Below, piece after piece: positions 1 to 58,183 of a stretch of DNA of 58,183 nt. The DNA is from a virus. Its lineage: Duplodnaviria > Caudoviricetes. A model generated the notes under the pieces. That model did no database searches and was not told the DNA's origin. It worked only from the letters and a program-made list of their open reading frames with translations. Location of the stretch: IMG/VR virus record IMGVR_UViG_3300008219_000008, positions 1 through 58,183 of that record. One strand, given 5' to 3'. Positions within the stretch are counted from its first letter, which is position 1. Each line of letters opens with the position of its first letter. The translations under genes and the position numbers were made by a program.

Positions 1-2
1 AA

Positions 3-1196
3 TAGAACAGGATAGATTTCCTCATTATCTTGACCCTCAAAGTAGAGATCTTCAAGAACCTGTGGAAGTATATATCTTGCCGCCTCCTTAGGGTCGTGGA
101 AGCGATTTTCATCGGTAATACCTTCCATGATAGCATACTGACCACCTGTGTACATGCAGACCATAAAAGCAGCTTTCGAAATAGCTATCAATAAAGATGA
201 TGGTACTGCAGCTAGCTTAAGCCACTTGCCATCTCCCCAAGATAGCTCTTTCATAGCATTACAGAAAGCTTTGTGAGCTGGTTCAAACTGTGGACTATTA
301 GTTGCTACTCTTTTGAATACTTCTCTGCAGCGTTGTAACCACAGTTGAATAGTATAACCAGAGCCAGACATATCTTTCCAGATACGGAATGGAGTGAACC
401 CAGTAGTATCTACCAAGTGGTAACTATAAATGTCACTTAACATAATCATAGCATCGCCTGGTTTCTTTCCGTTCTTAGCCATTTTTTGTAACCACTTAAC
501 AGGATCCGCTAAAGATTCAGCTCTAACAGATTTGTTTAAGCCTTGGTCAGTAAGGTGTGCCTGAAGTACGTGTTTGCCTAAACGTGTACATCTGCGATTA
601 ACGCCTGTTGCAATAGCTCGACAAGCCTTGTTATAAGGCAAGCATGAACCCTTACTATCGGGGTGTGTACGAGCAGCGTTCTCTATGGTAGTAGCAAAGA
701 TATGCCATTCGTTGAAACCTTGACGGTCCAATTCATCCATAGCACGACCAGGGAGAAACCTTTCTCCTGCTTTTACGCTCATAGTCTCACGGAACTCTTC
801 CGCAACACCACGAATAAACGGATCGTTAAAATGTGGTACATTAATTAACGACTGACAGCCATCCACTGCTAGCTGTGGTGGTTCTAATCCCCACCAGTGA
901 CTAACAGTTAATGCTGTTTCTGGATCATCTAATGATACGGGAGTATCGCTAGTTAATCCTGTACGTAGAACAACAGTGCCGTTTACAATACTATCAGCAT
1001 TAGCTATACCCGTATATTTAAGTATAGCATCATCTACTCCAGCTATTGTAACTGCTTTGTTTCCAGACGAAACACAGGTGTCGAACACAGTGTTTCTCAT
1101 TTGTTGGACTCGAGTCGCCGGGTCCTTGGTAAAGAACTGCCATTTAACTTTAAAGGCAGGACATACACGCGTGATGGCTTCTTTCAATGTAATCAT
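3..1196 (-). CDS. Early hypothetical protein, at least 398 aa, truncated at the left edge (missing from the ORF track)
   Basis: Manual translation from ATG at 1196 (MITLKEAITRVCPAFKVKWQFF...EEIYPVL) stays open to the window edge. RBS AAAGGAGA at 1203-1210. No family recognised. Confidence 0.85.
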   Translation of the reverse strand, partial: MITLKEAITRVCPAFKVKWQFFTKDPATRVQQMRNTVFDTCVSSGNKAVTIAGVDDAILKYTGIANADSIVNGTVVLRTGLTSDTPVSLDDPETALTVSHWWGLEPPQLAVDGCQSLINVPHFNDPFIRGVAEEFRETMSVKAGERFLPGRAMDELDRQGFNEWHIFATTIENAARTHPDSKGSCLPYNKACRAIATGVNRRCTRLGKHVLQAHLTDQGLNKSVRAESLADPVKWLQKMAKNGKKPGDAMIMLSDIYSYHLVDTTGFTPFRIWKDMSGSGYTIQLWLQRCREVFKRVATNSPQFEPAHKAFCNAMKELSWGDGKWLKLAAVPSSLLIAISKAAFMVCMYTGGQYAIMEGITDENRFHDPKEAARYILPQVLEDLYFEGQDNEEIYPVL

Positions 1197-1210
1197 TGGA
1201 AGTCTCCTTT

Positions 1211-1474
1211 CGGATTTGCCACAAGAAAATCTTAAGCACTCGAGCTGTTGAACATACAACAGGGCTTAAGAGTTAGTTTTTTTATGTGCGGGTGAACCAC
1301 ACAGTATACAGTCGGTTTAATACTCTTCCCCTTCTCTTCCATAAGAGTGGGTATGTTAAAGAAGTTCATCCATTGAACTTCATATCCATGCACTCCGAAG
1401 AATGCATGGGTATGAAGCCCCTACGTTGCAAGTAGGGACTGGGCGATTGAACGCCATTGTATAGGCTTACATGG
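1211..1474 (-). ncRNA. Structured intergenic RNA with several hairpins, including a C(UUCG)G-capped stem; possible processing or regulatory element
   Basis: Inverted repeats: 1230-1237/1264-1271 (inner 1245-1250/1257-1262), 1361-1381, 1386-1409 (UUCG loop on the minus strand), 1417-1424/1432-1439. Confidence 0.5.
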
Positions 1475-1735
1475 TCAGCCGTAGCACCAAAAGAAAGTGT
1501 TACCTTCCTTTTGCAACTCAACGAACCTAGTGAGTGGACCGAAAGAATCCTTTTCACCCATGTGCCATCCAATCACGGTGTAACCGAGATCTTCTAGCTG
1601 TGGGTTGAGGATGCTTACTTCGTCTCTTACATACTGTTTCCAGTCAAAAGAATCGAAGTCCAAATCTAGATCCGTGTCGCCTTGCAGCCACACTGGTTCC
1701 ATGTTAGCATATGGATATGGGTTTGACCAATTCAT
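1475..1735 (-). CDS. Early hypothetical protein (86 aa)
   Basis: ORF preceded by GAAAGG and co-oriented with its neighbours. Confidence 0.7.
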   Translation of the reverse strand: MNWSNPYPYANMEPVWLQGDTDLDLDFDSFDWKQYVRDEVSILNPQLEDLGYTVIGWHMGEKDSFGPLTRFVELQKEGNTFFWCYG

Positions 1736-1797
1736 ATGAGCCTTTCATTACGTTTCACACCTCGTCAGGCTTGATGGATAATACCATCACATATAAC

Positions 1798-2472
1798 TTA
1801 CACAGAACCAGGAGGAGAGTTGTTAAAGAAATCGATTTCATCCTGATTGGGATGCTCATCATCTGTCATATCTCCTTGACCATGATTGTTCATGTAGTCC
1901 TGAACCTCTTGGTCTATATCATCATCCTCGTGTATACGACGGAACGCCTCAGCTGCTATATCATCATCTGGCTTGTCATCTGGACTAAGACCCGCCTTAG
2001 ATAGATGTCGTGCAAGCATCTCATGAGTTTCATCACTGAACGAGAGTTCGAGTAAACGCCATTTTCGCTCAGTTTCTATGAGAGCCCGCTTGTCATCTGG
2101 ACTAAGATCCTCCTTAGGATCATAACCCGTAATCTTTGAAGCAGTGTTAGGACCAGCTCCGTACATCAATGCACGTTGATAGTCCTTCTTCATTTGAGCA
2201 GCATCCTTGCTATGCCACGAGTGCATAACATGTGGACAGTCAGCCTTGTTATCTGGCAGATCTGTAGATAGTACCACCAAGAGTAACCAGCCAATGATAC
2301 CAAGGATAGTAAGGGCGATACCAAGGGTAGCGACGATGGTGAATGGCACTGCAAGATCATCTAAAGGATCTGTTAAAGCAATAGTGTTGATAAATATTGC
2401 ACCAAGCACGGTAAGGAACGCCGAAGCGAACACACACAGTAGAGTGATGGTAAATGTTTTTGACATTTGCAT
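1798..2472 (-). CDS. Early membrane protein with two N-terminal TM helices and an acidic C-terminal tail
   Basis: Two hydrophobic segments and a D/E-rich C-terminus. RBS AAAGGAGG suggests the true start is the second Met (2466). Confidence 0.8.
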   Translation of the reverse strand: MQMSKTFTITLLCVFASAFLTVLGAIFINTIALTDPLDDLAVPFTIVATLGIALTILGIIGWLLLVVLSTDLPDNKADCPHVMHSWHSKDAAQMKKDYQRALMYGAGPNTASKITGYDPKEDLSPDDKRALIETERKWRLLELSFSDETHEMLARHLSKAGLSPDDKPDDDIAAEAFRRIHEDDDIDQEVQDYMNNHGQGDMTDDEHPNQDEIDFFNNSPPGSV

Positions 2473-2490
2473 CCTCCTTTCATAGGGTTG

Positions 2491-2560
2491 TTAGTCTGTC
2501 TCATCAGTGCAGTGTGACTAATCACTACAGACTCAACGGCTCACGCCGTTGAGTTTCGAC
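2491..2560 (-). ncRNA. Type II hammerhead self-cleaving ribozyme with a loop-I pseudoknot
   Basis: Minus strand reads GUC-GAAA-CUCAACGGC-GUGA-GCCGUUGAG-UC^UGUAGUG-AUUAGUCA-CACUGCA-CUGAUGA-GAC-A-GACUAA. Both core boxes are intact, stems I, II and III pair, the cleavage triplet is GUC, and loop-I UUAGUC pairs with the 3' GACUAA. Confidence 0.93.
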
Positions 2561-2806
2561 TTAGAATTTATTGCGGCACGAAAGATAGCCATCCTGATCA
2601 ACAGAGTAGACACAGTACAGTATGCCTTGCTTGTTGATTTCAGGATGGAAGCGACCAACCTCTGCGTATTCAAGAACACCTCGAGTAAGCACTGCAGCCT
2701 GTGCTTCTGCCATCGCTTCTGCAATGGTGTCGTATTGTTCTGTTTCTTCGCCGGTTGACTCTGGGTGAGTGTGCTCTGGACGCATAACTAGGGTAACGTA
2801 AAACAT
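2561..2806 (-). CDS. Early hypothetical protein (81 aa), probably the first gene after the genome end
   Basis: RBS AAAGGAGA 5 nt upstream of the ATG. Its stop codon abuts the hammerhead. Confidence 0.8.
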   Translation of the reverse strand: MFYVTLVMRPEHTHPESTGEETEQYDTIAEAMAEAQAAVLTRGVLEYAEVGRFHPEINKQGILYCVYSVDQDGYLSCRNKF

Positions 2807-2819
2807 GGTTATCTCCTTT

Positions 2820-2911
2820 CAAGAGATTAGGGGGGTGATCCTCAGATGAGGGGTAGGGGGGGTTTTGTCCGCCAACGGACCATTCTTACCCCTGTCCAAA
2901 TTCTCGACCCC
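2820..2911. other. Putative genome terminus or packaging junction with G/C homopolymer tracts and short hairpins
   Basis: G6, G4 and G7 runs (2830-2862), C4 runs, hairpins CCTC-AGAT-GAGG (2840-2851) and GTCCG-CCAA-CGGAC (2867-2880). Lies between the last late gene and the first early-type gene. Confidence 0.45.
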
Positions 2912-5900
2912 TTAGTCGATTATGTCCTCAAGAGCCTCTGGAATCTTACTGTATGGTGCTTGATCCTTCAGCTTAGCTATGGGATCTTTTGTTCTAACAA
3001 GTGTCTCTGGAGCTGACTCTGGAGCTTCAATGGGTTGCTGCTCTGGCTGTTCTCTTCTAACAGGTGCTCCCAGATCTCTGGAGAATTCTGAGACATGCTG
3101 TATACTTGGAAATAGTTCTTTACCACCCTGATGTATCATAGTTTCCCAGAAGTATCCAGATGTAGCGGTTGGTATTCCCTGATGGAATCCTTTGTTACTA
3201 GACATACTTGGTCTTCGTAAATCCATACGACTAGAGAACCAGTTTGCCACTGGCTGAGCTATATCTGGTGCCTCGACATGATCCATCATTAGATAAGCCA
3301 ATCCACGACCCCACGTCTCTCCCAGTATGGGTACATGCTTTGCTAGCGCCAGTAAGTCCTGACCGTATATTGTATTGTTTCCTCCGAAGGCTAAGCCACC
3401 CAAAGCTCCAATACCTTTGTATATATCTTTAGCTATGACCTCAGCTGCACTAGCAGCAATAAACATATTCTGTGAGTTTCCTTTGAATCCTTCGGCTGCT
3501 CTTAAGATACCTTGTGATGCCAGAGCTATTGTACGCCCCAATACAGGAAGCCGAACACCATAGTTAATCAAAGTATTCATTGGTCTTTCTTCCCACTCAT
3601 CTATAAGATCATCATATTTTTGTCCTGCTGATATCCTTAATAGCATCATGTATAACGTATCTAACAACAATAGACCGAAGAGATTAAAGGCATATTTCAT
3701 GGGATGAAATCCAGTACTCTTTCGCACTACGTGCTGAGATACAAACAACATAGGGTATCTTCTAAAGACTTCCCAGATTGCTTCAAAGGGTCCTTGTGAT
3801 GTTGAGCCATCTTCGTTTCTGTGACCTGTAGTTATATCAAAGGCATTAGGAGAAACCAAGACCTCTTCAATAAACATCTTTTCTGCTTGTCGCATAGATG
3901 TTATAATATCAAGCCCTTGTTTGTATGCTGAAGAGTCTGCTGTCCAGTCGTCCTGTCTATTTACATACTCCATTAACTTAGTTGTACTATAGTAATCTCT
4001 ACCCTCTTTATTGGAGATATCTAAGAACATTTCTACTGATGGACTTTTCATCCCTAACAGATTTGTCTTCTTAGATAGTAATCCACTATTCAGTACATAC
4101 TTAACTAAGTTTAAGTTGAACTTAGGTATCTTAGCTTTTCTCATGTGTCCTAATAGAATCCTATCATAGTTATGATCTTCAGGATCAAGCTCTGCGTCTT
4201 TCATTTCTTCCTGAAGAGAAACTAAATTATTCAGGTGATCGGATAAGAAGAACCTAAATGATATGGCACGACTACCAGCAATACCAGACATTACTTGCTT
4301 AGCTGGTATTAACATTTTATCTCCCCACTGCTTAAGTGCACCAGCCATAAATAACTCTTGAGCTGCGACGGCGGGTTGCTCATAGTCTGTATACCTACCG
4401 TGTGTAATATCTTTAATAGTGTGTGCTAAATCTCTAGCAAGAACTCTGCGTTCTTCTGTGCCCTTTATTAAGTTTCCTGACAGTGGGTGTAGTATAGAAT
4501 TAATAGCTCCTCTCAGATTTCTACGACCTATGCCTTCAGAGAACGAGCTCATCATACCCTCAACCAACATACTGGCAAAGGCTAAGTTAGTACCAAAGGC
4601 AATCTTAGCCAAGTGTGGAGATACTTGTACAGCCCAATCACCTATGATACTGGTTGCTTGACTTCTACGAACAATACCACGAACAACATCGTGCTTAGCT
4701 CTTAGATGCTCAGTACTTTTTACTATAGATTGTCTTTCCTTTTCACTCATTCTAGAACCATCAGCATGTCTATAACCCCCACCAATCGCATCGAAGGCTC
4801 TTTCTATTAGATTCAATAAGTCATTATAAGTACCTATGACACCAAACTCATTTAACATAAGTTCTTGTTCTAAGATAATATCACCTGTTGACTTCTTGTG
4901 CGTCTCGACAATAGTAACAGGATCAGTAACAATATGCTTCATAACTTCATCATTATGGACTAGATCACTGATCTTAGGTACAGCCCAAGATTCATTTGGG
5001 TGATATAGACCTTGAGATGCTTTGTGTAAAAAGTTAAAATAATGTAAATCCATAGCTGTCTCTAGGTTGTTTGATCCCTCTCTATTAAACTCAATCCTAC
5101 TACCCTTTTTAGGATTATAGAATATATGATATGGTACATCGAATCCTAAAGCATTCAAGCTTCGTATCCTAGCTGAGTTCTTTGTACCATTTTTGATTGC
5201 ATCAAAATACTCGGATCTTGTAGAGTCCTTCTCTGTTATTCCCAGTTCATCCCAAGTAAGTTTACCTAGAGCCATCTCTCTCATCATAGCCAATATACCC
5301 TTACGTAAGCTAGTGTGTGCCAGCTTAGCTTCCTTAGTATAGAACTCAGTAATGCCATCACTACGTGTATCTGTAGAATTTAGAGTATCTTTAAATATAT
5401 TTCTTTTCTCTTGCTTAGTTGTTTCAGACTCTTTATCATAGGAACTACTCTCTAAACTTAGAACCGTATCTATCAATTTTTGGTATATCTTTGGATCTGA
5501 GGACTCCAGTGCCAAGAACTCTGTTATTCTTTTTAACGTATCTGATAAATTGGGTATCTTACCTATGAAATATAAAGTAATTGGATCTATCTTCTCTTGT
5601 TCAGACATAAGTCTATGTGAAATAACGTTCTTCATATTTTCACTGAAGCTTTCTATAGAGTCTGTAGTTACATTCTCGTTTAACATATATGGAACAGCAG
5701 CCTTAAAGCCTTCTTTATACTGCCCCATCTCTACACCTAAGTGAATAAAGTAATCCAAAGACTTTCTAAAAGACTTAGCATACTGAATAATCTCTGCGTG
5801 TATCTCTTTAGTCTTTAACATAGGATCCATTAATGAGATATCATTTACATCGAAATCACCACCCATATCTGCTAACTTAAACACTTGAACATGTATAGCC

Positions 5901-8900
5901 TTCTCTGCTTCTTTACGCTGCTTCCTAGGAAGATTATCTAGAGATGCTACTAAGTTTTTGATATTAGCAGAGTGTACCATCAGGGTATCAGATTGTAGAT
6001 TAATTTTTTCTAGTGCTGCTGTAACAGAAGGAGCTCCCTCAAGATTATTAAAGTCTCCTGTGGTATGTACGACTCTGTTATCTAACAGTGCTGATGCCAT
6101 CATAATTAGTAGAACGTGGGAATTATACGTATAGTTAGCACCAGTAGCTCCTATAGTAGAGCTGACTAATCCTTGTCCTAATCTATTACCGCCCCCTTCC
6201 TTTTTTACCATTGATGATATCTTCTCTAGGAACTTCCTAGCACCCAGCCCAACCCCGCCAGTAACTGGCTGTCCGTATCTTGTCAATAGTTTACCCAGCA
6301 TAATTTCTACGGCAGCAGCAACCAATGTTCTATCTTGATATTCAGATTGCACAAGTCCGTGTATATCTAATTGGTCATTTGTATAGAAGCCATATTCTGT
6401 TAACGTATTCTTACCCTTATGGAAATCATACCTAGTAATACCACTGGTCATAACATGATCTTCAGCATGATTACCCGCTATCCTTAATCTATTATCTAAG
6501 TCCATAATCCTTTGATCAATTTCTTTCTTGCTATTTGTTCCAAAGAAATCCTTTACTCTTTTGGTGTGGTCAGCTAGTTCTGCATCCTTCATAATACTTG
6601 AGTCTTCCAGTACAAAGAATCTTTCACGTTGCTGTTTCAGCTTTATTAACTCGTTTATCTTTTCCATATAAACAGCATCATCTCTTAGCTCAACATCATC
6701 AATTTTCATCTCTCGTACTGGAGAAATAAGTTCCATACTCATCTCACTGATGTCTCCCCTGTTAACAATAGGAGCTCTTGAGTCTTTATATCTATTATCA
6801 TGCCCTAAGATTCTTTCGTTCATCTCAGTTACTTTTTTATATAATTTTGGATTACTTTCTTCAAACTGTGTAAAGACACTGTGTAGTCTAACAAAAGTAT
6901 TTCTTACATAAGACATAACTTTTTGCATTAAAGTCTGTGCTCTCAAACTTACATTTGTCTCTCCTTCAGTAAGATCTAAGTATGGACTGATTTCATTTAG
7001 TAGATGAAACTGAACCATACCCGCTATGAATTCCATGGGTTCACTATTAAGATGATTAAGATATTCTCTAGAAGCCACTGTCTCTCGACCACCAAACCAA
7101 GCTGTAACCATTTTCTTAAGATAAGACTTACCGTCTTTACTAGCCATAAGCGTTTGCCAATCTGTTGTCATCTGCCCATCTCTTAAGAATTTCATTGTAG
7201 CTATGTGAGCAAATTCGTGTGCCAGTGTAGCAATAATAACATCCGAAGATGCCTCTGTATCTTTTATCTTATTACCGATAGCCAGGATATAGGAGTCACC
7301 TTCTTTTCTAGCCGTCATAAACTTAGGTTTCTTGTTATCATATTCTAATTGAATGTCTTCAATACTTAGTTGATTATATGTATACATTCTTATTATAATC
7401 GCTCTAATAACTTTACCTGCTCCCTCGTTTAAGATACCTTCAGCACCCTCAGGATCTGTCAGTTTATTGATTTGGTCATTAAGGCGAACCAAGTGAGGAT
7501 TACCTTTAGTCATTGCTATAAACTCTTTAAATTTATTGCTAGTCTTAGAGTATTCACCTGCGTCAATCTTATTACCATCGGGTCCAAGAATAGTTGAGTC
7601 ATCAAACCACGCCATTGTATCCTCAGAATGTTCATTGATATCTGTGCCTACAGCTAAAGCAAGACCGATCTCAGCTAACATTCGTTGCTTGTCATCCAGT
7701 GTGTGTTTCTTCTCTATACTAGCTAAGAAATCAGGAACGGGATTCTTTGTACCTGGCTGTTGCCAGAGGAATTCCCTAGCATGGGCGTACCAAGGATTCA
7801 ACTGCCAGTCTCCCTTGGCATCGAATAGTATACTTAGTCTACGATATCTACCTTCTGCTATATCTCTTTCCTTTGTGACAAACGTTTCATGGAATGGTTC
7901 AATCATAATTTTATCTAAGTTATGAGCAACCTGAGGATCTCCTTCTGCGTCTATTCTATTTGCCAATAGTAATAATCTCGCTATCGTTCTAGAGTTATCT
8001 ACTGGATTCTCCTTTACTGCTTCTATATCTTTCCTAATTTCCTCAACAGTCTCTCTTAGTTCTTTCGATACATCTGTATCAAAGGCTGCTAAGCCCTCTA
8101 CATTGATTCTCTCAAGCATTCTTAAGACTGGTAAAAGGTGTACTTCTATTCCTGAGTAAGTAAATCCTTCTGCCCCTAGTCTGTATTGCTGTAAGTTCAA
8201 TACGTCTATTGGGGCTCCGTCTATGGAACCATATATATCTGCAGATTTGTTATATTTTTTAACAGCATTCTCTCTCATGATTGCTTCTAGGGCATCTGAT
8301 GTAATGACTTGATCTCTAGTTTCTCTGTGCATACTGAAACCAAGTGCTGAATCTAAAACTTCCTGAGGAGCTCTATCTAGAACCATATTATTATCTTCAT
8401 CAAAGGTAACACCTAAACTTTTCTTAAGGTGATAAGCAAGATTTACTCTTTGTAACGCTGGGTTATTAGAGTTCAATACAAATAACATCAAGGCAGAATC
8501 TATTGACAAAGCAAGCTTGACTTGTTTTCCTTTTATCTTTCGTCCTGCTACTGTTAGCATTCCAAACATTGTATTACGCAAGTTAAACTCTGTTGCCGTA
8601 GTTCTACCATGAACTTGTCTTACTGCTTTTATTTTATTCTGCATAGACATCGCAGCCTTATCTCGGATATTCTTTGGCTTAGTTGTCAAGTCCATCAAGT
8701 GAGGTATTAAGTCAAACTCTAAGTTTGTACCACCTTCTTCTTCTGCTTTATATAGAGCTGCGTCTACTAAGTATAGCTGTTCATCTTCAGTAAATAATCG
8801 CCATGACTCAGGATCTTTCCAATATTTTTTATCCTTATACATCTCAGCTTTCTTTGCTAGCTTATCTCGTTGATCTTTGGGAGCGTGTTCTATCCAAGTA

Positions 8901-11900
8901 CCATCCCTTAAAATCTCTCCAATATAGGATTGGAACAGTATAGACATGAGCAACTGGTTAAAGTCGTGTCCCTGAATAACCGATGAAATATAATGCAAGT
9001 CTTTGTATAAGATACTATCCTTAGGTACTTCTTTACCGTCTACAGAAAGTATTATATTCTCGGCAGCCAGTGGTCCCACTACTAACTGATCGTGTAAATT
9101 AGTTCTAGAGAATAAATGAGGTTTATTATTATATAGACCAGGAACAGATGTTAGAATCTCACTCATCTTCTTATCAGCAAAATCAGGATCAACAATAGCC
9201 ATTGGGAATCCTTCAGACTCTAGCTTCAGTGGATCAACCTCAGTCTCTGTTATAGTTCTCGAAAGGTCACTGATCTTATGATAGCCATCGATCCATCTCA
9301 TTCTATATATCTCTAATTCTTGAGGAGACAATTCTTTATCAAAGCTTTTCTTTTCTCTAGTAACTATTGCTTGTCTAAGTTTATCAGCCATCATTAAATG
9401 GTAGAAGTATGGCAAAGCCTCTGGTCTCTTATTTATAGCATCTACTAAACCTATAGGTTCAGCCCAAGCGAGCATCTCTCTCCGTATGGATACAGCCCTT
9501 CGTCCAACTTCTCCAGTATCGGCTAACAATCTATTTTCTTCTATAGAGAAAGGAAGAGGGTTTGGTAAGTTATCAACTTTCCACGGTATAGGCCAACCTA
9601 AGAATGAGTCTGGCATCATAGCTTCTGCATCAGTAGCTGGCTCAATAGCCATTAGATCTTGGTACTCTCCTATTGCATCTTTGATTTCTTTTTTAATAGA
9701 AAGTCGTTGCAATCGAATAACGCCTTTTCGATAATACGAGTGTTGTTTATACGGAGCCTGTAATGCTAATGGACCTCTTGGGTGCTCATTAGCGGTTAGT
9801 ATATGACCATCCTTAGCTACTCTATGATAATCAATTTCACTGGGTGAGTATTGTAATAAAGGAGACATGGTTTTACTAGCAACTTCCTTACTGAAGACAC
9901 CACCAAGAACAGCTTGTCGTAAGTTCAATAGACCTACTAGATTGTTATTCGCAAAGAATTTCTCTTCTAGTGCTATCTGACTTTCAACAATTTCTGGTCT
10001 GGTTCGGGAATCGGTATCCCAGTCTTTGTAGAAGGATTGGATTAAGTCTATATCATTGTCTTCTGCTCTATAATCTGCAAAGGGTGGTGGAGCAAACTCA
10101 GCATACTGCATTAATTCGTGTTGTGTCAAGACCTGTTCCAAGTGTTCATCAAAGTTTGTTACGGAATCATAAGGATTATTCTCTAGATCCAACATACCAA
10201 ATGAATCTCTATTATCCTTATCTTCTGTGTACTGTAAGAATATTTCTTGTCTTTCTTCTAGAGTAACCTTAGATACATCACCACCATACTTATTATCAGC
10301 TATGGTTTGCATATCTTCTTCAAGTTTATTAACCCACTTATCTGGTTCTACTGCTACTCTTTCTAACCACATACCCTGTTCATTCATACCACGACCAGCA
10401 GTATCTCTAAAGGATCGTGTAGATCCTGATGACGGTAGTGCTGTAGTATATATTAAGTAATCCTTAATACCAGCCCAGTCACCTTCATCCCACATCTCCT
10501 CAAGACCTAGTAGAGTCATAAGATCACCCATACGCTTAACATTAAATTTCTTTGCACTAGCGTTGTGTATGTTCAGTGCTCTAAAGTATCCCATAGAACG
10601 ATAAAGCTGTCTTCCTTTTTCTCTTCCTTCCTTAGTATCTATATCAACACCCATCATTATCATTTTCAGGGTTTCCCATTCTGGAGTATTTGGGATAATC
10701 CTATCCCATCCCTTTGCTTCTAAGGTATCATTTATGAATTTAGTAGCTCTATCTATTCTTGGCTGATACTTCTTCTTAGTACGCTTAATAGAATCTGGTG
10801 TTGGCTGCTTGGTATTAGGATCTATACCATAATCTTTCTGTGCCAGTCTTTGTATAATACCTTCCATTTGTTTTTCTAAAGACTCTAGACGATATAACGG
10901 ATTATCATCGCCTATAGTAGGATTGTCATACACCATCTCTAGTGTATCTTTCCACTGCTGTGTAGTCATATCATTGGAGTTCATCTCCAGAAGCTCTAGA
11001 ACCTTTCCATATAATGCTGGACTTAATCCTAGTGCTACTTCAATAACAGACGAAACTTGTCCATGTGACTTTTTAACTATTGCTCGTCCATAGTTATTTA
11101 TTTCATCTTCTGTAAACTTTACACCTTCGTCTTTGAATGCTCTCTCTATTCCAATGATTGCTATTATACCGTCTGGCATATTGGCAGTTACACCTGTTCG
11201 TGCTTGTGCTAATATCTTTGTATTAAAGTCTTGTTGGAATGCACCAAAGCCGCCTTGATAAACCTTACGCATAGTTGGAATCTTAAATAATTCTCTCAAT
11301 GCTTTTAGTTGTTTAACTCTTTTAGAATCTCCCGAAGTTTCTGCTGCCTCTACTTCTGCATTCCATTCTGAGATTGATTTAATGTGTTTAATCCCCTCGA
11401 ATACATGTAGGAATGTATTGACTCCAGCAACATTTTCATCAAATAAATGATTCTTTGATCCGATACCCCCAGCAATATAAAAATCTTCCTTGTTATTTTT
11501 AAAGTGTGCCTCGATAATTCCTTCTACTGCGTTACCATCTTCATCAATGAAACCATTTTCAATTTGGTCTATCAACTTAGGAACCCTAGTGTCTCTAGCC
11601 AAAGATAATAATTTAAGTCCAACTAAAGCATTAAAGTTTCTATCGTCTCTAGAAGATTTGGAAAACATAACATCAACAGCATCCTTTCCATACTCCTCTT
11701 CCCAAGATTTAATTACTCGATGTGATTGTTTAACCAAAGAACGAGTTAGTCCACTAAAGTTAACAGGAGCCGTAGCTTCAATTGCTAGTATCATTCCTAT
11801 TTGATTAAACGGAACAATCATCTTAGAGCCAGCAGTAAGCTGTGAAAGCCATGTTGCCTGTCCCATAGATGTACCATCTGCAAAGTTAATTATAGTATTG

Positions 11901-14900
11901 TTTTTGTATATAATAGCATCGTGTATAGCAGATGTACCTATGTGAGGCAATCCCAAGAACATCTCTGCTAAGAAATCTTTTAGTTCACTACGCTTTATAA
12001 CCCTATCATTTACACTTGATCCTACTACTTTAGGCATCAAAGTTACAGGATAGTCAATACCAGTTCTATCAACATTGGGATCGTGTAATATTTCCTCTCG
12101 CCACTTTTCAATTGCTTTCTTCTCAGCTTTTGTAAACTTCTTCTTGGCTAATATAGCATCTACCCGCTTCTGAGTTTTATAGTGAGACAACAGTCTCGCC
12201 ATAACTACAGGAGATAGCGGAGCAACTTCGTTTATCTGATTAATACCTGGAGCTAATTGAATCAAAGATTCTCCAGATACCTTTTCTACAATGTCACCAG
12301 TATAAAAACCTTTATCTGGATGTAGCCCAAGATGATTACGCATAGGCATATGTTTTGTTACATCTAATGCATCTACCAAAGCCTTTCCTAGAGATGAAGC
12401 TGGTTGCCTAGTAATTTCTCCATTACCAAGTCGTTCAATAGTTGTGTCTACTAAATTTCCTGTATCGTATAGTTCTCTAGTACGTTCTATTATAATCTTG
12501 GATAAGTTTTCTTTTAGATATGCTGCCTTATCTTCATCTAACATATTCTTAAAGTCCTTATCAAATATATCAGGATAGTGTTTCTCTAATCCCTTTATAA
12601 AAACACGAGCTTCTATTTCATTTGATAAGACAACTTCAACTTGTCCATTGATAGCCAAGGCTACCGATGTTTCGAATGTAGCTAAACTAGTGGTTTTTTC
12701 TCCCACACGTCCTGTTTCTGTTACTACATCTAATATATAACCACCATCATTTTTATCTAAGAATGCCTCACGAGCTACTAAAGCATCAGCTATCTCTAAT
12801 TGTTCTAGTAATTTCTCTGCATGAATTAAGTGTATAACAGAATCTGGTTTATCTGTTTCGAGCAAAGAGTTTAATCTAGCTTCTAGACCTGTTCTAAGCA
12901 TAGCGGATGACCAGCTATCATTTCTAGATGATATTCTAACAGCCCACCTACGCATTATAGCTAAGGCACCATACTCTCCTTTCATCCTGTATTCTATAGA
13001 ACCAGCATGTCTCTGTAGAGTAACGGCATCACTGTCTTTATTTACAATGCCATTATCTATAATAGCTTCTTTGAATATATCCCAAGGGGTAAACAACCTG
13101 TCCTTCATATACTTTGGCATAATACCGTAAATGGCTGCGTTGTATATACCACCATTAGGTCCATATGCTTTTTCTATTGATTGTATCTGCTCTAGTTGGG
13201 ACAATAGTTCTACATATGCTATTGCTTCTTCTGTAATTTCTCTACCCAATTCTTTTATAGAGTCTATGGGCAGCGTTAATAACTCTTCTTCATTCAAGTC
13301 TGTAAACATATACTCAGTATGATCAGTATTGATTAAAGACGTACCCTTAAGATTATTTAGATTTCTAGGTAATTTTGGCATATACCTAAAAGAACCAGGT
13401 TCTAAAGTCTTTAGAGAAGCTCTTGCTTCTTCTTGCGAAGACTCAAACAATGCTCTTGCCTGTGGAACAGTTATCTCTGAGCCATAACTTATGTCAATAC
13501 TCTCATCATTCATTTGTTGTATCAGGTTCTGTTCAACGCTGGTGTTCGAAGATAAGTAACCAAAGAAATCACCGTAGACTATGTTTACATCTGCTTCTTC
13601 TTGACCTTCTTTTACAAAGCCTTCTACTAAGACTTCTCCTGTATCTTCATCTATAGTTCCCGTCATTAGTTCTTCAAAACTTTGTCTATCCTGTCTAAGC
13701 TTTTCTCTTAACTCTGACTTCATTTTAGATACTTCTCGCCAAGCACTTAAGGTTACGTATACACCCTTACCTTCCTTATATTCTTTTACAAGCTGTTTAT
13801 TATTTTCAGTAAGAGCCTCGCCCACCTTGTCCAATCTTTCAGATTTAGCTTCCTGGTATACCTTGTATGAATCACTTTCTTTCACATTAACAATGGAGTC
13901 ATTATGTATTTCTTGTAAATACCTATATAGGTGGTTAATTCTTTTCGTGTTCCAACCTGAATCACTACCATCTAATAGACCCTTAAGTTTAGTACGCCAC
14001 GTCTTTCCTCTTTTTGTATTTGGAATCACCTCTATTATAGCATTTAAATGTTCTGCCCCATCCTCGTCGATATCTGTATTATCAAAATGTTTTCTTTCAT
14101 CACTCTTAGACGCTAGAGCAGCTACGGCAAGTATACCATATATACCCGCCATATCGGAGTTGACTATTCGAAAATCTTTTTTAAATTCTTCGTCCAAAGC
14201 TCTGGCTAATTCTATTTCCTTTTTCTTAAGCTCTCTTATTTCAGAATTAAGTATAACGATCTTTGATATATCAACACCAGAATCCTCAGCCCACTCAGCT
14301 AAGATATCATTACTTATATCTATATCATTATTTAAATCTAATATCATATCATTTAGGATATCAATTTCTTTGTCGTACTCTTCAGAAGTCATATCAGTTG
14401 GCTTAGACTTTAATAAATTATTTTTCCTATCTTCTAGTTTTGTTATTGTTTCCTCAGCTTCTTTTACATTATCCACTGTGTCAATAAGATCATTGGGTTT
14501 TTTAGTTTCCTCTTTTAAACCAGCTTCTACGACTTTAGGAACCTCTGCTGTTGCATCTTCTAAAGAAACCATTTGTTCGCTTGATAAAACAGCATATGTA
14601 ATAGCATCACCTTCTTTGTGAACTACACTATCGTAACCATGTTTTTTCAGTATCTTAACAAATTCATCTACGCCTAGTTCTTTGGTAAGTACATCGTTCT
14701 GTCCAAGCAGAGCGTTTATCCACACATAGCTTCTTTCTTGCCCTTCAACTCCCTCTAAGTAAGGTCTTAGATCAGCTCTTAAGCCCTCAGGAAGAGCAGC
14801 AAGAAGATCCTCTGCCGTATATTCCTCATCAAACTCCGTTCGCTTTTTAAGTATTATATTCCATGTGGATAGGTCGGTTAAATCCAAGGGATTATTCATA

Positions 14901-17900
14901 ATCAAGTGTGTTTCGATTACTTCTAATGGTTTGTCTTCTACCTTAAATGTTCGAGCGTGTTCTTCGCTATCGGTAAGCCATATGTATTTCTGACCCTTTG
15001 CTTCGGCAGCTACTACAGTTTTTCCTCCCCTATAAAATACTTTAGGCTGCCCTTTATCATCTTTAAAAAGAGGTGTTGTTGTGGTTTCCGGGGCAGCAGT
15101 CTTCCTAGGTTTATCTACCTCACTCTTTGCAACTAACTGCTCTGGTGAAACAACGTAAACAGTTTCTCCTAATGCTTCATCAACATGTGTAATCTCCTGT
15201 GTCGAGCCAACATCTTCGATATTCTCAAATATTATTACATTCTCAAATTTTGAGGTATCCTCACCGTTACGCTTAGCTTCCGTATGCCATGAAGAGAGCG
15301 CAGATGTCAGTATATCTAGAGTCATACCAGAATTTTGTCTAGTTAAAGGGTGCTTAGAGTCTCCACCCCGACCCGCACCGCTTTTTAGCATCCAATCTAT
15401 AAATGCTTTAGGCAGTACGTTTAATAAAGTAGGTGTAGAAATCCTTGCTTCAAAACTTGCACCTTTAACGTCTATTATAATAGGATTCCCTTGTGCTATT
15501 GCAGTAACCTGCTCGGGATCATATTTTAGCGGTACACCTTTTTGACCTTGATAGCTTCTAGCATGAGCTTCGGTAGGCGTAAGGAATACTCCTGAGCGTT
15601 GTCCCATAGTTCTGTCTGAATCAGCCCAATCAACAGGTTTCCTTACGTCATGTTCACTGACATACTCCCGTAGATTGAACAGTGCTTCGGCTTCCGCATG
15701 TGTTGCTTTCTCCCTTGCTTTAAATAGCTCACTATTTTTCTTATCCTTACCTAGATCATGTTGGCTTCGACCTTTTTTGAGTTGTTCATTATAGTATTTT
15801 TCCTGCTCTTCTTTTGCTATGTCTGCTAACTCTCTCGCGTCCTCATGATCTTTATTTGCCTTCTGGTAACCCTCATCAGTTTCTGGATCCCACGTATCTA
15901 GATCTCTCTCTCGCACCTGAGATGTATAGAGAATCTTAGTATTACCCTCTTCGTCAGTAATAAGGTTATTGTTTTCATCTAGTTGTACTTCGTTTCCAAG
16001 TACATTTTTTACACTCCCTGGTGTAGCCTCTGCAGTAAATTCTTTTGGAATTAGAGTATCTTCCTTCTTAATAACATCAGCTTCTGTCTCAACCTTTGCT
16101 TTTTCTCCTGTTAATCTATTATTAAACTCAACACCAGACACAGATAAATCATGAGCAGACTGCAACCATGTAAGGATAGGTACTTCAGTAATAACCGCCT
16201 TGGGATTTATATTCTGTTGTATGTAGTTGTTAAAATCAGAAAGTGACATATTACCTTGAGATACACTTTCAGCCTGGGTTCGCAACATCTGCGCTTGTAA
16301 GTCTGTTATGAGTCCTTGCTTCAGAGCATTATCTATATTTTTAAGTAACACTACTGGAGAAGCATTCTTCGGATCTTCTACCCTATTTTTTAGCTTAAGC
16401 TGTTCTTTATATAAATCCGTTTTTACTTCTGCTTCTACTCCTAAGTGTTCTTTAGCTTTATTAGTTGCTTCTTTAAGATTACTACCAGATGTTCTTAATT
16501 TATGGGCTAACTTCCCTCTAGCTTCTTGAGCTTTTTTAATTATCTCGTCTTGTACTTTAATAGCAGCGTCTAGCTTTTCTTCATTACTAGCTTCTTCCCA
16601 AGAAGTACCACCCTCTTCTGTTCTTGCGTCCCACTCCGCCTCTAACCGCTTCTTTAATTGTGGATCAACAAGATCAAAGAAGTTGTTATCTTCTAATAAG
16701 ACCTTATCTTGGTATTCTTGTATTGACAGACCAAGCTCTGAAGCTCTTTCTGCTATACGTGCTTGTATGGCTAAATAGGCTGTGGTATCAGAGAAAGATT
16801 CTTCAGCCTTTTCAACTAGCCCAAATTTCTGGGCTAAGTTCTCGAAGAGTTTTGTGTATAAGGCTGGTAGACTTATTGTCTTTTCCCCACTACCACCTTT
16901 AATATAAACTGTGGGGTCTATATTTTCTACAGCCTTAGTAAGTTCTAGTATTAATTCATGTTCGGATAAGTTGGTATTGGTTAGTACTGTATTCAATAGT
17001 ATTCCTACTGACTCATCTCCAAAGATATTATCATTTTGAAAAGCTAATCCTGTCTTTTCTGTAACTAATCCTCTTAGATTAACTGTAGCTGTTAAGCTTT
17101 CCATAGTAGCATCAATATCATACCTTCCACTGAATGCACCTTGGATCATATTATAAAGTTCTTTACCCGCCATCTTCTGACCAACTCCACCAAGGCTACC
17201 ATATAAAGCCTGTGAGCCTACTGTGTGTGGTATCATCATAATACCAGCCATAACTGGGTTAATGAATGGTGAGAACGCAGCTTCCCATTTTGCTTCAGTT
17301 AAGATATGATCCCAGCTTACTTCTTCTTGTACTCCTGTACTTGTTCTATGATACTGATTCATAATTTCAGCTAAACCACCACTAATAAATCCTTCTACTA
17401 CGTTACCCGTAGTATATGTACCAACCTTACCTAAAGTAATTCCTTTTTGTGCAGCTACTTTCTTGAATATAGTTTTGTTAAGTATGGTGGGTCCAATATT
17501 TTCCGGTAGATAGTAAATTAAAGACTTAGCACCCTGTTGCCACTTAGCTAAATGACCAATAGTACTTAATCTCTTCAGTGCTTGTACTTTATCAGTAGCT
17601 TTTTTAGCAGTCTTACCTATAAATATAGCTCCACCCAAGGCTCCTGCACCCAAAGCTGCTAAAGCAGCCGATAAACCTAAACTTGCTACCATATCTGGAT
17701 CATTTAGAATACCACTAACTACAAAGTTTTTACTTTTTGTCCATATTTGGTCAAGACCACTATCATATCTATTATGCATCTCTACGGAATGGGCAATAGC
17801 TCTATTTGTTACAGCAAGATTTAGTTTATACCAAAATTCTATTGAGTTTCTAGAACCTTCGACTGCTTCCTCTATATATTTTGCCCCACCCAAAGCACTG

Positions 17901-18460
17901 ATATACTTTCCATACAACACTTGGTCCATTGCTAATACTTCTAAAGCTTCTTCTGTATTCCAATTATCTTGCTTAAGGCTAAACATCTCTTCAGGAGTAT
18001 CATAAGCATACTCTACACCTGGTGCTGCTCTCCAGCTGGTTAAGCCAGATACTAAGTTCCATTTACTTAGTTTGCCCCAATCTCTTAACTTCTGTTCATT
18101 TGATTCTGATATACCTAAAACAGAATCCTCATCATATTTTCTAAGATCACGTCCACCCATGATATGCCTAGAGACTTCAACATCATTAGCAACATTTCTA
18201 CTCCAGATACCCCTATCATAACTCAGTTGCATTGACTTCTCGAATGCTAGGTTCTTCTCCATTACACCAGTTACCCATGTATTAGATTCAATGTCTAGGT
18301 ATGTTTCAGCATTGTCAAAGTCCTCCTCTCTATTTAAAGAAAGTGGGTTATCCTTAACAGCAGACCACGATTTCTCTCGCATTGCTGCTGTATATTCCAT
18401 TATATCTAGATCGGTTACATCTAGCGTAATGGGTCTTGTTTGCCACAGTGGGTCAGCCAT
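2912..18460 (-). CDS. Giant (5182 aa) polyvalent internal virion/ejection protein: two ART-like domains, an N4-vRNAP-like RNA polymerase domain and a zincin motif
   Basis: Last gene of the internal-virion cluster; RBS AAGGAG. Motifs: GVFLTPTEAHARSY; FYRGG..YIWLTDSEEHARTF..NNPLDL..GYDSV; DRTGIDYP; DDRNFNA; EDFY; RELFKIPTMRKVYQG; NIHNAS; GIKDYL; LAHEFAH..EFIA. Confidence 0.85.
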   Translation of the reverse strand: MADPLWQTRPITLDVTDLDIMEYTAAMREKSWSAVKDNPLSLNREEDFDNAETYLDIESNTWVTGVMEKNLAFEKSMQLSYDRGIWSRNVANDVEVSRHIMGGRDLRKYDEDSVLGISESNEQKLRDWGKLSKWNLVSGLTSWRAAPGVEYAYDTPEEMFSLKQDNWNTEEALEVLAMDQVLYGKYISALGGAKYIEEAVEGSRNSIEFWYKLNLAVTNRAIAHSVEMHNRYDSGLDQIWTKSKNFVVSGILNDPDMVASLGLSAALAALGAGALGGAIFIGKTAKKATDKVQALKRLSTIGHLAKWQQGAKSLIYYLPENIGPTILNKTIFKKVAAQKGITLGKVGTYTTGNVVEGFISGGLAEIMNQYHRTSTGVQEEVSWDHILTEAKWEAAFSPFINPVMAGIMMIPHTVGSQALYGSLGGVGQKMAGKELYNMIQGAFSGRYDIDATMESLTATVNLRGLVTEKTGLAFQNDNIFGDESVGILLNTVLTNTNLSEHELILELTKAVENIDPTVYIKGGSGEKTISLPALYTKLFENLAQKFGLVEKAEESFSDTTAYLAIQARIAERASELGLSIQEYQDKVLLEDNNFFDLVDPQLKKRLEAEWDARTEEGGTSWEEASNEEKLDAAIKVQDEIIKKAQEARGKLAHKLRTSGSNLKEATNKAKEHLGVEAEVKTDLYKEQLKLKNRVEDPKNASPVVLLKNIDNALKQGLITDLQAQMLRTQAESVSQGNMSLSDFNNYIQQNINPKAVITEVPILTWLQSAHDLSVSGVEFNNRLTGEKAKVETEADVIKKEDTLIPKEFTAEATPGSVKNVLGNEVQLDENNNLITDEEGNTKILYTSQVRERDLDTWDPETDEGYQKANKDHEDARELADIAKEEQEKYYNEQLKKGRSQHDLGKDKKNSELFKAREKATHAEAEALFNLREYVSEHDVRKPVDWADSDRTMGQRSGVFLTPTEAHARSYQGQKGVPLKYDPEQVTAIAQGNPIIIDVKGASFEARISTPTLLNVLPKAFIDWMLKSGAGRGGDSKHPLTRQNSGMTLDILTSALSSWHTEAKRNGEDTSKFENVIIFENIEDVGSTQEITHVDEALGETVYVVSPEQLVAKSEVDKPRKTAAPETTTTPLFKDDKGQPKVFYRGGKTVVAAEAKGQKYIWLTDSEEHARTFKVEDKPLEVIETHLIMNNPLDLTDLSTWNIILKKRTEFDEEYTAEDLLAALPEGLRADLRPYLEGVEGQERSYVWINALLGQNDVLTKELGVDEFVKILKKHGYDSVVHKEGDAITYAVLSSEQMVSLEDATAEVPKVVEAGLKEETKKPNDLIDTVDNVKEAEETITKLEDRKNNLLKSKPTDMTSEEYDKEIDILNDMILDLNNDIDISNDILAEWAEDSGVDISKIVILNSEIRELKKKEIELARALDEEFKKDFRIVNSDMAGIYGILAVAALASKSDERKHFDNTDIDEDGAEHLNAIIEVIPNTKRGKTWRTKLKGLLDGSDSGWNTKRINHLYRYLQEIHNDSIVNVKESDSYKVYQEAKSERLDKVGEALTENNKQLVKEYKEGKGVYVTLSAWREVSKMKSELREKLRQDRQSFEELMTGTIDEDTGEVLVEGFVKEGQEEADVNIVYGDFFGYLSSNTSVEQNLIQQMNDESIDISYGSEITVPQARALFESSQEEARASLKTLEPGSFRYMPKLPRNLNNLKGTSLINTDHTEYMFTDLNEEELLTLPIDSIKELGREITEEAIAYVELLSQLEQIQSIEKAYGPNGGIYNAAIYGIMPKYMKDRLFTPWDIFKEAIIDNGIVNKDSDAVTLQRHAGSIEYRMKGEYGALAIMRRWAVRISSRNDSWSSAMLRTGLEARLNSLLETDKPDSVIHLIHAEKLLEQLEIADALVAREAFLDKNDGGYILDVVTETGRVGEKTTSLATFETSVALAINGQVEVVLSNEIEARVFIKGLEKHYPDIFDKDFKNMLDEDKAAYLKENLSKIIIERTRELYDTGNLVDTTIERLGNGEITRQPASSLGKALVDALDVTKHMPMRNHLGLHPDKGFYTGDIVEKVSGESLIQLAPGINQINEVAPLSPVVMARLLSHYKTQKRVDAILAKKKFTKAEKKAIEKWREEILHDPNVDRTGIDYPVTLMPKVVGSSVNDRVIKRSELKDFLAEMFLGLPHIGTSAIHDAIIYKNNTIINFADGTSMGQATWLSQLTAGSKMIVPFNQIGMILAIEATAPVNFSGLTRSLVKQSHRVIKSWEEEYGKDAVDVMFSKSSRDDRNFNALVGLKLLSLARDTRVPKLIDQIENGFIDEDGNAVEGIIEAHFKNNKEDFYIAGGIGSKNHLFDENVAGVNTFLHVFEGIKHIKSISEWNAEVEAAETSGDSKRVKQLKALRELFKIPTMRKVYQGGFGAFQQDFNTKILAQARTGVTANMPDGIIAIIGIERAFKDEGVKFTEDEINNYGRAIVKKSHGQVSSVIEVALGLSPALYGKVLELLEMNSNDMTTQQWKDTLEMVYDNPTIGDDNPLYRLESLEKQMEGIIQRLAQKDYGIDPNTKQPTPDSIKRTKKKYQPRIDRATKFINDTLEAKGWDRIIPNTPEWETLKMIMMGVDIDTKEGREKGRQLYRSMGYFRALNIHNASAKKFNVKRMGDLMTLLGLEEMWDEGDWAGIKDYLIYTTALPSSGSTRSFRDTAGRGMNEQGMWLERVAVEPDKWVNKLEEDMQTIADNKYGGDVSKVTLEERQEIFLQYTEDKDNRDSFGMLDLENNPYDSVTNFDEHLEQVLTQHELMQYAEFAPPPFADYRAEDNDIDLIQSFYKDWDTDSRTRPEIVESQIALEEKFFANNNLVGLLNLRQAVLGGVFSKEVASKTMSPLLQYSPSEIDYHRVAKDGHILTANEHPRGPLALQAPYKQHSYYRKGVIRLQRLSIKKEIKDAIGEYQDLMAIEPATDAEAMMPDSFLGWPIPWKVDNLPNPLPFSIEENRLLADTGEVGRRAVSIRREMLAWAEPIGLVDAINKRPEALPYFYHLMMADKLRQAIVTREKKSFDKELSPQELEIYRMRWIDGYHKISDLSRTITETEVDPLKLESEGFPMAIVDPDFADKKMSEILTSVPGLYNNKPHLFSRTNLHDQLVVGPLAAENIILSVDGKEVPKDSILYKDLHYISSVIQGHDFNQLLMSILFQSYIGEILRDGTWIEHAPKDQRDKLAKKAEMYKDKKYWKDPESWRLFTEDEQLYLVDAALYKAEEEGGTNLEFDLIPHLMDLTTKPKNIRDKAAMSMQNKIKAVRQVHGRTTATEFNLRNTMFGMLTVAGRKIKGKQVKLALSIDSALMLFVLNSNNPALQRVNLAYHLKKSLGVTFDEDNNMVLDRAPQEVLDSALGFSMHRETRDQVITSDALEAIMRENAVKKYNKSADIYGSIDGAPIDVLNLQQYRLGAEGFTYSGIEVHLLPVLRMLERINVEGLAAFDTDVSKELRETVEEIRKDIEAVKENPVDNSRTIARLLLLANRIDAEGDPQVAHNLDKIMIEPFHETFVTKERDIAEGRYRRLSILFDAKGDWQLNPWYAHAREFLWQQPGTKNPVPDFLASIEKKHTLDDKQRMLAEIGLALAVGTDINEHSEDTMAWFDDSTILGPDGNKIDAGEYSKTSNKFKEFIAMTKGNPHLVRLNDQINKLTDPEGAEGILNEGAGKVIRAIIIRMYTYNQLSIEDIQLEYDNKKPKFMTARKEGDSYILAIGNKIKDTEASSDVIIATLAHEFAHIATMKFLRDGQMTTDWQTLMASKDGKSYLKKMVTAWFGGRETVASREYLNHLNSEPMEFIAGMVQFHLLNEISPYLDLTEGETNVSLRAQTLMQKVMSYVRNTFVRLHSVFTQFEESNPKLYKKVTEMNERILGHDNRYKDSRAPIVNRGDISEMSMELISPVREMKIDDVELRDDAVYMEKINELIKLKQQRERFFVLEDSSIMKDAELADHTKRVKDFFGTNSKKEIDQRIMDLDNRLRIAGNHAEDHVMTSGITRYDFHKGKNTLTEYGFYTNDQLDIHGLVQSEYQDRTLVAAAVEIMLGKLLTRYGQPVTGGVGLGARKFLEKISSMVKKEGGGNRLGQGLVSSTIGATGANYTYNSHVLLIMMASALLDNRVVHTTGDFNNLEGAPSVTAALEKINLQSDTLMVHSANIKNLVASLDNLPRKQRKEAEKAIHVQVFKLADMGGDFDVNDISLMDPMLKTKEIHAEIIQYAKSFRKSLDYFIHLGVEMGQYKEGFKAAVPYMLNENVTTDSIESFSENMKNVISHRLMSEQEKIDPITLYFIGKIPNLSDTLKRITEFLALESSDPKIYQKLIDTVLSLESSSYDKESETTKQEKRNIFKDTLNSTDTRSDGITEFYTKEAKLAHTSLRKGILAMMREMALGKLTWDELGITEKDSTRSEYFDAIKNGTKNSARIRSLNALGFDVPYHIFYNPKKGSRIEFNREGSNNLETAMDLHYFNFLHKASQGLYHPNESWAVPKISDLVHNDEVMKHIVTDPVTIVETHKKSTGDIILEQELMLNEFGVIGTYNDLLNLIERAFDAIGGGYRHADGSRMSEKERQSIVKSTEHLRAKHDVVRGIVRRSQATSIIGDWAVQVSPHLAKIAFGTNLAFASMLVEGMMSSFSEGIGRRNLRGAINSILHPLSGNLIKGTEERRVLARDLAHTIKDITHGRYTDYEQPAVAAQELFMAGALKQWGDKMLIPAKQVMSGIAGSRAISFRFFLSDHLNNLVSLQEEMKDAELDPEDHNYDRILLGHMRKAKIPKFNLNLVKYVLNSGLLSKKTNLLGMKSPSVEMFLDISNKEGRDYYSTTKLMEYVNRQDDWTADSSAYKQGLDIITSMRQAEKMFIEEVLVSPNAFDITTGHRNEDGSTSQGPFEAIWEVFRRYPMLFVSQHVVRKSTGFHPMKYAFNLFGLLLLDTLYMMLLRISAGQKYDDLIDEWEERPMNTLINYGVRLPVLGRTIALASQGILRAAEGFKGNSQNMFIAASAAEVIAKDIYKGIGALGGLAFGGNNTIYGQDLLALAKHVPILGETWGRGLAYLMMDHVEAPDIAQPVANWFSSRMDLRRPSMSSNKGFHQGIPTATSGYFWETMIHQGGKELFPSIQHVSEFSRDLGAPVRREQPEQQPIEAPESAPETLVRTKDPIAKLKDQAPYSKIPEALEDIID

Positions 18461-18474
18461 ATACTATAGTCTCC

Positions 18475-21400
18475 TTAAAATTTAGTTCCGGGGCTACGAG
18501 CAAAGTTTGCAAGTTGATTGATTATATGGGCAGCTACTGGATCAGCTCCCTGCTTGACATCATCTCTTATACGTTGTAGGGTTTCCAATTCATTTTGAGT
18601 TAGTTTATCGGCTATCAATTTTGCATCTTCAGCATTACCCCAAAGTAACAGAGGAATTGATAGGGGTGGTACTATTTTTCCTAGTATTGTAGCTACTTTT
18701 CTAGCTATAACTAATCTACCGGGTTTCTGTAGTATCTTAAAAGCTTTAGCCTTTACATTTGACATCTTTTCACCAGCACCCTTGAAGACATCTTTGCCGA
18801 TACTATACTGTTCTCGCTGCCTCATTATATGTTTACGAACCCACTTTACAGGTTTTCCTACTTCTTTAGCAATCTGCTTATCGGTCAGCCTGTACATGTT
18901 ATCCCACACATAGTTCAGCTTGTGTCCTTCAGATTGAATAGACAAAGCCTCTAAAGCCGTAAGAGCTCCAAAGCCACCCACTATACTAAACCCAAGGGCA
19001 TTTTCCCAGAATTCAATGGCTTCTTCAAGGTTTTCTCTGCGGATTTCTGCTTCTTCTACCGACTCTAACTCATCGAGTTCCTCTGTTTCCATAGAATCTT
19101 GATTTAGCTGCTGTAATCCCCCATCTGGCATATACCAGTCAGTAGCCATATCATCAAGCTCTTCAACAGTAGCACCCGCTTCTCTTGCTTCGTCTAGTAC
19201 TTGAATTTTTTTCATCTCATTATCTGTTGTTACTCTTTTACTATCTAATGTAAGTGAGCCAGTCTTATAATGTTTACGAGGAAATGTAAGTATGTATTTG
19301 TCTCCAATTTTCTGAACACTAACCTTCTTATCATCTCTTCTAATTGGAATTAAACCAATTTTTTCTACTGTATAACCCCTCTCTTCAAGCATGTCTGCAT
19401 ACTTATTAAGCTGGTAAGAATATTTCTTTTGTCTTGAATATTTATCACCATCGTATTTTTTGTTTATATTACTTAAATCTCCACTAACTATTTTAACATC
19501 GTAAATTCTAATTTTACCTTTCTCCGTCATAACAATAACGTCTGGCTTTCCGTGAAGACCTTGAGTATCACTAACCAAGTTAATCTCAGATGTAATAACT
19601 CGTCCACCACCCTTAGTTATTTCATCTCTAATTGCATTAGCATCTGTTGTGAATTTAGTAAAGTCAGCTTTCTTATTAAAGAGCTTACCCTCATTGATAA
19701 CTGTATTAGTAGCGTAGTCTTTAGATGTTTTTTCATACTGATCCCATTCTTTTAAATCATCAACGAATAAATCTCTAAGCAATTCGTCTGTAGCATTTCC
19801 AGTAGTGATACCAGCTCGGATCTTAGGATTATTAAGATCTGGACCAGAACCAGTAGGATCTAAAGAACGTGTTACGCCAGTATAATCTCCTGCCCTAGCC
19901 CTAGCTCTATTGGTTTCTCCCATTTCTAGAAGCTCATCTACCTTTTGATCTAGTTCACTAGATGTTAGTGTTGGTGCTGTATCCTCTTCTAACGTCGATT
20001 CACCAAAAGCAATATACTTTTGAAGTTCAGCATTTCCTTCAGCTTGGTCTATATTCCCTTCACTAATAGCTTTCAATAATAACTCATCAACTTCCTCTTG
20101 TGACTGAGATCCCCAGTAACCATCTGTAATATAGTCCCACCCATCAACTATAGTATCCTTGTACATACCTGATATTATCCACCCTGTCTTCCACCAATAT
20201 TCTGGATTTAATGAAAGTGGAATTCCAGCAACAGATTCAGTCCAAGAGAAGTTGTCTTCATCTTGCCATTCTAGAATATCTTGCACAAATTCTATATCTT
20301 CTTCACGTTCCCTTTTTTTAGCCTGATCCAATAAAGATGGACTACCAAAGTCAACACTGAAATCTTTCGTTTTTTGTTCTGGAAGGTTTCCATCTGGTTC
20401 AGTAGACCAAGGCAGAGCTATTGGTGTTTGTCCTTTTAGTTGTAACACTAATCTAGTACCATCTCTATGTACTCCTATAGTGGTACCCATAAATCCTAAT
20501 ATAGGAGCCATCTTTTTATTTTGATCAATAGCTTGAGCACCTGGATCTAGTCGTAGCTCAAAGTAATCAAGTACTAATTCATCGTTTGCTATAGAACTGT
20601 AGTCCTTATTTTGTCCCCAGCTTGATTGTTGCATAATAGATACAATCTTATTTCTATTATTGGGTGTAATAGTTTTCAGCAGTCTATCTTTTTGGGCTGT
20701 TCTTCTAGACTCCATAGCATCTATTTGTTGGGGGTTTAGATGTTTACCTCTATTTGTCTGAGCCATTGGCCTCAGATGCTCTGCTTTTATATCCATCCAT
20801 CCTTCCCCTCCTGCTTCTTTTAAGACATGGTATAGTACAGATAAGTGAGCTTGTTCGTTTCCATAAGTAAACCTATCTTTATTAGAACTTATAACCTCTC
20901 TAAGTTTTTCCCTAACAGGATCAAATGTTTTATTTATAGCATTCCCTACCATAGTGTTCCAATCGGCTTCGCTAATACCTAGGTCGATGGCGTAGTCCAT
21001 CCACCTTGCATAACTCATGTTGGATCTGAGTGTTTGCGTCATAGTATTCATGTCTGCCTCAGCAGCATTGTGTCCGTCTATTATACTTTTACTTTGGCTT
21101 GCATATGATTCGCCAGATAGTCCACCATAGTCACCTGGTTTTGTGGGTATTCCTCCACCACTCTTACCCATCTCAGTCCACACTCTACCAAAATAACCCC
21201 TAGGTCTAGACACACTTCTCGCTAGATTTACACCGTTATTGCCCCAGTGTTTCACGGCATTAGACAGACTATCGCCATCTTCGGGATCGGATAGTCTATA
21301 GGTTTTAACCGTATTCGCGGTCAATCCTATACTCTGAGTACCTTGTTTTGGTAATTCAACGGTACTGTCTGTAAGTTCTGTACCATCTTCCATAATTACT

Positions 21401-23838
21401 CCAGGTTTTACATCTAGTGCTAGGAGATCGAATACAGTCTGTATTCCTGTATCGTAAGTATTTCCACCAGATGCTTTTAACATCATAGCTACTTTATCAA
21501 TAGAGCTTAATCTGTTTTGATTCTCTTTGTCTGAAAATCTTAATAGGGTTTGTAAATGTACTATGTACATAAGCTGTCTCTGATTCTCACTTCCATTACC
21601 CAGACTGAGGAGTTCTGTGCGTTGGGATTCACTGTAGATTCCACTTTCCATAATCTGAGCTTTAAAACCCTTCTCCCTTTCAGAATCTTTGGCAGGAAAC
21701 GATATCCTCGAACGTGTGAAATACCGAACAGTGTTTTCTCCCCATGTTTGAAATTCTGTGTCATCCTTGATCAACTTGCTCTCTACCATCGTATCAATAT
21801 CGTACTTATAAAACGCTCCGCCAGTTGCATCACCTTCTAAGTAATCACTCATACCGCCTATACCCTGTGGTTCGGATCTTGTAGCAGTTAACAAATTCAT
21901 TACACTTTGTACCACAGTTAAATCTACAGTATGTTGCTCCAAGAATTTTTTTAAAGCCATCGGATCATCTGATTTCATAACAGAACTAAGTCTTCCTAAT
22001 GTGCCTTGAGCTGCATTATCAAATGCTTCTACTAATGCATAGCTTAAAAATGATAATACATCTGCTGATTCGATTTTAATTCCAAGCATCTCTGCAATCG
22101 CGTCCTTTTGAATTGGTGTTCTTTCTTTAAAGAGTTCTTTTAGGATAACTACAGATGCGAAAGCACCTTGTGCTAGATCAGCATCTAATTCACTTGACAT
22201 AGGATCAAGATCTAAGTTGCCAAATATTGTAATCTTATCCATTAAATCTTTAGCAGCAGCCTTTAGAAAAGGATTTTCATTATTGAGACCAACTTTATTC
22301 TGTGTGTCCAATATAGCTGATATAAGTGTACTATATCCTACTACGTCATCCACAGCATCAGCTCTGACTCCAATTATTACACCCTCAGCATCCCTCTCCA
22401 TTAAACTATGAAATCTCCCAATAGCTCCTAACTTTTGCTCTGCATAATTATCAGAATCGGGATCCACACTACCAGGAATAGTTTTGTTAAAGCTTTCTGC
22501 AAACTTATCTTCTGCCATAGCTACAGCATCTCTATATCTTTTAGTAGGCAATGGTTCACCGTTTTGAAGTTTTCGATAATCATCAGGATCATGCGCAAGG
22601 AAGTACCACCCAGATTCCCTAAAGGAAATCTTCGCCATAACTGCGGGAATATCCTTCTTGCCATTATCTATCGCTTGGGTAGTTACATCCAAGAGGTTTC
22701 GTTGTACTGCGTCCTCCTTTACTTCTGTAAAGAAATTCTTTTTCTCACCCATCAGTGATTTATACATAGAGAAAATCTTTGACTGTTCTGCTCTAGAGTA
22801 TATTTTATAATCTCTATCATTAATAACATCTTCAACAAACTCATGTAAATCTAAAGTAGACTCAATCTTCTCACTAAAGTGCTCTTGACCTATGTCTACA
22901 ACAAACTTATTCCACCTACCCTCTGGACTGCTTTGTTCATTATAGGCAACTGCTAACTCTTGTGCTGCAGACTGTACTTTATACTTCAATAACATATATG
23001 CTTCTTTAGGATTTGCAAAGTTTACATCAGGGAACACTTCACTTAACCTACTGTATGCTTCTGGTTGTACTTTAGATGCTCCAATTAACTTAGCTATGTT
23101 TTGTAACGCTTGGGATTTCATGGCTATGTTAGCTTCAAAGGAAGAGCTACCTTGACTCATAAGTTCTATATTACGGTGTAGATCATTTATAATATCATCA
23201 CCTGTTAGATCTTTATCATATGAATATTCTTCAAGGGTCACAAAACCTATACCGTGGTATCTCTCAGCTTGTTTCTTTTCCTCTCCTAGTTTTACTAACT
23301 GCTCCTGAGGAACTTTAGGTGCTTTAGTTTCAGAAGGTGGAACTGTAATATGTTCTCCCTCAAAGGATATTACAGTTTCTTTAGTGTTAATATCAGATAC
23401 TTCACCATCTGATACTAAACCCATGTCGTTCATTTCTTTATCATGTTCTTTGGTATACTGCTCTTTAAACATAGCATTATCAGCCCAGTCCCTAAGCTCT
23501 TTTATAGCTGTGTTTTGTGCATCCTTGACCATACTATCGACATCTTCGTATCCATCTGCATTAGCTGCTGATATAATACTACCGTGTACTTCAGGATCTT
23601 TTTGTTCAATGTATGCAAGCATATCAAAGTTATCAGTATCAACAGGCTTCTCAACTTCAGGAGTCTTTGGTGTTTTTTTACTGACTTGTTTAAATATGTA
23701 GTCTAGCTTTTCTTCGTTATTATCCAAACCATATTTCATGTTTAAGAAATTTTCGTTAGACTTTCTATTATCTTCGATCTGTTTAAAGATAAAATCTAGT
23801 CTTACTTTTTCTGGACTCTCTACATTGGTTGGTTCCAT
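18475..23838 (-). CDS. Large internal virion protein (1787 aa) with a C-proximal PD-(D/E)XK nuclease-like domain
   Basis: Position in the ejectosome cluster; motif SE..GLHGKPDVIV..IRIYDVK..YSYQLNKYADML; RBS AAGGAGG. Confidence 0.8.
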   Translation of the reverse strand: MEPTNVESPEKVRLDFIFKQIEDNRKSNENFLNMKYGLDNNEEKLDYIFKQVSKKTPKTPEVEKPVDTDNFDMLAYIEQKDPEVHGSIISAANADGYEDVDSMVKDAQNTAIKELRDWADNAMFKEQYTKEHDKEMNDMGLVSDGEVSDINTKETVISFEGEHITVPPSETKAPKVPQEQLVKLGEEKKQAERYHGIGFVTLEEYSYDKDLTGDDIINDLHRNIELMSQGSSSFEANIAMKSQALQNIAKLIGASKVQPEAYSRLSEVFPDVNFANPKEAYMLLKYKVQSAAQELAVAYNEQSSPEGRWNKFVVDIGQEHFSEKIESTLDLHEFVEDVINDRDYKIYSRAEQSKIFSMYKSLMGEKKNFFTEVKEDAVQRNLLDVTTQAIDNGKKDIPAVMAKISFRESGWYFLAHDPDDYRKLQNGEPLPTKRYRDAVAMAEDKFAESFNKTIPGSVDPDSDNYAEQKLGAIGRFHSLMERDAEGVIIGVRADAVDDVVGYSTLISAILDTQNKVGLNNENPFLKAAAKDLMDKITIFGNLDLDPMSSELDADLAQGAFASVVILKELFKERTPIQKDAIAEMLGIKIESADVLSFLSYALVEAFDNAAQGTLGRLSSVMKSDDPMALKKFLEQHTVDLTVVQSVMNLLTATRSEPQGIGGMSDYLEGDATGGAFYKYDIDTMVESKLIKDDTEFQTWGENTVRYFTRSRISFPAKDSEREKGFKAQIMESGIYSESQRTELLSLGNGSENQRQLMYIVHLQTLLRFSDKENQNRLSSIDKVAMMLKASGGNTYDTGIQTVFDLLALDVKPGVIMEDGTELTDSTVELPKQGTQSIGLTANTVKTYRLSDPEDGDSLSNAVKHWGNNGVNLARSVSRPRGYFGRVWTEMGKSGGGIPTKPGDYGGLSGESYASQSKSIIDGHNAAEADMNTMTQTLRSNMSYARWMDYAIDLGISEADWNTMVGNAINKTFDPVREKLREVISSNKDRFTYGNEQAHLSVLYHVLKEAGGEGWMDIKAEHLRPMAQTNRGKHLNPQQIDAMESRRTAQKDRLLKTITPNNRNKIVSIMQQSSWGQNKDYSSIANDELVLDYFELRLDPGAQAIDQNKKMAPILGFMGTTIGVHRDGTRLVLQLKGQTPIALPWSTEPDGNLPEQKTKDFSVDFGSPSLLDQAKKREREEDIEFVQDILEWQDEDNFSWTESVAGIPLSLNPEYWWKTGWIISGMYKDTIVDGWDYITDGYWGSQSQEEVDELLLKAISEGNIDQAEGNAELQKYIAFGESTLEEDTAPTLTSSELDQKVDELLEMGETNRARARAGDYTGVTRSLDPTGSGPDLNNPKIRAGITTGNATDELLRDLFVDDLKEWDQYEKTSKDYATNTVINEGKLFNKKADFTKFTTDANAIRDEITKGGGRVITSEINLVSDTQGLHGKPDVIVMTEKGKIRIYDVKIVSGDLSNINKKYDGDKYSRQKKYSYQLNKYADMLEERGYTVEKIGLIPIRRDDKKVSVQKIGDKYILTFPRKHYKTGSLTLDSKRVTTDNEMKKIQVLDEAREAGATVEELDDMATDWYMPDGGLQQLNQDSMETEELDELESVEEAEIRRENLEEAIEFWENALGFSIVGGFGALTALEALSIQSEGHKLNYVWDNMYRLTDKQIAKEVGKPVKWVRKHIMRQREQYSIGKDVFKGAGEKMSNVKAKAFKILQKPGRLVIARKVATILGKIVPPLSIPLLLWGNAEDAKLIADKLTQNELETLQRIRDDVKQGADPVAAHIINQLANFARSPGTKF

Positions 23839-24251
23839 GGTGAATATAGACCTCCTTGGTACAATCTTTCAAAGTAAGTTAAAGGGGTTGAAAAGCCTGT
23901 TGGTATATTAGTACCACCTTGTTGTATACGCAACATATCTGTTTGCGATCTCTGTAGGTCTAATGTTGCCTTAGCTCTCTCATCTGCCTCATCTTGCTTC
24001 TTCCTAGCTAATTCTTCAGCTGCTAGTCGCTTTGCTGTTTTTATTTTCATGACCTCTCTTTCAAACGTCATATCCCTTAAGTTCTTAAAGTACTCGACAC
24101 CAAAACCCAAGACATCAGCCCAAGCCTTATAGAACTCAGCACCAGAATCAATAGGCGATTCTACTCCAAAGTCTATAGCTTGTTCCCTAGTATACGTAGG
24201 AGTATAGTTTACTCCTGTTGGTATTGGACCCGTGATGCCTGGTTGTTCCAT
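23820..24251 (-). CDS. Putative internal virion protein (143 aa)
   Basis: Abuts both neighbours; RBS AAGGAG; coiled-coil-like middle section. Confidence 0.65.
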   Translation of the reverse strand: MEQPGITGPIPTGVNYTPTYTREQAIDFGVESPIDSGAEFYKAWADVLGFGVEYFKNLRDMTFEREVMKIKTAKRLAAEELARKKQDEADERAKATLDLQRSQTDMLRIQQGGTNIPTGFSTPLTYFERLYQGGLYSPWNQPM

Positions 24252-25253
24252 TTATATTCTCTCCTTTATAATATTACTAATATCTTTGTGATATAAATAT
24301 AAAGCGTTAGCTAATTCTTTGTTAGACTGTATCTTTCCATTTTTTAAATCAGTTCTTATTACATCTCTTATATCTTTACTGATATCTTCTCTAGGGTTAT
24401 CACTTATATTCATAGCATAATCTACAGATATACTTTTTTTATGCTCTTCTTTTATAGCTGGGTTTGTAATCTTCAATCTCAGTGCTGTTAGAGCTTGTCT
24501 TTCGGATGTTAGCTGTTCCTGTCTAGAAGATTCTATTCCACGACTAACAGCTTTTAAAGCTATTGGAGTTAAGTCTACCTTTGATATAATGGTTTCAGAT
24601 ATATCAGCTACATCCTTTAAATCAAGAGCTCTGAATGGTTCACCATTTCTTGGAACAACAACATTACCATAATCATCAACAGAAATCTCCATGTGATCAT
24701 TCATATAAGCCAGTCTTAAAGATTCTGCAGCTGAATCTTTGCCAACATCTGATGATACCTTTTTAAGTTCTTCAGACTTACTATCTAACCAAGAACTGAA
24801 CTCTAGTTCTTGGTTAATCCTGCTTCTTTCTATTCCCAGCTGAGTCAATGTAGCATCAGTAATATTATACAATGGCTCTAAGCGTTTGAATAAGTGGTTG
24901 GGTAGTTTATAAGCATTGTCTCTAAAGTAGTACTCACGTTCTTCATTAGATAGTTGTGATATTATGTTTGTTTCTATATTAACATGTGATTGCTTAGCTA
25001 TTTCATCTGTCTCAGGACTAAGCGAGTACTTAGTATTCCAGTAGTATTCTTTATTTGCTGACCAACCACTCCAGTCTTTAGTTTCTCTATCCCATGTTAA
25101 TGCCCTTTCAAGAGGATCCATACCACTAGTTTTCTCTAATATATCTTCAGACCTATTAATCCAGTAATCTCCTATAACATCCTCCGTATTAGGAGAAGTA
25201 TTGGTTTCTAGTCCACTTAAGTTATTCAGTATTTCTATTTGTTTTTTTATCAT
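24252..25253 (-). CDS. Putative internal virion protein (333 aa)
   Basis: ATGA overlap with the upstream gene; helical composition; cluster position. Confidence 0.65.
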   Translation of the reverse strand: MIKKQIEILNNLSGLETNTSPNTEDVIGDYWINRSEDILEKTSGMDPLERALTWDRETKDWSGWSANKEYYWNTKYSLSPETDEIAKQSHVNIETNIISQLSNEEREYYFRDNAYKLPNHLFKRLEPLYNITDATLTQLGIERSRINQELEFSSWLDSKSEELKKVSSDVGKDSAAESLRLAYMNDHMEISVDDYGNVVVPRNGEPFRALDLKDVADISETIISKVDLTPIALKAVSRGIESSRQEQLTSERQALTALRLKITNPAIKEEHKKSISVDYAMNISDNPREDISKDIRDVIRTDLKNGKIQSNKELANALYLYHKDISNIIKERI

Positions 25254-25924
25254 CTTGAGTTTAGTGCCGCCAAATAGTCAGCATTGAAGTCTGCTTGTGC
25301 CGCCATTCCGAATCCTGATATAGCAGCTGAAGTTAAGCCAGTAGTAAGTGCTGTACTAAATGCACTACTCGGATCTTGTCCTCTATATTCTTCTTGCATC
25401 AATGGTATATGTGCATTGTAGCCAAAGTTTCTTTGTGCTAATTGTTGTTGTTGTTTTCTTTCTGAGCTTATCAAGGCATTGCTAAGATTAATACTTCTGT
25501 CAGTAAATATTTGTTTTGATCTAGCCATAGAAGATCTCATAAGAGCCCTAGCTGTACCAGAGTCTGGGCTTATACCCCTGCTGAATAATGCAGATACTAT
25601 TTGGTCATTAGATTGCTTGTGTTGTCTAGATAACTCGCCTGATTCATTATTAAAATTATAACGTAAATAGAAATCAGTCTCAGCCCTTTCTTGATTAGCC
25701 GACTCAGCTATCTTTTTATTAGCCATCCATTGCATAGCATTAGCTTTAGCTATTTCTCTATTCTTTATCTGGTTTTGCATCCTGGCATTAAAACGCCGTT
25801 CTTCAAACTGCATTTTTTGCATAGCAGCATCTGCCTTTGCACCCTGAGCTCCTAGCAAAGCTTGACCTGCTTGTAAACCTATCATCCATCCCATCGGCAT
25901 ATCAGATTTCCTCCTTTGGGCCAT
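25250..25924 (-). CDS. Internal virion protein, T7 gp14-like
   Basis: Hydrophobic Gly/Ala N-terminus, Q/A/N-rich helix, RGISPDSGTA segment and hydrophobic C-terminus. Likely start is MPMGW (25900) after AAGGAGG. Confidence 0.7.
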   Translation of the reverse strand: MAQRRKSDMPMGWMIGLQAGQALLGAQGAKADAAMQKMQFEERRFNARMQNQIKNREIAKANAMQWMANKKIAESANQERAETDFYLRYNFNNESGELSRQHKQSNDQIVSALFSRGISPDSGTARALMRSSMARSKQIFTDRSINLSNALISSERKQQQQLAQRNFGYNAHIPLMQEEYRGQDPSSAFSTALTTGLTSAAISGFGMAAQADFNADYLAALNSR

Positions 25925-25989
25925 ACAGCCCGTCTAAGACATTTCATTGGTTTAATAGGGTTACCCCCGGGTAATTCAAAGAATCTCTC

Positions 25990-27678
25990 TCAAGACCATG
26001 AGCGACCCTTTACAGCCCAACCCGCTTTATTAGGGTCTATAGGCGGTCTGTTTTTTTCTCGTCTAATTACAGCACCACTTAGGTGATTAGACCATAGACC
26101 CATGCGTCTATCATCATCTAACCATGTATCAACTTGTCGTTGCTCAGCTGCCTTACGATTATTATCTATGATCACATCAACATCTGTACGTAGCTGGTCT
26201 TCCCAGTGTGATACAGCTGCTGCCAAGCAATCTATCCTGTCGTCATGAGGTAACGCACCTCGCTTATCGAATATACGTGTGATCTGTTTCTGTGTTTCTT
26301 CTTGGCATATAGAACGCTTGTCGAATACCAGTCTATGCTGAGTCATTACAGGCTCCATAGTTGATATGATACGTGCTTCCTTACGACCACCCACCCTAAA
26401 ATCTTCAATAGCAACAGAGCCACAGATGTCAGTCATTATGGGTGCCAACAGTTGACAGAACATAGCATCACCGAAGTTAGACTCTACTCGTACTAGCTTG
26501 ACACCATAGTCATAAGCAAGACGTGAGATCTTATTAAGTATACCCTTCTCGTACCCACCAACATAACCCACAAGTTCGTGAATGAATATATATCCATTAG
26601 CAAACGAGGCAATACATACAGCAGTCTCATCAGACCCACGACCCGATGGGTCAATGTACATCACTCGCTGAGAGTATGGTACAAAGGTTTCAGCTATCCA
26701 CATAGGTTCATATATAACATCTCCTGTTAAACCAAAGGCAGGTACGCCCTTCATAGGCTTACTGTTTGACCATATGATCTTCTCGGGACACATGTCAGGA
26801 TGTACGTCTATGACAATCAAGTCAGAAAGACGTAACGGAAACTTTTCAAAGTCAGCTAAGGATGTATCAAGCTTATAGTGCAAAGCAAATAACTTGGGTC
26901 CAATCTTAGCCATACGTTCCAGAAGAATTTCATTTGAGAATCTTTCAGGTTGGGTAGCTTGCCCAGGCTCTAGCCCAGATTGAACCACCCACTCATTTAT
27001 ATCTTCAGACTCTATTGGATTAGTGAGATCAGGCATTATAGCTGGGAACTTAGTTACAGGATAGCCAGTCTTGAGTTGATTGTAGATCGAGTCCTTGATC
27101 TGAGGTGTACCCAGAAATATTACACGACCTCCTACGTTACGTATCTGTTCGAATTCTGATACCTTGGATAATAGTTTCTCTCTTGCATTAGCAGTCTCAC
27201 AGTTACCTTCGATTTCGATGTCATCACCGATAACGTAGTCAGCGTGTGACCCTGTTATCTGGGATGTAATACCCCGTGCATAGCATGACTTGTCTTGTCC
27301 AATCTTTGTCCTAGCTTCTACGTTGAATGCAAAGGCATTATCAGTAGTATGATCGCCAGGCTTTAGGTGTTCACAGTATGGCACAAGATCTAAGATCCTA
27401 CGTGTCATAGAGATGAACTCTGTTGCCTTGTTACCTGTAGCGGAAACAACCATGATTGTACAGTTCGAATCCTTCAGAAGAAACCAAGATGCTAAGCATG
27501 CTGTTATCACGGACTTACCAAACCCACGTCCAGCTTGTAGCTGCATGTCGTTTGATCCACTCTGTAGTGCATCAGCCATACCGTACTGAGCTCCTGTAGG
27601 TTCTCCTAAGCCCAAGTATTTGAAACAAGCCCACATGTGGTTCCTGAAGTCATCAAGCATTTCTTGAGGTATATTCAT
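25990..27678 (-). CDS. terL: Terminase large subunit (T7 gp19-like)
   Basis: Walker A QAGRGFGKS; GSHADYVIGDDIE; FLGTPQ; nuclease motifs YIDPSGRGSDET, ESNFGD, HDDRIDCL. Confidence 0.96.
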   Translation of the reverse strand: MNIPQEMLDDFRNHMWACFKYLGLGEPTGAQYGMADALQSGSNDMQLQAGRGFGKSVITACLASWFLLKDSNCTIMVVSATGNKATEFISMTRRILDLVPYCEHLKPGDHTTDNAFAFNVEARTKIGQDKSCYARGITSQITGSHADYVIGDDIEIEGNCETANAREKLLSKVSEFEQIRNVGGRVIFLGTPQIKDSIYNQLKTGYPVTKFPAIMPDLTNPIESEDINEWVVQSGLEPGQATQPERFSNEILLERMAKIGPKLFALHYKLDTSLADFEKFPLRLSDLIVIDVHPDMCPEKIIWSNSKPMKGVPAFGLTGDVIYEPMWIAETFVPYSQRVMYIDPSGRGSDETAVCIASFANGYIFIHELVGYVGGYEKGILNKISRLAYDYGVKLVRVESNFGDAMFCQLLAPIMTDICGSVAIEDFRVGGRKEARIISTMEPVMTQHRLVFDKRSICQEETQKQITRIFDKRGALPHDDRIDCLAAAVSHWEDQLRTDVDVIIDNNRKAAEQRQVDTWLDDDRRMGLWSNHLSGAVIRREKNRPPIDPNKAGWAVKGRSWS

Positions 27679-27792
27679 TTAGTAGCTTATTCGCTTTTTC
27701 TTAGTAGCAGGTTTTTTTACTGCTTTCTTTTTCTTTCCTTTTTTGGGGGGTCTTCCAACCTGTTTACCGTATGTTCCTTTACCTTGTGGCAT
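27679..27792 (-). CDS. Small basic protein (37 aa) with an AT-hook-like GRP motif (missing from the ORF track)
   Basis: MPQGKGTYGKQVGRPPKKGKKKKAVKKPATKKKRISY; RBS AAGGAG; its stop abuts the terL ATG. Confidence 0.8.
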   Translation of the reverse strand: MPQGKGTYGKQVGRPPKKGKKKKAVKKPATKKKRISY

Positions 27793-27805
27793 TATTCAGT
27801 CTCCT

Positions 27806-28054
27806 TTATTTCTTTTTAACAATCTTACTAGCAGTACCGCTTAGCATTCCTGACCTCTTTTTCCTTACAGTACTAAGTCGTTTCTTAACTACACCCGATA
27901 ACGCTTTGCTAAGCCATCCTCCACCACTTATGTTTTTAAATTGAGTACCACCCTTCTTTGTATTAGGGGCTCCCGTGTTTTTATATCCCTTTAGAAACAT
28001 ACCCTCTTTTTTCATATACCTAGCAACTTCCTTGAATGCTCTACCAATTGACAT
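27806..28054 (-). CDS. Small basic hypothetical protein (82 aa)
   Basis: K/R/G-rich ORF with RBS AAGGAG, between terS and terL. Confidence 0.7.
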   Translation of the reverse strand: MSIGRAFKEVARYMKKEGMFLKGYKNTGAPNTKKGGTQFKNISGGGWLSKALSGVVKKRLSTVRKKRSGMLSGTASKIVKKK

Positions 28055-28056
28055 AA

Positions 28057-28269
28057 TTATACTATCTCCTTTTTAAATGGTAGACTTGAGACCATCTTAT
28101 CCTGCAAGAATTCCATTGATTCTTTTGGTATAGTATCCAAGTCTTCCTTATTATCGTTGATTACACCCCGTATCACCTGATATAAACCAGGTGTACACTT
28201 TTGTGGATCATCCAGATCCAACAATAGAGTATCTAAAAATTGATCGTTTAGTTTTTTTATTCTATTCAT
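28057..28269 (-). CDS. terS: Probable terminase small subunit (T7 gp18-like)
   Basis: 70-aa helical protein just upstream of terL, with a TPGLYQVIRGVINDN...SLPF pattern typical of gp18. Confidence 0.65.
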   Translation of the reverse strand: MNRIKKLNDQFLDTLLLDLDDPQKCTPGLYQVIRGVINDNKEDLDTIPKESMEFLQDKMVSSLPFKKEIV

Positions 28270-28272
28270 GGT

Positions 28273-31200
28273 TTAAGTTATATAGTTATTTCTATCTTTG
28301 TTCTTAGAAGCTGCGTTGGTAAATATATCCTTATTATAATGAGCTTCCTCTTTTATTGATCTAAAGAAATTCTCTCCTAGTACACAATGTGCGCATAGAT
28401 CCCTTCCTGCGGTTGTTGATATGATACTGTAAATTCCATAAAGTCCGTTTGTAAGTAAATTATTAGTAATTAAAACAGTATGTATAACGCCAACTACCGA
28501 CTCTCCTCCTGATACACCTCCAAGGTTTATCTGTATTCCATCATCATGGCTAAATACCGAGTTATTGTCGGTTATTCTACCGTACACAAATCGTCCTCCT
28601 TTACCACCCGAGGCTCGAGTACTAAGGGTTAAGAACCTAAGAGTATTGGGGGCATCGCCTGTTGCGACAACTTCTCCTGGGATAGATTTCCATGCTCTTG
28701 TAGACTTATTTTTATTTCCAGAAATTGTAAATCCATAACAGTTATGTAAGTTTGTTAATTGCGAACCGTATTGCATATCTATATCATAAGCCTCTCCTTG
28801 TACGTGAGTATTATTATTCACGATAGATATAGTGCTATCGAATTGTCCAGTTGTTTGATCTGCTACCACAGTATTCCACATTGGAACAATAACGACCGTG
28901 GGGCTGCTATCCCAGGTTATAATAATATTCTCTCTTATTACAGTTTTACCAGCACTTCCGAATTGCCTGTCATAAGTATTCCAGCGATTGTTTTGAGTTC
29001 TTAAGTATATAGCTCCTCGATTTACTGGAATTTTATCATGCATAGCGCCTTTGTTCTCGTCATCTCTATCCCAACCGTTTCCAGCACCCCAGAACGGAGC
29101 TTGCTCAAAGGTATCAGATCCACTAGGTATCTCTGCCTGTGCTGACATATCATTACCTATAATCCGAGTATTTTCTGCACCGTAAACCTGTATGCAAGAC
29201 CATTGTAACCGATTTGTTCCTGTCTTCACCATCCAAGCTATATCGTCTCTATAACGCATTGCCTCAAACGTACAATCACTTACCTCAAATTTTTGTGAAA
29301 TAAAATTCGCAGAGCTCGACCAAATAGGTCTACCACAGTTAAAATAACATTTTCTAATATAGATATTTGAAGATACTCTACTTGCTACTGTGGCAACAAA
29401 TATACCATTAACACATCTCTCAAATCTACAATTATCAAAGGAAACATTATCACATTCGATTATCCGAACAGCACCCGATGCAGTAGTATTATTTTCAGGA
29501 AAACAATTCCTAAAGACACAATTTTCAAAGCGTACATTCTTACACTCTCTTACTTCTGCAGCGTATCTAGAAAATCCATTCCAAGTGCAGTTTTTAAAAG
29601 TAATATTATAACCACTTTTTATACGTGTACCAGTGTGTCTACTAATAAACAGCTGAGCAGTTGTACCACCAGTAGCTCCGGTAGTATTTGCTACAGCACT
29701 ATTAGCCAAGACCGCAGTAATTTCATTACCATCTACAGCAGTAATATTAAACCAATCATTAATATCACCTTCTACGCTATTTGCTGGATCAGCGGTTGTA
29801 TACCCTGTACTACCATCACCATAAGAAGCATCAACACCTTGTAGTTGGAAAGCGCCTCCAACTGACATTCCATGTCCAGCAGGAAAGGTAACTGTAAAGT
29901 TAGAGCTTCCACTAGTTAGCGTGATTGGATTACTACCCAAAAGTGTTTCTGATGTTAAATAGTCTTCAAAATGCATATTCTCGAATGTAATATTTTTTAG
30001 TTGGTCTTGACCACTGGTTCCCACACCATTACGAGAAACCGCTGCACCCGAAGTAAATTCTACATGCATAGGGTGTGTTAGATATATATTATTTCCTTCA
30101 ATACGGGCAATTTCACCTATCCATTGAGAGTAAAATCTATTCCCTTCCGCGGTATTCGACACATATACATGATGAACATCGTCATCACTGGCTGTTGCTG
30201 GGTCATTATCTGCTACAATCTTAATAAAATCTCCAACATTATATCCTGTAGAGGAAGCTACAGAAACCTTAGATGTTCCCATACTTATGCTATTGCTAGT
30301 AGTTGTAGATAATGCAGTAGTTGACTCATAATTAAGCAAGATTTTATCATCATTATCACCAAGATTATATTTCAGAGTGCCGTTTCTAATAGTTACGTTT
30401 TTTCTAAAGTCTGGTGCTACTGTAGAAGCTACAGCTGTTCCATCTCCAATAAAGTGTGTCTTCCCACCAAACTCAAGAACACTTAGTACAGACGTATCCA
30501 TTCCTAGTGTTACATTTGATCCTAAGTTAACATTATTTAGTGCTGCTAGTACTGCTGTTGAAGCATCAGCACCAGTGGCAGTATCTGAGGCAGGAGTAGC
30601 ACCAGCACAAGTTACAACAGATGGCGTTACACCAATGTCAGTTGAGACCCACGAACCACTAGAAAATGTTAGAACCTCTCCTTCACCTGGTGTCATAGAC
30701 CCTACGTCAGCAAGATCTTCAATACTGTCACCTGTAGTTATAATTTTATTAGAGCCAGGAGTTATGTCATTAAGTAGAATAGGCTCCCAAGAGTTACCAT
30801 CCCAATAAATCATATCACCTTCAGCAACTGTTGAGTCATCAACATAGACATCTGCTATACTAGTCAAAATCATATTGGCACTTGCAGCACCAGTATGGGT
30901 TCTTACCCACGCTGTAGTAGCAAGTTTAGTTGAGCTGTCCGTATTAGCTTGAGTCTTAGCTGATATAGTTCTAGTTGAACCAGCATCCCAATCCGCAGAT
31001 AATTCAATAGTACCATCAGCAAGGACACTAGCAGCAGACTGAGCAACTTGCCACGCAGATCCATTGTAACGTACCAAGTTACCATTAGCAATCGTTAGAG
31101 ATCCCCAAGAAGCATGAGAAGTGATACCTGATCCAGTATGCCCAACAGTCCATCCTGCAACAGGAGTTCCAAGATCAGCTGCATCTTTAGTTACTAGATC

Positions 31201-32031
31201 AAATCCACCTTTATATACAATACCTGAAGTAAGAGTTAAGATTGATTCATTTAATAGTTTGCCTTGATTAGCTGATAGGGGTTTTGAAGTTGAAGATGAA
31301 GTTAGTCCATCTACTGTAGCAACCTTAAGATTTCCACTTGAGAATTCTAAACTATCTCCATCAAGATCTACTACCAAAGGACTGGCAACGGATCCAACTC
31401 CAGCAAGTCCATCACCAACGTTTGCACCACCCATGTTAGTTGAGGGCACCAGTCCACTAGAATCAAGGGGGCAGATACCACTTGGTTGTCCCATAGCGGG
31501 ATGATAGCTATGAATATTTTGCCACATAGATATTAATTCTTGGCTAAGGTTTAGAAACTGATCGCCAAATAGATTAAGATTTGAACTGGTAATTTTAGAA
31601 CCAGCAGTCCATGTAACTAGGTGTTGTAAAGCATACGTCTTTCTTAAGACATACACAGTATCGCCACTTGCTAGGGCTGGTAGAGCTACATCAGCAGCCC
31701 GACCACTGTGGATTGTAGTCCACGTATAATCACTAGCTGTTTGGGAAAATGTTACATCGTTTCCAGACAAAGAATACATAGTACTTCCGCTGGAATTATT
31801 TTTTGGCAACACCCAAGCAGACCAAGCTTCGTCTGCGGTTATTGCTGGAGAAATAGAACTACTGTCGAACTTACGAACTATCATAATTTCATCTGAATCG
31901 TTTAAGACTGATGAAAGTTTAGATGTACTATCTAATAAGGAGGATATATCTATTTTGTAATCATTGGAGATAATCTCACTACCTGTTTTTTTGATAAAGG
32001 TTACTTTATCTGTGTTGTTGTCGTAAGCCAC
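28273..32031 (-). CDS. Tail fibre/tailspike with a gp17-like N-terminal adaptor and a right-handed beta-helix (pectin-lyase-like) domain
   Basis: GTG start with GGAG RBS. VYVLRKT..WTAGSKITSSNLN adaptor, LxDV/GxxLxW fibre repeats, and NITFKNC/NVRFENC/NVSFDNC beta-helix rungs. Confidence 0.85.
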   Translation of the reverse strand: MAYDNNTDKVTFIKKTGSEIISNDYKIDISSLLDSTSKLSSVLNDSDEIMIVRKFDSSSISPAITADEAWSAWVLPKNNSSGSTMYSLSGNDVTFSQTASDYTWTTIHSGRAADVALPALASGDTVYVLRKTYALQHLVTWTAGSKITSSNLNLFGDQFLNLSQELISMWQNIHSYHPAMGQPSGICPLDSSGLVPSTNMGGANVGDGLAGVGSVASPLVVDLDGDSLEFSSGNLKVATVDGLTSSSTSKPLSANQGKLLNESILTLTSGIVYKGGFDLVTKDAADLGTPVAGWTVGHTGSGITSHASWGSLTIANGNLVRYNGSAWQVAQSAASVLADGTIELSADWDAGSTRTISAKTQANTDSSTKLATTAWVRTHTGAASANMILTSIADVYVDDSTVAEGDMIYWDGNSWEPILLNDITPGSNKIITTGDSIEDLADVGSMTPGEGEVLTFSSGSWVSTDIGVTPSVVTCAGATPASDTATGADASTAVLAALNNVNLGSNVTLGMDTSVLSVLEFGGKTHFIGDGTAVASTVAPDFRKNVTIRNGTLKYNLGDNDDKILLNYESTTALSTTTSNSISMGTSKVSVASSTGYNVGDFIKIVADNDPATASDDDVHHVYVSNTAEGNRFYSQWIGEIARIEGNNIYLTHPMHVEFTSGAAVSRNGVGTSGQDQLKNITFENMHFEDYLTSETLLGSNPITLTSGSSNFTVTFPAGHGMSVGGAFQLQGVDASYGDGSTGYTTADPANSVEGDINDWFNITAVDGNEITAVLANSAVANTTGATGGTTAQLFISRHTGTRIKSGYNITFKNCTWNGFSRYAAEVRECKNVRFENCVFRNCFPENNTTASGAVRIIECDNVSFDNCRFERCVNGIFVATVASRVSSNIYIRKCYFNCGRPIWSSSANFISQKFEVSDCTFEAMRYRDDIAWMVKTGTNRLQWSCIQVYGAENTRIIGNDMSAQAEIPSGSDTFEQAPFWGAGNGWDRDDENKGAMHDKIPVNRGAIYLRTQNNRWNTYDRQFGSAGKTVIRENIIITWDSSPTVVIVPMWNTVVADQTTGQFDSTISIVNNNTHVQGEAYDIDMQYGSQLTNLHNCYGFTISGNKNKSTRAWKSIPGEVVATGDAPNTLRFLTLSTRASGGKGGRFVYGRITDNNSVFSHDDGIQINLGGVSGGESVVGVIHTVLITNNLLTNGLYGIYSIISTTAGRDLCAHCVLGENFFRSIKEEAHYNKDIFTNAASKNKDRNNYIT

Positions 32032-32041
32032 GGCTTGTCTC

Positions 32042-34699
32042 CTATGTTGTTAAGAAGTGAGGTACTCTTTTGAATTTACCAGAGAGTTCTATATTTGTTA
32101 TGTTCATTGGATTAGGATAGTCTGATGTTATCTTAATTATAATATCATCAGCGAATCCCATAATTGGAAATTTAAAAACCCCGTCTAATTCGTAGAAGTC
32201 ATCTTCTAATAATGCTTCTGTTGAACCAACGGTTTCGTGTACAAAAGAGTAAACCTTTTCTGCTCTACCCTTTCTGGATGTAGTTATATCATAGGGTCCA
32301 GTCTTGTGATGCCTAGATACTCCATATCTTAAGTTTAAAGTTCCTGGTATGATATTATTTTTTTCGTCTCTTACAAAGATATCCGATAGAATTACTTCGC
32401 TATTCATTTTTGTGCCTATATATCCTCCACTCAGTAAACTATAATTACCCGATGCTTTTAGACGAGTCTTTTCACTGGTAGATTCACTGCCTATAACAGT
32501 TACATCGATTATAGATCCTTCGTGTTCTCCGCTGATAGATATAAATTGATTAAAACTATTCATAGAAATAGGAACAGTAAAACTAGTTTCATTAGAACTA
32601 GAGTCATACACAACTTGTGAAGCACTGGTAAGTACTCTGTTATCTATTCTAGGAATATTACCATCTTCAGGTAATAGCGTCATCTTTTGTATCTGTGTAA
32701 TATAATTACCAATAGCATTACTTTGTTTTGTTATAACATATAGATCATCACCTATACACGATACAGAATGTACTTTACAAGAAGTAGGTAAAGAGAAGGT
32801 AAAGAAAGCATTTTGAACTATCTGTTCGCCAGCTGTCTGATTTCTATAGCAATATAGTACATTACTTGGACTAGCACCACCTATAGCAAATATCATATTA
32901 TGAGCTGCAGATACAGTAGATGCCCAGTAATTATCAGGTAAGTACTCAGGTACGTGTTGTGATAATTCAAATGCTTGTTGACCCGTTGCTTCAAAGCTTG
33001 GGAAGTATATAAATAAACGATTCTTAGCAAAGAAGAATAGATTATTATTCATCACAAGTGGGGACATATCCTCAGACATTGGAAAGAATGACGTAGGAGC
33101 TATCTCAGCAGTCAGTGGAGATATCTGGTTCTCTGATCCCATGAGTTCATATTGTGTATCACCCGATGTACCTAAGAACAAGAAGTCCTTAAAGGGTTGT
33201 AAGAAGGTGATAGGGGTGTATACATTTGATGAGACCTTAAGATCCACAGGATCTCTAAAGGTTATGTTAGCAGGATCATCTAGGTAGAAGTTATCAAAGT
33301 CACCCAATCTAGAGGAAACTAATGTATCCTCCGATGCTAGGAACAATCTATCTCTATAGTATGATATAGCTTTTATCTTAACTTGCTTAGCTTTCTTGTC
33401 ATTATCTTTAAAGAATGATGGACCTGGATTACTGTTTGTTGTACCAGATGTTCTAGCATCCCAGTTTATCTTACGAATAGACCAATGATTATTAGCCTCG
33501 TCTAAGTATATTTGCATAGGCATTCTGTTTTTATCTATAACACCCATCTCATCAGGAGTACGTACCTTTTCTAAGTATGGTGTATTTTCTGAATTTATTA
33601 CTCGGTACCATCCTGGTGTACTACTAAGGTATGATTGGTTCAAATAATATATCTTACCTGAACCTGAAGCATCCCCTGAATCTGGATATAAAGTTTGAAT
33701 CGTAGCTTTTGTGAGTGTATCACCATTATGTGCAGTAAGATCATTAGCATCTGGAGGAAACTTAAGGTCAGACCATTTAGAAATAGACTGACCTAAGTAT
33801 AGTTTTGTTCCATCTGGATATACATAATCTTCTACAGGAATATATTTTGTTGTTCTTTGAGCAGTCTTCCAATAGGTTGTTGCCCCAGCGGGATTAGTAT
33901 TATTAACACCATTAGTTGGACCAGGTAACTGATCTGCTTCTAAGCCAGTCTTTACGGTATGAACATTGTATACAGGTGCATTATCAACGACTGTAGTATC
34001 AATAGCACCCTGATCCCAAATATAATCTGAAGCTGCAGTCCATACTTCAGCAGTACCTTCAGGGTCTACGGTAATAGATGTTTGGTATTCTATCTTCCGA
34101 CCTCTTATATCTGTAACCGAAGTCTTTTCACCGTTTAAATTAAACATATAATTATCAGTACCATCGCTAGAAAAACCAGCCTTAACTTCTGTATTCAACA
34201 CAAGAACAGAGGAGCCAACTGATACAGCTCTCAAAACATCTTTAGCTGATTCTGTAGTACTATGTGTAATATATTTCCTAATATCGCTGTAATCAGGGTT
34301 CCAGTCTGGATCAGTACTTGGCATATCTATAAATGCTGGGTCTATATTTTGTTTACTAACTGAACCATCATCTTCTAATTTATAAACATATAATAATTGT
34401 TGTGTATTACTCGTAGCATCAAAATCTAAGCCAACAATATACTGTTGTTTTTTACCCACCAAGAACCAATACCACCAGATTTCCATATCCGAGTCTATAT
34501 CCATATCTAATCCAAAGCCTTCCAAAGGACTGAAGCCATTTCGTTTGTCTATAGATCTTTCTGTAGTACAGAATATATTATCCATATTTTCTACTTCAGA
34601 AGGAAGTCTCTTAGTAGGAGCCTGTCTACCTACGCCACCACTTAGGGTATTGATAGGTATCTTTATTGGAAAGAATGATGAACCGCGTCGTTTAGCCAT
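32042..34699 (-). CDS. Tail tubular protein B / nozzle (T7 gp12-like)
   Basis: INTLSGGVGRQA N-terminus; NPGPSF..ISYYRDRL..SRLGDFDNFY; HVPEYLP; position after tubular protein A. Confidence 0.93.
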   Translation of the reverse strand: MAKRRGSSFFPIKIPINTLSGGVGRQAPTKRLPSEVENMDNIFCTTERSIDKRNGFSPLEGFGLDMDIDSDMEIWWYWFLVGKKQQYIVGLDFDATSNTQQLLYVYKLEDDGSVSKQNIDPAFIDMPSTDPDWNPDYSDIRKYITHSTTESAKDVLRAVSVGSSVLVLNTEVKAGFSSDGTDNYMFNLNGEKTSVTDIRGRKIEYQTSITVDPEGTAEVWTAASDYIWDQGAIDTTVVDNAPVYNVHTVKTGLEADQLPGPTNGVNNTNPAGATTYWKTAQRTTKYIPVEDYVYPDGTKLYLGQSISKWSDLKFPPDANDLTAHNGDTLTKATIQTLYPDSGDASGSGKIYYLNQSYLSSTPGWYRVINSENTPYLEKVRTPDEMGVIDKNRMPMQIYLDEANNHWSIRKINWDARTSGTTNSNPGPSFFKDNDKKAKQVKIKAISYYRDRLFLASEDTLVSSRLGDFDNFYLDDPANITFRDPVDLKVSSNVYTPITFLQPFKDFLFLGTSGDTQYELMGSENQISPLTAEIAPTSFFPMSEDMSPLVMNNNLFFFAKNRLFIYFPSFEATGQQAFELSQHVPEYLPDNYWASTVSAAHNMIFAIGGASPSNVLYCYRNQTAGEQIVQNAFFTFSLPTSCKVHSVSCIGDDLYVITKQSNAIGNYITQIQKMTLLPEDGNIPRIDNRVLTSASQVVYDSSSNETSFTVPISMNSFNQFISISGEHEGSIIDVTVIGSESTSEKTRLKASGNYSLLSGGYIGTKMNSEVILSDIFVRDEKNNIIPGTLNLRYGVSRHHKTGPYDITTSRKGRAEKVYSFVHETVGSTEALLEDDFYELDGVFKFPIMGFADDIIIKITSDYPNPMNITNIELSGKFKRVPHFLTT

Positions 34700-34701
34700 T
34701 A

Positions 34702-35367
34702 TTATCCTCCAGACTTCGTAGTACGCCAGTACCTAAAGTCTGGAGTATTACTACCACGTCTATCCCTAGCATCTTTTAATTTGTCTGGAGCAGCAGAGAA
34801 TATTGTACGTCTACGGTCATCTAAATCAGCACCCTTAGCCTTAGCTACATATAATGATTCTAAACCTGTTAAGTACATATCAGCATCTCCATCGCCTTGT
34901 GTTACCATTTGGTATTGTCTAGCAGCAGATGATAGGATTCCACGTTGTACTGGAGTATCCATATCTTCCCAAGGAATTGCTTGAGTTATCACTATAGTAT
35001 ACTCAATATCCTTAGCCCATTGATCGGTTTGATCAGTAACATTCCATAAGTACTTGTCAACAGTACCCTTAGATATACCAGCGATTCTAAAGTTCTCGAC
35101 ACTGGAGTGGTCTGAAGCTAGTTCAGCCGACAGTGTATCGTAAGGAGACGTGGGCAGTGTAATCTGCCCATCAGTAGTTAAGGTTGTCTTCTTAATGTAT
35201 TGATTATTAGCAAGACCACGCATCTGAAAGTCACGAATGAACTGATCTAAACAGAACTGTGCTGTCTCTGTATCTAGCCCAGAGTTTTCCTCTAGATCGG
35301 ATACCAAAGATTCTCCTGCCATTAACAGCATGTGATTTACTGCATCTAACTTAGAAATACTACCCAT
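34702..35367 (-). CDS. Tail tubular protein A / adaptor (T7 gp11-like)
   Basis: SKLDAVNHMLLMAGESLVSDL; WEDM..AARQYQ; directly after the capsid gene. Confidence 0.92.
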   Translation of the reverse strand: MGSISKLDAVNHMLLMAGESLVSDLEENSGLDTETAQFCLDQFIRDFQMRGLANNQYIKKTTLTTDGQITLPTSPYDTLSAELASDHSSVENFRIAGISKGTVDKYLWNVTDQTDQWAKDIEYTIVITQAIPWEDMDTPVQRGILSSAARQYQMVTQGDGDADMYLTGLESLYVAKAKGADLDDRRRTIFSAAPDKLKDARDRRGSNTPDFRYWRTTKSGG

Positions 35368-35387
35368 GTTACCGATCCTCCTTTGTT

Positions 35388-35419
35388 AAAACCTTGACTC
35401 CCCGCTAAGGGAGCCAAGG
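35388..35419 (-). terminator. Intrinsic terminator after the capsid gene (T-phi equivalent)
   Basis: CCTTGGCTCCC-TTAGCG-GGGAGTCAAGG-TTTT on the minus strand, 24 nt past the MCP stop. Confidence 0.85.
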
Positions 35420-35443
35420 CAAATGATATTTCTATCAGATTAG

Positions 35444-36706
35444 TTACGCTTCTACGTAGCCATCTGCATCCACATCTATTTTACTAGCACCACGTAGCTC
35501 AGCTCGGGTGTCGTTATCAGCATGATCTCCATTCCCAGCGTGGATCAATGCCGCACACTCAGGACGAAGAACACCAGTACCATTCATCATCGAAGCAACC
35601 GTAAAGGTTGTATTACGACGAATATCATCCACAACGTCAACTTTAAGACCTTGTAAACGAATCGCTCCCACAGACTCAGGAGTAAACATAACAGCACGAA
35701 CACCAGTAGTTTCGGTGGTTGAGTCTGTCATGCCCATAAGCCAGTCAAGATTATACTTAGCTTCACCTAAAGTAGTACCGCCTGAGGTATCTCTAAGATT
35801 ATCAGAACCATGATTAGTCTTGATAATATTACAACCCATATACTCAAGTGAATCAGTGAGTTGACCATATGAATCCTTCATTCCACTACCCAAGCTATAA
35901 GAATCATTACCACTGAACATTGGACGACTTGCCGTGTTCGTAGTACCAATACCGAGGTCGGCAGAGGCACGAGCCACACCAAGAGCACGAATATCCATGA
36001 AACATTGTGGGCTTACAGCCATAAACAATCTATCGTATGGAACATTGTTTTCCTGAAGGAAGACAATATACTTCTCAACTTTCTCAAGGGCACTAAGAGC
36101 ACCTGTAGCACGATCTGCTGCAGCAGCACCAGCTGTACCCCAAGATGAAAGTTTTAATGAGCCCGTTCCATCATCACCATACAACGCATCGTCCAAGTTC
36201 AACGTAGGACGAGGGTCATTAGCGATCTGGCTTGTTACAGCACATCGAGTTAGATACGAATAAATCTGCTTGTCTCTAGCATTAGCTAAAGTTTGAGCAG
36301 CTTGACGTGCGAGTTCATTACGAAACTCCCACTGTGTCAACATCATATCAACATTATCAATTTCGAAGTGTGCGGCCATTGGTCGCTTATCGAGCTTGAG
36401 CTGGAATGTTGACGTTGTTGCAGTTGAACCACCAGTGAGTTCTTCACCAGCATTCCAAAAAGGTTTAAGGTCTACCGTACCAGTGATTGGAATTTCAACC
36501 GTGGTACCGCTAGGAATTGTACGGGATTTCACCATACCTTCAAATTGATTAAATTCATCATATGCATTGATGACTTCGCCAGACCAAATTGGAAGCCAAA
36601 GCTTACCAGCGGTTACGTTGTCAACGTAAGATGCACCTGATACTTCTCCACCTACAGCCTCGCGATATGCGAGACGGTCGTGTCCTAAATCTCCTACAGC
36701 AGTCAT
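35444..36706 (-). CDS. Major capsid protein (T7 gp10-like)
   Basis: LWLPIWSGEVINAY; SRTIPSG; ELARQAAQTLANARD; GTGVLRPECA; RBS AGGAGG. Confidence 0.96.
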   Translation of the reverse strand: MTAVGDLGHDRLAYREAVGGEVSGASYVDNVTAGKLWLPIWSGEVINAYDEFNQFEGMVKSRTIPSGTTVEIPITGTVDLKPFWNAGEELTGGSTATTSTFQLKLDKRPMAAHFEIDNVDMMLTQWEFRNELARQAAQTLANARDKQIYSYLTRCAVTSQIANDPRPTLNLDDALYGDDGTGSLKLSSWGTAGAAAADRATGALSALEKVEKYIVFLQENNVPYDRLFMAVSPQCFMDIRALGVARASADLGIGTTNTASRPMFSGNDSYSLGSGMKDSYGQLTDSLEYMGCNIIKTNHGSDNLRDTSGGTTLGEAKYNLDWLMGMTDSTTETTGVRAVMFTPESVGAIRLQGLKVDVVDDIRRNTTFTVASMMNGTGVLRPECAALIHAGNGDHADNDTRAELRGASKIDVDADGYVEA

Positions 36707-36894
36707 AAGAAATCCTCCTAAAAAATTAAAGTAAAATTATTATGCGGTTCATTAAAATTACTATATACTTAGGATTGTTCTTTCGAGTCCTTTTCATAGC
36801 GGAACTTTAGTAACTTAGTATTATCCGTTGCCTCGGTTAAGAGGGGGATTTATACAGTTCAACTTAAGTCTCCCAGTCGGGTTCCGCTTTCCCC
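36707..36894 (-). promoter_or_regulatory. Structured 188-nt leader of the capsid gene
   Basis: AGCGGAAC...GTTCCGCT long-range stem and an AGGA-CTC-GAAA-GA-ACAA-TCCT hairpin, followed by an AU-rich stretch before the RBS. Confidence 0.45.
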
Positions 36895-37776
36895 TTATGC
36901 AGGTAATGTGTTCCAGTCTGTTATAGCCATCTTACGTTGTACCATATCACGGTACTGTGGCTCATACTGAAACTTAGGATCATTCCTCTCAGCTTTGAAT
37001 TCGCGTTGAGTAGCATAAGGTAATATACCTTTTTGGCTAGCAGCAACCTGCGTAAGGTTCTCGTTCTTGACGGGTTCCTTTGCTTTTGCGGCTGTTACTG
37101 AGCTATCATACATCGACGCTAGTCCTCTGAGAGTTACTTCATATTGTGGTGAAGCTAGACCCATGTTTATTCCCTGCATGTCATCAGCTGGAAGGTTATT
37201 ACTAGCCCATTTGAAAATCTTATTTAATCTATCCTGACCACCAACTGTGTTGGCTGCTTTTGAATACGATTCTCTGAGCCTAGCCTTCTGTGCTGTGACA
37301 TAATCTTCAAGCATTCTATCCGTAAACCCGGTACGCTGCTTGATATCGTTCCGAGTACTTTCTGAAAACTCACCGTTAGCAGCAAATTCCATGCCCCAAG
37401 ATTCGTAAGTTCCTTCATCAAGTATTTTTGGAGCTTCGGTTTCTTCCTCTACCACACTAGGTTCTGGAATCCGTAGCTCATTAGTTAATTGTGGGCTAGA
37501 CATTTCATCCGCTTGGACCGGAGCAGCAGCTATTTGCTGTGTCTTTAATTCAGCAATCTCTTGTCGTGCTTGTGTGTAACCCTTCTGTGCTTCTTTTAGG
37601 CTATCGAACCATGCACCAGCATTTTCAAAGTTATCCGGTACCTTTTCTTCACTTGTATTTATATGTGTAGCGAAGGCATTCTTCTCGTGTTCATGTTGAA
37701 TTTGTTCTGGTGATTTTTCGTGAGATTGTTCCAATGGAGTCTCACCTTCGTTACCTAATGGATTGTCATTTGTCAT
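36895..37776 (-). CDS. Capsid assembly scaffolding protein (T7 gp9-like)
   Basis: Acidic N-terminus; VPDNF; VGGQDRLNKIFKWASNNL; NDPKFQYEPQYRDMVQRKM; lies upstream of MCP. Confidence 0.92.
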   Translation of the reverse strand: MTNDNPLGNEGETPLEQSHEKSPEQIQHEHEKNAFATHINTSEEKVPDNFENAGAWFDSLKEAQKGYTQARQEIAELKTQQIAAAPVQADEMSSPQLTNELRIPEPSVVEEETEAPKILDEGTYESWGMEFAANGEFSESTRNDIKQRTGFTDRMLEDYVTAQKARLRESYSKAANTVGGQDRLNKIFKWASNNLPADDMQGINMGLASPQYEVTLRGLASMYDSSVTAAKAKEPVKNENLTQVAASQKGILPYATQREFKAERNDPKFQYEPQYRDMVQRKMAITDWNTLPA

Positions 37777-37815
37777 ATGTATATGATCTCCTTATGATTG
37801 TTCGGTTCCCCCGAG

Positions 37816-38052
37816 TCAAAGGACTTTAAGTAGGAGGCTAACGCCCCCAGAAATTACAATAGCAATACCTGCAGCCCATGTAGCTGCCTTGGTTTGTAGT
37901 ACCACTATATTACGTTCTATTTTTGCTAATCTTTTATCCATCCGATCCAATCTAGAATTAGTATTTTCTAATTCGTGTATAACTAATCTTTTATATTGAT
38001 CCCATCCATTACTATGTCCTTGATGAGTCTCCCACGGATCTTCTGGTGCCAT
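37816..38052 (-). CDS. Small coiled-coil protein with a C-terminal TM helix (holin or XhlA-like candidate)
   Basis: Heptad RLDRMDKRLAKIERNI followed by hydrophobic WAAGIAIVISGGVSLLL. Confidence 0.6.
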   Translation of the reverse strand: MAPEDPWETHQGHSNGWDQYKRLVIHELENTNSRLDRMDKRLAKIERNIVVLQTKAATWAAGIAIVISGGVSLLLKVL

Positions 38053-38054
38053 AA

Positions 38055-38210
38055 TTAACGACCACCACTTGTTTTGGCTTTTGCTGCTCTAGTCTTTGCT
38101 CTTTTAGTTGTTCTGGACTTTATACCAGTAACTCCTCTACCACCAGCCTTTGCAGCAGCTCTCCTTGCAGCAGCTCGTTTTTTCTTTTCTACCTCAGTTA
38201 GCTTTCCCAT
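38055..38210 (-). CDS. Small, highly basic K/R/A-rich protein (51 aa; missing from the ORF track)
   Basis: MGKLTEVEKKKRAAARRAAAKAGGRGVTGIKSRTTKRAKTRAAKAKTSGGR; RBS AAGGAG. Confidence 0.8.
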   Translation of the reverse strand: MGKLTEVEKKKRAAARRAAAKAGGRGVTGIKSRTTKRAKTRAAKAKTSGGR

Positions 38211-38241
38211 TTCTTTTCTCCTTTAAAATTTACACAAATAT

Positions 38242-39282
38242 TCACCCCGCGACAATATCTCTCGGTGGGTTGTTCTCATACGTGTGTCCAGAATATAGAT
38301 TACCCTGTACATTATATTTCCACGCTAAATAACCTTCTATCTTTTCTTTAACATCATCATTAATATCAGATCCTGCACCCAAGTCATCATTCACAAATAT
38401 TATTTCATATATAACACCATCAAATTCATCACTAAATGAAACACCAACTGCATCACCTATCCCTGGTTTTTGTGAGTGATCTAAATCTGATGTATCAGCA
38501 GACAAGGCAGTTGTTTCAGTAGCAAAGTTATATGACCTTATCCACTGTTTCGAAGTAACTGATTCAGGTGGACCTGTACCTCTACCAAAACCTATAATTT
38601 GAAAACCATCAGAACCTGTATTCATTCGAACAAGTAGTTCATTGTTAGCCATATTAAATGTTGCAGAAATGTTAGAGCCTGACCAATCGGCTTCAAGAAG
38701 AAAGCGACTCTTCTGATTTTTAGCAACCACAGGTTGTTTCTCATCGCTATCCGTTTGTAGAAACGCTACATAGCATAGGAAATTTGATGTACCTACATTC
38801 CATGCAGCACCAGATGATCCCCGCATAACATCGTTAGTACCATCAAACTTTAAACCATTGAAATTTCTATGGCTAGTGTTTCTAAGAAACACAGGCATCT
38901 TTGCAAGATCGTTTTGCTCAAAGCCACCAGTGCCAAGAGTGGTTGCATCTCCATCAAAACCTATTCTATTATTAGCCCACACACATTTAGTTTCATCCGA
39001 TGATTCGGGATGAAAATACTCTGGCAGTATCCATGATTCTATATTAGTAAGGTTTTCTGGTGTCCATACTGGACCAAGTATCTTTGTCCACTCATGATCC
39101 CAGGATTCTGGTAGATTATATCCTCTATTAAAAAGTATTTCATTACGCATAGATATTATATAATCTCTAGTACCCCGACCTAGCATAGTTGTTTTATTCT
39201 GTTTTAATGCGCAGTTATTCTTAGTAACATCATCTGATGATCCTATTATATCTAAAGAAAATAATTGATCATTATTCTTCAT
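38242..39282 (-). CDS. Concanavalin A/LamG-like domain virion protein
   Basis: LKFDGTNDVM; FDGVIYEIIF; IEGYLAWKY motifs. Confidence 0.75.
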   Translation of the reverse strand: MKNNDQLFSLDIIGSSDDVTKNNCALKQNKTTMLGRGTRDYIISMRNEILFNRGYNLPESWDHEWTKILGPVWTPENLTNIESWILPEYFHPESSDETKCVWANNRIGFDGDATTLGTGGFEQNDLAKMPVFLRNTSHRNFNGLKFDGTNDVMRGSSGAAWNVGTSNFLCYVAFLQTDSDEKQPVVAKNQKSRFLLEADWSGSNISATFNMANNELLVRMNTGSDGFQIIGFGRGTGPPESVTSKQWIRSYNFATETTALSADTSDLDHSQKPGIGDAVGVSFSDEFDGVIYEIIFVNDDLGAGSDINDDVKEKIEGYLAWKYNVQGNLYSGHTYENNPPRDIVAG

Positions 39283-39292
39283 GATTTACTCC

Positions 39293-39703
39293 TTAAATAT
39301 AAGCAAAAAAGAATTTTAAGTTGCCTGTTGTTCCTACACTAGTGTTGGTGCTATTAAAATGAAGTCTAAAGTTAGGTATATACACATCTGTTAAGTCTAC
39401 GAAATATGGTTTTACCTCTACAGTATTTGGTTCAGTATCAGTATCTATCGATGTGATTGTAATCCAGTCTGTACCATTGTGTGATCCCTCTAGTATTAGC
39501 CTAGCAGCAACATCGGAATAGGCAGCCGTAATTTCCACACCCATAATAATTTTTTTGTTTTCAATTGCATCAGCTGAGGGTAAAATAATGGGGCTAGCCA
39601 AAGAATTAGTACTGACTGATAAGTCGGTTGACGCAGCAGTAGTTCTAACAGTATAGCCATTAACTGTAGTGGTTGCAAAGACGGGTGCTGTTTCGATTGC
39701 CAC
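39293..39703 (-). CDS. Beta-rich virion decoration-like protein (136 aa), paralog of the termini of the upstream gene
   Basis: GTG start with AGGAGG; LEGSHNGTDW motif shared with 39714-40949. Confidence 0.75.
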   Translation of the reverse strand: MAIETAPVFATTTVNGYTVRTTAASTDLSVSTNSLASPIILPSADAIENKKIIMGVEITAAYSDVAARLILEGSHNGTDWITITSIDTDTEPNTVEVKPYFVDLTDVYIPNFRLHFNSTNTSVGTTGNLKFFFAYI

Positions 39704-39713
39704 GAGTCACCTC

Positions 39714-40949
39714 CTATTTATATAAGTAAAAGAATTTAGATGTTCCACTTGTACCAACACTTAAGCCAGTGCTGTTACATATCATTCTCCAAAATGGAAC
39801 ATAGGTATTAGTTAAATCTGGATAGTATGAATGAACTCCAGTACTTCCAGGGAATGTTGAGTCTAGTATAGTAATATCAACCCAGTCTATACCGTTATGT
39901 GAGCCCTGTAGTTTAAGATCTGGATCTATACCACCAGTAAAGTTCACAGCAGTCATGCCAGCCCCTAAAGGATCTGTTAAAGCAATAGTAGTATTGCCAG
40001 AAGAACCACCCACTGATTGGGTAATATTAATCTTGGTATTATCAACACTATCTATCTCAGCATCGTATCTATCTAGCCCGTTTATAGCGGTCTTTAAGTT
40101 TGTTGCTGTAACGGCGTTTGATGTTGCAACTTGAAATTCAGCAAAGGCACCAAACTCGGAATCCGTAGTAGTTGTTGTTGAAGCTACTAGAAGGTTAGTA
40201 TATCCACCATCAGCTGCTGTTAAAACTATCTGATGAGTTCCTCCGTCTACACCACCAGCAAGTTTTCCACTTGCAAGTGCGGATTCATTGACAAGAACTG
40301 TACCGACTGTGTCTGTAAGTGCAATGTCGTTTCCATTAATACCAGTATTATCTGCGGTTAGAGTAGCGTATGTCTCTATACTTGCAGTACCATTAGATGC
40401 TGTAAGACCTTTAACGCCAAGCGTGTTTGTAAAACTAGACCCAAATTTTACTTTTGAAGTATCAGTAGTACCATTAATTGCGAGTTTTAAGTTAGCAATT
40501 TTAGCAGCATCACCACTCGGATCAAGATACCAATGAATCTGATTTGCAGACGGGGTACTTCCCATCGAATTTCTAGCCATAATTGTAGCAGTAACGTCAC
40601 CAGCGTATCCGCCAGCATCTTCAGGAACAAGAACAGTGAATGCATCATTATGATAAACAGTTCCACCTGTGATTGCAAGTGCATCTGTCGCTGCTGCTGC
40701 AGATGCAACAGGGTAAAGATTAAGATAGCTAGTAACTGTTATACTACCCGTACCTTGAGTACTACCATAATCATCTACTACAGTAACACCCATAATAGGT
40801 TTATTATTTTCAATAGGATCTTGATCGGCAAATATTCTTCCACTTACTAGACTTGACGTAGCCGATGTAATACTAGACTCAGCAGAGTCTCTAGTATAAT
40901 AACCACCAGAAGTACTGTTACTAAAGGGACTAGCTTGTTCAATACCCAT
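39714..40949 (-). CDS. Virion structural protein (411 aa): the 136-aa-type domain split by an insertion of about 280 aa
   Basis: T/S/G/A-rich. Both termini align with the downstream paralog. The insert has two AxNLKxAING motifs. Confidence 0.75.
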   Translation of the reverse strand: MGIEQASPFSNSTSGGYYTRDSAESSITSATSSLVSGRIFADQDPIENNKPIMGVTVVDDYGSTQGTGSITVTSYLNLYPVASAAAATDALAITGGTVYHNDAFTVLVPEDAGGYAGDVTATIMARNSMGSTPSANQIHWYLDPSGDAAKIANLKLAINGTTDTSKVKFGSSFTNTLGVKGLTASNGTASIETYATLTADNTGINGNDIALTDTVGTVLVNESALASGKLAGGVDGGTHQIVLTAADGGYTNLLVASTTTTTDSEFGAFAEFQVATSNAVTATNLKTAINGLDRYDAEIDSVDNTKINITQSVGGSSGNTTIALTDPLGAGMTAVNFTGGIDPDLKLQGSHNGIDWVDITILDSTFPGSTGVHSYYPDLTNTYVPFWRMICNSTGLSVGTSGTSKFFYLYK

Positions 40950-42541
40950 TAGATACCACCTCCCATTGATGCCATTGCCTCTTGAATACCCTGACCACCA
41001 GTAGCTTCTATATCCTGCATTGCTGCTTGGAGACCGCCTTCAGTCACAGCTTGATTAACCATTTTTGTACTGTCGGCGGAGCCTTGAATCTGTGCTTGAG
41101 CCTGAGCCATTTCCATCTGTTCATTCTTAACATCTTCTTCACTCTTGACCCATTGTTCAGCATTGAATCCTAAGGAGCTGATAAGTGCACGACCATACTC
41201 ATCCCACTTGAACATAGCAGCAGCTACTTCAGGTAGGTTACGTACCATCTCACCCATCTGCATGAGTTTTTGTAGATCAGAATCTCTAGATAGAGCCTGT
41301 AGGCCTGTGATAATAGCCACACTGAGTATACCCTCTTCTGTAAACATTTCCTGTAGGCGTTCATCCACTTCAGCATTAGTAGTCATAAGGAATACTGTAC
41401 GTTTAACGACAGGTTCCATAAGATCTCTAGCAATAGCGGAGAATGCACCACCAAGTACATGCTCTAACTCTTGACCAATCATGCGTACAGCAGTAGCTGT
41501 CACACGTTCGCCCTGAGGCATGCTAGCAGAGTCTAATAAAAATGCTCTGCCTATTTCTTTTCTAAGTATCTCTACACCAGTTTGTGTTGATTGTATCTGA
41601 GGATTCATAGTAGCGGCTGGACTTATAGTAAATACTTCGTTAGGTCTACTAGCAACAAAGCCACCACACGGTGTGCCAGCTATGTCATCAACCTCTGTAA
41701 TACCAGTAGGATCTACGCCCTGCCAGAATAAACTAGCAGCAGCAATACCATTGATAAGACCTTCAGTAAATCCTTCTAAAGCTTTGATATCACCTATCAA
41801 ATCTTCACAATGACTACGGGCATAGTTCTCACCAGGAACACCAGACCATCTAAGTAAGATGTAGGGTGAAACAGTGTACTCACCACCACCTTGTAACGTA
41901 TTGCCCTCAGAGTCTTGTTTAGTAACAACATACTTATCTTTATCTACTACTTCCATTCGACAGAAGATTTCTTTATAACCATTCTTAGTATCATATCCAT
42001 CTGAGGCTGACATAAGAATACTATCGTCATCCATAGAACCAGGAAGAGCTTCATATTCTTTATATACAATCTCCTCTACATCTCCATAGACACCTCTTCG
42101 GCATATATAATTATCTAATCTTATGATTCTAAAGTTCATGTCATCTTCCATAATAACCAAAACATCTCCAACAACAATAAGATGTTGCAATGCTTGGTAT
42201 ATAATCTCTCGGAGATTTCCACTGGACAGTTTAGTATAAACTTGTTCACTGAGGTTACTAAGATAACTAACTACTTCAACTTCTGGCTCGGCTCCAGTAC
42301 CCATTTCAAATTTAAAGAAGGGCATATCATTCAGGGGTAGTAATGCACTAAGCATTCTACTAGCCATAGCGGTAACACCTCTTGCTGATACAGAACTAAA
42401 TGGTTGTGGCAACTGATGTTGCTCAGTCCATCCTGCGGGAGGCATAAGGCTTGGTATAGTTAGAGAGGCACAATATCTTGCTCTCTCTAGCTTACTGCTA
42501 CGTAAAGCATCACATGTTCTAAATCTATTGGCTATATTCAT
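40949..42541 (-). CDS. Portal / head-tail connector (T7 gp8-like)
   Basis: ASLTIPSL; SVSARGVTAMASRMLSALLP; GENYARS; ERVTATAVR; ELEHVLGGAFS; ITGLQALSR. Confidence 0.97.
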   Translation of the reverse strand: MNIANRFRTCDALRSSKLERARYCASLTIPSLMPPAGWTEQHQLPQPFSSVSARGVTAMASRMLSALLPLNDMPFFKFEMGTGAEPEVEVVSYLSNLSEQVYTKLSSGNLREIIYQALQHLIVVGDVLVIMEDDMNFRIIRLDNYICRRGVYGDVEEIVYKEYEALPGSMDDDSILMSASDGYDTKNGYKEIFCRMEVVDKDKYVVTKQDSEGNTLQGGGEYTVSPYILLRWSGVPGENYARSHCEDLIGDIKALEGFTEGLINGIAAASLFWQGVDPTGITEVDDIAGTPCGGFVASRPNEVFTISPAATMNPQIQSTQTGVEILRKEIGRAFLLDSASMPQGERVTATAVRMIGQELEHVLGGAFSAIARDLMEPVVKRTVFLMTTNAEVDERLQEMFTEEGILSVAIITGLQALSRDSDLQKLMQMGEMVRNLPEVAAAMFKWDEYGRALISSLGFNAEQWVKSEEDVKNEQMEMAQAQAQIQGSADSTKMVNQAVTEGGLQAAMQDIEATGGQGIQEAMASMGGGI

Positions 42542-42942
42542 TCAGGTCTCTCCTGTTCATCTGCAACTACAGAAACATCTTCTTCATCGCCAATAAACTC
42601 AGTACCAAATGCAAGAGATGCAAACATATCCGCAACACTTGTATCTTTATCTATAGGTTCTTCCATAGTCTCAGCAACATCAGCACCCTCTGTTTCCAAT
42701 CGTTCTAGTTCAGCAAGACGAGCTGATTCTTCTTGTTCTGCCAGCATTCTTTGGCTATCTTCTCTAGCCATACGTTGTTCTTCTTGTAAAGCTAAGAAAT
42801 CTCGCTGTTCTTGATCACGTAAGCTAGCAAGCTCGTTTTCTTTCACAAGCAACGCTTCTCTATCAGCTGCACTCATCCCCCCAGACATACTTGGACCTTT
42901 GTGTCTGAAGTCATGTTCTAATTCCCATTGTATATTTCTCAT
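42538..42942 (-). CDS. Hypothetical virion-associated protein (134 aa) in the gp6.7/gp7.3 position
   Basis: Immediately upstream of the portal; FRHKG..GG N-terminus then an acidic coiled coil. Confidence 0.65.
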   Translation of the reverse strand: MRNIQWELEHDFRHKGPSMSGGMSAADREALLVKENELASLRDQEQRDFLALQEEQRMAREDSQRMLAEQEESARLAELERLETEGADVAETMEEPIDKDTSVADMFASLAFGTEFIGDEEDVSVVADEQERPE

Positions 42943-43670
42943 TGTCCTGGTCTCCTTTGCATTACTTTCTTGTGCTTCTTACGAGCCCGTCTCCAAGGGC
43001 TTTTTCCTTTGGGTTGTTCAGTCATAGGAATACTAGCGTCAGCAGTAACACCAGCCGGTGAACCTAAGTTGGCACTCTCTTTACTGATAGCACTTATCTT
43101 CTGTTTAAACTTAAGGCTTTGTGCTAGACCCTCACCAACCATCTTCTTCTTTTGTGCAACACCCTGTGCAAGCATTTGTTTCTTACCTGCTGCCATCTTT
43201 TTATTAAAAGAAGATATCATCGATTGTATTTTTTTCTTTTGCATATCAGTTTCTTGTTTTATCTGGCGTTTTGCTTTCGATATCTTTTGTTTTGTTTTTT
43301 GACCAGTCAACCGTCCAACACTTGACTTCCATTGTTTTGAAAGCCATCCAAATTCTGGATTCCCCGTCTCAGGATTAATACTATTGGACTCATGACCCAC
43401 AGTATATTGATCCATATCAACATCATGTTTTTCAAAAAGAGACCTAAGCTTTCTCATAGCTATCTCATTACCTATGAGTTCCATAGGAACAACAACTTCA
43501 CCAGGAGTTACATGAGCAAGTAATGTATCACCACCACGACCAGCCTGTTCTTCAGGCGTAGTATCACCCTGATCTAAAGCTGGTTCTGTAGCCCCTTGAG
43601 GTGGACCGCCCATACCCATGGCACCCTGCATCATTGCTTGCTCCATCATGGCTGGATCAACGTTTGGCAT
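42939..43670 (-). CDS. Hypothetical virion/ejection-associated protein (243 aa)
   Basis: GRGGDTLLAHVTPGE...SINPETGNPEFG module that recurs in environmental phage virion proteins, followed by a strongly basic C-terminal half. Confidence 0.65.
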   Translation of the reverse strand: MPNVDPAMMEQAMMQGAMGMGGPPQGATEPALDQGDTTPEEQAGRGGDTLLAHVTPGEVVVPMELIGNEIAMRKLRSLFEKHDVDMDQYTVGHESNSINPETGNPEFGWLSKQWKSSVGRLTGQKTKQKISKAKRQIKQETDMQKKKIQSMISSFNKKMAAGKKQMLAQGVAQKKKMVGEGLAQSLKFKQKISAISKESANLGSPAGVTADASIPMTEQPKGKSPWRRARKKHKKVMQRRPGQ

Positions 43671-43872
43671 TGCTTTTCTCCTTGGTTTGTAGTGTGATTA
43701 TATGTTCAATAGCATTTATGACATCTATCTGACCGCCACGAAATATAGATTCCGTAGCAAAGTCTTCTCGATCATCGTCTTGTTTAAATTCAAGAGGAGG
43801 ATACTTTTTTCTTAGAAACTTTACTAGATCTCTGTCCAGTAGTGGAAGGTTTTTCCAATCTTGCATCAGCAT
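43657..43872 (-). CDS. Conserved small podovirus protein (gp6.5-like position)
   Basis: LVKFLRKKYP...FRGGQIDVINAI pattern; overlaps both neighbours. Confidence 0.65.
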   Translation of the reverse strand: MLMQDWKNLPLLDRDLVKFLRKKYPPLEFKQDDDREDFATESIFRGGQIDVINAIEHIITLQTKEKSNAKR

Positions 43873-43990
43873 CTCCTTCTAATTTCTGTAAGCGTTGATC
43901 AAAACTCTTTACTAACATTAAAACTTCCGAGTCTAGTACTTTAGCATTAAGTCTAAGTTTACGATATATTGTTTCTAAATTATGCATCAT
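43790..43990 (-). CDS. Small hypothetical protein
   Basis: Overlaps the RNR stop; GGAG RBS; start uncertain. Confidence 0.55.
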   Translation of the reverse strand: MMHNLETIYRKLRLNAKVLDSEVLMLVKSFDQRLQKLEGDADARLEKPSTTGQRSSKVSKKKVSSS

Positions 43991-45887
43991 TATAAGCATT
44001 CTCCGTTATGTCTACAACCTCACAAGACCCACCAACACAAGCCAGTGAATGTGAATTAGTTGTAGTGTCCTCTGTTTCAAATTCTTTCAGTAAAGACCAG
44101 TCAATATTGTCTGGAACTTCTTCTATTAATTCTAAATATTGTTCTTCAGTTATCTTTTCAAATGGTAGTTGATCTTGATAACTATGGTCTTCTGGTAAGA
44201 AAGCTATACCTGATACCCATTCCCAATTATCCCATACCCATTGACCAGTACCAAGGAATGTATCATCCGTATAGTACACAGTAATACTTGGCTTATGTTC
44301 ACACCAATATTTCTGATATGTTAACCAAACATTTAAGTGATCAATAGGATTATATGTTTCATATGTTGTGCTCGATGGATTGGCACAAGTAGGAAAAGCA
44401 AAGACTGTAGTGTGTTCTGGATTAGCAGCACACGGTTCATTAGCAACACCAACCGACATCATAAATTGACACAAAGGGTTCTGTGTATCAATACGAACAC
44501 GTCTGATATAATACTCAGAAAATCCTGGGTGTATACCAGATGATGTACCCGCAACACATGACGTAGTACCACTAGGTTTACAACAGGTCACAGCTTTGGA
44601 CTTGTTAATACCCAACTTCTCAGCCCATTCAGCATTAGTATCCTTAACAATTTGCTTTAGTTCTTCAAGAGCTTCATTAAGTTTTCTACTAGGGGTACAC
44701 ATAAATTTATTATCATACACACCAGTAAAAGAAACACCAAGTAGGCGTTCATCTTCACAGTTCTGTTTCCATTCTGGATCAAGATAAGTAAACCTAGTAC
44801 ACGCAGACTGAACAGTACCTAGGATAGCAGCCTTACGTACTTTGTGACGCAATGTAGCAAGGTTATCGTAAGGACGTACAACAACTTCTGATAAATTACA
44901 GAATTGTTTAGGTCTTAGTATGATCTCACTACACGGATTAGTACCCCACTGTGCAGGATTTCTTCCCGCTGCCTCAGCAATCTTATTCATAGCCTCTCGG
45001 TTACAGATACCACGCTCACCTGAACGAGAACTGTGAATAGTCATCCACTCTTCCATGAATCTTTCTAAGCTAGGCTTAGTTTCATAGACAGCAGAGTTAT
45101 TAGCTAAGCCACGTTGACCATTCTGTTCCCACCACGGACCATACTTAGCCTTAGCCATAGCTCTATCATCAAGATCAGACAATGAAATCAAAGCTGATCT
45201 ACGTACACCACCAGAAATAACAATCTCCCCGGTCATGCATACAATATCGTGTACCTCTAGGGGGGTGAGCCTACGTCCTTCAGCAGCGTAGAATAACTTG
45301 ACCACAAACTTGAATAATCTTTCAAGAGGTTCTGGTCCAGAAGCTCTACCGCCAAACGTCTTTAACCTTTCGCCTTTAGGTCGCACAAGGGACATGTCCC
45401 AAGTAGGGTGGAAGCCACCGTATAAAGCAGTTAATAGACCAACGAAGGCATCAGCCCATCCCCGCCTAGAGTCTTGTACTGTTATAATAATTGTATCGTT
45501 CCGAGTAATCTCAGGAACAATAGGCAACTGTTCTATTTCTTTTACTTCGCAGGAGAATCCTACGCCCGTACCAGAGCACAGGATATATAGTATATCAGAA
45601 AAGGATCTAATCGTACTTATGGGTAGGTATGAACAGTTGTATAGGCACGTATCGTCGACCTCTGCCGCAGCCCCTGCCGTCATTAAAGCCCTCATCGATG
45701 GGAAAACTTCTCGATCTAATGTCAATCTCTGTAGTTCGTCCCACTCTTCTCCTATTACACTCGGAAATCTTTCTGCAAAGTAGTCGTAATAACGAGCCAC
45801 GCATTCGTCCCAAGTCTCTCTCCTCCCCAAATCTTCTCGCCACTTACAGTAGCTACGAGCCACCACAAAACCTTGAAATTGATCCAT
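43980..45887 (-). CDS. nrdJ: Class II (adenosylcobalamin-dependent) ribonucleotide reductase
   Basis: PSMRALM; YNCSY; GTGVGFS; GGVRRSA; TNPCSEIIL; FCNLSE; KPSGTTS; C-terminal LACVGGSC. No beta-subunit gene in the window. Start MDQF follows AAGGAG. Confidence 0.93.
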   Translation of the reverse strand: MDQFQGFVVARSYCKWREDLGRRETWDECVARYYDYFAERFPSVIGEEWDELQRLTLDREVFPSMRALMTAGAAAEVDDTCLYNCSYLPISTIRSFSDILYILCSGTGVGFSCEVKEIEQLPIVPEITRNDTIIITVQDSRRGWADAFVGLLTALYGGFHPTWDMSLVRPKGERLKTFGGRASGPEPLERLFKFVVKLFYAAEGRRLTPLEVHDIVCMTGEIVISGGVRRSALISLSDLDDRAMAKAKYGPWWEQNGQRGLANNSAVYETKPSLERFMEEWMTIHSSRSGERGICNREAMNKIAEAAGRNPAQWGTNPCSEIILRPKQFCNLSEVVVRPYDNLATLRHKVRKAAILGTVQSACTRFTYLDPEWKQNCEDERLLGVSFTGVYDNKFMCTPSRKLNEALEELKQIVKDTNAEWAEKLGINKSKAVTCCKPSGTTSCVAGTSSGIHPGFSEYYIRRVRIDTQNPLCQFMMSVGVANEPCAANPEHTTVFAFPTCANPSSTTYETYNPIDHLNVWLTYQKYWCEHKPSITVYYTDDTFLGTGQWVWDNWEWVSGIAFLPEDHSYQDQLPFEKITEEQYLELIEEVPDNIDWSLLKEFETEDTTTNSHSLACVGGSCEVVDITENAYNDA

Positions 45888-45904
45888 TAAGTTCTCCTTT
45901 GTCT

Positions 45905-46654
45905 TTATGACCCAGCATCTGGGCACCATAGTTTAATTTCTTCGTGTTCTAGGTTGTAATCTTCTTTAGTTAGAATCTTAACACACCTAGCCATAACAAT
46001 AGCTATCTCTGGAAAGGGTATATCGCAATCTTCTCTCAGCTTATGCTTATCTTCTGAGTATAGTTCTAAGATATTGTCTTCCCACTCATCTTTATCCCAC
46101 TCGTTTAAGAATTTATCAGCCGTCTTGGGACCGATACGCCACAAGCCAGGGATACCATCAGTAGTATCACCCGTCATCCACTGCTTACAAAAGAATCTAT
46201 AGGCATCTTCTTTAGATACAAACCTAGCATCATCATCTTTGTTGGGATTGTAGTGCCAGCCAGTAGTACCCTGAAGATCCTTGTCTATTGTAACAGCGAT
46301 ATGAGTACCCTCAGAGGCGTATATACCCAAGATATCATCAGCCTCCAGGTTAGGTAGTAACATACACTCGTAATACTCTTGTATCCACTCTCGAACATCT
46401 TCGAGATACTCTGGTTTAAGCAAATCATCTCTATTATCCTTGTACTTAGGCCACTGTTCTTTTCTAAAGTTATCCTTACGTTTACATGATAATGCTACGA
46501 TAACATCCTCGGGTGCTACACCATCAGGTATCCATTCTTGTATTAGACCATCCAGCTTAGCTGGGAAATGATCAGGGTCTTGTGATTCCGCCCAGAATGC
46601 TGTGTGATATACTAAGATATCACCATCTATCATCGCTTTCTTCGGTCTCTTCAT
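45905..46654 (-). CDS. 5'-3' exonuclease (T7 gp6-like)
   Basis: IDGDILVY; NFRK..YKDNR; LEADD; IDKDL; GDTTDGIPG..IGPKTA. Confidence 0.94.
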   Translation of the reverse strand: MKRPKKAMIDGDILVYHTAFWAESQDPDHFPAKLDGLIQEWIPDGVAPEDVIVALSCKRKDNFRKEQWPKYKDNRDDLLKPEYLEDVREWIQEYYECMLLPNLEADDILGIYASEGTHIAVTIDKDLQGTTGWHYNPNKDDDARFVSKEDAYRFFCKQWMTGDTTDGIPGLWRIGPKTADKFLNEWDKDEWEDNILELYSEDKHKLREDCDIPFPEIAIVMARCVKILTKEDYNLEHEEIKLWCPDAGS

Positions 46655-47357
46655 CTTCTTCTAACTCCTCTAAGTTTTTATCGTTTAATAATAATAAATC
46701 AATCAACTGTTCTATACAACTAGTCAAGTCATCGATGTGTTCATCATATTCTACTATGAGACTTCCTGTCTTGGATGGCTGAACGCCACACCAAATAGGA
46801 ACCATCACAGATACCTTACGTTCTAAAGCTTCTAAGTTATCTTGGTTCTTAAGTATACAGGAGAATAACTTCCTGTATTCATTAGGACCACTATCAATAA
46901 TCTTAGCTAATTCTTCAGACTCATGTTCTCTCCAATCCTCTTCAGGTATTTCCCTGGAACCATAGGATACAAATATTAAAGTACTAGCATACCTATGTGC
47001 CAGCTTTATCTCGTTCAGATAACGGCAGTCATCCACTATGATACACCTCTCCCAGTACTTACCAGTAGGGTTCTTTCTTTCTTCTTCACGTATTGCCAAT
47101 AAACGCTTTTCGAATTCCTTAACCCAATAGTCAGGATCTTTACGTCGCATCCTAGCACCAATACGTTGGCAGAATCTTCTGTATTTCTTGGGATTGTCTT
47201 CCTTACCTATACCTCTGGACTCAGCTAACTCTTTTAATGGAGTAGCAAAGGACAGTAGCTTAGGTGTAAGCCCAAGCTCATAAGCTCTTTTGGTTATTAT
47301 ACGGGCTAGTGATGTCTTTCCCGACCCAGCCTGTCCAGCAATTACTATAATTTGCAT
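46620..47357 (-). CDS. Deoxynucleoside monophosphate kinase-like P-loop protein
   Basis: GQAGSGKTS; SFATPLK; QRIG..R..DPDYWV; VDDCRYLNE; HESE. Confidence 0.85.
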   Translation of the reverse strand: MQIIVIAGQAGSGKTSLARIITKRAYELGLTPKLLSFATPLKELAESRGIGKEDNPKKYRRFCQRIGARMRRKDPDYWVKEFEKRLLAIREEERKNPTGKYWERCIIVDDCRYLNEIKLAHRYASTLIFVSYGSREIPEEDWREHESEELAKIIDSGPNEYRKLFSCILKNQDNLEALERKVSVMVPIWCGVQPSKTGSLIVEYDEHIDDLTSCIEQLIDLLLLNDKNLEELEEDEETEESDDRW

Positions 47358-47814
47358 TGGTTAACTCCTTATACAATGTCTTGGGTTGTATGTGATCCCT
47401 AACGGGTATACCACACAACCTTAATAAATAACTAGTAATAAGAGCACAAGATGGTGGAAGTACCTTAGGTAATAAGTACCTGCCTACTGTAAACCAGAAG
47501 GCTAAAGATCTTGCATCTCCTATATACGGTGCCCATACGAAATCCATAAGCTGTTCTATGCTCACATTATAAACGCCTAATTTTATAATATCATTAGGGG
47601 GATATATATGTCTATGAAAGTATTCCTCATTAACAAACTTAGCTTTATGAGTTTTATCACAAGCCAATAGTGTTGTTCCTTCCTTCCTATGTAGTATTAT
47701 ACTACAATGGTGGATGTCTGTCAAGGTCAAATACTTAATTAATTTCCCTCTTTTACATTCTGATCTATCATAGAATGCTACGGATACTTCCGCTGGTGCT
47801 AATTCATAACCCAT
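47278..47814 (-). CDS. Permuted papain-like (NlpC/P60 superfamily, YiiX/YaeF-type) enzyme
   Basis: His-before-Cys order: LTLTDIHHCSII...APY...SCALITSYLLRLCG...IQPKTL. Start reassigned to MGYEL just after the polA stop. Confidence 0.65.
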   Translation of the reverse strand: MGYELAPAEVSVAFYDRSECKRGKLIKYLTLTDIHHCSIILHRKEGTTLLACDKTHKAKFVNEEYFHRHIYPPNDIIKLGVYNVSIEQLMDFVWAPYIGDARSLAFWFTVGRYLLPKVLPPSCALITSYLLRLCGIPVRDHIQPKTLYKELTNANYSNCWTGWVGKDITSPYNNQKSL

Positions 47815-47815
47815 A

Positions 47816-49516
47816 TCAGTGACACTCCGACCAGTTATTACCAACTCTATAGTCACCGTCCATTTGTACAGTACACCTAAGTTCATAGCCAGCATCAATG
47901 ATGGCATCAATACCAAGGCGACCTACGTCATCAGCTATCTCTGGTTCACACTCAAGTTGCCACTCATCATGAACAGTAGCCATGAAAGCAACACGATCCT
48001 TATACTTAAGTAACGCTTTATTTAATTTAGTCTGTGCTAGTTTCATTACCACAGCACCGTCACCTTGTATCTGTACATTCAATGCTTTGTGCTTAGCTCT
48101 GCAGAGTACCTCTCTACCATCTAGTAGAGTAATAGTACCCTTGTTAGCTACTTGGAAGTGACAATCATCTAACAGGTTCTTAAGTGCTGGCATATTCTTA
48201 AGGAATTTATTCTTAACAACCCTACCATCCTTAGCTTTCTTACCTACAATCTCACCTATCTTACCGTCACCAGCACCATAGATTAAGGCGTAGAAGAAAG
48301 TCTTTGCGTCATCCCTAGTATGTAATCCAGCAGCCATTTGATTAACGGTATGTATATCTCCATTTAATACAGTCTCTCCATAGTCACCATTATCCCACCT
48401 AGCCATACGATTAGCTAATAGACGTGCCTCTAGTCCAGAAGCATCTATGCCTACTTGAACCCAACCATCTCTTGGAACGAATAACGAACGTGCTCTAGGA
48501 TCTCCCGATACTTGTTGTAAGTTTGGTTGACTTGCTGTCATCCTACCCGTAACAGTACCTTGAGTATTAACATAGCCGTGTATACGGTTGTCTCTAGAGT
48601 TAGTAGACCTAAGTATCCAATCGGATAATTGACTAAGCAGTTTAGTTATGTCAAAGTATTTAACCAGTGCTACTGCCTCGTTGTATTTAAGTTTCTTAAG
48701 TATCCCAGAATCAATCTTAGGATTACCTTTATCTGTTCTAGGACCACGCCATCCATACTTGCTGTATAATCTTTCGGCTATTTGTTTTCTACTGCCTGGA
48801 TTGAAGTGTGTAATCTTATCCTTTAATCTCTTACCAGTCTTATCAGACCAACGCTCTTCAGTTATAGGAGGAAATATCTCAGACATCTCATCCTCTATTA
48901 AAACCTTTTCCATTAGTAAGTCATGTTCTAATCTATCAGCAGCATCAACATTAAAGCCAATACCATTGCACATTTGTTCTGCTATAATTTTAGCTACACT
49001 GTGTTCTAGTTTAATTGAGGTGGGGTATTCTTCTAGGAAGCCAGACTTTATTTGATAGCTGAATACTTTATCAGTAACAATAACATCTTGCTTACAGTAC
49101 TTAACCATGTCAGGATGGTACTCACTGAAACCTAAGTCATATTGAAGCTTACTACACTTTAGATACTCACCCCAAGCTCTAAGAGAGTTGCCACCAAACG
49201 GGTGGTCAGATCTTTGACCAGGATACATAAGCCTAGCAACAATTAAAGTATCATAAGCCTTGGTATCTATCTCACCATACAATCTTTCTAATAAAGGGAT
49301 ATCATATTGAATAATATTATGTCCAATGATTACGTCGGCTGATCTTAACAGTTCAACACCTTCTTCTATCTCATGTTCTAAGAATGTATACATTTTCTTT
49401 GTATCTACATCCATAGCACACATGCACCACACTCTTGTGGCTTCTATAACGGCAACGTCCTTCTCGATAATGAGTTCGGATAATCCATTACCTTCTATAT
49501 CAAAAACTAATTTCAT
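47816..49516 (-). CDS. polA: Family A DNA polymerase (T7 gp5-like) with a 3'-5' exonuclease domain
   Basis: FDIEGN; GHNIIQYD; YCKQDV; TGRM..PNLQQ; DASGLEAR; RDDAKTFFYALIYG; VHDEWQ. Confidence 0.97.
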   Translation of the reverse strand: MKLVFDIEGNGLSELIIEKDVAVIEATRVWCMCAMDVDTKKMYTFLEHEIEEGVELLRSADVIIGHNIIQYDIPLLERLYGEIDTKAYDTLIVARLMYPGQRSDHPFGGNSLRAWGEYLKCSKLQYDLGFSEYHPDMVKYCKQDVIVTDKVFSYQIKSGFLEEYPTSIKLEHSVAKIIAEQMCNGIGFNVDAADRLEHDLLMEKVLIEDEMSEIFPPITEERWSDKTGKRLKDKITHFNPGSRKQIAERLYSKYGWRGPRTDKGNPKIDSGILKKLKYNEAVALVKYFDITKLLSQLSDWILRSTNSRDNRIHGYVNTQGTVTGRMTASQPNLQQVSGDPRARSLFVPRDGWVQVGIDASGLEARLLANRMARWDNGDYGETVLNGDIHTVNQMAAGLHTRDDAKTFFYALIYGAGDGKIGEIVGKKAKDGRVVKNKFLKNMPALKNLLDDCHFQVANKGTITLLDGREVLCRAKHKALNVQIQGDGAVVMKLAQTKLNKALLKYKDRVAFMATVHDEWQLECEPEIADDVGRLGIDAIIDAGYELRCTVQMDGDYRVGNNWSECH

Positions 49517-50185
49517 TTAGCCCTTCTTTCTTTTATCTACATTACTTACAGCCTTGGTGATATCAGTATCTATCTCCAGAAACTCAGTAATATTTTTTAT
49601 TATTTCTTTAGGATTCTCTAGCATGTCTTCAAAGTAAACAACATGATGATTAATATTCTCACGAGTTAACCAACTGTCTGTCATATCATTAGCTAACAAT
49701 ACCTTAAGGTGCATGGCATATACATCCACGCCCTTGTATTGGTCAGCGAAAGAGTTCTCTAAATTATTATCGTCGGATATTTCCATATCTATCTGTGCCA
49801 ATTTAAACATACTCTCTGCTTGTGTGAAATCATCTTTACGTTTACAATATATAACCTTATCAACCTTCGTGTTATCAAGTTCAAGGGGTAGAATACCCAT
49901 CATCTTAACGGCACCATCTATGTCACCATCATATTTACCCACAGTAATATCTATTATGGTATACACGTCAAGTTCCCAATAACCTTTTGGATTTAAAGAC
50001 CTAGCTATTTTATCTTGTTCTTCTGTTACATATATGTCAACAGATTCACCTCTATGATAACCACCCCATAGACAGTGCTCCTTAACCTTGGACTCGGGGT
50101 TCCCAATTAAGGAAACCCCAAGCAAGTTTAAGGTTTGCATCATAAGGCTAGAGCCACATCTACCTGCTCCAGTAACTATAATCAT
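49517..50185 (-). CDS. Sulfotransferase-family P-loop protein
   Basis: IIVTGAGRCGSSLMMQ (5'-PSB-like loop); NPKGYWE; VIYCKR; VYFEDMLENP. Confidence 0.75.
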   Translation of the reverse strand: MIIVTGAGRCGSSLMMQTLNLLGVSLIGNPESKVKEHCLWGGYHRGESVDIYVTEEQDKIARSLNPKGYWELDVYTIIDITVGKYDGDIDGAVKMMGILPLELDNTKVDKVIYCKRKDDFTQAESMFKLAQIDMEISDDNNLENSFADQYKGVDVYAMHLKVLLANDMTDSWLTRENINHHVVYFEDMLENPKEIIKNITEFLEIDTDITKAVSNVDKRKKG

Positions 50186-51903
50186 ATACCATCCCAGTCA
50201 TTAATCATAGTACCATCATCATCAAAGGCGAAGTTTAGTTCCTTGAGTCTACCAGAGCCATGCTCATAGTATAAACAAGAAGCAACACCAGACCTTCCGG
50301 TCAGTCTGTTCTTGAGTACACGTACCACGGTAGTATTAGCAATCCTGGGATCAGTATTCTGTCGATCCCTTTCTAAAGCTATCACAGTATTAGGTACACT
50401 AGACAGAGAACCAGAGCCACGTAAGTCTTGTAAAGTTATACGTTCTCCTTCTTCGTAAGCCTTGTGTGTTTTCTTGAGTTGAGATACAACATCAATACGA
50501 ACACCTGTACGAGACACTAAAGCTCTAAGCTCTTTCATAATGTTATCAATCAGTAGTCGTTCAGAACTACCGCCGTCATAATCAGTACTAGAACTTAGTA
50601 GACCAGTAGCAGCAGCAGTAATATGATCGAGTACGATTACATCAACACCTAGGGACACAGCCATGAATTCAATCCTAGCACAAAGGTTAGTTAAACCAGA
50701 GTTACCTAAGTGATCATAGACATATAAGGAAGAACCTTCAAGATTCTTTCTAGCATCTGCATACTCTTCGTCAGTGTAATCATCTATAATATCTATAGCG
50801 ATAGGATCTTTGCCAAGCTCTGATCTAAGCTTATTCATAATACGCTTAGCTCTAATAGCTCTGACAGGTTTATTGATAATCAATGATACCATATCATCTA
50901 CAGTTTCTTGTGGTGATTCTTCTAACATGATAGCACCAACGCTACGTCCTTCTACTAAGTGATGGTGTATAACCTCACGTAGAATGGTAGACTTACCACT
51001 ACCAGTACCACTAGCCCATAGAGTTATCTCTCCACTTCGTTGTCCAAGTAAGAACTCAGACAAAGAATCGAAGGGGAAAGGATATACTCTAACTTCATCC
51101 AACGATGTAACATCAGCTATTTGAGACACATGAACAATCTCATCGGGTGAGTATTGTTGTGCTTCCCACATAGCTTGTATGATTGCCTTGCCTTGATTCT
51201 TAAGAAGACATTCATTAGCATCCTTGAAAGGTAGTGTAGCTATCTTACATTTTCCAGGGGGTAGAACCTCAGCCACAGCCTTAGCTGCTTCACGACCAGG
51301 ATCATCCATATCAAACATAAGAACAACCTCTTCATAACTACAGATAAACTCTAAGTTATCTTTGATTGCACGTACAGCACCAGCAGCTCCACTAGGGAGG
51401 CTGACAACGGGCCACTTGCATTCTAGAAGTTGAGCAACAGACATACAGTCTATCTCTCCTTCTGTTATAACTAGGCGTTTACCTTTAGTACTTTTCCAAA
51501 GCTGTTGACCCCACAAGGATACCTTGTTTGTATCACCACGCCATTGGAATGCTTTGTTAGGTCCACGAAGTTTCTGTGCTACCACCTGTCCATCCTTATA
51601 GAATGGAGCAATGTCAACACGATCACCGTTCTTCATCAGTGATTGGTAACCATAGAACCTAGCAGTCTTCTCAGTAATCTTACGATCTGATAGACCTTTT
51701 AGTTCTCCAGTTACAAACTTAAGACCTGGTTTCTTATCAGGAACAGTACTTGTTTCCATGGCTATTCCTCCTTTACTCTCGTGGTAGCCACAAGCAAAGC
51801 AATGCTTGCCACCATCCACATATACACATAAATTGTCTCTACTAGTATCCCGCCCGTTATTAGCACAGGCGGGACACTGTAGTCGTTCAGATACTTGGGT
51901 CAT
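50182..51903 (-). CDS. Primase-helicase (T7 gp4-like)
   Basis: Zn finger CPAC..CFAC; TOPRIM EGEID and FDMD; Walker A SGTGSGKS; LDH; LRGSG; KNR. Confidence 0.97.
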   Translation of the reverse strand: MTQVSERLQCPACANNGRDTSRDNLCVYVDGGKHCFACGYHESKGGIAMETSTVPDKKPGLKFVTGELKGLSDRKITEKTARFYGYQSLMKNGDRVDIAPFYKDGQVVAQKLRGPNKAFQWRGDTNKVSLWGQQLWKSTKGKRLVITEGEIDCMSVAQLLECKWPVVSLPSGAAGAVRAIKDNLEFICSYEEVVLMFDMDDPGREAAKAVAEVLPPGKCKIATLPFKDANECLLKNQGKAIIQAMWEAQQYSPDEIVHVSQIADVTSLDEVRVYPFPFDSLSEFLLGQRSGEITLWASGTGSGKSTILREVIHHHLVEGRSVGAIMLEESPQETVDDMVSLIINKPVRAIRAKRIMNKLRSELGKDPIAIDIIDDYTDEEYADARKNLEGSSLYVYDHLGNSGLTNLCARIEFMAVSLGVDVIVLDHITAAATGLLSSSTDYDGGSSERLLIDNIMKELRALVSRTGVRIDVVSQLKKTHKAYEEGERITLQDLRGSGSLSSVPNTVIALERDRQNTDPRIANTTVVRVLKNRLTGRSGVASCLYYEHGSGRLKELNFAFDDDGTMINDWDGI

Positions 51904-52028
51904 TATTTACCCCACGGCATCTTAGTTTTCATCCATACCCACATTGGGTTACCGATAAGAGCACCTGCTACAAAGACTACTGCTGTGTAGCACAGTGTTC
52001 CAACCACTGTATCAAATATTTCTACCAT
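51903..52028 (-). CDS. Small single-TM membrane protein (41 aa; missing from the ORF track)
   Basis: MVEIFDTVVGTLCYTAVVFVAGALIGNPMWVWMKTKMPWGK; RBS AAGGAG; TAATG overlap with the primase start. Confidence 0.75.
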   Translation of the reverse strand: MVEIFDTVVGTLCYTAVVFVAGALIGNPMWVWMKTKMPWGK

Positions 52029-52401
52029 TACTTTTCTCCTTTAAAATTTTCATAACTATTTTACCTGCCCATGCTAATGAGATTGCACCTGTTGCAATCA
52101 CCACGGGTAGGAAGAACCAACTAGCATACATAGCTAATGCATAGTTTAAAACAACGAATAAAATTCCGCCTATCAGCGGGTACCAGCCCATTCGTCCACC
52201 AGTAAGCACAAGCAAAGCCATTCCACTTAGTGTACAGATCCCACCAAGCCATCCGAGCATAGGGCTACACGTAACAACAGGTGAATCGATAGTTTCCATA
52301 GCCTTATCTATAATACCAGGTGGTGTGAATACTTTCTGCCACATTGAGCAGCCAGTTAGTGTTATAGTTAGTAGGGTTAAATACATCACATGTCTTATCA
52401 T
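52012..52401 (-). CDS. Membrane lipoprotein (lipobox plus about 3 TM helices)
   Basis: Signal peptide ending LTGC, followed by three hydrophobic segments. Confidence 0.7.
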   Translation of the reverse strand: MIRHVMYLTLLTITLTGCSMWQKVFTPPGIIDKAMETIDSPVVTCSPMLGWLGGICTLSGMALLVLTGGRMGWYPLIGGILFVVLNYALAMYASWFFLPVVIATGAISLAWAGKIVMKILKEKSNGRNI

Positions 52402-52473
52402 CTCTCCTGTCCTCCGCTAAGTTTACTCATTCACCATCACCATCATCAATTAGAATACCATCATACTCTTCTA

Positions 52474-52848
52474 TCAACATTTGTCTACTCCTATAGTAAA
52501 GTAACCATCTTGATTCTTAGGTGCCCATTGTTTAATAGCATACACAGATTTAATCTGACGATCATCTTCCCATAGATAGCCATTAAGAGAGTCTAATATT
52601 GCCTTAATAAAGTTATCCACGTCTGCTCTTGGGACATCTAGTTTAGTTTTCTTGGGTTGCTTGATGTACAACTCAATATCTACATGAAGTAATCCAAGCA
52701 TGGGTTCCCAGTCACCTAGTACTTCCTCAGCAAGATCAATCATGTCCTTACGAAACTGTTTGTATGGTCCAGTCAAGTAGGCACCACGTCTAGATAGACG
52801 GGGCCTACTTGCAGCGACCGGACTAATTTGGAACTCCCACTCTGGCAT
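52474..52848 (-). CDS. rusA: RusA-family Holliday junction resolvase
   Basis: PVAASRPR; RADVDNFIKAILDSLNG..WEDDRQI. Confidence 0.92.
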   Translation of the reverse strand: MPEWEFQISPVAASRPRLSRRGAYLTGPYKQFRKDMIDLAEEVLGDWEPMLGLLHVDIELYIKQPKKTKLDVPRADVDNFIKAILDSLNGYLWEDDRQIKSVYAIKQWAPKNQDGYFTIGVDKC

Positions 52849-53363
52849 CAGATAGGAAGATCGGTGTCGTCACTTTCAACAGTAGGTGTACTGTTATCAA
52901 CGAAACCTTCAGTAGCATCAAAGCCACCAGCATCTCCACCACCAACGTTGTTCTTCTCAATAATCTGACACCCATTAAGGTATAGACTCATTGAGTTGTC
53001 TCTTGTAAGTACAGCAGGTGCTACACGTAGACGAACCTTATCACCGCCAAAGGGAATAACGCTTGTCTTATTAGAACTAGCATCACGACAAGGGAATGCG
53101 GTTACACCTTTCTTAACGAAAGTCTTAGACTTAACCTTAAGTAAAGTATCACCATCATCATTCTCTCTCATACCATTAATCTTAGTTGCACCGCTTTCCT
53201 TAAGCAAGCTGTCTAGCTTCTTCTGAAGCTGTGCATCCACAAGCACTGTGATATTATGGTTAGCTGAGTCAGCTCCAAACTTATCATCAGGTGCGTGTAA
53301 GTGTGACCACACTACGTCATGCGTCTCTGTGGTAAATGCAGGTATCTTATTCGTTGTCATCAT
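52848..53363 (-). CDS. ssb: Single-stranded DNA-binding protein (T7 gp2.5-like)
   Basis: WSHLHAPDDKFG; FGGDKVRL; SLYLNGCQIIE; acidic tail DDTDLPI. Start follows AAGGAG. Confidence 0.85.
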   Translation of the reverse strand: MMTTNKIPAFTTETHDVVWSHLHAPDDKFGADSANHNITVLVDAQLQKKLDSLLKESGATKINGMRENDDGDTLLKVKSKTFVKKGVTAFPCRDASSNKTSVIPFGGDKVRLRVAPAVLTRDNSMSLYLNGCQIIEKNNVGGGDAGGFDATEGFVDNSTPTVESDDTDLPI

Positions 53364-53517
53364 TGTTTTCTCCTTTTTGTTGTTCAACGTTTTCTTGCAT
53401 CTTTTCTATTGTTGCGTTGATATTACCAACGACTCCCATAAGGGTCGCAGCAATACCTTCGAAATACTTTTCGAGTTCATCAAGAGGAACCCATACTCTT
53501 TCTTCTGTATCTGGCAT
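53347..53517 (-). CDS. Small acidic protein (56 aa; missing from the ORF track)
   Basis: MPDTEERVWVPLDELEKYFEGIAATLMGVVGNINATIEKMQENVEQQKGENNDDNE; GGAG RBS; TGATG overlap with the upstream gene. Confidence 0.7.
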   Translation of the reverse strand: MPDTEERVWVPLDELEKYFEGIAATLMGVVGNINATIEKMQENVEQQKGENNDDNE

Positions 53518-54176
53518 CACATTATCTCCATGTAAGGATGTCCATCAATTACTACACCAGCCCCGTTGACTGGCTTCTTTAAGAAGTTCTTGGCATAATA
53601 CATCAAAGTGTGACTTATGTCAACCCCATTAGGTACATTAAATCCAAACAATTTATCACCGTTGGGACCTTGTAGCCAACATATGCTAGCAGCAGAGTGT
53701 ACGTGTCCACTGACAGTACTCTGTACTCTAACCTTTGCAGCGTTAAACGCTGGTGTATTACCAGAACTAGCTCCAGTGCCGTGGATATATGCCACATCAT
53801 CTATGATATGTTCATATGCCCAATCCCAGCTTGGTGTACCAAAGATATCTTTATAATCCTTTAGGTACATAGCTGGGATACCAGCACTAGAACTTAGTCT
53901 ATGTATTCTTTCATCATGATTCCCAATGCAAACCGATGCACTTGGAAATGCTCTCTTCCATGCCTTTAACTTTTCCATCGACCTGTGATACTCAGCTAAA
54001 GCTGAGTCAGCATCAGGGTGTTTCTGATGGAACGATATAGCATGGTGATCTAAGACATCACCGATGAATACAGTCTCGGTAGTCTTATACTTTTTCCTGA
54101 GCCCTCTACAAAACTCAAGGTAATCCTCTCGTTCAGCAGGGAGATGCAGGTCTCCTATCACTAATACTTTAGTCAT
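53517..54176 (-). CDS. Calcineurin-like metallophosphoesterase
   Basis: GDLH; FIGD; GNHD; IHG; GHVH motifs in order. Confidence 0.92.
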   Translation of the reverse strand: MTKVLVIGDLHLPAEREDYLEFCRGLRKKYKTTETVFIGDVLDHHAISFHQKHPDADSALAEYHRSMEKLKAWKRAFPSASVCIGNHDERIHRLSSSAGIPAMYLKDYKDIFGTPSWDWAYEHIIDDVAYIHGTGASSGNTPAFNAAKVRVQSTVSGHVHSAASICWLQGPNGDKLFGFNVPNGVDISHTLMYYAKNFLKKPVNGAGVVIDGHPYMEIM

Positions 54177-54405
54177 CTATATCCCTTTCAGTTGGTACAT
54201 ACATGTTTAAATCCAATCCATTATTACTTGGTATATGGTTTTCTACAAAGTCTTCGAAAAGATTTGTAATAAAAACCTTCATCATTCCTTGAGTAGCAAA
54301 TGTTATACTCATTTTCTTACAACTACTGGGAACCTTAGCTAATTTAAGTGCATAAGCTAGTCCCCTTTCCATATCTCCTTCATTATTTACAATTAAATGT
54401 GCCAT
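54169..54405 (-). CDS. Hypothetical protein (78 aa)
   Basis: AGGAG RBS; directly after the RNAP gene. Confidence 0.7.
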   Translation of the reverse strand: MAHLIVNNEGDMERGLAYALKLAKVPSSCKKMSITFATQGMMKVFITNLFEDFVENHIPSNNGLDLNMYVPTERDIDD

Positions 54406-54416
54406 AGTGTTAACTC

Positions 54417-56861
54417 CTATGCAAAAAAGTACTCTGATTTAAGAACCGTTTCCAGTTCTAATTCCCCGCGTGGTGGAGGATCAGGTAGTTTTACTCCTAA
54501 TTGTTTCTCAACTTCGCCCCTAAATTTTTCTAACAAATTTTCAGAATGTATATCGAGAAACTCCTCCCGTAAACAGTTACGCATTAGGTCTACAAAATTG
54601 GCATGACATCCATATGAATCATGGAGCATACTAAAGTCTGTTATACCATAGAACGCGACTCTAATTATAGTTAGAAACAAATGTGCTGCATCAATGCTAT
54701 GAATAAAGTTGGGGCTAATAGCTTGTAATGCAGCCCTGATATTAACATCATCTGTCCTAACATAAAACGTCAGCTCTTTAGCATTAAACAAAGTAGCAAG
54801 AGACCTACGTTTCTGTTGTTTATTATAATAGTGAACAACCTTAAAGCCACTAGGGGTAGTCCACTCTACATGTTTATTGAGATCATTGGCAATACTAACA
54901 ACTTCTTTAAGGTATTGTTTACCTGTGTTGGGTCCACCTAAGGATGTATCTAAACTAGCTTTGATTGCTCTAGCCAATTCAACTATAGCACCGCCTAGCT
55001 TATCTTTAGGTACCCAACTAAGGTGACCCTCTTCTTTAATATATCTTTGGATACCATAGAAAGTAATACCATAAGGCTCACACATGGTAGATCTTTTAGT
55101 TACTGTTCTATCAATAGAATTATTCCAGTGATCCATGAACTGTTCTAGCCAGCCGCTAGGATCTTGTGCCTTTAAACAGTAGTCAGTAGTTTTATCTGCC
55201 ACAAACTGATACAAATCTTTAGGTTCTTTACTAGGTAGCACACCTGTTAGCTTAGCTATAGGCGTATCACCTACTATGGCAGACCAGTGTTGGTTGCCAT
55301 TACACTTGCCATCTATCTGGACTGGGACAAATGTAAGATTATCAGTTCTAGTAATATCAAAAATACTAGCCAGTCTCTGAAAGGACTTATTCTTTTTGAC
55401 AGAGCTATCAATCCATTCTCTATTTTCATAAGGATCTTTTGCAATTTCATTTATCATCTCCCAATTATCATCAACCCACTTGACCCTGGATTCAAAGCCC
55501 AGTTTGTCTTGATCAAATAAGTTAGCTAAGTGTACCTTCTGCCACCACCTACCTCTAGGGGTAAGCTCTACACCAGTAGCAAAGCATATCAGACCACGAT
55601 CAATATCAGATGATTGTGGGCTAAGTAACTCACATATTGGGTAAGCCCTGCCTCGGAAGTCCATAGTCCATGAGTGGTAAAAGTAATCAAGGGGTATCAG
55701 CTCCTTAGCTAGCTTAAGTCGTATAAGCATGCGCCCTCTTCCTTGCTCATTCTTATACCACTGACCCCACTTTTCTTCCCTTGCTTGGCACCATTTGGCT
55801 TGGTCTTCTTTAGACCCATCATTTGGGTAGGGTGCATTATACATGAACTCTTCAAAGGAGTACATTGGTAGGTTCGCTAGCCCTGTGTTGTTGGTAAAGA
55901 GGTTTTCCATTACCTCTAGTACAGAAGTATTAACAGTCCACTCAGTACCAGCCAGCATATTGATACCGTCTACTACCTCTTGAGAAGGCTGAGAAAACTT
56001 CTGTTCTTTAGCATAATCACCAAAATAATTAGACCTATATTTTTGTACCAAAGGTTTCCTAAGTTCTGTGTGTATGTACCCGCCGGAATGTTTTAGTGTG
56101 TGTAGTTCTGGTCTAGATATCATAGGTCTGTAGACCAGTGTACTTGCTTGTAAGAACTCATGCCTTTGGTGTAACTCTCTGAGAACATCAGGATGAAACT
56201 CAACACTGAGATAGCTTTTGAAAGTACTACCTCGTTTTATTCTATGTTTTGTTAGGATTATTATATTACTGGTAGCAGCTATGCGTAACATGTGGTGTCC
56301 ATAGTCATGCTTCTGTTTAACAGAAAGCTTATGAACCTTACCCATCTTCTTAGCAAAGGCTTTACATCTCTTAGTAGTCCAGTTCTTTATAAACTTTGAT
56401 TGCTTTAGCCAGTTATCTCTATTAGATTTCTTAGCTCTTTGAAATGCTATAATATCACTAGAATCCTGAGCTATCTGTATAGCTATAGTTTGTGCTAGAG
56501 GTGGAACGATCTTATCATTCTGCCAATCATAACCCCAATAAGAACTAGAGAACCAAGTACGTATGACAGCCCTGATAGTTATATCAGCCATCTTCTGTGC
56601 ACCTAGCTCTAGAAGAGGAGGTATCCATCCAGGCGTACCGTTTGAAGAGCATATATTATCTATCCACTCTTGATATGTATCTCTTAACTCCTTAATACTG
56701 GAATCCATAAGCTCTTGCTCAGGTATACCCTCATCAGGTGCTCTGTTATACTCATCCCAATACTTACTCCGACCATACTCTAGCATCTCTTGTTCATAAG
56801 ATACCTGTAAGTCTATTCGTTTGCTTCTGCCTTCGTCAGTTAAATCATTCCATATCGTCAT
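54417..56861 (-). CDS. T7-type single-subunit DNA-directed RNA polymerase
   Basis: MDFRGRAYP; motif A QIDGKCNG; KDLY; motif B RTVTKRSTMCEPYG; PNFIHSIDA; motif C LHDSYG. Confidence 0.98.
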   Translation of the reverse strand: MTIWNDLTDEGRSKRIDLQVSYEQEMLEYGRSKYWDEYNRAPDEGIPEQELMDSSIKELRDTYQEWIDNICSSNGTPGWIPPLLELGAQKMADITIRAVIRTWFSSSYWGYDWQNDKIVPPLAQTIAIQIAQDSSDIIAFQRAKKSNRDNWLKQSKFIKNWTTKRCKAFAKKMGKVHKLSVKQKHDYGHHMLRIAATSNIIILTKHRIKRGSTFKSYLSVEFHPDVLRELHQRHEFLQASTLVYRPMISRPELHTLKHSGGYIHTELRKPLVQKYRSNYFGDYAKEQKFSQPSQEVVDGINMLAGTEWTVNTSVLEVMENLFTNNTGLANLPMYSFEEFMYNAPYPNDGSKEDQAKWCQAREEKWGQWYKNEQGRGRMLIRLKLAKELIPLDYFYHSWTMDFRGRAYPICELLSPQSSDIDRGLICFATGVELTPRGRWWQKVHLANLFDQDKLGFESRVKWVDDNWEMINEIAKDPYENREWIDSSVKKNKSFQRLASIFDITRTDNLTFVPVQIDGKCNGNQHWSAIVGDTPIAKLTGVLPSKEPKDLYQFVADKTTDYCLKAQDPSGWLEQFMDHWNNSIDRTVTKRSTMCEPYGITFYGIQRYIKEEGHLSWVPKDKLGGAIVELARAIKASLDTSLGGPNTGKQYLKEVVSIANDLNKHVEWTTPSGFKVVHYYNKQQKRRSLATLFNAKELTFYVRTDDVNIRAALQAISPNFIHSIDAAHLFLTIIRVAFYGITDFSMLHDSYGCHANFVDLMRNCLREEFLDIHSENLLEKFRGEVEKQLGVKLPDPPPRGELELETVLKSEYFFA

Positions 56862-57165
56862 CTACACCTTCCCAGTACTGCTGTGTACGTTTAACATGTT
56901 CTTCCTTGGTTATCTTACCAAAGGCAAGATCCCAGTTGATATCATATATCTCATCAGGTATATCTCTGCTCCTAGTACTATCCCCTTTACCAGCAGAGGA
57001 TTCATATACTTCAGGCTTCCATATCCTGTTGCCACCTCTAGCCCTATGTGCGGCATCCTTTTCATGCTTAGCCTTAAGTTTTCTCCAGTTTTTGTGGGCG
57101 TTAAAGGTGCCACCAAAATTCTGATCATTAGTTTCTATAGATACACTCTTTTTTTTCTTTGCCAT
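56845..57165 (-). CDS. Hypothetical protein (106 aa), probably on a leaderless mRNA
   Basis: MAKKKK... ATG lies 6 nt after the TATAAT box; AGKGDSTR..Y..NWDLAFGK motif; overlaps the RNAP start. Confidence 0.75.
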   Translation of the reverse strand: MAKKKKSVSIETNDQNFGGTFNAHKNWRKLKAKHEKDAAHRARGGNRIWKPEVYESSAGKGDSTRSRDIPDEIYDINWDLAFGKITKEEHVKRTQQYWEGVDDDME

Positions 57166-57200
57166 ACGTATATTATACCTCATGTTAACATGTTTGTCAA
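57165..57200 (-). promoter_or_regulatory. Consensus sigma70 promoter for the RNAP operon, with a palindromic spacer
   Basis: TTGACA (57200-57195), 17 bp, TATAAT (57177-57172); A/T-rich upstream; spacer contains the palindrome CATGTTAACATG (57181-57192). Confidence 0.9.
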
Positions 57201-57228
57201 GTAAAAAACAGATCTTTTTATAATATAT

Positions 57229-57717
57229 ATTGTTACCTCTTCGATTGCGGTCGATTCACAGTGTCGAAGTTAACCAATACAGGACCCCGTTAAGATAGAT
57301 GCCGAAGCAAATGCTGACCGACTTGGGCTCAGAGGATAGGTAACACTATATTAAATTGTGCGTTAGAGATGCCAAGATTATCTCATTAAAGCCCGTCTAG
57401 CCGTGGCTCCGCACATTAAATTGTCGGGGAGTAGTAGCGTGAATATGTTTCCTTGTACACCTCATCACTTCGGTAGCTGCTTCATATGCCTACTACTCCC
57501 CGTAGATTGTGACACCCCTTTGTGGGTTAATAAGATTCTCGGACTTTGACTAGATAATCCTACCGTCTTAATGGGTGTCGTAGATTGTAGATGGGTTACG
57601 CCCATCACTCGGGTGTCTCGTCTGACTAAAAGTCAACGCCACCACACGTATGCTAGTATATCGGCACAGTAAATGCTGTTGTTCTTATGAGTAACCATAC
57701 GACACTGTGTCATCCGC
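57229..57717 (-). ncRNA. Array of stem-closed structured RNA modules punctuated by ACAAT(T/C)TA
   Basis: Closing stems 57231-57238/57338-57345, 57357-57362/57410-57415, 57425-57437/57490-57502, 57511-57517/57573-57579 and 57590-57595/57601-57606. Linkers ATTAAATTGT x2 and CGTAGATTGT x2. No minus-strand ORF of 60 aa or more. Confidence 0.65.
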
Positions 57718-58182
57718 TTATACTAAGGTCAGTGCCTTTCGCATCACACGAGTAGAGTCTCGGCTCGCATCACCAATAAGTTTATTAGCAATGGTAGCTT
57801 CGATTGTTCTACGCTTCTTGTGTTGCAGCCAGTTGGTTACTGCGTTAGCAGCAAGCCATGCACTGTCTCCTCTAAATTCTCTTACCTCTTTATCAAAGGT
57901 TTCAGTAAAGCCTTGCATAGTAGTCATGGCTTTCTTTCTAGAGTTATGTTCCTCTTGTGTGTAAGATGAACGTGCCGTAGGTACAGTACCTTCGAACATT
58001 TCATAACATTCCATCCAGAAAGTTTGAATCTCTTGTGCATTCCATCGCTTTCTGCCCAACTGTTGAACAGCACCACGGAATGCAGTCTTGTGATTCTTCC
58101 ACTCTTCTAGTGCATCCTTAAGACTAAGGATCTTAGCATCGATATCACCTGTATGCTTCAGTTTAATCATACGTTGTGAGCC
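57718..58182 (-). CDS. DUF932/DUF945-like early protein, C-terminal part (5'-truncated)
   Basis: Frame is open to the right edge; IKLKHTG and SAWLAANAVTNWLQH motifs. Confidence 0.75.
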   Translation of the reverse strand, partial: GSQRMIKLKHTGDIDAKILSLKDALEEWKNHKTAFRGAVQQLGRKRWNAQEIQTFWMECYEMFEGTVPTARSSYTQEEHNSRKKAMTTMQGFTETFDKEVREFRGDSAWLAANAVTNWLQHKKRRTIEATIANKLIGDASRDSTRVMRKALTLV

Positions 58183-58183
58183 T

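Follow-up and report, generated by a model that had tools for sequence, protein, structure and literature searches.

What does a small self-cleaving RNA do when it lies between the stop codon of one phage gene and the ribosome-binding site (RBS) of the next? The locus that raises this question sits in the window, by which we mean the whole 58,183-nt stretch of DNA analysed: an entire IMG/VR virus record, linear and 87% complete according to CheckV. Hammerhead ribozymes have been known in phages since 2011 (Perreault et al. 2011, PMC3088659), and that survey, in its account of type II hammerheads with the kind of pseudoknot seen here, reports cleavage in vitro: nearly all members that fit the consensus cleaved themselves, and the pseudoknot was required for speed at low Mg2+. 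It also finds type II hammerheads flanking prophage genes, and its authors propose the processing of long phage transcripts (PMC3088659). An earlier note on the present DNA, made from its letters, had likewise placed pseudoknotted type II hammerheads in phage and prophage operons. A later review, where it treats hammerheads, repeats the transcript-processing idea and calls their function unresolved (PMC6765202).

DNA of the host phage is present in 20 marine or seawater DNA runs from 19 studies; of the 21 runs listed in all, none is recorded as RNA. By terminase, its nearest isolated relatives are marine and other T7-like podoviruses at less than 41% identity; among isolated phages, megablast with positions 1-8000 of the window found no match, nor did blastn with the 75-nt element at E<=1. 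The minus strand, which is that of the ribozyme, carries every long annotatable ORF, and the listed plus-strand ORFs fall inside these. Gene order is T7-like, running from an RNA polymerase gene (56861-54417) through ribonucleotide reductase, portal, scaffold, capsid, tail tubes A and B and tailspike to the large terminase (27678-25990). Unlike in T7, some 24 kb then follow, in which the ribozyme is preceded by three small ORFs and then by ORFs of 1787, 5182 and 81 aa, and followed by a 222-aa ORF, further small ORFs and, at 3-1259, one that runs off the record (Table 1). From the terminase gene down to the ribozyme the distance is 23.4 kb, and a second, compact RNA polymerase gene comes 1.2 kb after the ribozyme.

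Several features of this stretch deserve mention in their own right. The 5182-aa and 1787-aa ORFs together make up 36% of the record; the internal core proteins of T7 are missing between tail tube B and tailspike, and the two large ORFs may, we infer, encode ejected virion proteins that replace them. For the 222-aa ORF there are two candidate starts, 2472 and the better-spaced, preferred 2466, 24 nt after the ribozyme tail. Single-protein searches of viral contigs with the 222-aa and 81-aa ORFs returned no relatives. Inside the 222-aa ORF (1971-2117, minus strand), a 30-nt repeat recurs 117 nt apart with 93% identity, and contigs from runs X17 and X18 swap about 91-97 nt of this ORF for other letters, a length variation between strains. 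On the other side, the 105-nt spacer that follows the giant gene (2807-2922) has C-runs on the minus strand, and metagenomic contigs often break or diverge there, with loose ends at 2847, 2850, 2882, 2921 and 2922.

Table 1. The ribozyme, its parts and the surrounding genes, in window coordinates unless a record is named.
Feature	Position	Strand	Basis or remark
Type II hammerhead ribozyme, whole Rfam match	2490..2561	-	RF02276 score 43.0 bits (cut-off 37); R1, our own model, 87.1 bits
Stem II 5' strand GUC, pairing with GAC 2498-2500	2558..2560	-	Sequence
Core GAAA; A2554-U2531 pair (15.1-16.1) added to stem III	2554..2557	-	Invariant in 4/4
Stem III hairpin, 9 bp, GUGA loop	2532..2553	-	Sequence and fold
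Predicted cleavage site, 3' of C2530 (C17), between 2530 and 2529	2529..2530	-	Alignment to hammerhead consensus
Stem I, 7 bp, U2527.G2510 wobble; 8-nt loop I 2515-2522	2508..2529	-	Sequence and four-copy alignment
Core CUGAUGA	2501..2507	-	CUGAUGA or CUGACGA in relatives; consensus position 7 free
Pseudoknot 3' strand GACUAA, pairing with loop I UUAGUC 2516-2521	2491..2496	-	6 pairs
Upstream 81-aa ORF; stop UAA 2563-2561 adjoins ribozyme 5' end	2561..2806	-	No PHROG or Pfam match
Downstream 222-aa ORF; RBS AAAGGAGG 2473-2480	1798..2466	-	Two predicted membrane helices, acidic tail; no PHROG or Pfam match
5182-aa ORF	2912..18460	-	ART-PolyVal PF18760, 32.1 bits, in N-terminal half; no PHROG match; about 25% identical homologues in relatives
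1787-aa ORF	18475-23838	-	No family match in Pfam or PHROGs
Second single-subunit RNA-polymerase-like gene, N-terminal 419 aa, cut by record end	3..1259	-	Profiles and predicted fold
Second polymerase gene in relatives	L087:17570-19378; L086:14447-16294; L088:11493-13376 (-); L144:9606-11489		

The anatomy follows the rules of the family. Read along the minus strand, the elements come in the order stem II 5' strand, stem III, stem I, stem II 3' strand, which leaves stems I and III capped and stem II open, the type II topology; the earlier note had claimed a complete ribozyme of this type, and every element is indeed present where it had been placed. Stem III pairs CUCAACGGC (2553-2545) with GCCGUUGAG (2540-2532) around its GUGA loop (2544-2541), and stem I pairs UGUAGUG (2529-2523) with CACUGCA (2514-2508), one pair being G.U. 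The family core of CUGANGA, GAAA and U-H before the cut reads CUGAUGA, GAAA and U2531-C2530. As described for the family, canonical pairs next to the core are required and most members have a pseudoknot of at least 4 pairs (PMC3088659); the window copy has the core-adjacent pairs G2500-C2558 (10.1-11.1), U2529-A2508 (1.1-2.1) and A2554-U2531 (15.1-16.1), and 6 pairs between loop I and the tail. This last helix had also been proposed from the letters, and it holds: UUAGUC (2521-2516) is complementary to GACUAA (2496-2491), and three of the six pairs covary across four sequences. The same goes for the placement between a stop codon (2563-2561) and the next RBS (AAAGGAGG, 2480-2473), with a 10-nt gap after the tail.

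Searching with Rfam hammerhead models, the check that the note had suggested, gave a clear match, provided that the search was sensitive. Scanning 301 nt against Rfam returned Hammerhead_II (RF02276) at 43.0 bits, above the gathering score of 37 bits, with E 9e-8 over model positions 1-66, and a genome search with RF02276 gave the same 43.0 bits at E 4.1e-9. By contrast, cmscan of the whole 58-kb window did not report a hammerhead, either at the gathering threshold or at E<=1, a silence that comes from speed filters and not from absence; unlike it, the 301-nt scan and an 8.4-kb scan both detect such hammerheads. With default Rfam filters dropping a 43-bit match in a 58-kb scan, phage annotation pipelines probably under-report ribozymes of this kind. 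No further copy turned up in the window: our own model, run with filters off, recovers only the one at 2490-2561.

Folding tells the same story in part. Stems I and III both appear in the minimum-free-energy fold, whose -27.7 kcal/mol (z -4.16) was equalled or bettered by 0 of 200 shuffles; the fold closes the junction with a competing 4-bp AGUC/GACU pairing instead of stem II, because the program is blind to pseudoknots and cannot model them.

Relatives were found to carry the element as well. A terminase search of viral contigs yielded 87 related stretches, 80 of which were kept, and the loci of the 50 longest records were scanned with RF02276. Among these 50 of the 80 terminase-related records, three exceeded the cut-off—G013 at 51.5, G007 at 43.1 and G006 at 39.0 bits. 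In all three the hammerhead comes 21-26 kb after the terminase, which agrees with its placement in the window. R1, a model that we made from the four copies, recovered those three sites and, apart from weak matches, nothing further in the same 50 records. Some weak matches were not counted: an Rfam match in G048 (20.7 bits), which is below the cut-off, at another site and apparently missing GAAA, and two further R1 matches elsewhere (14.1 and 10.8 bits). L144, more distantly related but identical in layout, adds a fifth carrier.

Aligned, the four copies have 96.2% of cells in the modelled pairs paired, against at most 48% when partners are slid. Compensatory changes fall in 9 of 20 pairs, which 0 of 500 shuffles reach, and they are spread over one of the three stem II pairs, three of four at the base of stem III, two of seven in stem I and three of six in the pseudoknot. 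For instance, the middle pair of stem II is U-A in two copies and C-G in the other two. Stem III keeps its pairing with entirely different sequence and length, and its inner hairpin forms in each record despite this complete divergence. On the evidence of its letters, then, the element is a real, well-conserved type II hammerhead with predicted self-cutting activity. That it might be a chance match or an inactive relic is scarcely credible, for while the whole-window Rfam scans are silent, the sensitive scans give E values of 9e-8 and 4.1e-9, the core is intact, and covariation and conservation persist in relatives whose flanking genes have diverged beyond recognition.

The surroundings of the four copies follow a common order: giant gene, small ORF whose stop abuts or just precedes the ribozyme, ribozyme, RBS with a small ORF, and an ORF of about 600 aa. 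The giant proteins are only about 25% identical between records and the small flanking ORFs have no detectable homology; the RNA is therefore better conserved than its neighbours. Presence is patchy nonetheless. The gene for the ~600-aa protein occurs in 9 of 19 records searched, four with the ribozyme (the window, G006, G007 and G013) and five without (G008, G009, G010, G012 and G046), and these five retain the order of giant gene, small ORFs and 600-aa gene. In the intergenic stretches of the five, Rfam matched nothing at E<=1, although the positive control included in that scan was detected. With five of nine records of the same layout lacking it, the ribozyme is dispensable at the syntenic site; it is present in two of the ten records that are at least 90% complete. 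Two relatives, L082 and L084, have a short G+C-rich hairpin between ribozyme tail and RBS, which the window and L083 lack.

A wider subfamily was gathered from viral contigs with a 17-nt degenerate word from the conserved 3' half, which matched at least 118 stretches, and 80 loci were examined. At E<=0.01 our own model matched 127 times, spread over 71 of 81 sources, and 10 of the 80 loci had no match; removing 9 duplicate rows from the 127 left 118 distinct sequences. It was the shared word, part of which falls in the tail, that selected every locus, and the figures that follow describe that subfamily and, throughout, the matches listed. In an alignment fitted to the model, 97.0% of cells in the modelled pairs are paired in the 118, with compensatory changes in 14 of 14, against at most 51.3% with partners slid. 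The loop I/tail helix has at least 4 pairs in 116 of 118 (40% with shuffled tails) and at least 5 in 89 of 118 (12% with shuffled tails). Position is just as regular. A co-oriented frame of at least 40 codons stops within -5..+12 of the 5' end in 81 of 118, as against 11.3% of 5900 random same-strand placements, and within -60..+12 in 100 of 118; downstream, a Shine-Dalgarno sequence and start follow within 120 nt of the 3' end, at a median of 15 nt, in 105 of 118, compared with 36.1% of random placements. At least two hammerheads occur in 27 of 71 sources, and arrays were seen among the matches listed: nine copies in about 10 kb in L158, six in each of L100 and L162, and five in L143.

What, then, would such an RNA do at this position? 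We consider it probable that the type II hammerhead is functional and that, in this marine T7-like phage, it splits a polycistronic mRNA of the minus strand co-transcriptionally. The motif, its conservation and covariation and its placement are observed; cleavage in vivo, with its consequences for expression, is what we infer. Since all the sequence and structure rules of the family hold for the window copy and almost every consensus member cleaved in the survey's assays (PMC3088659), co-transcriptional cleavage after C2530 is to be expected. Stems III and I would fold during transcription, the 3-bp stem II would close, and the 6-bp pseudoknot between loop I and the tail would hold stems I and II side by side, whereupon the RNA would cut itself after C2530. 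The upstream product would carry the giant gene and the 81-aa ORF and have the stem III hairpin, closed off by a 2',3'-cyclic phosphate, as its 3' terminus; the upstream stop lies 31 nt before the cut, so ribosomes could still terminate normally. The downstream product would start with a 5'-OH and would keep the pseudoknot, because both of its strands lie within the 3' product, so that stem I and pseudoknot would stand at the extreme 5' end, 10 nt before the RBS of the gene for the putative 222-aa membrane protein. In effect, stability and translation of the downstream cassette would be uncoupled from the upstream message.

One consequence that might be imagined finds no support. Predicted RBS accessibilities for precursor and 3' product are 0.34/0.33, 0.52/0.61, 0.47/0.61 and 0.21/0.20; they are near-equal before and after the cut, and cleavage is therefore not predicted to unmask the RBS.

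Known systems help to place this reading. T7 RNase III sites are long imperfect double-stranded hairpins cut by host RNase III, and the earlier note had drawn the comparison. As a functional analogy it stands, the proposed effect being alike in both: the polycistronic message is divided from one cistron to the next, and the upstream fragment finishes in a stable 3'-terminal hairpin. Structural kinship does not stand, for the window RNA is a three-way junction with a hammerhead core, would cut itself with no host enzyme and would leave 2',3'-cyclic phosphate and 5'-OH ends, and the two have no relation in sequence or structure. On the same ground—a three-way junction with a hammerhead core in place of a long hairpin—we rejected the locus as a T7-type RNase III processing site. 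RiboJ is an engineered insulator in which a hammerhead just upstream of the RBS strips away upstream context. The hairpin between ribozyme and RBS in L082 and L084 is as in the RiboJ design; the window ribozyme differs from RiboJ in being natural, of type II and placed between cistrons rather than after a promoter.

The closest likeness is of course to the type II hammerheads of RF02276 themselves, with which the window copy shares the core, an open and short stem II, the pseudoknot, an intergenic position among co-oriented phage genes and the score (PMC3088659). It differs from other members in its host, an uncultured marine T7-like phage with its own RNA polymerase, and in being a single copy in the window rather than one of a cluster. 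Another parallel comes from the haloviruses HF1 and HF2, where the same source describes a hammerhead with a start codon 13 nt further on and a transcript 5' end mapped at most 3 nt from the cut (PMC3088659). Alike are the viral encoding and the nearness of a start codon downstream, at 13 nt in the haloviruses and, for start 2466 in the window, 24 nt after the tail; different are the core, which is a variant with insertions in the halovirus ribozyme and standard in the window copy, and the setting, a high-salt archaeal virus (PMC3088659). Intercistronic cleavage with a 5'-OH on the downstream message, which the earlier note had put forward for an early mRNA, is the best reading and one already published for phage hammerheads (PMC3088659); the word 'early' is not supported, as discussed below.

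The tight junction with the upstream stop codon invites a different reading, namely that of a conditional or translation-coupled switch whose cleavage rate, and with it downstream expression, is set by translation of the upstream ORF, by ions or by temperature. A ribosome terminating at the abutting stop would cover stem II, GAAA and part of stem III, and the stop falls within -5..+12 in 81 of the 118 distinct subfamily members among the matches listed, against 11.3% at random. The window copy also has the competing AGUC/GACU pairing, and salt-tuned regulation has been proposed for the halovirus hammerheads (PMC3088659). However, tight packing is usual in phage genomes and accounts for the abutment without any coupling, and a ligand-binding or switch domain is absent. 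We rate such a switch as very unlikely.

A more durable rival takes the ribozyme to be mainly a portable cassette boundary or recombination joint, its cleavage either giving context-independent expression or being incidental. Metagenomic DNA contigs of other marine samples bring this reading to mind. One 235-nt contig from run X18 matches the window over precisely 2491-2563, with 2 differences, and both of its flanks are unlike the window, although they too read stop codon, ribozyme, AAGGAGG; one of the two puts a C at 2527 on the RNA strand and thereby makes a C-G pair of the stem I wobble. Two contigs from run X13 diverge from the window exactly at 2491. A contig from run X1 joins 1789 to 2888; both small ORFs (81 and 222 aa) are skipped, and the ribozyme with them. 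From the breakpoints in these X18, X13 and X1 contigs it follows that the ribozyme lies at the edges of a variable cassette region.

The shared stretch with foreign flanks, the departures at 2491 and the 1789-2888 join all favour a boundary, as do the unrelated flanking ORFs among ribozyme-bearing records, the patchy presence in four of nine syntenic records, and the multiple copies in 27 of 71 sources, up to nine in one 10-kb locus among the matches listed. Against it, metagenome contigs can be chimeric, and the compensatory changes in every helix and in the pseudoknot show that the RNA fold is under selection, and not a DNA joint only. The boundary reading is moreover compatible with a processing role rather than an alternative to it, and as the main function we judge it unlikely.

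Both aspects could be united, and we offer this tentatively, as a doubtful possibility. The ribozyme may act as a mobile 'cut-and-insulate' module at the borders of small-gene cassettes that are exchanged in a hypervariable slot between the giant gene and the second polymerase. Its DNA would serve as the recombination joint, its RNA would give each cassette its own 5' end and translation context, and cleavage would perhaps be gated by the terminating ribosome.

We return to processing, our preferred reading, and to the message on which it would act. The earlier note had spoken of two early genes and an early mRNA, and this part is not supported: the ribozyme lies 23.4 kb past the terminase, after the 1787-aa, 5182-aa and 81-aa ORFs and near the second polymerase, with no promoter or terminator found nearby. 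A promoter and terminator scan of window positions 1-4000 found nothing adjoining the ribozyme and fewer sites than in shuffles. Direct repeats included no repeated phage-promoter word, and no repeated promoter 11-mer (at most 1 mismatch, in at least 4 of 15 intergenic regions) was found. In the relatives the map runs from the giant gene to the ribozyme, then over 1-1.5 kb to the ~600-aa polymerase-like gene and over 7-9 kb to the T7-like polymerase; the relatives' records do not all end at the same place. What follows the ribozyme could be the start of an early region or the end of a late one.

The polymerase-like neighbour is of interest in itself. It is a protein of about 600 aa, additional to the 814-aa T7-like polymerase (56861-54417), with weak PHROG matches to single-subunit RNA polymerases, and a profile search gathered 113 representative relatives. 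Across 72 aligned sequences R196, D295 and D551 never vary and S299, K366 and Y374 hardly do; Pfam RNA_pol (PF00940) is matched by 25 of the 72 members, with a best E of 6.3e-37. AlphaFold, given this alignment, returned a model with pLDDT 95.2 and pTM 0.93 (an earlier fold from four sequences, at pLDDT 32, was unusable), and in a Foldseek search this model comes closest to the RNA polymerases of T7 and of mitochondria (E about 1e-12, probability 1.00, query TM 0.55-0.60). BLASTP of the second polymerase against the window's T7-like one was not significant, and hhalign aligned only 65 C-terminal columns at E 0.052. A profile search of the PDB with the second polymerase gave no match. From the Pfam matches, motif residues and predicted fold, two T7-type polymerases seem to be encoded in this clade.

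The element itself is no new kind of RNA; it is an ordinary further example of the phage hammerheads. It matters because the role of bacterial and phage hammerheads is still called unresolved in the review's discussion of them (PMC6765202). This clade provides a natural comparison, with five carriers at one syntenic slot—four of the nine records of shared layout, and L144—set against five close relatives without the ribozyme. Likewise, the positional rule of stop codon, ribozyme, about 15 nt and start codon, drawn from 118 distinct viral copies among the matches listed, could guide reporter experiments on both cistrons.

What the first reader, a model, noticed from the sequence alone, without database searches (positions are those of the whole stretch)
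57229..57717. Punctuated array of dissimilar RNA modules, each closed by a stem and followed by ACAAU
Seen: about 490 nt with no coding gene in an otherwise packed genome. Four consecutive modules of about 60-115 nt are each closed by their own terminal helix: TGTTACCT/AGGTAACA, TGTGCG/CGCACA, a 13-bp CGGGGAGTAGTAG/CTACTACTCCCCG, and GACACCC/GGGTGTC. A fifth multi-hairpin block ends in GATGGG/CCCATC. On the minus strand ACAAT sits at the 3' foot of each one (plus-strand ATTGT at 57229, 57355, 57420, 57506, 57584), and the linkers are exact 10-mer pairs, ATTAAATTGT x2 and CGTAGATTGT x2. A C(UUCG)G loop (57300-57309) supports a minus-strand RNA. The module interiors are unrelated to each other and lack tRNA T-loops and CCA. 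Inference: a polycistronic small-RNA cassette cut at a shared signal into separate RNAs, for example decoys or sponges against host defence, tRNA-like or Y-RNA-like mimics, or antisense guides. I do not recognise it as a named family.
Basis: partly seen in the sequence, partly recalled or inferred. Interest (0 to 1): 0.8.

Follow-up and report, generated by a model that had tools for sequence, protein, structure and literature searches.

The report
Punctuated array of phage structured RNAs
An uncultured marine T7-like phage carries, just ahead of its RNA polymerase operon, a row of unrelated folded RNA modules separated by one shared short spacer, and related phages hold other sets of such modules joined by the same spacer; this arrangement matches no RNA family in Rfam release 15.

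Summary
Window 57229-57717 (minus strand) holds a multi-hairpin block and four stem-closed modules. Each is followed by ACAAU, usually ACAAU-CUAA.

The layout is conserved. Thirty non-redundant marine viral contigs, in at least two gene contexts, carry arrays with the same punctuation but different module sets. M1-M4 recur elsewhere, up to 100% identical, and identity breaks at the spacers. Close relatives differ by whole cassettes.

The RNA is read from the gene strand. Covariation supports this: in 19 long-stem modules the outer stem cells are 171 Watson-Crick, 19 G-U and 0 A-C.

ARAGORN and Rfam find nothing in the window. In two sister arrays one cassette matches the tRNA-like domain of tmRNA. 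Array-less relatives carry four tRNA genes in the same early region.

In a close relative the array is the tail of the first host-promoter operon.

Best reading: an immediate-early polycistronic cluster of exchangeable structured small RNAs, separated at single-stranded spacers by a host RNase. Cutting is inferred, not shown. Some cassettes may mimic host RNAs. Function is unknown.

Rated a new variant of a known kind, of high interest.

The parts
57718..58182 (-). 3' part of a DUF932-family gene (context). The window ends inside this gene. Its stop codon TAA is at 57720-57718.
   Evidence: Pfam PF06067, E = 1.6e-6. Relative L314 shows the full 327-aa gene.
57589..57717 (-). First multi-hairpin block (B5). 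It starts right after the stop codon and ends in hairpin H.
   Evidence: Partly homologous blocks occur in L146, L265, L274 and L161.
57665..57709 (-). Hairpin CACAGU/ACUGUG presenting an invariant 32-nt motif (57702-57671). The motif holds a small UAUGG-UUAC-UCAUA hairpin and an A-rich tail.
   Evidence: The same 32 nt sit on closing stems of different sequence in L146, L147, L155 and L161. An exact 26-nt search found 6 viral contigs.
57590..57606 (-). Hairpin H: GAUGGG-CGUAA-CCCAUC, preceded by CCGAGU. It is the most widely shared element and the first punctuation mark.
   Evidence: 29 distinct real contexts. Stem variants GATG/CATC 15, GGTA/TACC 5, GATA/TATC 3, AATG/CATT 1; G-U intermediates 5; mismatches 0.
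57580..57588 (-). Spacer 1: ACAAU (57588-84) plus CUAC.
57511..57579 (-). Module M4 (69 nt), closed by GACACCC/GGGUGUC.
   Evidence: 69 of 69 identical in L173, with flanks diverging beyond the spacers. Variants in L164 (closing pair A-U changed to G-C, different central hairpin) and L209.
57503..57510 (-). Spacer 2: ACAAU (57510-06) plus CUA.
57425..57502 (-). Module M3 (78 nt), with a 13-bp closing helix. It belongs to a 'long-stem' scaffold family whose interiors differ.
   Evidence: Fold z = -4.6. 93.5% identical copy in L209 with an A-U to G-C change in an inner helix. The same sequence is the only cassette in L313 and L314. Family statistics.
57416..57424 (-). Spacer 3: ACAAU (57424-20) plus UUAA.
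   Evidence: (D5).
57357..57415 (-). Module M2 (59 nt), closed by UGUGCG/CGCACA.
   Evidence: 55 of 55 identical in L142 and L139. L274 and L132 carry a G-C to A-U change in the closing helix. Also in L209. Fold z = -3.2.
57346..57359 (-). Spacer 4: ACAAU (57359-55, overlapping the M2 helix by 3 nt) plus UUAAUAUAG. M2 and M1 travel together in W, L142, L274 and L146.
57231..57345 (-). Module M1 (115 nt): a four-helix fold closed by UGUUACCU/AGGUAACA, with a UUCG-capped helix that is replaced by longer hairpins in relatives.
   Evidence: 9 further copies. 99.4% of 310 cells are paired, against 27-49% when the partners are slid. 3 pairs show compensatory change. Inserts of varying length occur at one helix. 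The 3' 69-71 nt are 98.6% identical in contigs whose flanking gene is about 78% identical.
57229..57233 (-). Fifth ACAAU, at the 3' foot of M1 (overlaps the helix by 3 nt).
57203..57219 (-). A/U-rich hairpin followed by a U run, resembling a weak terminator at the array's end.
   Evidence: Read by eye (a similar element in L314). Not called by the scan.
57172..57200 (-). Consensus sigma-70-type promoter TTGACA-17-TATAAT for the small-protein and RNA polymerase operon.
   Evidence: 12 of 12 hexamer matches. The same arrangement occurs in L001, L136 and L314.
54417..57165 (-). Downstream context: a 106-aa basic protein gene (57165-56845) and an 814-aa T7-type RNA polymerase gene (56861-54417).

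Best explanation
Window 57229-57717 is a phage gene cluster for structured small RNAs, read on the minus strand, the same strand as all genes.

Structure. Each cassette has a 3-4-nt leader (CUAA, CUAC or UUAA), an RNA whose two ends pair in a terminal helix, and the tail ACAAU. Adjacent helices are therefore always separated by the same unpaired 8-9-nt spacer. The window holds a leader block that ends in a conserved hairpin (H), followed by M4, M3 and the M2+M1 pair.

Shown here:
- the modules are conserved, covarying RNA families;
- the spacer is conserved while the module content is shuffled between phages;
- whole cassettes are gained and lost exactly at the spacers;
- in a close relative the array is the tail of the first host-promoter operon.

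Inferred:
- The array is transcribed by host RNA polymerase at the very start of infection as one precursor.
- A host endoribonuclease that acts on single-stranded A/U-rich spacers beside helices cuts the spacers. This could be RNase E-type cutting, as in 9S-to-5S rRNA and multi-tRNA precursors, or tRNA-type end processing.
- Cutting releases stable stem-closed RNAs and separates the upstream message from the polymerase message.
- The same spacer serves as a short homology seam for cassette exchange.
- The released RNAs most likely act in trans on host factors, some as mimics of host RNAs. What the four window modules bind is unknown.
For: RNA and strand:
- H hairpin: 29 real contexts, 4 fully Watson-Crick stem versions, 5 G-U intermediates, 0 mismatches.
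- Long-stem family: 19 modules, outer 10 pairs, 171 Watson-Crick + 19 G-U + 0 A-C + 0 other.
- M1: 99.4% of cells paired against 27-49% when slid.
- Compensatory changes in M1, M2, M3 and M4.

Shared punctuation with shuffled content:
- 30 non-redundant arrays out of 55 confirmed hits.
- Helices end at ACAAT in 31 of 37 and begin 4 nt after it in 25 of 37.
- The complement of the spacer is depleted in arrays: GATTGT 3 against about 12 expected.

Cassette behaviour:
- M2 is 55/55 identical in W, L142 and L139. M4 is 69/69 identical in L173. Flanks differ in both cases.
- L002 and L003 differ by one 158-nt cassette bounded by spacers.
- L314 has only M3 where the window has M4-M3-M2-M1.

Early expression context:
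- In L314 the order is P1 (11/12 match), orf81, DUF932, array, P2 (12/12 match), RNA polymerase.
- In L002-type relatives the last cassette abuts the ribosome-binding site, so the polymerase message must run through the array.
- Contigs from 4 of 4 RNA libraries laid carry the DUF932 3' end joined to the first block, 57654-57800. This is a weak hint only, because the libraries may contain DNA.

tRNA-world link:
- A tmRNA tRNA-like-domain cassette is present in L142 (51.8 bits, gathering score 47) and L220 (45.4 bits).
- L008 and L012 each carry four tRNA genes in the early region.
- In the long-stem family the tail after the helix is ACAAT in 13 of 20 and ACCAAT in 7 of 20, that is A + CCA.

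No phage-encoded RNA-processing enzyme was seen among the 20 window ORFs scanned with Pfam.
Against: - No RNA end has been observed. The RNA data are assembled contigs and derive from relatives.
- The spacer is not a textbook RNase E site in its commonest form (recalled consensus), and no enzyme can be assigned.
- Not every interval between ACAAT marks has a simple terminal helix: 37 of 92 intervals have a stem of 5 bp or more, although many of the other intervals are coding sequence.
- Two of the five ACAAU in the window overlap the closing helix, and M2 abuts M1 without a spacer in L274. The spacer is therefore not obligatory at every junction.
- M1 shows little covariation (3 of 31 pairs) because it is almost invariant.
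- No module of the window itself resembles any known RNA. The 'mimic' idea rests on sister arrays.
- The host is unknown.
Confidence: 0.55

Rival explanations
1. The array is one large modular RNA that is not cut. The repeated unpaired ACAAU-CUAA segments, displayed between helices, are multiple binding sites for one host or phage RNA-binding protein. The RNA would then be a sponge in the manner of CsrB/RsmZ, and the modules would serve mainly as spacers or stabilisers.
For: The spacer is the only element common to all cassettes. It is kept unpaired: its complement is depleted. It recurs 3-6 times per array. The first block holds an invariant A-rich single-stranded motif displayed in a loop.
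Against: Module interiors are themselves highly conserved families with conserved loops. M1 is 98.6% identical where the flanking gene is about 78% identical. Mere spacers would not be so conserved. The number of spacers varies from 2 to 6 between close relatives. No candidate binding protein is known.
Confidence: 0.15
2. The modules are cis-acting elements of the early messenger RNA. They would be intercistronic processing, stabilising or insulating structures between the DUF932 operon and the polymerase operon, analogous to the RNase III sites between T7 early genes, with no trans function.
For: The position is the same as in T7, between early genes and just before the polymerase operon. In L002-type relatives the last cassette is directly followed by the ribosome-binding site. 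The most distant relatives (L008, L012) have a single hairpin at this place.
Against: One hairpin would be enough for this role, yet arrays reach about 1.1 kb (L220) with more than 15 different module families. Identical modules also occur in an unrelated gene context, a second lineage with PD-(D/E)XK and AAA_24 genes. In the window a consensus promoter lies between the array and the polymerase operon, so the array is not that operon's leader.
Confidence: 0.15
3. The array is an RNA-based counter to a particular RNA-guided or RNA-antitoxin system. It would be a pseudo-antitoxin array (type III toxin-antitoxin mimicry) or an RNA anti-CRISPR, in which the hairpin plus spacer imitates a host repeat.
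For: It is an early, non-coding, hairpin-plus-handle arrangement. Hairpin H with its 3' ACAAU-CUAA resembles a repeat hairpin with a handle in outline. Phages are known to use both kinds of mimicry (recalled literature).
Against: There is no repeated unit: TRF finds 0, and only 9-12-nt direct repeats are present. The stems differ between modules, so a stem-specific nuclease could not recognise them all. No toxin or cas gene lies nearby. The pattern was not found in any true form in 185,579 species genomes: 32 hits, 0 with the hairpin context.
Confidence: 0.05
4. The region is a DNA-level element. The ACAAT marks could be iterons of an origin or a packaging or recombination site, or a row of promoters for the phage's own T7-type polymerase.
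For: A repeated short motif lies in a non-coding stretch near one end of a T7-like genome. Several assemblies break in or near it.
Against: Pairing is strand-asymmetric, with 19 G-U and 0 A-C, and compensatory changes point to a folded single strand. ACAATYTA is not dispersed before genes: 11 in the window against 7.97 expected, and 4 of the 11 lie in the array. The sequence upstream of each ACAAT varies, which does not suit a 17-23-bp phage promoter (promoter length recalled).
Confidence: 0.04

Closest known systems
Phage T4 tRNA gene cluster with its stable RNAs (species 1 and 2, also called RNA C and D). Recalled knowledge; also the comparison made in earlier finding e1-5898182.
   Same: A phage-encoded row of different stem-closed stable RNAs, made as polycistronic precursors with very short spacers. 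Some are non-tRNA RNAs of unknown function. Sister arrays here contain a tRNA-like (tmRNA-type) cassette, and array-less relatives carry real tRNAs in the same early region.
   Different: None of the window's modules is a tRNA. The spacer is one conserved sequence. Cassette content is shuffled between phages and between lineages. The cluster lies at the very start of the early region of a T7-like phage.
RNase E maturation of 9S RNA to 5S rRNA and of multi-tRNA precursors in E. coli (recalled).
   Same: A possible working analogy: an RNA closed by its terminal helix is freed by cuts in single-stranded A/U-rich flanks a few nucleotides from the helix.
   Different: Cutting is not shown here. The commonest spacer form is not a canonical RNase E site. 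The host and its RNases are unknown.
RNase III processing sites of the phage T7 early region (R0.3 to R1.3) (recalled).
   Same: The same genomic place in a T7-like genome, with folded RNA between early genes.
   Different: T7 sites are single long irregular hairpins of one type. Here there are many unrelated multi-helix modules of 55-190 nt with 5-13-bp closing stems, plus a conserved single-stranded spacer.
tmRNA tRNA-like domain (Rfam RF00023).
   Same: One cassette in L142 and one in L220 have the acceptor stem with a G-U third pair, a D-loop analogue and a T-arm, and match the first and last parts of the model.
   Different: These cassettes lack the whole mRNA-like part (82 nt against a 374-position model) and the encoded CCA. 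No such cassette exists in the window.
Type III antitoxin arrays (ToxI) and phage pseudo-ToxI; RNA anti-CRISPRs (recalled).
   Same: A non-coding array cut, or proposed to be cut, at a short A-rich single-stranded signal into folded units. Phage RNA mimicry as counter-defence.
   Different: Those arrays repeat one unit. Here the units are unrelated and no cognate nuclease gene is adjacent.
Cassette systems that shuffle at repeated boundary signals: PeSL cassettes of T4-type phages, and integron attC cassettes
   Same: Whole units are gained, lost and moved between genomes exactly at a repeated boundary sequence.
   Different: The cargo is non-coding RNA, not genes. The boundary is 8-9 nt. No integrase or attC core sites are present.

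Membership tests
tRNA | Cloverleaf with anticodon arm, T-arm and T-loop | tested here: not met
   ARAGORN finds 0 genes in the window and 0 in 20 related loci that carry arrays. A search for a 5-bp stem with a T-loop in 32 arrays found only the two tmRNA-like cassettes, plus 3 chance hits outside modules.
tRNA | Acceptor-type helix followed by an unpaired N-CCA 3' end | tested here: inconclusive
   Closing helices are 6-13 bp and are followed by A-CAAU in the window. In the long-stem family the tail is ACCAAT in 7 of 20 modules and ACAAT in 13 of 20.
tmRNA (RF00023) | Score at or above the Rfam gathering score (47 bits); tRNA-like domain plus mRNA-like tag region | tested here: not met
   Window 57000-57900: no tmRNA match even at E up to 10. 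Sister arrays: L142 51.8 bits, L220 45.4 bits, tRNA-like domain only and no tag region. ARAGORN reports no tmRNA there.
Any Rfam 15 family | Match at gathering score | tested here: not met
   Whole window: 0 matches. Region at E up to 10: only a mir-761 noise hit of 17 bits against a gathering score of 82. 15 related loci at gathering score: 0. 27 loci with permissive filters: only the two tmRNA hits.
T7-type RNase III processing site | A single irregular hairpin of about two helical turns between genes, cut by RNase III | tested here: not met
   The modules are multi-helix folds with 6-13-bp closing stems. Cleavage itself cannot be tested with these tools.
Type III toxin-antitoxin antitoxin array (ToxI-like) | Tandem copies of one roughly 34-36-nt unit beside a ToxN/AbiQ-type endoribonuclease gene | tested here: not met
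   TRF finds 0 arrays. Direct repeats are 12 nt at most. The neighbours are a DUF932 gene and a basic 106-aa protein with no Pfam or PHROG match.
CRISPR array / RNA anti-CRISPR repeat unit | Repeats of 28-37 nt with spacers, or a solitary copy of a host repeat | tested here: not met
   Only the 8-10-nt spacer repeats. The H-hairpin pattern gave no true match in 185,579 species genomes: 32 hits, 0 with the hairpin context.
Promoters of a T7-type phage RNA polymerase | One conserved motif of about 17-23 bp dispersed in front of genes | tested here: not met
   ACAATYTA occurs 11 times in the window against 7.97 expected, and 4 of these are in the array. The sequence upstream of each mark varies. 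No long dispersed repeat contains it.
Polycistronic stable-RNA cluster processed at spacers (the kind it is filed under) | Several independently folded, conserved RNAs in one transcription unit, same strand, with short spacers | tested here: met
   Conserved covarying modules on the gene strand. No promoter-like or terminator-like site of note inside the array. Operon layout in L314.
Polycistronic stable-RNA cluster processed at spacers (the kind it is filed under) | Endonucleolytic separation into discrete RNAs | not testable with these tools
   Only assembled RNA contigs were available, and they cannot show ends.

The most novel reading that the evidence does not exclude
An RNA-level cassette library. 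Marine phages would exchange ready-made structured-RNA cassettes at a universal ACAAU-CUAA seam and express them as the first product of infection, before any phage protein exists. The cassettes would be mimics or aptamers that neutralise host RNA-directed defences or take over translation quality control. Examples are tRNA acceptor-end look-alikes (a helix plus A-C(C)A tail, and the tmRNA tRNA-like domain) that could soak up enzymes or toxins acting on tRNA ends. This would be a protein-free, modular counter-defence island.
Probability: 0.2. Interest if true: 0.9.

Novelty: new variant of a known kind. Interest (0 to 1): 0.8.

Why it matters
Phage non-coding RNAs other than tRNAs are poorly known, and counter-defence is studied almost wholly through proteins.

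This locus is a conserved and widely shared way of packaging many unrelated folded RNAs. It sits ahead of the RNA polymerase operon; in a close relative (L314) the same array ends the first host-promoter operon, so it may be among the first products of infection. The RNAs swap between phages like gene cassettes.

If the RNAs are released and act on host factors, the locus gives more than a dozen new RNA families with a built-in hint of function: one sister cassette is a tmRNA look-alike. It would also give a new processing signal and an RNA counterpart of anti-defence islands. The spacer rule (helix, ACAAU-CUAA, helix) is also a simple search key for finding further RNA genes in viral metagenomes.

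Tried and rejected
1. Two-spacer pattern ACAATCTA-N40-70-ACAATCTA in viral contigs. The 10 multi-hit loci inspected were all coding tandem repeats. No new arrays came from it.
2. Metagenome scan with the H pattern. Of 160 pattern matches in all loci held, 105 were rejected. Most were a eukaryote-like repeat (CGGG..GAAG context), and one was a CRISPR array (L225). A few rejected hits were real hairpins at contig ends.
3. blastn of the array against phage records, E. coli genomes and plasmids: no match.
4. RNA runs. The contigs cover only 57654-57800. There is no cover of M1-M4, which shows nothing either way. One contig runs into adapter sequence 13 nt past the match, which was not interpretable.
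5. 'The contig is circular and the DUF932 gene spans its ends' (my note). Rejected: the other end's ORF does not continue the protein.
6. 'A tRNA-Lys anticodon-loop mimic in the first block.' Rejected: the stem covaries but the loop is not conserved in L002.
7. A 10-nt perfect complement between the first block and the M1 loop (I7), and a 29-nt 72% complement between M2 and M4 (I1). Both are at chance level and are not conserved in other M1-bearing arrays.
8. Small ORFs. ATG follows the spacer in many but not all cassettes, there is no ribosome-binding site, and the indels are not multiples of three.
9. A shared phage-encoded processing enzyme. Only two small proteins are shared between the window and the second lineage: a 78-aa protein with a hydrophobic C-terminus and a 129-aa protein without Pfam or PHROG matches.
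10. The genome search 'relatives' is not available for a virus record, so the host was not identified.
11. Earlier findings of this scan: nothing on this genome or sequence.
12. Literature searches and passages of PMC9004378, PMC10690425 and 10.64898/2026.10.21.760802: no description of such arrays.
Full report
**1. What is in the window**

All long ORFs lie on the minus strand. Read in that direction, the end of the window runs as follows:
- the 3' part of a DUF932-family gene, 58182-57718 (Pfam PF06067, E = 1.6e-6);
- 489 nt with no long ORF on that strand;
- a sigma-70-type promoter with 12 of 12 hexamer matches, 57200-57172;
- a 106-aa basic protein gene;
- an 814-aa T7-type RNA polymerase gene.

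The rest of the genome is T7-like. It encodes a primase-helicase, a family A DNA polymerase, a 5'-3' exonuclease, a ribonucleotide reductase, a portal protein and a scaffold protein. The polymerase is at most about 28% identical to that of any cultured phage in the collection.

The window is a truncated contig. It stops inside the DUF932 gene, and my early idea that it is circular was wrong. Related contigs are 65-68 kb long.

**2.

Five ACAAT in 360 nt of one strand compares with 0.45 expected from the window's own frequency (P = 1.1e-4). At M2 and M1 the ACAAT shares 3 nt with the closing helix.

ARAGORN finds no tRNA. Rfam finds nothing at gathering score and only a noise hit at E up to 10. 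There is no tandem repeat.

**3. The same punctuation with other modules in related phages**

Thirteen IMG/VR loci encode a related polymerase. Those at 64-91% identity that reach far enough upstream carry an array at the same place. The helix-ACAAT-CTAA-helix rule is the same, but the modules partly differ.

The most widely shared element is hairpin H with its spacer.
- Of 160 pattern matches in all loci held, 55 passed a check for the hairpin context and at least two spacers, and 105 did not. Most rejects were an unrelated eukaryote-like repeat.
- None of the 32 matches in species genomes is real.
- The 55 collapse to 30 non-redundant arrays.

The arrays sit in at least two gene contexts. 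One is the T7-like context. In the other the array follows PD-(D/E)XK nuclease and AAA_24 genes and precedes varied accessory genes. L220 is a third, more distant polymerase phage with a non-coding stretch of about 1.1 kb.

**4. Every module of the window is a family**

- M1 recurs in 9 other arrays. Its 3' 69-71 nt are 98.6% identical in contigs whose DUF932 gene is only about 78% identical.
- M2 is 55/55 identical in L142 and L139, and carries a G-C to A-U change in its closing helix in L274 and L132.
- M4 is 69/69 identical in L173. L164 has a compensated closing pair and a different central hairpin.
- M3 recurs in L209 at 93.5% identity, with an A-U to G-C change in an inner helix. In L313 and L314 all but its first base is the same.
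- The 32-nt motif of the first block is invariant, but sits on closing stems of four different sequences.

**5. It folds as RNA on the gene strand**

- Hairpin H: among 29 distinct real contexts the four variable pairs take four fully Watson-Crick versions. Five contexts carry a G-U pair and none a mismatch.
- Long-stem family (to which M3 belongs): in 19 distinct modules the outer ten pairs are 171 Watson-Crick, 19 G-U, 0 A-C and 0 other. Several positions carry three or four pair types. Before this count I dropped one chance hit in coding sequence, one module of another family and three nested duplicates.
- M1 is almost invariant. It shows 31 pairs, 99.4% of cells paired against 27-49% when partners are slid, three pairs with compensatory change, and hairpin inserts of varying length at one helix.

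G-U pairs without any A-C pairs exclude the opposite strand and argue against a double-stranded DNA signal.

**6. The spacer**

Over 92 distinct ACAAT-to-ACAAT intervals, many of them coding sequence, terminal helices are far longer than with shuffled partners: mean 5.14 against 2.48, with a maximum of 2.82 in 200 shuffles. Among the 37 intervals with a stem of 5 bp or more, the helix ends exactly at ACAAT in 31 and begins 4 nt after the previous ACAAT in 25.

The consensus is ACAAU-C-U-A-A. In the long-stem family 7 of 20 tails read ACCAAU instead.

The complement of the spacer is depleted in the arrays, with GATTGT seen 3 times against about 12 expected. This fits a segment kept unpaired.

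The motif is not dispersed through the genome, so it is not the phage polymerase's promoter.

**7. Cassette behaviour**

Identity between arrays begins and ends at the spacers.
- L002 and L003 are otherwise near-identical and differ by one 158-nt M1 cassette.
- L314 is a close relative of the window. It has H, a doubled ACAAT, M3 and ACAAT. The window has M4, M3, M2 and M1 in that place.
- M2 and M1 tend to travel together, and in L274 they abut without a spacer.
- A crude clustering gives more than 15 module families in shuffled orders.

**8. When it is made**

In L314 the order is: a near-consensus host-type promoter (11/12 match), an 81-codon ORF, DUF932, the array, an A/U hairpin with a U run, a 12/12 promoter, and the polymerase. 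In L002-type relatives no promoter intervenes and the last cassette abuts the ribosome-binding site.

The array is therefore part of the first host-transcribed unit. This is the position where T7 keeps its host-takeover and anti-restriction genes (recalled).

Contigs from four RNA libraries carry the DUF932 3' end joined to the first block. They come from relatives, they may derive from DNA in the libraries, and they cannot show ends.

**9. A link to the tRNA world**

With permissive filters, Rfam finds an 82-nt match to tmRNA in L142 (51.8 bits against a gathering score of 47) and one in L220 (45.4 bits). Each match covers the first and last model positions only. It comprises an acceptor stem with a G-U third pair, a D-loop analogue and a T-arm, with no tag region. 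In L142 it is the last cassette, directly after M1.

The array-less relatives L008 and L012 each have four tRNA genes (Lys-UUU, Met-CAU, Arg-UCU, Leu-UAA) in the same early region.

No other cassette has a T-arm. The window's own modules match nothing known.

**10. Reading**

Shown:
- an early-region cluster of conserved, independently folded RNAs;
- a universal unpaired spacer;
- exchange of cassettes at that spacer.

Inferred:
- Transcription as one precursor.
- Cutting in the spacers by a host enzyme. No RNA-processing enzyme was seen among the 20 window ORFs scanned, and the two lineages share none. RNase E-type cutting beside helices, or tRNA-type end maturation, are the precedents (recalled). 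From recalled enzymology, a helix followed by A-C-A-A-U could be trimmed and rebuilt to a tRNA-like A-C-C-A end. This is untested.
- Action of the released RNAs in trans on host factors. The fast gain and loss, the sharing across lineages, the immediate-early position and the tmRNA-like cassette suggest host-directed mimicry. The targets of M1-M4 are unknown.

**11. Rivals**

The rivals are an uncut modular sponge RNA, purely cis-acting mRNA processing or stabilising elements, mimicry of one specific repeat-based system, and a DNA-level signal. Each is set out with its evidence in the Rival explanations section. None explains the conserved module interiors together with the shared spacer as well as the best reading does.

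**12. Known or new**

No Rfam family matches. There is no match in phage, plasmid or E. coli records.

Six full-text searches gave no description. I also read passages of three papers:
- PMC9004378 describes a phage two-piece tmRNA.
- PMC10690425 reports over ten thousand unnamed candidate RNAs from viral contigs. Its main text does not contain the words tandem or array. Its supplementary tables, which might list single modules, could not be opened.
- 10.64898/2026.10.21.760802 deals with repeat arrays.

The kind, a polycistronic stable-RNA cluster in a phage, is known from the T4 tRNA region. The universal spacer, the non-tRNA cargo and the cassette exchange are new.

Noticed in passing
L142:2221-2302 (-) and L220:1229-1310 (-): Mini tmRNA-like cassettes of 82 nt: acceptor stem with a G-U third pair, T-arm, no tag-coding part and no encoded CCA. 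Rfam scores are 51.8 and 45.4 bits. ARAGORN does not call them.
   Followed up: partly
L008:1308-2295 and L012:1012-2127: Relatives with about 66% identical polymerase lack the ACAAU array. They carry four tRNA genes (Lys-UUU, Met-CAU, Arg-UCU, Leu-UAA) among their early genes upstream of the DUF932 gene.
   Followed up: partly
window 2912-18460 (-) and 18475-23838 (-): Two giant ORFs of 5182 and 1787 codons in a T7-like genome. Neither was analysed.
   Followed up: no
window 58183 (right end) and L313 position 1: The window and an independent contig (L313) both end at the same base inside the DUF932 gene, while L314 reads through. Several other assemblies also break in or next to the array. 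This may reflect strain-level hypervariability or a genome end.
   Followed up: no
L132, L133, L139, L147, L149, L156: the 300-450 nt before hairpin H: The second lineage has further nested modules without ACAAU. One is a conserved outer helix (TTTAGTAGGTACC ... GGTATCTACTAA) that encloses different inserts, and it occurs twice in L147. Another is a helix capped by a GUGA tetraloop.
   Followed up: no
window 57671-57685 (-): The single-stranded tail of the invariant 32-nt motif reads as four consecutive A-purine-N triplets. From recall, this is the kind of sequence bound by the distal face of Hfq. Untested.
   Followed up: no
window 49517-50185 (-): A sulfotransferase-like gene lies between the primase-helicase and DNA polymerase genes (Pfam PF09037, PF13469 and PF00685, E about 1e-6).
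   Followed up: no
window 37816-38052 (-) and 52012-52401 (-): These are the only two proteins shared with the second array-bearing lineage (35-51% identity). They are adjacent there (L139:1664-2301) but 14 kb apart in the window. One is a 78-aa protein with a hydrophobic C-terminus, and the other is a 129-aa protein with no family.
   Followed up: partly
L225:24-845: A chance hit of the search pattern turned out to be a CRISPR-like array with a repeat of about 36 nt. It is unrelated to the finding.
   Followed up: no
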